A DNA stretch of 64,000 bases. It comes from Saccostrea cucullata. Lineage: Eukaryota. This document shows, piece by piece, positions 1 through 64,000 of the stretch. The stretch is taken from positions 124,001-188,000 of the forward strand of contig NW_026936636.1 in NCBI RefSeq assembly GCF_032062105.1, in the 5' to 3' direction. A program made the translations under genes and the position numbers. Under the pieces are notes generated by a model. That model worked only from the letters and a program-made list of their open reading frames with translations. It was not told the DNA's origin and did no database searches. The first letter of the stretch is position 1; each line of letters opens with the position of its first letter.

Positions 1-174
1 AAGGTCATGACACACCCTTGGGTCATGGGCAATCTCTGTGTGGAGTAGTAGATTCTATTGTCCCTCCGTAAGAAAGATATGGACCGGACACGATTGCACA
101 GACAGACGGACAGCTGGACAGACGGACAAGGTGATTCCTATATACCCCCCTACACTTCGTTTGAGGGGGGTATA
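1..174 (+). mobile_element. 3' end of a Helitron/Helentron-like non-autonomous element
   Basis: (GACA/GACG)n microsatellite at about 97-128, then an 11-bp terminal hairpin TATACCCCCCT (141-151) / AGGGGGGTATA (164-174). Confidence 0.6.
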
Positions 175-511
175 AAAAATTGAAGACTTTAAATCAAATT
201 CATGTTTTATCAGCAGAAAACAGGTGTATTTAGAATGTAATAATCTACTGAATTCATTTCTAACAGAAATTAACAGGCATGTACAAGGTGAGAAAATTAT
301 AAATTGTTTACATTCCATTCAAAAAATGGATTAACAGTTCTGTACTATTCTGATATAATATATTTAACATTTTAAGCAGTGTTTTCCCTTTATTTCAAAC
401 AAAAGGGTTAGAGATCAGTTGTTACAGGCTAGGGGCTGAGGTTTATGAACAAAATCTCTGTGAATCTTACAACAAATTTTTATTTCAAAGCGGCATTTTT
501 GTCAGTTGAAG

Positions 512-536
512 CACAGGAGTCTGAAGTTTCTATCGT

Positions 537-580
<44 letters not shown>

Positions 581-1505
581 GGAAAAAAATTTTCCTACCC
601 TTAACTAAAAAAACCCCAGGATGGCAACGTGTTTTTGGGGGACCCACCTAAACAAATAGATCTGGGCTTGGTCGGAAAAATCTCGCAACTAATTCAGTAT
701 CCGGAGTGTTTGTGCTATTTATTCAAGTTGAGAAATCAAATCTGCTTGACGACTACGGGCTGTTCATGCCCTTTTTCCAGTTTGACAGCTCATCCTGGAC
801 TCCATGCCACTAAACCGGAAGTGAACTCCGAGGTGAATATATGACGTAATTGAAGAAAAGAACAAAAAAAAATGCCTGTAAAACTTCATGTACAATTTTA
901 TGTTACCAAACGTGATCAATAAAAAGATATATTTTTCAAACAAAATAATGCTTTATAAGGGCGCTTAGTCTAACTGTTTGGCTCTTTGTCGACATGGCTT
1001 TTCAGTGATTTAAATTTGGCGCTTGTAAAAACTGAATTATCTGTCCCTGGTACACATCGTCGTACAAGTAAGAAAAAGAATAAATAACTTTTTAAAGTTC
1101 TCTTAAATATATTTAAAATAACTGAATAAAATTACGTTGAACAATATTTATTTTATTTCATTTGAACAAGATTTTATAAACGTCAAATTATACACTGCGA
1201 GATTCTCTTCCGGTTTAGTGGCATGGAGTCCAGGATGAGCTGTCAAAGTGGAAAAAGGGCTAGGAACGGCCCGTAGTCGTCAAGCAGATTTAATTTTTCA
1301 CATTAAATAAATAACAAAAACGCTCCGGAAACTGAATTAGTCGCGAGATTTTTCTGGCCAAGCCCAGATCTATTTGTTTAGGTGGGTCCCCCCAAAACAC
1401 GTTGCCATCCTGGGGTTTTTTTAGTTAAGGGTAGGAAAATTTTTTTCCGGATTTTTTATTATTTTTTTTTTTTTTTGTTGACGATAAAAACTTCAGACTC
1501 CTGTG
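512..1505. mobile_element. Long-TIR (foldback-like) MITE with 7-bp TSD, P-superfamily-like termini
   Basis: About 310-bp TIRs CACAGGAGTCTGAAG.../...CTTCAGACTCCTGTG; TSD GTTGAAG at 505-511 and 1506-1512. Confidence 0.9.
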
Positions 1506-1705
1506 GTTGAAGTAGTCAATTTGGCCGGCAGCCGGTTCCTAGGGAAAACACTGCTAACTTGCCATTATGAAGTTTATATTACAAAATCTATATCTAAAAT
1601 GGAAGAGGGTTACATAATGAAGCACATGAACAGAAAGATATACATGTAAAATTATGTATAATATAACACTCTAGTCACAACAACACACCACTACTCATTA
1701 CTCAC

Positions 1706-1860
1706 CAATTAAGATCTCCCAGTTCTTACACGCTTGTGTCACCTGGTATGCACACCTCATCTCTGAGTATGATACACCCCCAATGATGAAAATAATTAGC
1801 CGTGGTCCGCTTTTGTAGCCTGCCTGGCTTTTGTCTTTATGCCAGTGTCCATATCTAGCA
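1706..1860 (-). CDS. STXBP1: Munc18 coding exon 15 (penultimate)
   Basis: [51 protein letters not shown]; AG/GTGAGT. Confidence 0.95.
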
Positions 1861-4800
1861 CTGAAATAGAAGTAACTCGTGACGCTAGAAAAGTTTGACA
1901 AAGGCAGATATTTACCATCTCTGCCAATTTTCAATACACAAAAAGAGATGTATACACCTTGGCACAATTTATCTATTAGCCACACCAAAAGAACTGCATT
2001 TCATTCTGTATATACATGACATTGTATTATATTAATAAATAATTAACATTCCTGTACATCATCTAATTTTAAACTTTCATGAAATATGCATGCTAAATAC
2101 ACATGATTGGGAAGGCTAAAATGGCCAATGGAACTATGGTGCAACTGTAGACATTTTTTATTGGCCATTTTGAAAACGAATGGGCCATCAATATAATCTG
2201 AAGGGCCATTTTAAGAAATAACAAAATGACAAACAAATATGAAATACAACAGAAATCACGTTTTTAATTAACCGAATCTAATTTCTAACATATGCAATAC
2301 AGCAAATTAAGGGAAACTTGCATATAATTTAATTTACCCGTATTTTGTATTAAATTAAGTCAAAATTTGGAAAGAGCACCACCTATCCTACAAATGAATG
2401 AAGTAATGTATCTAATCTCAGTGCTTCAGTGTTTAACCAGAAGCAGTTTTTATGGTTTTCAACCAATGAGATTTGTTGTTTTAAAATTGACTGCATTTAA
2501 AATGAAAGTAAAACAAGTAAGAAAGTCGTTCACAAAATATTTCCAAATAGCATTGAAAAATGTTGAATGCGCACCTTGGCGCCACTATTGATTGATTTAA
2601 TGTGCCATTTTTCACTTCAATGCCACTATTGCGCGTGGTGCAAGCCCTTCCTAATCACTGAATACACGGTGAGAACTATCTGACACCTGCGGCATCTGTT
2701 TCATAGGAAAACCAGAGCCTTGTTTTCATTAACACTTTTACATTGTGCAATCTGACACCCTGTCTATCTAACATCCTGTCTATTTCGACACAAAATGTGT
2801 GTCTCTGTGCCTGTTGGATTAGACAGATATTACTGTATACCATGTACTGTATATAATTTAAAGCTTTAATCTTTTTTCTCAAACTGAGAAATGACATACT
2901 TCTTTATGTTGTTGATGTCAATAGATAAAAACAAGGTCAATCTCTCCGAACTAGCCTAATTAAAAATAAAATCCCTCTCACTGTTTTGCAAACAATTTTT
3001 TTTTTTCATCATTTAAAAGTTGAAAAATTAATTTTATCAATAAGTGAAAATAATTACGGTACCCAAGTGTTAACTTATTTAAGAAAAGAAAAGTTCATTT
3101 TTTTCTGATTTCAACATTCAAGCTGAAAAAAAATTTAATTAGGATATGTAGGTAGGCATTATTCTTTTTTGGGACTTCTTTAATAAAACAAAAACATCTA
3201 AGTAACACAAGAATATTAAAGAAATAAATTAGTGTTTTCAGGAGGGGTGACAATTTGTAACAGGTTAACTAATTACTCAGTCGGAATGATGGCAATCAGT
3301 TAGAAAATCTGTGATCAGTCAGGCCAAAAAATAAAAATATGTCTATACCTTACTTTAAAATCTGATTTACAATTTAAAAAAAAAAATTCTCAATTTCAGC
3401 TGATTTAGAAGAAATAATTTAAATTAATGCTCTTCAGACGATAGATTGTATCGCTGCATTTCATTTCCGGAAATATGCATAGCATTTCCGACATTTTTAA
3501 ATTTCATTTCCGACATTTTTTGTTTTCATTTCTGACATAATTTATTTTTCATTTCCGGAATTTACCTGTGCGGCAATTCAATGTTTTCTAAGTAAAAGAA
3601 AATGGAATTTTAAAAGTATTTATACCAAAATATAAAAAAACCCATCTATACATATATGCATACATGTAGCACTAAGTCTGGGTAAAAGAGTTCAATGAGC
3701 ATAAAACTTTTTCACCACCTTTAATGTGCACTAAATTAAATGTCAGTGACAGCACCATACTTATGTCCAAGTCACTGATAGATTAACAAAATTGGATTTC
3801 AATGATTTATTGATGATTTATTCCTTTAAATTTTTCATAAGTAAAGTTGTCAAATCTGTTACTATAGGTACTACATATGTATTTCAAAAATGTCGGAAAT
3901 GAAAGCAAAGAAATGTCGGAAATGAAAACTAAAAAATGTCGGAAATGAAAAGTTGATAATTACCAAAAATTCCGGAAATGAAATGCAGCCGATTGCATGT
4001 TGTTTTATGTCCCATTCGAGAAAAGGTGTGAGGGTAATTGTTCAGTTTTTAATATGTAAATTCCTGTTGAAAAATTAAGTTGCTACACAATCCGCCCAGT
4101 ATGTCTTTATGATATTAATCAGATCAAATGAGTTTTGTAAACTGATACCATTGTGTATCCTACAACACTTATCCTTTGTAGTTATTGTACAATTTTTTTT
4201 TAAACATTGTAAATTACTATTGAATTATAATTCAGACTGTGTATCTATTCAGAGTTTAGAGTGAAAAAACAGAATGACCTTGGCACATTTGGTCTAGAAA
4301 AAATTGTCAATGTCATATATGTTTTGGGATTTTCATGGTTTTTCCTTTTGAAATTGAAATACATTTGTCAACTGTTACAGATCAAGCATAAATGGAATAC
4401 AACAAATGCCTTTTTTTAAATTGATTTTTTTAATTATTCATTGATGTGTATATGGATAGATTTACTTGAAAAAGAATGTCAGGAAAATGTGTATGTAGAT
4501 ATATCTAGTTGCTTCATCAGCCGGAACATCTTGCGGTTAATCAATTAGCAATCCCTACCTTATAGCATGACAGTGAACAAAGTTTAAAGTTGGAATTTTC
4601 ATAATTCAATCAATCATAAAAAAAATTTGATCTTCATAAAAAAAGCATTTAAAAAATTACAATTGAGTAAGTGCTATAAATTTGGGTCCATTAAGAAAGC
4701 AAACAGAGGCAATACAAGTTTAATTTTTAGTGAGGATTTAATTTTTGCATTCTTAGCAAGGGTGCTGAGGTTCCTAACATCAGATATGGTTAAAAATTCA

Positions 4801-7800
4801 TTGTGTTTTATGTGAACTAGCTTCTTTAGAGATCATTTTAAAATTGATAAATTACATCCTGCTAAATATAAAATACCCAGGTACATGTACCAATTCTTAG
4901 GGGAAAATGCTTTGTGTCTAGCTAAAATTTCCACTGATGCGGGATTTTGTTTCAATGCCTGATATATATTGTTTACCTGATTGGTGGCCCTCTGTATCCC
5001 CCCGCAGATCTTGGGGCCCCGCCTGACAAGAAGGGAAATTGTCTGGAGTCCAGCTTATCGTCTACAGCCTCCTGGGAATACAAAATAATTTTTCTCCTTT
5101 TAGTATAATTGGATATTTTAGAAAATGCATAGCATTAATCTAAAGGGTGCTTGTCCCATTGCATAGCGAATCAGTTTCTTAACACAAGTTTTTTATGTTG
5201 AATACATCTGTCTTAAAGAAGGGACTACATGTAATAGAAAATTCAACATTTAGTGTTCACCAAGTGACTTTTGAAAAAAAAAAACTTTATTAGAAAAACT
5301 GTCAGTTAAGTTTGTTTCAGATTATCAAAATACATGAATCATCCTCTTGTTTGATGTCAATAAAGCCTATTTTGGATTTACTGAATTTAATTTCCATTCA
5401 ATATAACCAAAATTCAAAAAATTGGAAATGCCTATGTGGCAATGTTTTTAAACCCTGGTCTGAAGGCCATAAAACTTAGATGAGCTAACTTCTAAGGAAT
5501 TTATCATGGGAAAGTGAGACTGAGATCAAAAGTGAGCTTGTTTAAGTCTTATGACCCCAGAGCCTGATCCCAATCTGGATTCAGTGATGACCTACCTCCA
5601 TGATGTCCTTGACATAGGGAGTCCAGCGGGACATTTGGTATGTGTTCTCCGCAATCTTGGTTTTCCTGTTAAATGGTTGGTAGGGCTGGGACTTCTTCCT
5701 TCCTCCCTGTCAAATTACAAGTCTTACTGTGATTTTAATTTATCAAAACAATTTGAAAAAAAGAGAATATTAAATTAACTTCAAAATCTTCATTAAAAAT
5801 TAAAATTTCACAAATTTCCAGACTTCTTTCTTGTGAGACAATGCACTAATCTTAACACACAGAAGCATCCTATGGTTTCACAATGGTCACCAGGCCTAAC
5901 ATAACTCATGCTGTAAGGATTTCTACACCAAATAAACCCATCAAAAATACTAAACAGGCAAGACAAATGCTTCCCTATGAGTCTTATTAAAAGCATGGAT
6001 AGTGCATTATTTCAACAAAACTAGGCAGCCCTTCAATAGTAAGATATCCACAGCCAAAAATTGGGAGAATTTTTGAAGATTTCAGTCACCAGAAAAGTAA
6101 CATCCAATCAAACACATGTATTTGAAATTAAAGATCCTGCATCCATTCAAATTTGGGAAATAAAGATCAAGGTTTTTTTCCAAAGTGAAAGAAATCTGTA
6201 AAAAAAAAAAACAAACAAACAAATCCAAAGCTAAAAAATTTTTTGAGAATGATTAAGATCCAAGGGAAGAAATCTGCATTCTGCGTATCTACTTCCATGC
6301 AACAATTGGTGAACTGAAAATAAATGATCTCTCATTGCAGTGTCTAAACACGTATATGATCTTGTGAAGTGAGCAATAATTTAATTGCTATGTTAGTATA
6401 TTACTCACCTGCTTTCAAATAATAGACAAAGTATAAAAAGAGGCCGATGGGCCTTGACTGTCACCCGAACCTCTATAACATAAGTTTTTCATGTTGGTTG
6501 CCTAAAATATTCACGTTTTTGCTCTATCTGAAGTTTTGATAAAAAGAATACAATTCAATTAAAAATAGTTGTCATGTTTTTTTAACCTAGTCCTCAGAGC
6601 TCTGAAGTGAATGATGTTAACCAGACGAAACTTTTAATAAAGAATGAGAACCATGTCTACGCAGGCATTGTAACATAGAAGAGGCCTTGCAGTTCAAACT
6701 GAGAATGACTAAATAAGTTGTCCTACACTGGCATCTCGTGATGGCTTGTATGAGTAAAATTATCTTGTAAGGGATGAAAAACTACAATCAATCTAGGAAT
6801 TTTGATCTTGTTAAAATGAGCTCAAGAGAAGTTCATGATCACAGCTTTTCATAATGGTAATTTTCTTTTTTTAAAGTTCAATCTTTCTCTGATCCCGAAT
6901 TATAGCAAGCTGAATATTTTAATACTTAGTCATTTTCTTCCAAAGAACAAAGACATTGAATCATTGCATTGGTAGACCCTTTCATCAGCAGACAACATGT
7001 GATGACATTGTCACAAATAACATTTTTTTTTTCTCCTTCACCAAAAGATGCTATAAATTAATTTGAATGGTTCAATTGTTCGGAGAAGAAACTGAAATTG
7101 TCGATATAAGACTTATGGACACTACACAATACTGTAGATTCCTAATCATACATGGGGAATTATTTTCCCTGTAATTTCGCTAGAAACATCACTCGCAAAA
7201 TATCACTTGCTTTTATTTTTATGGTGTTAAAATCCATGTAAATTCGCGAAAATATTATTCTTGCGATTTGACGTTAAAGAGGTATTTTGCAATAATAAGT
7301 ACTCGCAAAAAATAAGGAATCTACAGTAACAGATGTGAATGATGAAAAAAATATGTCATCTTCAAAACTCAGTGACAAAAATTAAAACACAAAACATTCT
7401 TGCAGTCTACCAGATATGTTACTTTTCTTGCATTCTACCCATAACATTACCTTGTACAACAGTAACCATAGACTGTGGCATAGCAATAAGAAGCCCTATA
7501 TGCATGAAAACACTATGTTCCCAGTGTATGCGATATATATGTATAATCAACTAGAATAAATCTATTTCACCTCGTTGCATTATTAATGTATTAGGGTTTG
7601 ATATTTTGTTATTTAATTTGTTAAATAAACTGCATCATGAATCCTTATTCCATTGCATTTTTGCCAATGTTGTCAACTTCAACTAAAGTTGAATACTGGA
7701 TTAAACTTCAAAAAACAGCAATATTATTCTAAAGGGAGATCAGAGTTCTAGATTTCAAAGAATTTTTAAGAAGATAGATCATCAAAGGTTTGCATGCAAA

Positions 7801-10800
7801 GGAGTTACTTTGCAATGTTTGCCCCCCAAAAAGGAGAAGAAATTCATGTTGAAATAAACAGCAAATGGCTTATAAAATCCTTTTAAAAGACCTAAAAGAA
7901 ACAGGACTTTGATGCAGTTAATTTGTGGACCCAGTGTTAGTAACAGGGAAGTTTGGGATCACACGGCAGACGGAATGATTCTCTTCACATACCGGTACCA
8001 GGGCCTTTTTCAACTTATTTTTTATGTCTTTCTTTTCTGTTTCAACTATCTATAAAAAGGTGGATAAAAAACATAAATGGCTGACAAAAATTACTGTGAT
8101 TCACTATTTGAAGGTAGACAGAAATATGTGTAGTAATTCTAATATTAATAACAAATTTAGTTTTAAAGGTCACTAAACAATTAAAATTCAATTCTACAAG
8201 ACATAATAATTAAAAGTTCTGACAGTACAGGGAATAGTGAAAAAAATATCTGTGTTGTTTAACAAAATCTAGTCTACTGTGATGAAAAAACAGAGGAACA
8301 TCGGGAATTTTTCACTGCTATCAATCAAAAAAATTCTACCATTAGAACCCCATTCACCGAGCAACAGCCAATTAAAAAAAAAAGAAAGAAAAAAGACGAA
8401 AAAGTCCTTTCTGTGCACACATTTCAGTTCCATAACTTGAGATGACGATATTTGATTTCCCCAAAATAAAATACTTTAACCCATGGTATTTATGCTAATT
8501 CTAAGAAAAAGTCAACTTTTTTTAAAACGAAAATTTAATAATTTTTTATGAAAACAAGATTATCTAAGATAATTATACATCATGGCAGCAATACAGATCA
8601 ATGCGGCAACAGAAATTTGAAAAAGGGCGACAACTGAGCTGTGAGCAGAGTCTAGACACATTGAATCCTGCTCTCACCTGAAAAGTCCCATAATCCTCGA
8701 TTAATCCCACACTAAACGTTTTGTTACCTTGTGGCTGAGGCATGCAAATGTTCATGAGATCTTAATATGAATTAAATCTCAGGTACAAAAAAAAATGTGA
8801 ACCTTCCGTCATGATAAGTGCTTAACTTTAACAAATCCTTGGATATTCTTTTTGCACCTTTTTTTTTCAAACAACACATCAATGATTGGTAGAATGAATG
8901 CTTAAGAACTTAATAAAAGAATAATTTTCAAAAGGTTTAAAAATTGGGAAGAGAAGACTTTATATACAAAATATGTGAAAAGTGCAAGAATTTTAAAATG
9001 AAACTTAACACAGAAAATTAACAAATTTGAGTCATGAAATTGTACAGAGTGTGCTAAATGTGTACCACCCAATAAAAAACCCACCTTCATTTCAAGACAC
9101 CTACATCTACACTACAGTAGTAAGACATTTCCTCAGGCTACTTACATCCTGAATGATGGGGACACCCAGGTTCTGCATGTTATTTATGATACACTTCACA
9201 TCCATAGGAATCTGGGCATGTTGCACTAGCTTAGCCAGGTTTTCCTCTGTTATTCCTGTAAAAATTATTCTAATATATTAAATTACTGCTTGGTTATTGA
9301 GCCAAAGCTAACAGAAACATTAATCATCTTCTTTTACACAATATCCTTATATTAACAATTATGATTTTAAAAGATGTTGAAAAAAATATAAGATTAATTA
9401 TGAACGTTTCGAACCTGATGGGATAAAATGTTGAAAAAAATATAAAGAATATGTCGTTGGGATTATGACATCATGATATTGGCTATTCAAGATATCAGAG
9501 CTCAAAATACAGAAGTTCAACTGAATTTTTAAATATCAGATGGAAAAGAATAAAATCTTATCACATATACCGTAATTTTTGGGTTATAGGTCGATGAGGT
9601 ATATAGGTCGAAAGGCTCATTTTCAGCCTTAATTTTTGAAAAATCCTAAGATAGGACGAATTACTATATAGGATGAGGCTTTGTTTCCCGTTTTCTAAAG
9701 ATTCTTACGCAGATACAATATTAAACCCCTAGAATTACCGGGGTTATGACATAAATGTATAAAATTAAACAGGTATTTTAATTACAGAATTTAAATAAAG
9801 TTTTTTTTTTAAAGTAGTTAAAACTTTTTTGACTTATTTTTTTCCAATCATGCCTCCGTAGTTTCACACCGTTGTTAAATCAAAGGCATAAATAACACGT
9901 AAATACATTATTATTTTACAGCTATAATATTCGGGAAATACCCGAGACCAAAGAATAGTAATTCCGATTTCAGAACAACTTGGACACAATTCCTGTTAAC
10001 TTTATTCAGACATTATTTACCGGTGGACGACAATTACTTTGATGTCCGCCATTTTTATTTTTCTTCTCCAGGGATTCGCTAAAACACGCAATGACCATTG
10101 AATGTATGTATCAAGCAACAGTAAAGAACTGAAATCATATCAACACTCTAATAAGTTTAATTTATAAATTTAATTGAGAGTACATTCACAATTTGACTGT
10201 CAACATGAATTTCATGGCTTTGTTTGTTCAATGATGTGTAACACTAATACCCTATAACGGCACGTGGGTTTGTTTAAATACTGAACACAGGTGTTACACC
10301 TTTGTGTACACAGTGAATCCCTTTATCTTTCAGACAATTAAAATAGAAGCCAATCTTTGTATGCCGGTAATTCAATGTAAATTATATTTCTGTCATCCGT
10401 ATTTATTGCTAATTCTTTGCTTAAGACAATAAAAAATATTTAATATACTATTTCAATATATCGCTACTAATAAATGGTAAAAACATTACAGTTGTGATCT
10501 TGAAAATTTTTCCGTATTTAAAATTTTGATACGGTTGCGGTTTTACTTTTAGTAAACGGTAGCGACTTCCTTACTTCACAAGATGGATACCGCATGATGT
10601 TAATGGATAATACGTTGAGGAATTATTTAATAGATGAAGCAATGTTGTTTTCCTTTGTCATCAACGGATAATTAATGGAATTTATTTTGTAAGAAAGCTA
10701 TAGAATAAATATGGGCATTACTTTTTCTGCATAAAATAATGAAAAAATATGAAAGTGGCACAGATTTGCTTTGAAATTGATGTAAATTTTATTGATTTTG

Positions 10801-13800
10801 TCGTAAACTTGAGCCTTAGAAAGGTCGAATTCGTATACTGGGCGACCCCAGCGGTTCTGAGAAAAAAAGTATCGACCTATTATCCGAAAATTACGGTAAA
10901 TGCAATACAATATATATAATATGCATTGGTGTTTGTGTAACATCTAACTACACCTAAACTTAGCTTGTCCAGAAGGATCGTACCTCCTTTGTGGATGACG
11001 TAGAGCAGAATGATGCGGACTTTGTCGTAAGCCATAATGTTCTGGTCTAGAAGAATTGGTACAATGTTTCTCATGTGATCCTTGATCTTCTCCCCCTCAG
11101 GATCTGTTCCCATGGCCAGGTCCTAAAATAATAAACATCAGCTCATTACAACTATCTGACTAATGGTTTCAGGATGTAGTAAATTAAAATATTCATAAGT
11201 AATTTTCAGCCTGCGAAATACGATTTCATTAAGATTTTTGATGTTACAAAACACTTTTCAATTCATCACATGTTTACTGTTACAATAAAGAAATAAGCTT
11301 GTTTTTTATGATACTGTGTAATCTACAGCTTAGTAACAATGATAACCTGGTATGAAAATCTTTACTGGTTGACCAACATGTAACATGGGTAAAAAAATAC
11401 TGCCTGTCCTAATCAGCTCATACAATTTGAGTTCAGAGTATAAACATATCCCCTCACCTGTTCCACTTTACACAGTCGATCTACGTGTTTCTGGTATTTG
11501 TTCATGCAGTCCTCTGCCAGGTGGAGGTGTGTGGAGTATTTACTGAGTTCCTTCTGATACTGAGGCATCTTCTTCAACATCTGCGACAGATCTCGAATGT
11601 TAGCCTTCTCCCCGTCATTCATCCGTTTGTCTTGTGCGAATTGTTTTAATTGCTTTGTGACTTGCCTTTTTAAAGAAAAAAGGAAAATATGTATCAATTT
11701 ATTGAAAACATCAGATTTTAATATACTGAGGACAAGAAGTGAATAAATTGTAGAAAACATGTATCAATTTATTCAAAACATCAGATTTCAATATATATAT
11801 ATACTGAGGACAAGAAGTGGATGAATTCTATGTCTGACTTACTGTGATACAATTGCGATGTGCTGATGTCTCAGACCGACCCATAACTCGTCATTTTCAT
11901 CAAGGAGAGCCTCTTTCTCGTGAATTTCACCACTTGTATTATCATACCTATAGAGAACATAACGTATAAAACTATTAGAGTTTACATGTATAATCATACA
12001 CAGACATAGATAAATAGTAAACTCTTACAAAGGGTGACAACTCTTGCTGAGAAATCATTTTCCTTAATATGTCTTGTTTATTCTCAACTTCTCTCGTGGC
12101 ACTTCATGTTGACTAATTGTAAACTAAAGAAGGTGATTAATAGCACTGAACATTTATAAGAATTGGATATGTTCAAAAAAACTTACTTATAAACATCGTT
12201 AATAATTGGTAAAAGATCATAAGCCATGGCCTGAAATGTCAGTTCATGAAGTAGAGGGGAGATTGGATCAAATCCTCGGTCTATAATTAGAAGCTGAGAT
12301 CGGTCCTTTTGTGGTCCCTGTTAAATTAAAATTCAGGATATGAATTTATGCAGTTAAACCTCAAAACATTTGAAATGAAAATATATTTTAAGAATACAAT
12401 GGAAAAAAATATGTATGAACCAACATTTCTTAAGTAAAAATTAAACAGAGTTTGAACAATTATGAAAGTAAAAATATTGTAAATATGGAAATTCAAGTAA
12501 AGCTATTTCTACAAAACTTGAATATCTCCAAAAGTATCAATGCTTCCATGTATTATTTTAATTAATTTAAACAATGCATTATTTTAGTATTGCAGAAAGA
12601 ACCCTCAGGTGTGTGGTTATTTCACCTAATTGATGCATTTCATAACAAACCATTATATCCATATAAAGAGCAACTTATATGTCTGAATTACATGTAAATT
12701 CTACAATATATTCCTCCAAACAGCCCTACCTCTCCCATGGTGTGATCGTCAGCTCTGTAGGCATCCAGCTTCTGCTGTACCATCTGAGCAAACTCTGCAT
12801 TCCTGTCAAAGTCACTGTAAAGGAATGTAATGGCATGATGAGAACTGGAGATTTACAATATCCTCTAAGTCATGAACTGAACAAGGTTGAATGTTTGTAA
12901 GCTGGAGATGATGCTTGCTTATTCATTGTCCAAATAATTTCGATTGTTCAGCTTTTCATTTAGCTAACACATGTAAAAATAATGACAACAAAGCTAAAAA
13001 TTTGAACGATAACTTATTTATTTTACTCAAACCTTTTTTTCCCCCTTTTCCTTTTATTCAAGTTCTATAAAAATTTGAAGGAATATTTTTTTTTTTTGCA
13101 GAAAAGCAGCAACAGTCATGAAGAGCTACTTTCATTTTGAATACAACATTGCTCTATCAATTTGCTAAGTGAAGTCAATGTGATTGCTCATTTACATGTT
13201 AGCTTCATACCCTTAAAAAATAAACCTGAAACAAAAATTAAAACTGAACACAATTTTTGACAAACCCACCTTCTATATCTGACACTGGGGTACTCTCCGA
13301 GTGTGGCACACAGCGTAGCTATCTGTTCAGCACAGCGTTCTAGGTTCATGGTCCTCCCGGACTGTCTGAGAGGATTATAATAATACTGGAATGTCTCCGC
13401 AGAATCCAGGTGATAGACCTACAAGTCACAATGGTGGAAGAGTGGATCCAAGGAATTTACAGACTGAACACAGAGGACAAGATGAAATGATTACAGTACA
13501 AACCATGCCTTATGTCAACAGACAAATTCTAAGAACTATTCTAATTATAACTTCTTTAAACTAGAGACAAAACTCTACCCATATTTGATAAAAATGAACT
13601 TTAGACGAATCTAAATGTATATTCAAATTTGGAAATGTATATGTAACGTTCCATAACTATAGTTTTATCTTTTAATACATGTATGCTGCTATTTGTTGAC
13701 TGAATAATCATGAATTAATATTCCGAATGATTTTCTCTACCACCGTCTATTGGTTCAATCAATAGAAAAGGAAAAACTACAAACTTTAGTTCTAATTTCA

Positions 13801-16800
13801 TGAAGTAAGAAGACAAATAAATTTAGAATAGGTACTGAGTACCGTAATTTACGGAATATAGGTTGATACTTCTTTTTCTCAGAACCGCTGGGGTCGACCA
13901 ATACAGAATTCGACCTATTTAAGGCTCAAGTTTATGAAAAATGCCCCCTGATCTGTAAAATTTACCTCAATTTCAAAGCAAATTTGTGCCATGCCACTTT
14001 CGTAACTTTTTTGATTATTTTTCGGAAAAAAATCAATGCCCCAGTAAACAATAAAATATTTATTCTATAGCTTTCTTACAAAATAAATTCCATTAATTAT
14101 CCGTTGATGACAAAGGAAAACAACATTGCTTCATCTATTAAATAATTCCTCAACGTATTATCCATTAACATCATGCGGTATCCATCTTGTGAAGTTAGGA
14201 AGTCGCGATCGTGTACTAAAAGTAAAACCGCAACTGTATCAAAATTTAAAATAAGGAAATTTTTCACGATCACAACTGTAGTGTTTTTATCATTTATTAG
14301 TAGTGATAAATTGAAATAGTATATTAAACATTTTTTATTGTTTTATGTTTATTTAAATATAAAATGAGTGAAATAATTTGTTGCCATTCAATTCCTACAT
14401 TTAATTACCCCCCCCCAAAAAAAACGCTATTCATTACCGTTTTTTTAAAAATTTAATTAATTATAATACCGGTCAAACAAACTTATCTTGAATATACCGA
14501 TACAAAGATTGGTTTCTAACAGAATTTTAATTGTCTGACAGATAAAGGGATTTACACTGTGTTAACACCTGTGTTAGTTTAAATGCCTGCGGGGCATGAT
14601 TCAGAAACCCACCAGTGATTGGGAAGGGCTTGCACCATGCGCCATAGTCGCAATGAAGTGAAAAATAGCACATTAAATCAATCAATCATGGCGCCAAGCG
14701 CGCATTCAATTTTTAGTGATGTTATTTGGAAATATTTTGCATACGACTTTCTTTCTTGTTTTACTTTCGTTTTAAATGCAGTCAATTTGAAACAACAAAT
14801 CTCATTGGTTGAAACCTGTCAAAAAGTACTTCTGGTTAAACGCACTTACATGAGGTACAATACTTCATTCATTTGTATGGTAGGGCTGTTCCCTTTCCAA
14901 AACTGTTGTAATTTTAACACAAAATACGGGTCAGTTATATTCTAAGCAAATGCCTTTAAATTTGCTGCATTTCATGCGTTAAAAGTTGGATTCGGTTAAT
15001 TAAAAACGTGTTTTCTCTCGTATTTCATATTTGTCACTTTGTTATTTATTAAAATGGTTCTTCAGATTATACTGATGGCCCATTTATTTTCGAAATGGCC
15101 CATCAAAAATGTTGACAGTTGCACCATAGTCTCATTTACCATATTGGCCTTCCCAATCACTGACCCACGTTCCGTTATAGGGTATTAGTGTTACATATCA
15201 TTGAACAATCAAAGCCGTGAAATTCATGTTGACAGTCAAATTGTGAATGTACTCTCAATTAAATTTATAAATTAAACTTATGGAGTGTTAATATGATTTC
15301 AATTCTTTACTGTTGCTTGATATATACATTCAATGGTCATTTGCGTGTTTTAGCAAATCCCTGGAGAAGAAAAATAAAAATGGCGGACATCGAAGAACTA
15401 GTAATTGTCGTCCACCGGTAAATAATGTCTGAATAAAAATTATTAGCAATGTGTCTAAGTTGTTCTGAAATCGGAATTACTATTCTTTGGTATCGGGTAT
15501 TTCCCGAATTATAGCTGTAATATAATAACGTATTTACGTGTTATTTCTGCCTCTGATTTAACAACAGTGTGAAACTACGGAGGCATTGAACAGGCAAGTT
15601 GGAGAAAAATAAGTAACACAATTTAAAGAAGTTTTAACTACATTTTTTTAAAAACTTTATTTAAATGCTGTACTCATTAAAATACCTGTTTATTTTCTTG
15701 ATACGTTCATGTCACGGAATAACCCCGGTAATTTTAGGGGTTTATCTGTTCCGATACGTTGTATCTGCGTAAGAATCTTTAGAAAACGGGAAACAAACCC
15801 TTGTCCTATATAGTAAGTTCGTCCTATCTTAGGATTTTTCAAAAATTAAGGCTGAAAATGAGCCTTCCGACCTATATACCCCATCGACCTATAATCCCGA
15901 AATTACGGTATATGCTTACCTGTGATTCATATGGGAGAAAAGCTATGTTAATTTCCTTAAGAGTTTTTATGTATTTAGCAGCTGTTGACTTGCACAATTC
16001 ATTGAAAAGAACATCTGGACAGGCTAGAAACAAAATGTAATTTTTAAAAAATTTAGATAACTTTTATTTCATATTAAGTCAAAAGAATAAACCGACACAT
16101 AATCCTTTTTCCAAAAAAGTCTAGAATTCTTTCATCAGTTAATCTTTTTGGATTAATGACTGTTTCCTCTAACTCACCTTCTGTAAAGTAAACATGTGCT
16201 GACCTATACTGGGTGTTGGTGGGGTGGCTAAAATCTTGCTTCAGTAAATTAACCGACTAAAAGAGGAGAAGAAAAGTTTGTGCATGCTATTGATTCCTTT
16301 AACATCCCTCAATATGCATTTAACTGTAAAATACATCAGGTTGCAGGACAATAGTTCTACACACAGTAAGAACTATCATTGAATGTATAAATTTTAACCC
16401 TCTCTATGAAGTAAGTTGAGAGACAGTTTTTTGGATTGTTGAAAAGATTTTTTTTTCTCACTGACACAGTCTGTATAAATATTCTCAAAAAATGAATTTG
16501 ATGTATAGAACTTCATTTCCTTACCTTATCTGTTGGTGTTATCAAATAAACAGCATCCAGCTTAGGCAGTCTTTCTCTTCTCTTATTTATATCTTCAACC
16601 ACTGCATATTTAAAAAAAATAATTTATTGCAAGTTCATAGAGTATTTTACCTTAATATGTCAAACACACGGACATGTATTTGGTCAATTTGGATACAATT
16701 TTTTTTATTAAACTGTTTTAATAAGAATGCTTAAGAGTTTTAATCAACCTTAGCTGCAATAGAGAGCAATAGCTATTCATTTCTTGAATTTTATAAAATG

Positions 16801-18671
16801 CTCCAAACCTCACATTCAAGAGATACACTTAAAATAATTTGAGTTCCTGAATGAGTTCTATTAAAGCATAAATGATAAAACTATTTAAAAGAATTAATAT
16901 TAAAGTCCACCTCTCCTTTTCACGCAATATTGCATTTTAAAAAAATAAAGACAAAGAACACTTTTAATCTCCATTAGATTAAGAAAAAATAAACTTGAAA
17001 AACAATTTCATGTTATTCCCTAACATAATAATAAAATTTAAAAAAAAAGTCTTAACACAAATACATGATAGCCTTGTGTCCTCGTGCATCTTGCAGCATG
17101 CTGAAATGTCTATATATCATCCTCATAATCAGCTGAAGGGTTTCATAAATTATTTTAATTAATTGCCATCACTTTCCATTCTACAACCATGACTCTAATG
17201 TTACAAGTACGATCGACTTACTAAGGCGCGGTAAACAAATTGGACAACTGGCATCAATATCGTACTAAAATTGGATTAAAATCTCTAAGATTAAGAAATT
17301 CAATCTTTATAGTCTTGTTGTATTCGTGTTTATTTTGTAATTATTTTACAATTGTTTGCATTAAATACGGTCCCAAAATGTGATTCATGTCATTTTCTTA
17401 AATCCGCAACAACCATTTTTTCTGTAAAAATTAAACAAATATATGTTAGTAATCAATTGATTTAATTTTATATTGTGTGGAATTGTTGCTATTTTCTATT
17501 GGGGCATCCACTGACACGTGCGGTCGCGTAAACCTGTACTTGAACAAGCCCGACGCCATAAAAAATAAACTTGCATGTTATTCCCTCTGACATAATCTCG
17601 TGCATCTTGCAGCATGCTGATATCATCCTCATACTCAGCTGATCTACAATCATCACTTTCCATTCTCCGTTCTTTTTCACCGCTTGGACAACATCTGACA
17701 TAATCTCTGAAACATAAAGATTAACAAGTAAATACTTCGGTATTTCCTAAATATATTGTTTTCTGACAAATATTTTAATCCTGATATTGTGTGCAAAAAA
17801 CAGATGTAAAAAAATTGGCTCTGCTTTATGCAATGTCTCCTCATTTATTATCTTAAACAATATACTAATGTTAAAAAACAGATGAAATTGGAACTGATTA
17901 GATTAATGTCTATGTTACATTTTTTAATCACACCTTCTGTTAAAATTTCATGAAATGTTTAAAGTTATTCCATTATAGACGACTTTCACATTTACAAAAG
18001 TTATTCCCCTTTGCGTTCAATCCAAGGTGGAGGCAGATTAATGTCTATGTTACACTTAATTACACCTTCTGTTAAAATTTCATAAAATGTATATCAGATA
18101 TTCTGTTATTGTAAAGTAAATGTAAACAACAGTCTACTGAATATAACAGTTGCAAAATCCACAAGAATTATTCAATTTACAAACATTGATAATTTTATTT
18201 AGTAACTTATAGAATTTTTTATACTGGCATAAATCTAAGTAAATAAATTTTGCAAGTGTAAGTGGGAGGGGAAGTTGGATAGAGGAAACTCGAACTTATA
18301 GGAGATCCTTGCAATTATTTTTCACTCGCTCGATTTTATCTGGTATTTGTATTATTTATTTATCCGTCTGTTTATTGTATTTGAATTTCAAACCATCATA
18401 CTATCGCCTTTACAAATTATGCGTAATAAGAGTAAAAAATTTGGCAATATCGATCGCAGGAAGGCTTATAAATATTAAGTTGACATTTCCGAAAAACTGC
18501 ATTAGTTTGCAACACATGGGTGCACCCCTTTTCACATAAACTATTAGAAATAAAGCACTACTCTTAAATATTAAGCTTCCAACCGCACTTTATCTAAATC
18601 TTTCTTTTAAAGAACATTAAATACGGTGAAAACATCAGCCTACTTTCGTGAACTGCCTGTTTGAGCGACAT
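1706..18671 (-). CDS. STXBP1: Sec1/Munc18-family syntaxin-binding protein (Munc18-1/Rop/UNC-18 orthologue), multi-exon, 3' terminal exon not found in window
   Basis: Phase-consistent exons 18644-18671, 17575-17706, 16525-16601, 16178-16256, 15920-16023, 13270-13418, 12730-12814, 12187-12317, 11843-11947, 11458-11665, 10984-11122, 9146-9255, 5596-5706, 4977-5071, 1706-1860. Peptides include [119 protein letters not shown] and [21 protein letters not shown]. Confidence 0.97.
2102..2660. mobile_element. MITE with CAGTGATTGGGAAGG TIRs and 6-bp TSD (copy 1)
   Basis: TSD AATACA at 2096-2101 and 2661-2666; inverted homologue at 14613-15162. Confidence 0.85.
3452..3990. mobile_element. MITE with 20-bp TIR and subterminal TTTCATTTCCGACA repeats
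   Basis: GCTGCATTTCATTTCCGGAA at 3453-3472 and inverted at 3970-3989; 8-bp TSD GATTGTAT/GATTGCAT (one mismatch). Confidence 0.8.
4977..5071 (-). CDS. STXBP1: Munc18 coding exon 14
   Basis: [31 protein letters not shown]; AG/GTAAAC. Confidence 0.92.
5596..5706 (-). CDS. STXBP1: Munc18 coding exon 13
   Basis: [37 protein letters not shown]; AG/GTAGGT. Confidence 0.94.
7132..7326. mobile_element. TA-flanked Tc1/mariner-pogo-type MITE nested in a decayed Helentron-like element (about 6436-7380)
   Basis: TA-CTGTAGATTCCT...AGGAATCTACAG-TA. Confidence 0.75.
7451..7495 (-). CDS. STXBP1: Candidate alternative Munc18 cassette exon C (45 nt, [15 protein letters not shown])
   Basis: GTTTTCATGCATATAG acceptor, AAG|GTAATG donor, stop-free, phase 0-0. 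Confidence 0.35.
7993..8049 (-). CDS. STXBP1: Candidate alternative Munc18 cassette exon B (57 nt, [19 protein letters not shown])
   Basis: Strong acceptor TTTTTATCCACCTTTTTATAG, donor CCG|GTATGT, purine-rich, stop-free, phase 0-0. Confidence 0.55.
8678..8734 (-). CDS. STXBP1: Candidate alternative Munc18 cassette exon A (57 nt, [19 protein letters not shown])
   Basis: TTTGCATGCCTCAG acceptor, CAG|GTGAGA donor, stop-free, phase 0-0. Confidence 0.45.
9146..9255 (-). CDS. STXBP1: Munc18 coding exon 12
   Basis: [36 protein letters not shown]; AG/GTAAGT, ends phase 0. Confidence 0.94.
9570..10896. mobile_element. Non-autonomous Tc1/mariner-pogo(Tc2)-like element, copy 1
   Basis: TA-CCGTAATTTT...AAAATTACGG-TA; inverted copy at 13842-15908. 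Confidence 0.88.
10984..11122 (-). CDS. STXBP1: Munc18 coding exon 11
   Basis: [46 protein letters not shown]; AG/GTACGA. Confidence 0.95.
11458..11665 (-). CDS. STXBP1: Munc18 coding exon 10
   Basis: [15 protein letters not shown]...[26 protein letters not shown]...LCKVEQ; AG/GTGAGG. Confidence 0.95.
11843..11947 (-). CDS. STXBP1: Munc18 coding exon 9
   Basis: [34 protein letters not shown]; AG/GTAAGT. Confidence 0.94.
12187..12317 (-). CDS. STXBP1: Munc18 coding exon 8
   Basis: [43 protein letters not shown]; AG/GTAAGT. Confidence 0.95.
12730..12814 (-). CDS. STXBP1: Munc18 coding exon 7
   Basis: [28 protein letters not shown]; AG/GTAGGG. Confidence 0.94.
13270..13418 (-). CDS. STXBP1: Munc18 coding exon 6
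   Basis: [16 protein letters not shown]...[24 protein letters not shown]; AG/GTGGGT. Confidence 0.94.
13842..15908. mobile_element. Same Tc2-like element, copy 2 (inverted), carrying a nested MITE
   Basis: TA-CCGTAATTT...AAATTACGG-TA; reverse-complement similarity to 9570-10896 throughout. Confidence 0.88.
14613..15162. mobile_element. MITE with CAGTGATTGGGAAGG TIRs and 6-bp TSD (copy 2, nested)
   Basis: TSD ACCCAC at 14607-14612 and 15163-15168; empty site at 10264-10269 in the paralogous host element. Confidence 0.9.
15920..16023 (-). CDS. STXBP1: Munc18 coding exon 5
   Basis: [34 protein letters not shown]; AG/GTAAGC. Confidence 0.94.
16178..16256 (-). CDS. STXBP1: Munc18 coding exon 4
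   Basis: [26 protein letters not shown]; AG/GTGAGT. Confidence 0.93.
16525..16601 (-). CDS. STXBP1: Munc18 coding exon 3
   Basis: [25 protein letters not shown]; AG/GTAAGG. Confidence 0.93.
16984..17182 (-). pseudogene. Fragmented intronic duplicate of the 3' part of Munc18 exon 2
   Basis: Blocks 16984-16997, 17009-17029, 17081-17104 (24 nt exact), 17115-17136 and 17167-17182 match 17560-17666 collinearly, separated by insertions. Confidence 0.85.
17575..17706 (-). CDS. STXBP1: Munc18 coding exon 2 (ends in GC donor)
   Basis: TTTCAG acceptor; [43 protein letters not shown]; donor CAT|GCAAGT. Confidence 0.93.
18644..18671 (-). CDS. STXBP1: Munc18 coding exon 1 (MSLKQAVHE+K)
   Basis: ATG at 18671-18669, donor A|GTAGGC, phase 1 fits next exon; resembles the UNC-18 N-terminus MSLKQ. 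Confidence 0.85.
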
Positions 18672-19719
18672 CTTGAATCTTTTTAGCTACTCCGCAGCAA
18701 ATAGATTTTGAAATATTATTTTTTTAAGTTTTTATTTTAATTGAATTACAATTTGGTTTTTCACCTTTTTTTAGCTGTTTACTGAAAATTATTATACAAA
18801 TAGACATATGGTTTAAATGTTCAAACTTGTTAAAAAATAAGTTGTACGAAAGCCAATTCGACGTAACCTATACACTGCCAGAAAGGGGGAGGGGGATAAT
18901 CACTATAAATATACATGTTATAGCATAGTTATCGTGGTCGTAGTGACCGGGGAGGGCACGGGGGATGCCTCCAATAATTTTGCCAATATACATAGATTAA
19001 TATAGAAATAACACAAAGCAGCCTCTACCATATATAGATCTACAGGTGCCCCTCCATAATAACGTCTGCTGCATTTTTATGTTATAATCATTACTTTTTG
19101 CCTGTCAATGAATTTTTGATAGTTGTTAATGCCCCCAACTAAAGAATAAGTTTTACTCCAACCCAACCCCAACTGAATTACTTCTTTGAAACATTTACAT
19201 ATTTAATGATAACATGATCCAGCAAATGCCCAACCTAGCCATCCCCCTAACCCCCACCCCTCATACAATTTTTTTCTGAAATGTTCCAAATTTTAAGATG
19301 ATTTATGAAACAAAATTCGAGTTAAAATCGTTAAAATTTTGCTAAAGTCAGTAACATCAAAAGGTACGACTTTTCTACAACTTTAGACAACAATTCCTCT
19401 CGATAAATAACTGAATATAAAACTTTTTTTAATACACGCATCATCGACAGCTGCTTCTTCTATATTGTTGAAATTTTCGTAATTTTGATTTATAACCAAA
19501 AACTTTTGAAAGCTATATAATTGAAAAAAAAAATACGAGATTAAGTGTACTTACAATAATGTTATTATTATAAGTATTACGCTTTTTTTTAATTTACTGA
19601 AAAATTCGGTAAAATTGATAGGTACGCGAACTCCTGTGGTAATATCATCGACAGCTGCTTCATAATATTTTTGAAATTTTCGTAATTTAAATATTTGATG
19701 TATAACCAACAAATAAAAC

Positions 19720-19878
19720 TATTTTGTTAAAAATCGCTCTGATTCTTTAGAAAATTACTCTAGCTGATGTTGGTATTCATAATTAAAAAGATGCTCAAAT
19801 TCCTCATTGACACCACTTTATCATTTATTAATCTTTCTACAAACTGTTGTTATCCCGATGGGTACTAATTGTGCCTCT
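19720..19878 (+). mobile_element. Decayed Penelope-like reverse transcriptase fragment
   Basis: Frameshifted remnants reading YFVKNRSDS..., MLKFLID..., QTVVIPMGTNCA, similar to the GIPMGTNCAP motif recalled from Penelope-type RTs. Confidence 0.55.
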
Positions 19879-20649
19879 ATGCAGCAGCAATCTGATAAAA
19901 AACAATTAAACCTTCACTGCTCCTTTTTATTTTGATTGTCACGCGAAAATCAAAGTAAAAAGGATCAAGCAAGTAAAGGTTTGATATTAATCAAAATGAT
20001 GCAGCAGAAAATTTTCAGAAATATCTATAAGGGAATGATTTAATTAATATTTGTCCTTTTTTAAAATACTCGAAAAACAATAAAATTTTAAAATCCTCTA
20101 AAGGAAGGAGGTATTTAAAAATCCGTTTTAAACTACATGTATTATTTAACTATAGCCATAATTGAGGAACCATTTCATTTTTTTCCAATAAGTATGATAA
20201 ATTGAAACGCATTTTTTTTTAATACAAAAAAAAACTATAATCTTTAATCCTAATTCCATCCAAATTCTTAAAAAGTGAGTAGGTATCAGAGACACTTGTC
20301 TATGAAATAACGTTTCAAAACATTTGTCAGTCATTTATGAAAAGTATATAGCAATAGTTTATCACTTTAGTCATATACTGTATTATTATGTAGTAAATAT
20401 ATATAGGGAGCGACTAATAATGCTAATACGAATACTTTTTAGTATGGATTAACAAAATAAATGGCTCGAGCCTCGTTTCCAGAATAAACATTTTTCGAAG
20501 AGCAGAAAAGAAATTTGTTGAATTAGCTGCAAATTTTTATGAACTTGAGTCTTAAAAAGCCATAGTTTAAAGCCAAATATGATGCAAAGGCTCACAGACT
20601 GCAAAAAGTAGGGACCATGACAGGAAATTTTACCTGAACAACCGGCATC

Positions 20650-20662
20650 ATGTCAAAACCAG
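20650..20662 (+). CDS. RAPGEF1: Candidate C3G alternative first coding exon 1a (MSKP+E)
   Basis: ATC-ATG context, CAG|GTAAGA donor, phase 1 matches exon 32711. Confidence 0.45.
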
Positions 20663-21760
20663 GTAAGAAAATCGATGAGGAAGCAGCTGCAGGTGTATTT
20701 TGCCTACAGGTGTGCATTTCTGTCATTGCCTTATAGTGCCATTACTTTATTTATTATATGAAGCTTAAATGTCTACACGATTACACCGATGTAATTAAAG
20801 ACAATTATGTCAATTTCTAAGATGCAAGGTGTCTGCCCCGTTGCTGCAACCATGATTTATCATCCCTCCCATCTTCTGCAGTAAAACTTATCTGGATGTC
20901 TTTGTTTTGCTTTATTGTCCTAAAATTAATTTAATATTATACATCTGACTTTTCTTGAAAGATTCTTAAAGCCTTGTAATAATTTTAAAAGCCCATTCTC
21001 CTAAAATTACCATCAACGGACAAGAATGCAATGCATCTAATGGCGAGTGCAGCAGCACTCACACTGGCCTGACTGGGAGCTGTAATGTCAATGCCTGGGC
21101 AAAGAGGAAATTAAAACTTGCACATTGCTCCAAAATGAATTTTCTTCTGCAGTAGCATCTGGACCAATAATGCATTGCTTCTTAAATCACATTCTCGTGA
21201 GTTCAATAAATAAAAAACTTGCCTTGATTTTTAATTCAATGAAATGTAGCACTTTTCAGAATTTAGTTTGGCAATTCAACTTACATATGACATCATAGAG
21301 GCACCAAATATCATGTGCGATTTGATGAACCTGATCTAAATTAAGACTGAATAAGTATCTGTGCTCATCCTAATGGTCGCACTGTCAACATATTATTGTC
21401 ACTGTCATCACTTAAATAATTCTCATTCTTTGTGTACAAACAGCAATACAGATACTCAATGAAATGGTGGTATCTAGGGGGAAAAATAAGCATTTAAGGC
21501 TAATTTAAGAATGGAATCAAGAATGAATTGATATTTTTTAATATTGATGGCAAATTCAATAGAAAAGTTGGACAGAAAACTGCAATACAATTCATAGGAC
21601 TTTGTAAAAAGTTATCCCACCAGTTGTTCTATTAATACTTCCATTTGTAATACAGACACCATATGTACAGTATATCTTATTAGTAGGTTTAATGTGTGAA
21701 TGCTAAGCAGATAATATTTGACCTACTGATAAATATTGATGCATGTTATAATTCCTAATA

Positions 21761-22646
21761 CAGTCAATTCTCGAATTATCGCCATTCGATTCATCGCCAT
21801 TTTCGCAATACCGCCATGATTTCCCAAGAACGTTTTTCCTGCTATATAAAATTCTCTTTATAATGCCAAATTCGCATACCGCCATCCGCCACCCTGTTTT
21901 CACAACAAACGTCCATTTTTAAGTGTCAATTATCTCGATATACCGCCACAGGTGCATGACACTGGTCAGTGAAGCGCGGCTAATTAGTTGACGCTATTCC
22001 TGTTGTAAAGCATGCAAACGCAGACAAGGTACATGCAATTAAGTAATTAAACAAGAATTAAATAAACAATAATTTTAACATGAACTGTTATAATAATTTT
22101 GTTTTCTGTTTAATATAATCATTTATTCATGGCTTCGCACGGTCGTTGTTAAAGTTCGCCGATAACGATATTATTTTGATGATCTCTGCTTTAAACAGTG
22201 CAAAGTTTGCTGGAAAAAATAATTATACGGTATAAATTGTGAACGTTCCATCAACAATGATACCATAAACAATGAACATATTCAAGAATTCATTTTACTT
22301 ATTATCGGCAATATATCACGACGATCGACCCAGTATGTTTTTTTTTTCAATATCGAATGTGCAGATTTACATTCATATACAAATATTTGTCTTTATTTCA
22401 TATCTACACATTTTGTTTTAGCAAAATTGTACATTAAAAAAATTACTTGAAGTATTTTCAATCAGAAATATGTTTTAATATACATGTACATGTAATAATA
22501 AGAATAGAAACGCTAAATGGTATTTCTAAGAACGATAACTCTTCTTCTTGTTTTCTAAAAGATGAGAAATTCAATTCATCGCCAAATTCGTTATACCGCC
22601 ATGATTTCTAAATTACAGAAGGCGGCGGTTTATCGAGAATTAACTG
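21761..22646. mobile_element. TA-flanked pogo/Tigger-like MITE
   Basis: TA-CAGTCAATTCTCGA...TCGAGAATTAACTG-TA. Confidence 0.85.
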
Positions 22647-23988
22647 TAGTTAGGGGTTAGACTGAAATCAGTCATTGTGGAAATGATAACTATTAGTCAT
22701 AAAATAAAATTTTGATGTCTTATTAAAAACTTAATTTTAAAGAAAATGGTGAAAAACAATCGTAACAATTTAAGATCCCCCCTTTACTGTCCCCAAAATT
22801 AAGTTCAAAAGAGAGTTACCTCTCTTTGAAATATATGGATCCATGCACCAACAGAAAAAAGGGTCAGAAAACTGTGTCAAGTTGACATGCAAAATTCACT
22901 GGCAAGAAGGAGAATGAAAGAATAATCTGTATATTTACGTATTTGCACAAAATAGTAAAGAAAAAAACAATTCTCATTTAGTAATTTTACCCAAATGAGG
23001 AGTCCAAATGTTTTAAAAGATCTTGCATGTTTTACCAAGCACATTCTTTTTCAGGGTTAATAATAGTTTCAATATTTACTCTACACTTGAATCTATTGCA
23101 ATGAAAGGTGAAGAAAATGAGTTGTCTTGCTTCCATTGTTGACAAAATGTATGGTAGTCCTCTTTTCATGAATTATCAGTATTTGAATAACATGTCTACT
23201 CAATATTCTCTGTTCCTGCATTTACCTGTCAAATCTGCAGGCTATTAGAAAAAAAAGTCAAGAATATTTTCCCTCTCTTTAGTATTATATTTAAAAATCT
23301 CTCATTAATTCTCAAATACTAGGCATAATTTTCTGTGACTGTATTTGAAATTAATTTGATGAATTTATTTTCATAAGGAAATAAAATGTGAGTTTCCCCC
23401 CGAAACTCACTAAAGGAAGCTTTTATTACATGTAATTTGTGAAGTGAGGGATTTCCCCTTATGCTACTTTAATATGTACTTTCTGCACATGTACTACTCA
23501 GAATATTTCATTCTTTTTTATGGCTTATTTAAGTTTTATTTGCGCAGTGCTCTTTTGTTTTTTTTTTAAAATATTATTTTATATTTATTCAGTGAAGAAG
23601 AGGAATTTTTTTACCCTGATTCTTCTTGTTATTCCTTTATTCCTAAACACACTTACCTTTGAAATTCAGAGCAAAACTGAAAGGCTTTTATGAATTACTA
23701 CTGTACTAATGCATTTCTAAGTTATATTTCTTTCAGTTATTGTTGTTGATTGTCTGCACTGTCTGATCCACCAATGACAACCACAGGTCTTATATAATCC
23801 ACTTCACTTTGTTCATCCATCTCCCAGTCTGTGACACTAAGGAGGAGATTTACTTTGTTTAATCTGTATCTCCAACAGTTTTAGTTCCATATTTTTAAAC
23901 ATGTCAAATATTTTACACTGTCCTAGGATTTAAGATTTATTACCTTGATTGTAACAATTGAAACTGTAAATGGGATTGAAAAATGTAT

Positions 23989-24054
23989 GGCTGGGAATCA
24001 AACCTGGGACTCCTGCATCAGTAGTCAGTTGCTTTACCAACTGAACTATCCAGG
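23989..24054 (-). mobile_element. tRNA-derived SINE-like head (degenerate)
   Basis: Minus strand CCTGGATAGTTCAGTTGGTAAAGCA...CCAGGTTTGATTCCCAGCC with A-box and degenerate B-box. Confidence 0.55.
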
Positions 24055-25065
24055 AATTGAAAGTTTTATGCACAGACATGCACACAGAAATGAGAATGTA
24101 TGAAATTATTACCTTGACCTTTAACGGTTTGACCGTTGGGCAGTAGGGAGTTGTGGTATAAAATTTCACTGCAAAAGCTCAAAGCTTCTTGAGATACTGC
24201 ATGGAAAAGAGTTAAAACAAACAGAATTTTTTAAATTTATAACCTCAACTTTTCACTTTTTGTCCTCAAAGTCAATGGGTTCTATCTTAGGCTATAGGAA
24301 GTTTTTGTGCAAAATTTCATCGCAAAAGCTTAAAAGCTTCTCAAGATATTGCTTGGAAATGAAAGTGTTATAGACTGTAAGACAGGACAGAAATACAGTA
24401 TGGACACACCAAAGTTAATATCCTCCACTTTCAGTGAAAGCAGGGGACAAAAAGGGGTAGAAAGGGGAGTTGGACATGTTTCCAGATAATACTGACCTTA
24501 ATATCTCTTATAAAACGAAACCATTTTTGCACCCTTTTAAAAAAGTGTTGGTGACATAGCTCAAGACATTTTGATGAGTAGGTACATTGTTTCCCCTGTC
24601 AGATGTTTATTGTAGTACCAGTTGTGGTGAAAAAAAAATAAAACTTCAAGTAAAACCAACATGAGGGTGGACTTTTGAATAATGAATAATACAAAGAAAG
24701 AGAGGGGTTAAAACTAACATGCATCCAATGCATGTTTTTTTTTTTTTAAATTATTGAAAAATACAAACAGACAAACAAATAAAAATCTAGCTGGTCAGAC
24801 TGTGTCATTATGAGTAAGTGTATCCTTTGCCCCCTACTCTATAATGACTTTATAAGGTCTCCATATATTGTTCGTTCTTCTCCTCTAGTGTTCTGGATCT
24901 TACTCATCCACTTATATTTACATGTAGATTTTTTTAAATACTGACGAGATAAATGTAAATTTAGTATATCCTCACTGAATGGCTGGCCTAAGTGTCATAT
25001 GACATAGTTATATTGTGGAATGTACATGTATACAATCTCTATTTTGATTTCTAAATGGAGCAGTC

Positions 25066-25099
25066 ATGTCCAAAATGAGACCGAATTTAATGTCGAAAG
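25066..25099 (+). CDS. RAPGEF1: Candidate C3G alternative first coding exon 1b (MSKMRPNLMSK+E)
   Basis: GTC-ATG context, AAG|GTAAGT consensus donor, phase 1. Confidence 0.55.
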
Positions 25100-28000
25100 G
25101 TAAGTTTTATAATCTTGATGCAGTTACTTATTACGTATACTTATATATACATTAATTTGTTCCTTTACCTGAAATCATTCCTTCTTTTTGGTGAAAAGTT
25201 CATGTACAAAGATAAACAATGCTCAATAACTCATATTAAAGTTTATAAAAAATAACAGGACATTAAATAAATGTTTATATTATGTCAATTGGTAGAACTA
25301 TAATAAAAAAAAAATACTATTTAAAACTACGAAAGGAAGTTATAATGGTGATTGGTCCATTTATGGACTGTTTGAGAAGAGTGATCAGAATTCTATTCTG
25401 CGTTATAAAATTTAGAACATGTAAGTAGTTTTATTGTAGCAGAGTTCTACTTGTTTTATAATCATTCAGTAATAATTGGTAGCTGTTTATAAGTGCTTAA
25501 CATATATATTTCCATAGGCATTATGCTTAACTTAAGATACTGTAAATCAGAATTTAATCGTGAGAACTTTATTTTCGCGTAATTATGTGAGTCTGTCAGC
25601 TTACAAATATTATTCTCATATGTATTTATAATATCAGAGGGTTATAAAACACAAATACCATATTTTGCAAAAAATTTGGTTTCTCTTAAGGAATGAATTT
25701 AATAGCTACCCAAGACATACTGTATATTAACCTGGATGGGGGCAGTTTACGCTTTATAAACCCTGAAGCAGTTTATGAAAAAGTATAAACTGCTCCAACC
25801 CAGATTATATCAGTATACCTTGGGTAGCTATTAAATTCATTCCTTATAACTTAATATTTAATCACTAATTGTAGAAATTAAGATTATTTCCCCTTCAAAA
25901 ATGTCTTTAAATTGCACATAAATGTAAAGTCAAGTGGATTGATACGTTTTTGACGTCAGTCATTGTGACGTAGACAACCCAGGTTATTCGTTATAAAATA
26001 ATTTTTTATTCAATCAAATGATGCATTACAAACAAAAATTATTGATAAATATCATGTAGTTATATCTTTTAAATAAAGGTGTCGTGAAAGTATAGTAGAT
26101 TTAAGGCATTCAAGACTATACTTGTACATGAAATAAACTTTTTCTGGTCTTATTGAAGACAGATGATTACTGTAAACCAAGTATTATACGCGTGCGATAA
26201 ATATCCGCGAGTTCCAAAAGTAACACACTGCTCGGTGTTTGATATTTAATCTTTATTAAACAGTTGTTCATTTTCTTCACATGACTGTTATGATTAGAGT
26301 TATTTGCCCTTTTTTGAATACCGATACCGATACAATGATTATCTTGTAAAAACTTTAATGTACTAGAAGCACATAAATTCGAATTACAAACATTCGGTAA
26401 AAATTGTAAGAAACGAATGGCAAAACTTAATATATTTGTCTAAAAATGATTAAAATGTCAGTAATTATATCAGCTTGTGTTATTATTGTTCATTTATTGT
26501 CACAGACGAGTTAGAGATAAGCTGTTTAATTACGACTAATTATGGCCCAGTCTGCTCTGTCCAAACAATTTATAATAATTGTTCTTTGGCTTTGTAGCTC
26601 TCGGAAAGCGTCGATTAATTACTCAATTGGTATGAGGCACTTTCACACTTTCACAATTGGAGCTTTTTTTTTAAAATCAACTCTGTTCTCCTCAATTTTT
26701 TTTCCGATTTTCATTCTATCGTCGTGAATGATAACATTTTACTTTAACTATAGGAACGGATATAAGATTTTAAATGGACGCAATGCACAGAATGTCTTAA
26801 ATAATGCGTAAGCAGTACTCAAGGTAGCATTTTACTTAGTTTATGGACAGATTTAAGATTTTAATTTGATGCCTAAAATACGTGTGGAAATTTAAAAAAA
26901 ATGTGACCACTTGTTCGCGGAAATAAATCGTCGCGGATTGGTTCTCTAGCGGTCAGTCGCGAATAAAAAATGACGCGTATAATAATTGGTTTACAGTATA
27001 TTGACAAACTTACCAGAATTATAAAAAAATCTCTGTTCTGTAAACTGATGGATATAAATCAATGGGGAATTCCCAAAGATAATAGATAGTCTTTTCTTAT
27101 CACCCACTCTCTGTTAATAATAAAAGGATGATATTTGATACAAATGTCTTATTTATTTTGATGAGGACAGAAAAAAAGTTTGAACAATGACAGTCGTTTT
27201 ATAAATTGATTAGTGCCCACTCATTTTGAAAGTAAGTCAAAGGATCAAAGATCAGCTTAGTACAGTATTTAGTGTCTTATCAGTTATTTTCTGTTACATA
27301 AAGTTCAGAAGGATGGCCTATACATCTTTTTCGATCCATGAGTCAATTTTGAATGTTCATACATTTTGACCTGTTAATCTATTTTTACGATTCAAAAGTC
27401 TTAGTTGCATGCTATTGGAACAGAGTTTGAATGACTTAGATTTAAGTGATAATTTTGTTTCCTGCAATGTCTGAAGCCAAGAATCTATATTTATTTCTTA
27501 TCCCTTTCTGTATTATTTATTTACATCTGAAAGCTTGAGGAGATATAAACTGTATGAGTGAATTAAGATACAGTTAAATTTCAGTATCTCAAACACAGAT
27601 ATCTTGAATACCATGGATATGTCGTAGTCATTTTTTGGTCCCAACTTCTTATTTCTTGAGTATTTTACCCTGGAATCTCGAATCCTTTGTTATCTCAAAG
27701 TTTTTTCTCGATCCCTTTGAGTTGAAGATAATGAGGTTTGACTGTATGTGAGATTTAATACCTGCATGGCCAAGGTCAGGGCATCATGTTGGGTCAAGTT
27801 CATTAACAGAGGTCAAAGTTCAAATACACAAAGAATTTGCTTGCATTGTAATGGACTCTAAAGTACCACTTGCACGACAGTACATGATACATTGACATGA
27901 CTTGGGGGCAGTCCTTTATAACCAGTCCCCCAGTAGTGGATGCCATTTATCATGTGGTCTCAGACAAACTCGACCAAGGGCCACCATTACTGCAATAGGG

Positions 28001-31000
28001 TACTCCCTGAGGGACCACTTATCCTGCTTCCTATTGGAATCACTCTGCATAAACAAACAACTAATTAGCTTCAATTGTCATTTCCAAACATTTGGATGGG
28101 ACAGAGACAGACATTCTTTAGCATAGGGCAATTGTTGCTGGCATTGATTTGCAGTCTGTTGCATTCCTAACACTATTCCTGAGGGGAGGAAAAAGTTGAA
28201 CTTTCTTGGTGTTTTTTTGAATTGTGTTTCCTGTATAATTGATCATTCATGTATTCTGTTTTCTATATGTGGAATCTAATCAATACCACATATTATCATT
28301 CATAACTGCAGGGGGAGTCTGGAAAAGTTGATGTGGATTTTTAAAGTTTGGTCATGTTTTAATATCTATTCACCATGGAGGTATGATAAAGTAAGAAGTT
28401 CATTAGCTGGTCTGTGGGGTTCTTAATACTTACTCTTGATGAAAACTGCTCCCTAAACTATTCCCATTGGCAGTTTTGCAGTGATTGCAAAGCGGTGACA
28501 ACATGTGACACTGTTACATAGATTGGATTTTTTGTTTCTGATTGTTAACCATGGAGACAGAGCCATCAGATGGTGAGTTATTAAAAAGTTCTCTTGTGTG
28601 GATATAAGCTGACCCAAAGTGATTGGTCAGTTTGTAAAGTTTTTGCAAAATAACCAGTCCCTTGTTTCAGTTGGAATTCATTGAAGAAGAATAAGATAAT
28701 TTAATTACAGCAAAGACCTTACTGTGCTGGGGGGGGGGGGGGGGTGTTAATGATAATTGCTACAATTGTTTTAAAAAATTTGGATTATTTGACCATAATG
28801 GTGCATTTTAAATTTAAAAAGTTCACATTTGTAAGCCAACATATTTGCAACATCCAATTTCTTTTTATTATTTTTTGATTCTTTTGGAATGAAATTGCTT
28901 TTCCTGAGCAAATAAAGGAAAGGATTAGAAGAATGAATTACATGTATAATATTTTTACAAAAAGAAAGTTTTTTTAGGTAAGGATTGAATTTCTTTGCTA
29001 AATTCTGGAAGATAAACTGTTTGGGGATCTATGTGACATTATGTTGTAATTAGTGGTTTCATTTATTTTGTTTTTATTTCTTTTCTTTTGTTTTCACCTG
29101 CAGAAAACAGGTGTGATCATGCTGCACATAGTTTAGTAGAGATGGTCTTTCTATATTGCTTCACATTACACTAGCACCAGTTGGACAATGTAGATTAAAT
29201 ATTAAATATTCCATTTCTTGCTGATGCAACTATATTTTTTTCAAAATGAAGTAGACACAAGATCTCTATTAGAAAATCTAAAGAAAGTAAGCAATTATGG
29301 GAGAAAAAAAGTTGAATAATCAGAAAATTGTTGGCTTGAGGAATTTGTCAATCAAGTGCTGTATGAGGTGAAGGGCCTCCTAATATTGATTCAGTGGTCC
29401 AGCATGACTCATTTGCTTTATTGACGATAGTCTCTAGTTCCAGAGTCAGAATCTTTATAGAACTATACAGAATGATCGCAATTATGACTAATGCTGTACT
29501 TCTAGGTACCTTCAGATCTTCATCAGATGGGCTTTATGTTTATAATTTTATTGTCAATTTATGGGTATTGTAAGGTATAGAAAAGTACTTGTCAAACATT
29601 TTGTAGTGGAGGTCTTTGCCAATTAATGATTGTGCTGTGCAAAAGAGCTGGTCAAAAATTGTTGGTAGTATTGGAAGAGTAATTGTGTCTACTTTATGTG
29701 CAATATCAACAAATTTGAGCAGTGTACAGTAAAATTTTGATATATGTGAATCATTGAGATATACAGTACACAGAAAGGTTTGACAGCACTAATGATTATA
29801 CTTTGTGGTCTGTATCACAAAGTCATAGAAATTTATTTGCCTTCTCTATGAGGCAAGGTCCACCATACCATATAGCATAACTTTTAAATCTAATGAAACA
29901 ACACCGAAACAAAATTGAAACATTGCATATGCTTCTTTAGAGGTCTTCCTGCTGGTTCGATGTAATATAAACATTTCTTCCATGTGTTTTTATTTGTAGG
30001 TGGATGGGTCACTTCTGTCAAAACGTGGACAGTATCAGTTGCCAAGCGATAGTGTACATAATTTATCTAAAAAATGCAGAACATTGCCAAGGCCGTAAAC
30101 TAAACTCATCTTCCTTTTTTCATCTGTAAATGTTCTTGATTTGTCAGTAAAACTAATTAAAAGCTGTGTCAGTTAATTATTGGATGGTTACAGCTGAACT
30201 TTTTGATAGTGAAGCAACCAAAATCTGTGCTTAAAGGGTGCACATTTCTTTTCATTTTGTTTGTTGATACATCTTCCTGTATAGAAAGATCAAAGGGTTG
30301 CACAGGTGCATTAAATGTGATGCAACTAATTCTCCTTATCCCAAAATGCAAACGAGTTCAAGAAAAGAGGCAAGATTGCAATGCAATATTACTGATTCTT
30401 GAACTGGCACGTGCACCAAGTCAGGGTACAAGTCTGATTCAATTGAAAAGTAAAATGTTGTCTGGAAAATCATCTTTGAACATCATTTCTGTGGATATAG
30501 ATGATATGTTGGGTCGTATATCTTAATACGGTGAATTAATATGTGATGGTCAGACATCTTGAAGTTATAGCAATCAATAGTCTGTCTGATGATGCTGTAA
30601 TCTGTAGAATGCAGTAAAGGCATCTGAGCCTGGAATATTGTCCCTCATATATCACACAGGTAATTAGGTCTGCTGCAGCCAGTATAAAAAGGATCAAAAT
30701 ACATGTATCAGGAGTAATAAAGGTTGTAAACAAACTTTTCTGATTTAAAAAAAAAGGTACTCAGTAGATGTTAGTTTGGTTATACTGGATAGATGCAGCT
30801 ATGTGAAAAAAAATGTACATATTTATGCATATTGTAGATTCCCCGCCCCCCCCTCCAAATCCAAGGAAATAAAGGCAGCTTTAGATTTAGATGTGTTCCA
30901 ATTCAGTACTAATAGATCTCCTTATTATAATATACATATTTTATTCTAGTGAGTTTCAGAGGTGTTTTGTTGCACTTCTTCTTGTAGACAGATGGTAGAC

Positions 31001-34000
31001 GTGTTATCCCATATAATAGCTCAGACAAGAGATTTTGGTGCAAGATTATTGTTTGCAGATGGCATTTATGTTCCATTGTACAATTTTTCTTTATTACTTA
31101 AGGTGTAATGAGTGTTTGGTGCTTATTTTGTATATTATAAGAATTCTTGGATCAATTTCATGAAGTGTTACATTTCTGATGCACCATTTCTATAACGGTT
31201 TAAAGCAATTCTGTCCAACTCTTCTGTAATTCTAAGAAATCTTCAATAAAAAAAATCTCATTCAAGTTTTTTTTAAGTTTCCGACAAACCCAGAAAAAAG
31301 AAAATCATTCTGCAAATACATGTTGTTTCTAATTATAGCGTGTTGAGATATTTTTCTGTGGGGATGGTTTTCAGTTATCTACAGTTGCTTTTAACATCTT
31401 TAGGATAAAGCCAGCACCTTCAGGGGCTTGCTCAGAAGAATTTCCTCTGATAAACACCAATACCTAAATGCAAAAAAAAAAAAAAAAAAAATGGGAGCCT
31501 AATTGTGTTTCTAGAGGAGGGCTCTCCTTCTTGTTTTAGAAAATTAAAAAATAGTTTTCATAATAGTAAATATGGAAATTTAAATAGAAACAAATAAGGA
31601 TGTTTTCTTGAAGCACTTGTATTATTTAATCAGGAAGTGCAAATGCATATTGTAACAATGTTATATGTAGGAGCTTTGATATTGGTTTCATGAATTCGAA
31701 AAAGAGGAAGTATAAACATAAATAAAAAATACCTAGAATTGGGCCTAAAATAATAAAATGGAAAACACATGTAAATTATATGCACTTTTTGACTTGTCTT
31801 TACCAGGGGCTTAAGTAAATGGCTGCACCGAGAGTCTTAAATATATTTTCTCTAATTGCCTTTTTATAGCTAATTGGCATACCTAAGTCGTGTCATCATA
31901 TATATGCGAATTATTTAATCAGCGAAGTTTGTTTATTATTTTTTTTTCACACCACAAGATTGAAGCATTACTAAACTTAGCATTAGTAAAAAAGTGTGAT
32001 GAATGAAGATGGGTTTACACCCAACAGAATTTGCTTGCCCCTGGGGTTAGGAGAATTAGAAGTCAGTGTGGGTTTTGAGATGGGCCCCACATGTAACGAA
32101 GATAAAGATGAAAGAAGGTTGTGATGGAAGTTTAGATTGTATTTGCAGTGGATGAAAACATGCAAACCTTGTATGATGGTATCGTATTAAGCCGTATCAG
32201 CTTTAATTTTCTCCTGCACTCTTTTTCATCATTTGATCAGCATCTTTTTAAGTTTAAAATTAAACAAGAGAAAAAAGTAAAGTTTTATATCTATTTATTA
32301 GTACATGTAGTAGTAAACTGGTTTTGTATCTCAAGATGAATAAGATAATGAGGGATGTCTCAAGGGTCTGTTTGTTAATGAATTTTTTTATACCTTCTCT
32401 GAAAAAAAGGAGTACAATTGGTTGCTTTAACATTATACATGTACATATGCTTCCTGCTCTGCCAGTTGGTATACAGCAATGGATTTTCAGATTTTATTAA
32501 GCAGAGTTTATCGCCCAGTAGTACACCAGTATGTTGAATGTATTTCATACCTTCCCGGCAATCAGCAACTGTATTGTATCCATAATTCATGATTGATCTG
32601 GCCAAGGTACCCAGTGAATGACAGTTTTGGTGCATATACAGCCAACAGTTGGAGATTATAGACATATTAAGACAGGACGTGTAATTATTGTGCTTATTTT
32701 TTTTTCGTAGAAAAGAGCCCCGGGGCTAAGATGCTGAAGAAGGCGAGGTCCTTCCGGGATGATGTGAAGGGATACCTACGTCGACGATCTTCAGCATCGC
32801 AGCATGAGGCGGCCATCACGGAGGCCAAGTACCGACACAGCAAGTCGTACTCCATGCCAGTGGACACCCCAACGGAAAACCCAGCTCTCACTGACAAAGT
32901 AGGTATCCTGTGGTAATAAAGGGGGGGGGTGTCAGTTGGTCTGTGATTAGGTGTCACTGTTTATGGAAGTAGAGATTGTGCATGTAATAGTTAATGTTAT
33001 CCGATTATAGGAAAAAATGGGTTGTTTTACTTTGCATAATTTTTTGACTGAAATACGAAGAATAATGCTATACTGGAGAGGTGTAACACACTGGATAAAA
33101 CTGCAACAGATGAAAAGTACTTGGTTAAGTGTAGTAACTTGAACATTTTTGGATACTTGACTTAGGGGGATCGATGGACAGATTGATAGATCAGATAAAA
33201 AATGAAAAGGAATAACTTCATAGGTATAAATTAAAGTACATGTATATTCACCAAAAAAGTTGGAAAACATTGAGCTTGTTAGTTCAAAAGGGCAAATAAT
33301 AAATTATGACTGACATTTGATTCTGCATTTATGATACGAAGGTATGTTTTTTGCCATGAAATCAGGCAAGTACTTGCTACGATGCAGTATATTTTGCACA
33401 GAGACATCAAATATTAAAAAGTTAAAACTCTTAAATCTGCTGTGTATGCAAATTAAGGCTTTATCACAGTAGAGATTAAGGGATAAAGCTAGTCTCTAAT
33501 ACAGTTTTTCCTACATCCAAGGGCCCATTGTGTCAGCAAATGTACATTTATTTAAGGAGAGATTCTTCAGCTGTCATATTATGAAAAAATCTATAAATCC
33601 ACACTGCAAAACCTTTTCATGAAAAATTCATGCATTTGTATCTTTTGGCACACAGATAAGCAATTGCACTTCATAATATTCAGAATATGTGATTTTGCGA
33701 TTTGTGCATCAAGAGAAAAAATACTAAGCTCCTTGGAATCACAGGTATCAATTTACAATTGTGGTTCATCTTAATCATGGTGGAAGAATGAGGAAAACTT
33801 GACAGTGATGATAGCTGCTCCCTAACAGTTTGATTGCAGTAATTGCACATTCAGGAGATCACTGTTATCAGTTTCACACAATAATGTTGTGTCATCGTCT
33901 GCATGTCACTTGATTGCCATGTTTTTTTTGTTTTTTTTTTGGTGGCAGTCTTGTCTTTGTCCTTTTTTGTAGGAGATTAATAGCTTAGTGCAAAATAGAC

Positions 34001-37000
34001 CTAGCATGTTTTACAACTCATTTCTTTTGAAATACCACACCCAGACCCACATAAAAGTTTGTGATTGTGTTTTAACTGAGAGAGTAGAGGGTATAGTAGA
34101 AATGTAGGGAAGAAGGTAACATAGTCAATTACATTAGACTGGTTATCTTTTTTTTCAGTAGTTCAATTTGATTTATTGATATTTGATTTTTATTTAAAAT
34201 ATGCATGTGGTTTATGTTTGAGTAATTGTATTTCAGAATAAAGAAAAGGACAGTCTCAAAACTAAAAACAAAGTGAGTAATGCACTGTGATAAATTCTGG
34301 ATCATTTATATCTATCTGGCTTAAATGGATTCTTAGCTCACCGGAATTGAGAAACGAGCTTTTCTGATCAAATTTTTGTCTGTAAGTTCAGTTTTGTTTG
34401 TTTGAACTGATTTCTGTTAACCCAGTGTTCTGTACTTTTTCTCCAAAATGCATGTGTTGGTCTCAAAACTTGGTATAAATGTATTTCTAATGATCTTGAA
34501 GAGTAACTTCTCAGTTCTGGAACCATCAAACTTTGATGCCATCAATCTGGTGACTAGTACCACTAATTACATAGTAACAAAGACTTCATAAGTCTTTTTC
34601 ACTTCTTATCACATTTGGTAACTATATTTTGTTAGTAATGGAGGAGAGGTTTGCCATTTTATATGATATAAATTCAAAGATGGACTGATTGTGAGATACA
34701 TCCTTTCCTTTTTCATTAAATCTCAAATCAATGCAAATTTTTATGTAAATTAATCCTAGGTAAAATTTTTAATTAATTTTTATATCAGTTAATAACATGA
34801 TCTCTAGTGAGGTGAGCTTTGTGGTCCATGGATGCTTTGCTTCGATTTTTCTTTTTCTGCTTAGCTAATTCAGCTCAAATTTGTCCAATGCCGTATTTCC
34901 TAATGCTGCATTCCCCGAAAAGATTTATTCCGTCTATAAATTTGTATGAACAAAACTTGTTGCAGTGCTTTGTATTGTATATTTCCTGTTGTCCTTGACC
35001 TGTTGAAACAATGGTAAAGTTAGATCTAGTCACCATAGTTCAGGCTCTGACTGTCTGGCCAAGTGATGTAATAATCATATAGCACTTCAACATTGTACTT
35101 TTTAAGATGACTTCAGTGTCATGTGTGTTAATTAGCACGATTTTATGACCTGAAGGAAATATTTCATTTTTTACAATTCCTTTATTCAGTGCATGATAAG
35201 TCAGCAAAATCAGTGTTTTAACTTACGTTTGCCTGTTTGTCTGTCTGAGTTACAATTCTACCCCTTTGTCTTCTCTATACAGCTTTGAATTCCCTCATTA
35301 TTACTATTTTGAATGTAGTCTTTCAGAAATTTGATAAAGTTATTTCTATTTAGCAGATTTCCATTACATATTGGATAAATTTCATTTTTGGTCATTAAAA
35401 GATTGTTTGTTTAGAATTGCATCCTGTGGGTAGGGATGGGAGGGGGATGGGTCAATTCCAAGAGTGATGGTGGATAACTAAATTGCAAAAATAAAACTCC
35501 ATCAAAAACACATTATGTAATATGGAATAGATTGCAATAGAGTTCGAGGTCAAAGCAAGCATTGTTTGGAACCTGAGTTACATTTACAACTGGAAACTGA
35601 TACCTGTACTCAGCATTTACTAGGTTCTTTGTGTTTATAGTGTTGTCAGTATTAAGCTAGAATATGGATCATTCTTTTTATCTGAAGTTAAATAATTATT
35701 TGATGTCTCAATTTAAAAAATATATTTTCCACGAAACCTGTCCATTGTTTTTGTGTAATAGACCCATATTTTGACTTGGGAAAGTTATCTGTCTTTATAA
35801 AGCTTACTTTTGAACTGATAAACAATGATAGTTCTCACCATTTCCTGTGATACTAAGTCACTGGCTTTTCCTATAAGTAGAAAAATATCACAGGCTTTTC
35901 CTGTGACCCTGCGTCAGACAGCTGTCTCTAACAGCTATAAAATAAAAAAATCATGTAAAATGTAAACAAGTAGTCAGAGATATACAACCTATTTGTCATA
36001 GTGACATTATAAAGTAATATATTAAATATAATTCAGGGAAATGGCAGTCTAAGTGAATGCCCATCAATAGTGGAATGTTTATTATTTCAAGAAAAAAAAT
36101 TATGCATGACTTCCCTCTTCCCGTCACAAGTATTGGGTCCACTTGACACGCAAAGTGTGCAAAATTTTATCATTCTTCAGCCAAGGTTAAAGGATACATT
36201 TTATGTGTTGGCAAAAAACAATGATGAATATTGGATTTCCATTTATAGGCAGATTTAATGTGCTGCACTTGTAAATGGAACAGTTGGCCTTATTAACATT
36301 GTAAATTCTCTATTGATCTTGGTGAAACGGCACAGTGTGTGGATTGTTTTTATTTTGAGGGGGGAGGAAGGTCGATTCACCTGGTTACTTCCCCCTAAGG
36401 TGCCAAAGTTAGGAATAGAGGAAGCTGCAGCAGACAGATTTTTTTTCTTCTCTGGATTCCCCCAGTGGAGGATTCCTCACTGCTAAGTGAGCCATGTTCT
36501 CTTGTCTGTGATCATCTATATATACGTATTGGATCCAGAAAGACGTTAGGGGGCTAAACACAGCATCCCACTCACCCAGATGCTAAGGCAGTTTGATTGA
36601 CTGAATAATATTGAGTGAATCACACATGTCGGATGGCTGTGGGATAAGGGATTTCTGTTTGATCTTCTACACTCCATTTCTTTTGACCTGTGAAAAACAG
36701 TAAAGGACTTGTGAACCTGGAAGATTTTAGGATTCAGATTTGAGAGAGAGAAAAAAATCTTACCTCATCTTTATTGTCAGTGGTTGAATAATTCCCAAGA
36801 GAATTAGGTGTTTGGGGGAAATATTGGTTTTTGTGTACTTGAGTGAAAAAGAGAGAAGCACTTGTATTCCTGTTGATGGATATGGGATTTTAACCTTAAT
36901 ATATAATGTTAGTAAACAGTGGTTAAACAGGCATTACAAGTTTTATGATGGGAAAAAGCAGTACTTTGGGCAAAAAGAAGAAGTTGAAAGCTGAAGCTCC

Positions 37001-40000
37001 TATCCAGGTAAAGTCTACGAGATTTAATGATCGATCCACCATTCATCTGATTCTTCTAAGAGTTTTACTTATAGTTACCTTACTATGAATAATTTAATTG
37101 ATTGAGGAAGTGCAGGCTATTTATTTTTAATGTGGCAGAGGTGTCTAAATTTAGAATCAGCATGACAAAGTGAATTATATGTTAGACAAAACAACGTCAA
37201 CCTTTTGTAACAGGATTCTTTGTGACAGTAATATTCAGGAAATATATTTATTTAAATTTGGCTGTTTAGGAAATGCAGTAATGATAACTTGTTTGCAGTT
37301 CCTTTTCCTCAATAGTTTTACTTCTTTGATCAAAGGGTAGATTTCCTTTTTTCCTGTGTGGGTAATTGGGGCTCAACAGCTGTCCAATTCCGAGTCCCTC
37401 TCAATCTCGAGCAACACACAAACCCCGATTACCATTACGTTACCTCAGTATCTGAACCTTTAAATTACATTTATTAAAACGGCAACCTGGCTTTTTGATC
37501 AGTTGTTTTCTTAATACAACAGGATGCATGATTCATTGAAGATGTATTTCTTATAAGCCTGTAGTCATCATCATCCGCTTGTCTGGTGTGGTGCAACATT
37601 CAGGCTGAAGGGATCACCACAATTTACACTGAAAAGGAGTGAAAGCAGTCCTATGTAAACAAGTGGTAGTTTTACTTTGATGATGGAAAAATAATGAAAA
37701 AAATGTTTTCTTTTCTTTCTAGAAACTAAATTTCGTTTCAGTGTCATTGGTGTTCTTGGTACAAAATGTAGTCATATATTGAAGTTTCAGTAGAAAACTG
37801 TGACCGGTTTAATCCACTCTTAAAAATTTGAATATAATTGTGCAAGTATATGATTAAGATTTGATTAATTTCTAAATCTTTTTCTTTTAGATTAGCTTTA
37901 GTTGTTACATTTCATATCACCAATTGGTCAGAAATTAGAAAAGTAGATTATAAAGAAGATAAACACACATTACATAAGAAGTGGTAAGAAAAATTCAGAT
38001 TCTTCTGTTGGTTAATATTAAAAGCTAATGGAGTGAGTTGATGAAGAAGTTAGGGACTTGGTGATGGCTGATTAGATAGGTTTCCTGCTGAGACTAAGTG
38101 GCTGTTTATTTATCCATCACAATCTTTGTATAATGGCTACATCTTAGAAATCCAATCTTGTGCAAGATTTCAAGGAAAATGTGGAGAAACAAAGAGAGGG
38201 TTAAGGAGAGGCTTTGTTATACATTTTCTCTGGTCTTTTGGTTTTGTTAGTTTTTGTTATGAGGGGAAAAAAAAGAACTTGGGCTGTTCAGGACAAATAT
38301 TGTCTTACTCTAGCTGGACCACAAAAAAATGGTAAATTGATTAACCATTTGTGTACATATCAGTGAGGCTGATTTGCACATTGATGAAAATTCTCCCTGG
38401 CAGAAAGATTTTTCTGCTGAAGCGAGTAAAATGTTTTACAATGTCTGAATGATAGAGAAGGATTGTAGATTTATCTGAAATCAATAAGAAACAAAAGTTT
38501 ATGTAGGGGGTAGGAGGACGGAATCAATCAGGACATTCCCCCAAGGCATAAAAAGAAACCCCAGATTAGTTACAGGGCAACAAGTAATTCATAACAATAT
38601 TCTTTGGCAGAAAAGAAGAGGTTGGTGCATTAGTCAAATGAGCCCTCTGTGACTATAGCTGTCCCTTGATCTCGAAAGGCCATACCATTATTGTTACAGA
38701 TATAGTCAATAAAATAGCATTATTTGTTTTAAAGGCAATGCTTGGGCAATCCACTTTATTGAGCAAAAAAAAAGAACAACAGTATTGATGGGTTCCATAT
38801 TTCTACTTTTTTGCATTTTTTTTCTTTAATACTTTCTCTGAACTTGTGCCTGACTCTGGTATGGTTTCATGTTGGAATCATAACAAACGATATTAAATTT
38901 TAACAAACCTTTTCCATCTGTGTGATTGTGGTGTAGGGTGGTTAAAAGTAATAACTAAGCCAAACAGTTTGGTCAGATTCAGATGCTTTCATTGTAACAG
39001 TTTAGTTGACTGCTGTCTTTGTTAAAGGTGCTTTCTTTTTGCACCTGGAGTAATGTTTATTACGCACATGTGTCGTCTCGCATCAGTGATCAAAGAAAGA
39101 AATTTATCAAAGGTCGCAGATCTGATTTTTGTTCAGTCATTTAATTTTTCATCAAATATGGAAGAAGCAAAATAACTTTAAAGTGGTCTGAATATTACAA
39201 CGCATTATAGATAATGCAAAGTGCAGAATTTTAAATCAATTAGTTTTATGAACATAGGTTTATTGATTCAGTTATGCTAGAGTATCTTTTAAATGGCCTT
39301 GAATAATTTAAGGTTTAAGTTGTAACTTAATTTATGCTTATACGTCTTAATAATTACATGTTGTGAATTTGTGGGTGTTGAGAAAAACTGCATCTGTTAC
39401 AACACAGCATTGAGTAACGCAAAACCAAGTCTCAGGGAAAGTGTAATAACTTCAGAGCCAGATGATGAGGCAAATTTAGCAATGACTGTCTTCTTCAGAA
39501 GACAGATCCTTTGTCAGGCGTAGGGGGGATGAGGGAATTAGTCATTCTTAGAAGGACTGTGATCTAATTATCTGATTGCTTCACTAACTGACTCACAGTT
39601 CAATTAAATCAGCACTAATTAAGACCAGAAGCATGTCAGAATTTGTCTATTGTTCTGTAACACGTAGGATTTTCAGGGGGGATTGTCTCTTGGCGTTAAG
39701 GCACTGCATGTTGATTGTTTACTCTTAGCGTAATTGAAACATGTTCTTGATGATTACTTTGAATTTTTTCTTAGCTTTGGGGGATGTGCTTATTATTGAT
39801 GCTTTGTGGTGAAAATTTAATGAAAGAAAATTCTGATAAATCACGGTCATCCATTTTTCGAGACATGTAAACATGGTAAATATAAAGTGTTCACAACCTA
39901 TGTAATATAGCAGGTCAAGTGTGTGCTGTAGCACTTGTGAACTTTGGAGTTAAATTTCATTACAAAACTATTTAGGGCTGTGGTTATATTATAAGTTCTA

Positions 40001-64000: not shown

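Follow-up and report, generated by a model that had tools for sequence, protein, structure and literature searches.

We consider it likely that intron 12 of a Munc18 gene in Saccostrea cucullata contains two clade-restricted, optional coding exons, c1 and c2, and that two other segments proposed as exons of the same intron, candidates 3 and 4, arose by chance. The gene was located on the minus strand of the window, which is the whole 64,000-nucleotide stretch of DNA that was analysed. Sequence comparison indicated that c1 and c2 are probably optional exons kept as protein-coding in related species, and both exons were skipped in the sampled libraries.

By homology, the host gene is the mollusc orthologue of Munc18/Sec1 (STXBP1/Rop/unc-18). 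Its exons were collinear with full-length homologues at 56–60% identity, the Sec1 domain (PF00995) was found on a fragment of exon 10, and exon 13 matched residues 453–489 of squid s-Sec1 (1epu; E = 7e-11) as well as rat Munc18-1 chains. When exon 12 was compared with the corresponding exon of the relative L001, the identity was 84.7%, and codon position 3 held 15 of the 17 differences. Intron 12 (minus strand, 9145–5707; 3439 nt, phase 0) was confirmed by 65 junction reads. The features of the intron and its flanking exons are listed in the table.

Table. Features in and around intron 12 of the Munc18 gene (positions in the window)
Feature	Coordinates	Strand	Remarks
Constitutive Munc18 exon 12	9146–9255	-	Donor GTAAGT at 9145; junction reads 5705/9145
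c1, candidate conserved optional coding exon, 57 nt	8678–8734	-	Conservation island in L001, L008 and L009
Conserved intronic element directly downstream of c1	8612–8677	-	One 40-column bin at 78% identity; background 28–57%
Conserved non-coding block between c1 and c2	8324–8429	-	80.6% identity to L001; first motif also in L008
c2, candidate conserved optional coding exon, 57 nt	7993–8049	-	Tandem donors GTACCG and GTATGT
Interspersed repeat of ~200 nt in intron 12	7130–7330		Outside the exon system; RNA reads fit only partly
Constitutive Munc18 exon 13	5596–5706	-	Junction reads; match to structural homologue; 81% identity to L001

The main mRNA joins exon 12 straight to exon 13. The junction reads for this direct joint came from three poly-A (oligo-dT) RNA-seq runs (27, 15, and 23 reads), and the contig of a fourth run (X1) agreed with skipping, its loose end being the end of exon 12. 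The preliminary description had proposed the mapping of RNA-seq junctions between exons 12 and 13 as a check on its candidates, and this mapping reported the direct joint only and no candidate exon. No inclusion junction for any candidate reached the listing threshold of three reads in the three oligo-dT runs of unspecified tissue, joints with fewer than three reads being left off the list. The RNA depth over the c1/c2 region was almost nil; ~117 nt of read coverage from run X20 touched the c1 bin, and the only metatranscriptome contig over c2 was unspliced. The peak of RNA depth within the intron was attributable to the interspersed repeat at that position, for which at least 1607 first-look candidates were obtained in the same genome. 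By a rough matrix, the splice sites of c1 and c2 scored no lower than the constitutive sites on either side; since the exons were nevertheless skipped, active repression or tissue-specific activation would be required.

Four segments of intron 12 had been put forward, and their coordinates, lengths, peptides, AG/GT borders, and donor hexamers were all correct. The segment pattern by itself was near chance and not informative, because the intron holds 171 AG..GT-bounded, stop-free segments with a length that is a multiple of 3. The four picks ranked top by a rough splice-site matrix, with 4 observed against 0.33 expected from dinucleotide shuffles under thresholds set post hoc. Candidate 3 (7451–7495, minus strand, 45 nt, hydrophobic) was rejected as a chance segment, with no match in L001, zero RNA depth, and no joints. 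Candidate 4 (6409–6411, minus strand), a 3-nt CAG encoding Gln, was rejected as a chance site with flanks that were not conserved. Sites of the form AG-NNN-GTRAGT had a frequency of about one per 21 kb on each strand, and none was present in intron 12 of L001. In addition, no 3-nt insert was found at the exon 12–13 joint, where the 65 reads had no letters between the two sides. Candidate 3, c1, and c2 were each single copy in the genome of origin, which ruled out a repeat or paralogue origin for all three.

When the window was compared with L001, the alignable blocks comprised exons 10–13, c1, c2, and one further block only. The identity was 89% for c1 and 93% for c2, compared with 81–90% for the constitutive exons and 28–57% for the remaining intron. 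The proposal of frame-preserving optional exons in one Munc18 loop was therefore retained for c1 and c2, on which the islands of cross-species conservation lay, and abandoned for candidates 3 and 4, which had neither conservation nor reads.

The c1 segment was 69 nt long in relatives, ending in ..GTFQGIAQ or ..GTFHGIAQ, and the length difference corresponded to a 12-nt in-frame indel. The splice borders of c1, cctcag at the acceptor and gtgagagcagg at the donor, were identical in three taxa. When L001 and L008 were compared, all five differences in c1 were at codon position 3. The peptide sequence IEDYGTF in c1 resembles the optimal substrate of Src, EEIYGEF. The intronic element directly downstream of c1 contained, at 8640–8625, UCUGCUCACAGCUCAGUUGUC, with complementarity to GAGCAGG of the c1 5' splice site. 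In a consensus fold, all pairs of the hairpin at the c1 donor were invariant, but the z value was 0.33, so that an RNA structure at this donor is unproven.

The c2 segment aligned to L001 with 94% identity over 89 nt. The four differences within its 57 nt were all synonymous, so that the peptide, a lysine-rich amphipathic segment, was identical. The borders of c2, with ttag or atag at the acceptor and gtatgtgaagag on the donor side, were conserved in two taxa, and the conservation of c2 as a whole rests on these two taxa only. The conserved block between c1 and c2 had stops in frame 0, and in the window it lacked an acceptor AG before a short GT-flanked piece.

An alternative reading takes c1 and c2 for non-coding parts of the intron that are conserved as, for example, enhancers, splicing regulators, or RNA structures, never enter mature mRNA, and show their frame, borders, and third-position bias by coincidence. 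The lack of inclusion reads, the clearly non-coding character of the third conserved block (8429–8324), and the potential of the element downstream of c1 to pair with the c1 donor are consistent with this reading, which was nevertheless judged unlikely on the basis of the coding signature. Across c1 and c2, 11 of 14 inferred substitutions were at codon position 3 (binomial estimate, P ~7e-4), a periodicity in the exact frame dictated by exons 12 and 13. The Munc18 frame (frame 0) was the sole frame open in every taxon and also minimised the amino-acid changes in c1 and c2, whereas the other frames all had stops or more amino-acid changes. The purely synonymous changes of c2 and the in-frame indel of c1 point in the same direction. 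Furthermore, the conservation started at the acceptor region, and an Rfam search over intron 12 gave no family match.

The preliminary description had also suggested that the segments might be mutually exclusive, a choice that would be enforced for c1 and c2 by competing RNA structure or a similar device. Both are 57 nt in the Saccostrea cucullata genome, and conserved intronic elements follow c1 and separate it from c2. However, the two peptides are without similarity to each other, c1 is longer in relatives, and the frame is kept by every combination of inclusion, so that exclusivity is not forced. In addition, scans for duplexes among the conserved intronic elements gave a best z of -3.1 among 45 tested pairs. 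The mutually exclusive arrangement is accordingly improbable, and the claim was not upheld.

It is very improbable that all four segments are products of chance and that the similarity among L001, L008, and the window reflects patchy alignability between close relatives. The abundance of such segments in the intron, the post hoc choice of four of them, and the lack of RNA support would fit that account, but the islands matched, to the base, the borders of two previously predicted segments within an intron otherwise at random-level identity. Moreover, the conservation of c1 and c2 equalled or exceeded that of the constitutive exons, c1 was kept in three taxa, and the sharp islands carried a periodic substitution pattern. 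A separate transcript on the same strand, nested in intron 12 and with c1 and c2 among its internal exons, would agree with their not being seen in the Munc18 mRNA of the sampled runs, but is hardly credible. Start codons are absent from both segments, their lengths are divisible by 3 in all taxa, both fit exons 12 and 13 in phase 0, and the intron has no other conserved coding block and almost no RNA depth over the region.

The reading of c1 and c2 as optional coding exons of Munc18 applies to a restricted clade. Both segments were absent from four mollusc-like lineages in which intron 12 was covered in full, L003, L010, L012, and L013 (intron lengths, listed by size, 66, 104, 377, and ~2000 nt), and because of this absence c1 and c2 were not considered ancient. 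Neither segment was found in 1.7 kb of L006 or in the first 10 kb of L004 and L005. Degenerate patterns for the c1 and c2 peptides had no matches in metagenome contigs, and no candidate in the protein collection had enough words in common with the open frame of c2. The open frame of exon 12 retrieved only genomic read-through fragments from the same collection. Two entries, P0170 and P0173, were rejected as spliced forms since they proved to be genomic; in them exons 11 and 12 were fused, and the short intron present seemed to start with GC. In a profile search of database proteins, no mollusc isoform was present among the best 120 matches, which were all from arthropods.

With regard to splicing control, the motif TGCATG reported near the 8734 acceptor was confirmed 9–14 nt upstream of it. 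This RBFOX motif was found upstream of c1 in the window, L008, and L009, whereas L001 had TGCACA; the RBFOX reading is weak because TGCATG is lost in one of three taxa. No GCATG was found in the conserved downstream flanks. The UGC at positions -12 to -10 of the c1 acceptor, between the pyrimidine tract and the AG, was kept in all three taxa and would fit Srrm3/4-type control. Control by Srrm or RBFOX is unsupported.

We infer that c1 and c2 are included in Munc18 mRNA at some stage or in some tissue, nervous tissue being the most plausible, and that they may tune the nearby regulatory surface of the protein. The exons would have arisen within the clade, and their inclusion would add 19 residues each, or 23 in the case of the longer c1 of relatives, between ..GVPIIQD and GGRKK..., in what appears to be a 24-residue non-helical surface stretch before the conserved YQMSRWTP. 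In a structure predicted for a homologue, the insertion point fell within the coil 447–470, between H438–446 and H471–476, and it preceded the tyrosine equivalent to Y473 of Munc18-1 by 22 residues. In mammals, Y473 of Munc18-1 controls VAMP2 binding and SNARE templating (PMC5770875). A speculative and rather doubtful extension is that this mollusc clade evolved two switchable regulatory modules beside the Y473 equivalent, with a Src-type tyrosine acceptor in c1 and a lysine-rich segment in c2 that possibly binds membranes or SNAREs, so that splicing, in place of or alongside phosphorylation, would adjust SNARE templating in neurons or secretory cells.

Few proteins of the vesicle-fusion machinery are as conserved and constrained as Munc18, and to our knowledge its only well-known splice variation is vertebrate and C-terminal. 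Clade-specific exons this close to the VAMP2-gating tyrosine would constitute a natural experiment on the Munc18 surface, showing which inserts are tolerated and which are selected at this site. They would also provide an example of purifying selection on exons of recent origin within a core synaptic gene. As a lesson in method, the pattern was at chance level and the bulk RNA-seq was negative, and one 3.5-kb contig of a relative separated the two probable exons from two decoys.

Inserts at the same junction were observed outside molluscs. Arthropod ROP transcripts (copepod-like P0228, P0225, P0178, and P0186) carried an additional Q or GQ exactly between ..VVVD and GNRKK, and a Branchiostoma (amphioxus) model, P0290, had 35 extra residues there, which may be a gene-model artefact. 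These inserts suggest that the Munc18 exon 12–13 junction tolerates insertion elsewhere. Unlike c1 and c2, the arthropod inserts comprise 1–2 residues of unrelated sequence, and alternative splice-site use is their simplest explanation.

The neural exons that depend on SRRM3/4 (eMIC) are short and frame-preserving, and lengthen surface loops of synaptic proteins by a few residues. The motif of this programme is a UGC shortly upstream of the AG (bioRxiv 10.1101/2024.09.17.613571). The c1 and c2 segments resemble such exons in their short length, preserved frame, strongly conserved flanks, and strong 5' splice site, and c1 has a UGC upstream of its AG. However, c1 (57–69 nt) and c2 (57 nt) exceed the usual 51-nt limit of SRRM3/4 microexons, and c2 has no UGC upstream of its acceptor.

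The closest comparison within the gene family is with the a/b splice variants of vertebrate STXBP1 (Munc18-1), in which alternative splicing alters the protein and leaves the conserved core untouched (PMC4583478). The core would likewise be untouched by inclusion of c1 or c2. The variation in vertebrates affects the C-terminus and arises from an alternative last-exon region, whereas c1 and c2 are internal candidate cassette exons before the Y473 equivalent, belong to one mollusc clade, and are known from genomic conservation.

The Munc18/Sec1 gene was located on the minus strand (window 1,700–17,700), and its exon 13 matched residues 453–489 of squid s-Sec1 (E = 7e-11) as well as rat Munc18-1. 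An open frame reading ..ISACCKMHE.. was also seen in the region 16984–17182. Intron 12 was 3439 nt long and in phase 0. The preliminary description had proposed that four segments of this intron form a cassette or mutually exclusive exon array, which swaps inserts into one Munc18 loop, and their borders, lengths, peptides, and donors were all confirmed in the sequence. Because intron 12 contained 171 stop-free, AG- and GT-bounded segments with lengths in multiples of three, compared with 138 ± 19 in dinucleotide shuffles, this pattern by itself is uninformative. The four segments were within the six top-scoring segments of the intron by a rough splice-site matrix. At their thresholds, 0.33 segments were expected in dinucleotide shuffles, with the thresholds being post hoc and natural T-runs being destroyed by shuffling.

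Features of Munc18 intron 12 in the window and in other lineages
Feature	Position	Strand	Length	Description
Exon 12 end	9146	minus		..GVPIIQD then gtaagt donor
Candidate 1 (c1)	8734–8678	minus	57 nt	carries IEDYGTF
Candidate 2 (c2)	8049–7993	minus	57 nt	lysine-rich
Candidate 3	7495–7451	minus	45 nt	hydrophobic
Candidate 4	6411–6409	minus	3 nt	CAG (Gln)
Exon 13	5706–5596	minus		begins acag then GGRKK..
L003 intron 12			about 2 kb	mostly 55-nt minisatellite
L010 intron 12			66 nt
L012 intron 12			about 104 nt
L013 intron 12			377 nt

With exon 10 (69 residues) as the query, a genomic contig of 3.5 kb from a related species (L001) was identified. When the window was compared with L001, the alignable blocks were exons 10, 11, 12, and 13, the regions 8755–8617 (c1) and 8068–7935 (c2), and 8429–8324, with nothing else aligned. 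In a forced global alignment, the background identity of intron 12 was 28–57%, whereas the bins bearing c1 and c2 reached 82–97%. Exon-only identities were 87.0, 90.1, 84.7, and 81.1% for exons 10–13, 88.9% for c1, and 93.0% for c2. The c1 segment was also present on two contigs of a third taxon, L008 and L009. The block between c1 and c2 (8324–8429, minus strand) was conserved and non-coding, with stops in the Munc18 frame set by exons 12 and 13; it contained AACTGAAATGTGTGCAYAGAAAGGACT, common to three taxa, and GGCTGTTGCTCGGTGAATGGG, common to two, and may be a splicing control element.

The c1 acceptor (cctcag) and donor (gtgagagcagg) were invariant in 3/3 taxa, and the c2 acceptor and donor-side gtatgtgaagag were retained in 2/2. 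The frame that runs on from exon 12 and into exon 13 was the only one in which c1 stayed open across all taxa, and amino-acid changes were fewest in this frame for c1 and c2 alike. All four differences between c2 and L001 were synonymous, leaving the 19-residue peptide identical, and all five c1 differences between L001 and L008 were at codon position 3. The c1 segment of the window lacked 12 nt (exactly four codons) present in both relatives, whose peptides had 23 residues, one ending ..FHGIAQ. Position 3 accounted for 11 of the 14 inferred events (P ~7e-4 under equal rates, by our own binomial calculation with the frame pre-set by the flanking exons), and constitutive exons 10–13 were likewise biased (23/27, 13/14, 15/17, and 17/21 differences). 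On these comparative grounds, c1 and c2 were shown to be under selection for coding in the frame of Munc18. At its 3′ end (7993–8004), c2 carried the GT donors GTACCG and GTATGT in tandem, in that order and at a spacing of 6 nt, and L001 had both; splicing at GTACCG would remove the last two residues (VP) and leave the frame intact.

Within the 1.17-Gb assembly, c1, c2, and the candidate 3 region each had a single copy, at the DNA and peptide levels. Neither c1 nor c2 contained a start codon, and intron 12 matched no Rfam family.

The proposal of four exons was thus only partly upheld, with c1 and c2 conserved as coding sequence and candidates 3 and 4 rejected, since nothing aligned to L001 between 7911 and exon 13 and no reads covered them. 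AG-NNN-GTRAGT sites occurred three times on the minus strand of the 64-kb window, a rate that predicts about 0.16 for intron 12, and the L001 intron contained none. Candidates 3 and 4 are chance segments.

RNA evidence was taken from three oligo-dT RNA-seq runs with the same species label and from metatranscriptome contigs. The sole joint listed across intron 12 was 5705/9145, which skipped 3439 nt and was supported by 27, 15, and 23 reads in the three runs; these 65 reads demonstrate a Munc18 mRNA that skips c1 and c2. No letters lay between the two sides of this joint in the three runs, and therefore no CAG was inserted. In a metatranscriptome contig, exon 13 was followed at the contig end by the nine final letters of exon 12. 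Inclusion of the candidates was not borne out by junction reads, with no joint to any of them listed in the three runs at a threshold of 3 reads. RNA depth over the candidates was zero, apart from one run (X20) in which read coverage of the c1 bin amounted to ~117 nt. One low-depth contig spanned c2 and both its flanks, and was therefore unspliced. Interspersed repeats in introns 12 (7130–7330) and 13 (5511–5546) showed high RNA depth. The peaks at 7203–7333 and 5511–5546 were made by partially fitting reads, the former on a repeat for which the genome contained at least 1607 candidate copies.

The c1 and c2 segments are confined to the window's clade, because they were absent from all four other lineages with a fully covered intron 12 (L003, L010, L012, and L013) and from the covered parts of L004, L005, and L006. 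Among mollusc-like lineages, intron 12 ranged from 66 nt to >10 kb. In L003, a related species, it started with a 28-copy 55-nt minisatellite (L003:10105–11655), the unit of which repeated the last ~18 nt of exon 12 and its GTGAGT donor, and therefore held 28 tandem copies of the 5′ splice site. Exons 10 and 11 were fused in L010, and exons 11 and 12 in L011 and L012; the L012 intron 12 seemed to start with GC.

The c1 and c2 segments are very probably genuine coding exons of Munc18, optional and specific to the clade, with predicted expression and function. As putative cassette exons, they would be spliced into the mRNA of some tissue or stage. The insertion point corresponded to D453/G454 of a homologue, in a non-helical segment (447–470) between helices 438–446 and 471–476 of a predicted structure (pLDDT 82.5). 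The tyrosine aligned with Munc18-1 Y473 was located 22 residues after this point. Mammalian Y473 sits at the interface between domains 3a and 3b, and its phosphomimetic mutation stops VAMP2 binding and vesicle priming (PMC5770875). The IEDYGTF of c1 is similar to AEEEIYGEFEAKKKG, a substrate peptide of Src (PMC7298416); this Src-like reading of c1 and a lysine-rich reading of c2 are offered as leads. A UGC 10–12 nt upstream of the c1 acceptor was common to three taxa, which is consistent with the SRRM3/4 motif reported in bioRxiv 10.1101/2024.09.17.613571. The TGCATG upstream of c1 was not conserved in L001. A conserved element 3′ of c1 can pair with the c1 donor, with neither covariation nor unusual stability.

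No published internal cassette exons at this Munc18 site were found in a search of sources other than mollusc annotations. In vertebrates, Munc18-1 is spliced into variants that differ at the C-terminus (PMC4583478). Arthropod ROP transcripts (P0178, P0186, P0225, and P0228) carried an additional Q or GQ precisely at the joint that corresponds to exons 12/13, the loop length being otherwise near-invariant across 120 arthropod proteins, and a Branchiostoma (amphioxus) gene model (P0290) carried 35 extra residues there.

What the first reader, a model, noticed from the sequence alone, without database searches (positions are those of the whole stretch)
36945..37009. Internal first exon giving a myristoylation-plus-polybasic C3G isoform
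Seen: deep in the 11-kb intron, ATG-ATG-GGA... encodes MGKSSTLGKKKKLKAEAPIQ and ends at CAG|GTAAAG in phase 0, the phase exon 43811 requires. The second ATG has -3A/+4G context. Established: MGxxx[S/T] is the N-myristoyltransferase consensus, and myristate plus a lysine cluster is the Src-type two-signal plasma-membrane anchor. C3G is normally recruited to membranes through Crk adaptors. Inference: an alternative promoter yields a constitutively membrane-anchored Rap1 GEF lacking exon 2.
Basis: partly seen in the sequence, partly recalled or inferred. Interest (0 to 1): 0.75.

Follow-up and report, generated by a model that had tools for sequence, protein, structure and literature searches.

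The report
Lysine-tipped short C3G isoform of molluscs
RNA reads show that oysters splice an extra exon from inside the gene for the cell-adhesion switch C3G; it likely starts a shorter protein whose lysine-rich tip, shared with mussels and scallops, likely steers it to membranes by charge rather than by the fatty anchor first proposed.

Summary
The exon is real. RNA reads join 37007 to 43811 (GT..AG) in 3 of 4 runs laid, 32-42% of the two listed junctions into that exon. It is already a RefSeq isoform model in six oyster species, 18 of 20 residues invariant. The host intron is 9.5 kb, not 11: a 36-nt exon was missed. The myristoylation reading is weak. Mussels and scallops keep the core K-x-x-T-L-[G/D]-[K/R]-K-K-K at the same junction without Gly2, so the 'position-6' Thr is conserved where it cannot serve NMT. 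The oyster start is Lys3/Thr6/Leu7; in a human data set all 5 responding Met-Gly-Lys rows have Ser6 plus Lys7/His7, and the Thr6 rows (eEF1A) did not respond. The isoform keeps the Crk sites and the autoinhibitory helix, so 'constitutive' is unsupported. Best reading: a charge-based, probably phosphorylation-switchable membrane tag (0.38); rivals are a nuclear import signal (0.27) and oyster-specific myristoylation (0.25). No paper on it was found in four searches. The scan noted no C3G case before, only an analogous SHP2 one.

The parts
36132..36944 (+). Probable 5' leader of the alternative first exon (start approximate), with 12 upstream ATGs whose ORFs all end before the main start
   Evidence: near-zero raw-read depth at 34605-35898, depth from the 35899-36545 bin on, 6 molecules end at 36132 in X16, contig pieces X2 36150-36702 and X1 35874-36319 and 36340-36702. 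uATGs.
36924..36926 (+). In-frame TAA upstream of the start codons
36945..36947 (+). First ATG, weak context (-3T/+4A); absent from the Ostrea and C. virginica models
36948..37007 (+). Coding part from the second ATG (-3A/+4G): Gly2, Lys3, Thr6, Leu7, lysine patch at 9-14; 18 of 20 residues invariant in six oysters; predicted disordered
   Evidence: the only listed read variant in it (37001 T>C) is synonymous
37008..43810 (+). GT..AG intron removed in the short isoform (6803 nt)
   Evidence: joint table
43811..43983 (+). First shared exon; its first codon (Asp22) is where helix 1 of the folded N-terminal domain begins
   Evidence: helix 22-45, pLDDT about 90
34237..34272 (+).
   Evidence: junctions 32898>34237 and 34272>43811 in all 4 runs; tblastn of P0001
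32711..32898 (+). Exon 2 of the long isoforms (basic KKARSF-type motif), skipped by the short isoform
25066..25099 (+). Alternative first exon (coding part) of a long isoform
   Evidence: junction to 32711 in X16 and X17; P0005; coordinates
28551..28572 (+). Alternative first exon (coding part) of a long isoform
   Evidence: junction in X1 and X2; P0006
32160..32178 (+). Alternative first exon (coding part) of a long isoform
   Evidence: junction in X1 and X2; P0014
20650..20662 (+). Most distal first exon (coding part, 4 codons + 1 nt) matching the start of P0001
   Evidence: outside the stretch on which reads were laid

Best explanation
This is an expressed alternative exon of the oyster RAPGEF1/C3G gene, likely a first exon under its own promoter, that would swap the long disordered N-terminal tail for a short lysine-rich tail likely acting as a charge-based membrane-targeting tag that likely needs no myristate. 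Shown: splicing onto exon 43811, strong conservation in oysters, and the same K-x-x-T-L-[G/D]-[K/R]-K-K-K core in mussels and scallops without Gly2. Predicted: the tail is disordered and abuts helix 1 of the N-terminal domain; the Crk-type motifs, the AIR-like helix and REM-CDC25 are intact. Inferred: the +5 to +7 patch binds acidic inner-leaflet lipids and adds avidity to Crk- and Rap1-dependent recruitment. The conserved Thr, with Lys at -3, a hydrophobic residue at +1 and basic residues at +3 to +5, would be a basophilic-kinase site whose phosphorylation weakens that binding (kinase preference recalled). The GEF would still need Crk and tyrosine phosphorylation to fire.
For: Junction reads. 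RefSeq models in 6 of 6 oyster species listed. Identity 0.96 against 0.56 for the first exon at 25066-25099 and 0.89 for exon 2. The core motif is in Mytilus (5 species), Mizuhopecten and Pecten, and a shorter TL[DE]KK in Octopus (3 species), all without Gly2. Mussels and scallops carry an extra KKGK cluster upstream (net +6/+7). A quick tree puts oysters plus Pinctada as sister to scallops (support 84) with mussels outside, so the non-Gly2 start brackets oysters. Human Met-Gly-Lys substrates carry Ser6 and Lys7/His7. AF2 model. Membrane recruitment is a separate first step of C3G activation (PMC9896810, passages). A RasGRP-family element recruits by electrostatics to phosphoinositides (PMC7037602, cut passage).
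Against: No localisation, lipid-binding or phosphorylation data exist here. Five to seven charges without lipid bind membranes weakly, and unlipidated lysine runs often act as import signals instead (recalled). The scallop tail matches a bipartite NLS pattern. Gly2 is invariant in oysters, and Met-Gly occurs in this tail in 6 of 15 other mollusc genera, which hints at a Gly2-dependent role. The TL-x-basic core is absent from clams, unionids, gastropods and chiton, so homology of all these tails is uncertain. No transcription start was mapped, and 12 joints were hidden.
Confidence: 0.38

Rival explanations
1. The lysine patch is a nuclear import signal, so the internal promoter makes a nucleus-enriched C3G isoform, with the adjacent Thr tuning import.
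For: K-[K/R]-x-[K/R] matches in oyster, mussel, scallop and octopus tails; both scallop tails match KK-x12-KKKKK (patterns recalled). Human C3G shuttles through importin-alpha and has a putative N-terminal NLS (PMC5385946, passages).
Against: The pattern is absent from the Potamilus, Ruditapes, Mya, Patella, Haliotis, chiton and five other gastropod tails (12 of 18 proteins). The NLSs mutated in human C3G lie in the central region. Exon 2 of the long isoforms is also basic, so the swap need not add an NLS.
Confidence: 0.27
2. One reading: initiation at the second ATG exposes Gly2, NMT adds myristate, and myristate plus lysines anchor C3G at the plasma membrane. The start would have been gained in the oyster lineage by truncating an older internal G-K-x-x-T-L motif.
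For: Gly2, Lys3, Thr6 and the patch are invariant in 6 of 6 oysters while the upstream Met is not. The second ATG has the better context. About a dozen human NMT substrates have Lys3 (PMC7048800). Basic residues follow at 9-14.
Against: In PMC4200515 supplement 3, sheet 2, 5 of 11 Met-Gly-Lys rows respond to NMT inhibitor and all 5 have Ser6 with Lys7 or His7; the two Thr6 rows (EEF1A1/2) do not respond. These also carry Glu4, so they are an imperfect match. A basic residue 7 is favoured in NMT structures; oyster has Leu7. It fails a recalled PROSITE-type pattern. Gly and Thr are shared gaplessly with mussels, where they are internal. Met-Met-Gly products in Saccostrea and Magallana would not be substrates.
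Confidence: 0.25
3. The point of the isoform is its promoter and the loss of the long tail with its conserved basic motif; the short tail is only a linker or a stability signal (for example an unmodified Gly N-degron).
For: The gene has at least five other 5' exons. Many molluscs have very short or unrelated tails at this junction. The leader has 12 uATGs. Free N-terminal Gly can be a degron (PMC7458402, passages).
Against: 18 of 20 residues are invariant across four oyster genera, more than exon 2, and the core is shared with mussels and scallops.
Confidence: 0.1

Closest known systems
RefSeq oyster RAPGEF1 isoform models (XP_062584220.1 S. cucullata X11; XP_061189458.1; XP_011440596.3; XP_052720090.1; XP_048777783.2; XP_022322496.1)
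   Same: The very same isoform; P0011 equals the window translation.
   Different: They are automatic models; no paper describing the tail was found in my searches.
Human C3G/RAPGEF1 isoform a (PMC9896810, Background section and passages read)
   Same: NTD, Pro-rich Crk sites, AIR and REM-Cdc25 layout.
   Different: It is recruited through Crk at P1/P2; 'myrist' occurs 0 times in that paper. The mouse isoform study concerns cassette exons ('first exon' 0 hits). I recall a human isoform with a Met-Gly first exon; not checked.
Engineered membrane-targeted Drosophila C3G (PMC2831063, passages)
   Same: Shows that forced membrane targeting acts as an activated allele.
   Different: Artificial and overexpressed; the anchor type was not in the passages seen.
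Alternative-first-exon lipid switches: NADH-cytochrome b5 reductase (PMC2289487, search listing and abstract start only); c-Abl 1a/1b and long RasGRP2 (recalled)
   Same: An alternative promoter or exon exchanges the N-terminal targeting peptide on an unchanged catalytic body.
   Different: There myristoylation is demonstrated; here the motif is a poor NMT fit and is not conserved beyond oysters.
Src-family SH4 myristate-plus-basic anchor; MARCKS/K-Ras4B electrostatic switch (recalled)
   Same: Basic cluster with a neighbouring Ser/Thr in a disordered terminus.
   Different: No lipid shown; Lys3/Thr6/Leu7 instead of Ser6/Lys7.

Membership tests
RAPGEF1/C3G orthologue | C-terminal REM + RasGEF (CDC25) domains | tested here: met
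   Pfam PF00618 and PF00617 above cut-off; 54% identity to a mammalian RAPGEF1 over 420 aa
RAPGEF1/C3G orthologue | Helical N-terminal domain | tested here: met
   Aligns to mammalian NTD, E 6e-13; four helices 22-149 in the AF2 model
RAPGEF1/C3G orthologue | Pro-rich Crk SH3 motifs and AIR with Tyr-Met | tested here: met
   4 P-x-[L/I]-P-x-[K/R] motifs; Y567 at least 90% conserved in 56 sequences; helix 561-574. The pairwise AIR alignment alone is weak, E 2.0.
RAPGEF1/C3G orthologue | GEF activity on Rap1 | not testable with these tools
   needs an assay
Alternative first exon | Spliced to a downstream shared exon in RNA | tested here: met
   3 of 4 runs
Alternative first exon | Own transcription start, no upstream exon spliced in | tested here: inconclusive
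   No joint into it among 15 shown (12 hidden); coverage starts about 35900-36150; library looks unstranded; three weak acceptor-like sites in the leader
N-myristoylated two-signal (Src SH4-type) anchor | Gly exposed after initiator-Met removal | tested here: inconclusive
   True only from the second ATG; better context; sole Met in the Ostrea and C. virginica models; start usage not measured
N-myristoylated two-signal (Src SH4-type) anchor | Ser/Thr at position 6 | tested here: met
   Thr6 in 6 of 6 oysters, but the same Thr is kept internally in mussels and scallops
N-myristoylated two-signal (Src SH4-type) anchor | With Lys3, Ser6 plus a basic residue 7 as in known substrates | tested here: not met
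   Oyster Thr6/Leu7; 5 of 5 responding Met-Gly-Lys rows have Ser6 + Lys7/His7. Small human set; the general rule (Utsumi) is recalled, paper not held.
N-myristoylated two-signal (Src SH4-type) anchor | Basic cluster within about 15 residues | tested here: met
   6 lysines, net +5
N-myristoylated two-signal (Src SH4-type) anchor | Gly2 conserved in orthologous tails | tested here: not met
   Kept in oysters; absent in Mytilus, Mizuhopecten, Pecten and Octopus, which share the core
N-myristoylated two-signal (Src SH4-type) anchor | Myristate incorporation and G2A-sensitive localisation | not testable with these tools
   bench test
Classical NLS | Monopartite or bipartite basic pattern in an exposed segment | tested here: met
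   Recalled patterns match oyster, mussel, scallop and octopus (6 of 18 proteins); segment disordered
Classical NLS | Importin-alpha binding and nuclear import | not testable with these tools
   bench test

The most novel reading that the evidence does not exclude
Molluscs have kept an internal-promoter C3G isoform with a basic tail since before the classes split, and oysters turned it into a naturally myristoylated, phospho-switchable Rap1 GEF by moving the start codon onto an ancestral internal G-K-x-x-T-L motif: a natural counterpart of the engineered membrane-targeted, activated fly C3G, and an NMT substrate with an unusual Lys3/Thr6/Leu7 start.
Probability: 0.22. Interest if true: 0.55.

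Novelty: new variant of a known kind. Interest (0 to 1): 0.33.

Why it matters
C3G recruitment is described as Crk-dependent, and forced membrane targeting activates it in flies. A natural isoform that makes up about a third of the spliced reads in the runs that show it, and carries its own targeting tail, would give molluscan cells a partly adaptor-independent route to Rap1 (or to the nucleus). The oyster, mussel and scallop tails form a natural with/without-Gly2 series that makes the lipid-versus-charge question easy to test. The weight is limited: the isoform is already in RefSeq, swapping N-terminal tags by first exon is a known device, and the function is untested.

Tried and rejected
No whole genome is held for this window, so orthologous DNA and exon borders in other species were not seen; their junctions are inferred from where the proteins diverge. 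Artefact or chance ORF: rejected. Internal cassette exon in frame with upstream exons: rejected by the in-frame TAA 36924 and read coverage upstream of it; a non-coding upstream exon is not excluded. An alignment search for more such tails gave 73 hits, 72 already seen and 1 new fragment (P0445) that I did not inspect. Among 53 long non-redundant representatives inspected out of 150, 2 start with Met-Gly and none resembles the tail; representatives hide isoforms, so this is weak. Spider and shrimp clusters (25 members listed) and Lingula (8 members) showed no such basic tail. No short basic tail was among the listed members for Dreissena or Bradybaena, and the single models of Pinctada and Solemya are long forms. 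Searches that found no paper on this isoform. Searches for the position-3/6/7 rule: searches gave nothing direct; two papers were not held; the PMC4550359 supplements held no Met-Gly-Lys entries. The careful tree did not finish; the quick tree was used. bioRxiv supplements are closed and could bear on mouse first-exon use.
Full report
Observation. The second ATG has the better context, and an in-frame TAA lies at 36924. Of 52 Met-Gly ORFs in the window, 8 have S/T at position 6 and only this one has a lysine cluster.

The gene. Exon 43811 is 100% identical to Saccostrea cucullata RAPGEF1/C3G; P0011 has REM and RasGEF domains. No genome was held, so all comparison is at protein and read level.

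Expression. Four runs were laid on 24900-44300. The GT..AG junction 37007>43811 stands in X16 (15 reads, 14 starts), X17 (5 reads) and X2 (depth 10.6), against 21, 9 and 22.8 for the competing junction 34272>43811: 42%, 36% and 32% of the two. It is not listed for X1 (competing junction depth 503), although X1 covers the exon at depth about 164-180 against 15 for the contig that runs on into the intron. X16 and X17 are one study. Most reads are 90-99% alike with near-fixed differences, so they come from another population or a close species. Raw-read depth is near zero at 34605-35898 and rises from the next bin; 6 molecules end at 36132; no joint into the exon is among the 15 shown (12 hidden). 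That fits a first exon with a leader of about 800 nt, holding 12 uATGs, but no start site is proven. The reads also reveal a 36-nt exon at 34237-34272, so the host intron is 9.5 kb, and four other 5' exons onto 32711; a fifth matches at 20650.

Already annotated. The isoform is a RefSeq model in all six oyster species listed. In Ostrea edulis, Crassostrea virginica and one M. gigas UniRef model it starts directly at Met-Gly-Lys. 18 of 20 residues are invariant (mean identity 0.96), against 4 of 11 (0.56) for the first exon at 25066-25099 and 42 of 52 (0.89) for exon 2. The peptide is under strong constraint.

Beyond oysters. A short alternative N-terminus at the same point occurs in 15 other mollusc genera (exon borders inferred from proteins). 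Mytilus (5 species), Mizuhopecten and Pecten share K-x-x-T-L-[G/D]-[K/R]-K-K-K with oysters, and Octopus has TL[DE]KK; none has Gly2. In Mytilus the Gly and Thr align without gaps to oyster Gly2 and Thr6 but lie internally behind a MHT..KK start. Potamilus, Ruditapes, Patella and the chiton start with Met-Gly, and Mya and Haliotis have it internally, but 0 of these 6 have S/T at position 6. The remaining five gastropod genera have very short or unrelated tails. A quick tree (careful search unfinished) places oysters with Pinctada as sister to scallops (84, not starred), with mussels outside, which suggests, weakly, that the oyster start is derived. So the Thr that makes the MGxxxT match is conserved for a reason other than NMT.

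NMT fit. The oyster start is Gly2-Lys3-Ser-Ser-Thr6-Leu7. Lys3 substrates exist (about a dozen in humans) and a basic residue 7 is favoured (PMC7048800, passages). In the inhibitor dose series of PMC4200515 (passages and supplements 2 and 3 searched), sheet 2 has 11 rows with Met-Gly-Lys: 5 respond (ARF6, GLIPR2, HPCAL1/HPCA, NCS1, TMEM106B; mean ratio 0.02-0.07 in the last column, which I read as the top dose), all Ser6 with Lys7 or His7; 6 do not (0.67-1.17), including EEF1A1/2 with Thr6. eEF1A also has Glu4, and the set is small and human, so this lowers but does not exclude myristoylation. The mutagenesis rule that Lys3 needs Ser6-Lys7 is recalled (paper not held).

What the swap changes. 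In an AF2 model from 56 sequences, residues 1-18 are disordered and helix 1 of the N-terminal domain starts at Asp22, the exon junction. Four Crk-type motifs, the AIR-like helix with Tyr567 and REM-CDC25 remain. In human C3G, membrane recruitment, phosphorylation and Crk binding at P3/P4 are separate steps (PMC9896810, passages and Background), so anchoring alone would not be expected to make it constitutively active, though an overexpressed membrane-targeted fly C3G behaves as activated (PMC2831063, passages). The isoform also loses the basic motif of exon 2, which is recognisable from molluscs to arthropods.

Mechanism. I commit to a charge-based membrane tag with a Thr phospho-switch (0.38; all functional steps inferred). 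A nuclear import signal is nearly as likely (0.27): the patch fits recalled NLS patterns, bipartite in scallops, and human C3G shuttles (PMC5385946, passages). Oyster-specific myristoylation gets 0.25, and a promoter-only or degron role 0.10. That the isoform exists and is selected is about 0.95.

Novelty. Four searches found no paper on this isoform or on a myristoylated C3G (Creative Commons library only). The scan's notes hold no C3G case; one analogous SHP2 note reached a similar verdict and was not tested here. Swapping N-terminal targeting peptides by first exon is a known device (PMC2289487, listing and abstract start only), so this is a new variant of a known kind. Interest 0.33.

Noticed in passing
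window 34237-34272 (+): 36-nt lysine-rich exon of the long C3G isoforms, used in all four runs; skipped in some RefSeq models of other oysters (P0023, P0036, P0051).
   Followed up: partly
window 20650-32606 (+): At least five upstream first exons feed exon 32711. The one with donor 32606 (104-nt intron; X16, X17, X2) has an ATG out of frame, so it would start at the ATG at 32731 (as in model P0008).
   Followed up: partly
window 20650-20662 (+): The distal 4-codon first exon is identical in the S. cucullata, M. gigas, O. edulis and C. virginica models, and similar Met-Ser-Gly-Lys-type starts appear from molluscs to vertebrates.
   Followed up: no
window 32731-32790 (+): Exon 2 carries a basic KKARSF-type motif conserved in molluscs, brachiopods and arthropods (RRARSF); it looks like a second kinase-regulated basic element that the short isoform drops.
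   Followed up: no
window 1701-17746 (-): A Sec1/Munc18-family gene lies on the minus strand, head to head with C3G (three exon pieces hit PF00995); its first exon was not located.
   Followed up: partly
window 36132-36944 (+): Leader with 12 upstream ATGs, three of them in frame and ending 22-55 nt before the main start; may limit translation of the short isoform.
   Followed up: no
window 53474-54561 and 60381-61298: Two arrays of a 166-bp satellite in opposite orientation.
   Followed up: no
window 25540-27700: Interspersed repeats that draw very high off-target read depth and loose ends; not expression of this locus.
   Followed up: no
P0050, P0076, P0209, P0392, P0403, P0404: Further tiny alternative N-termini (4-10 aa) at the same junction in C. 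virginica, Mytilus, Mya and caenogastropods; one candidate ATG-donor at window 34797-34811 had no listed junction.
   Followed up: partly
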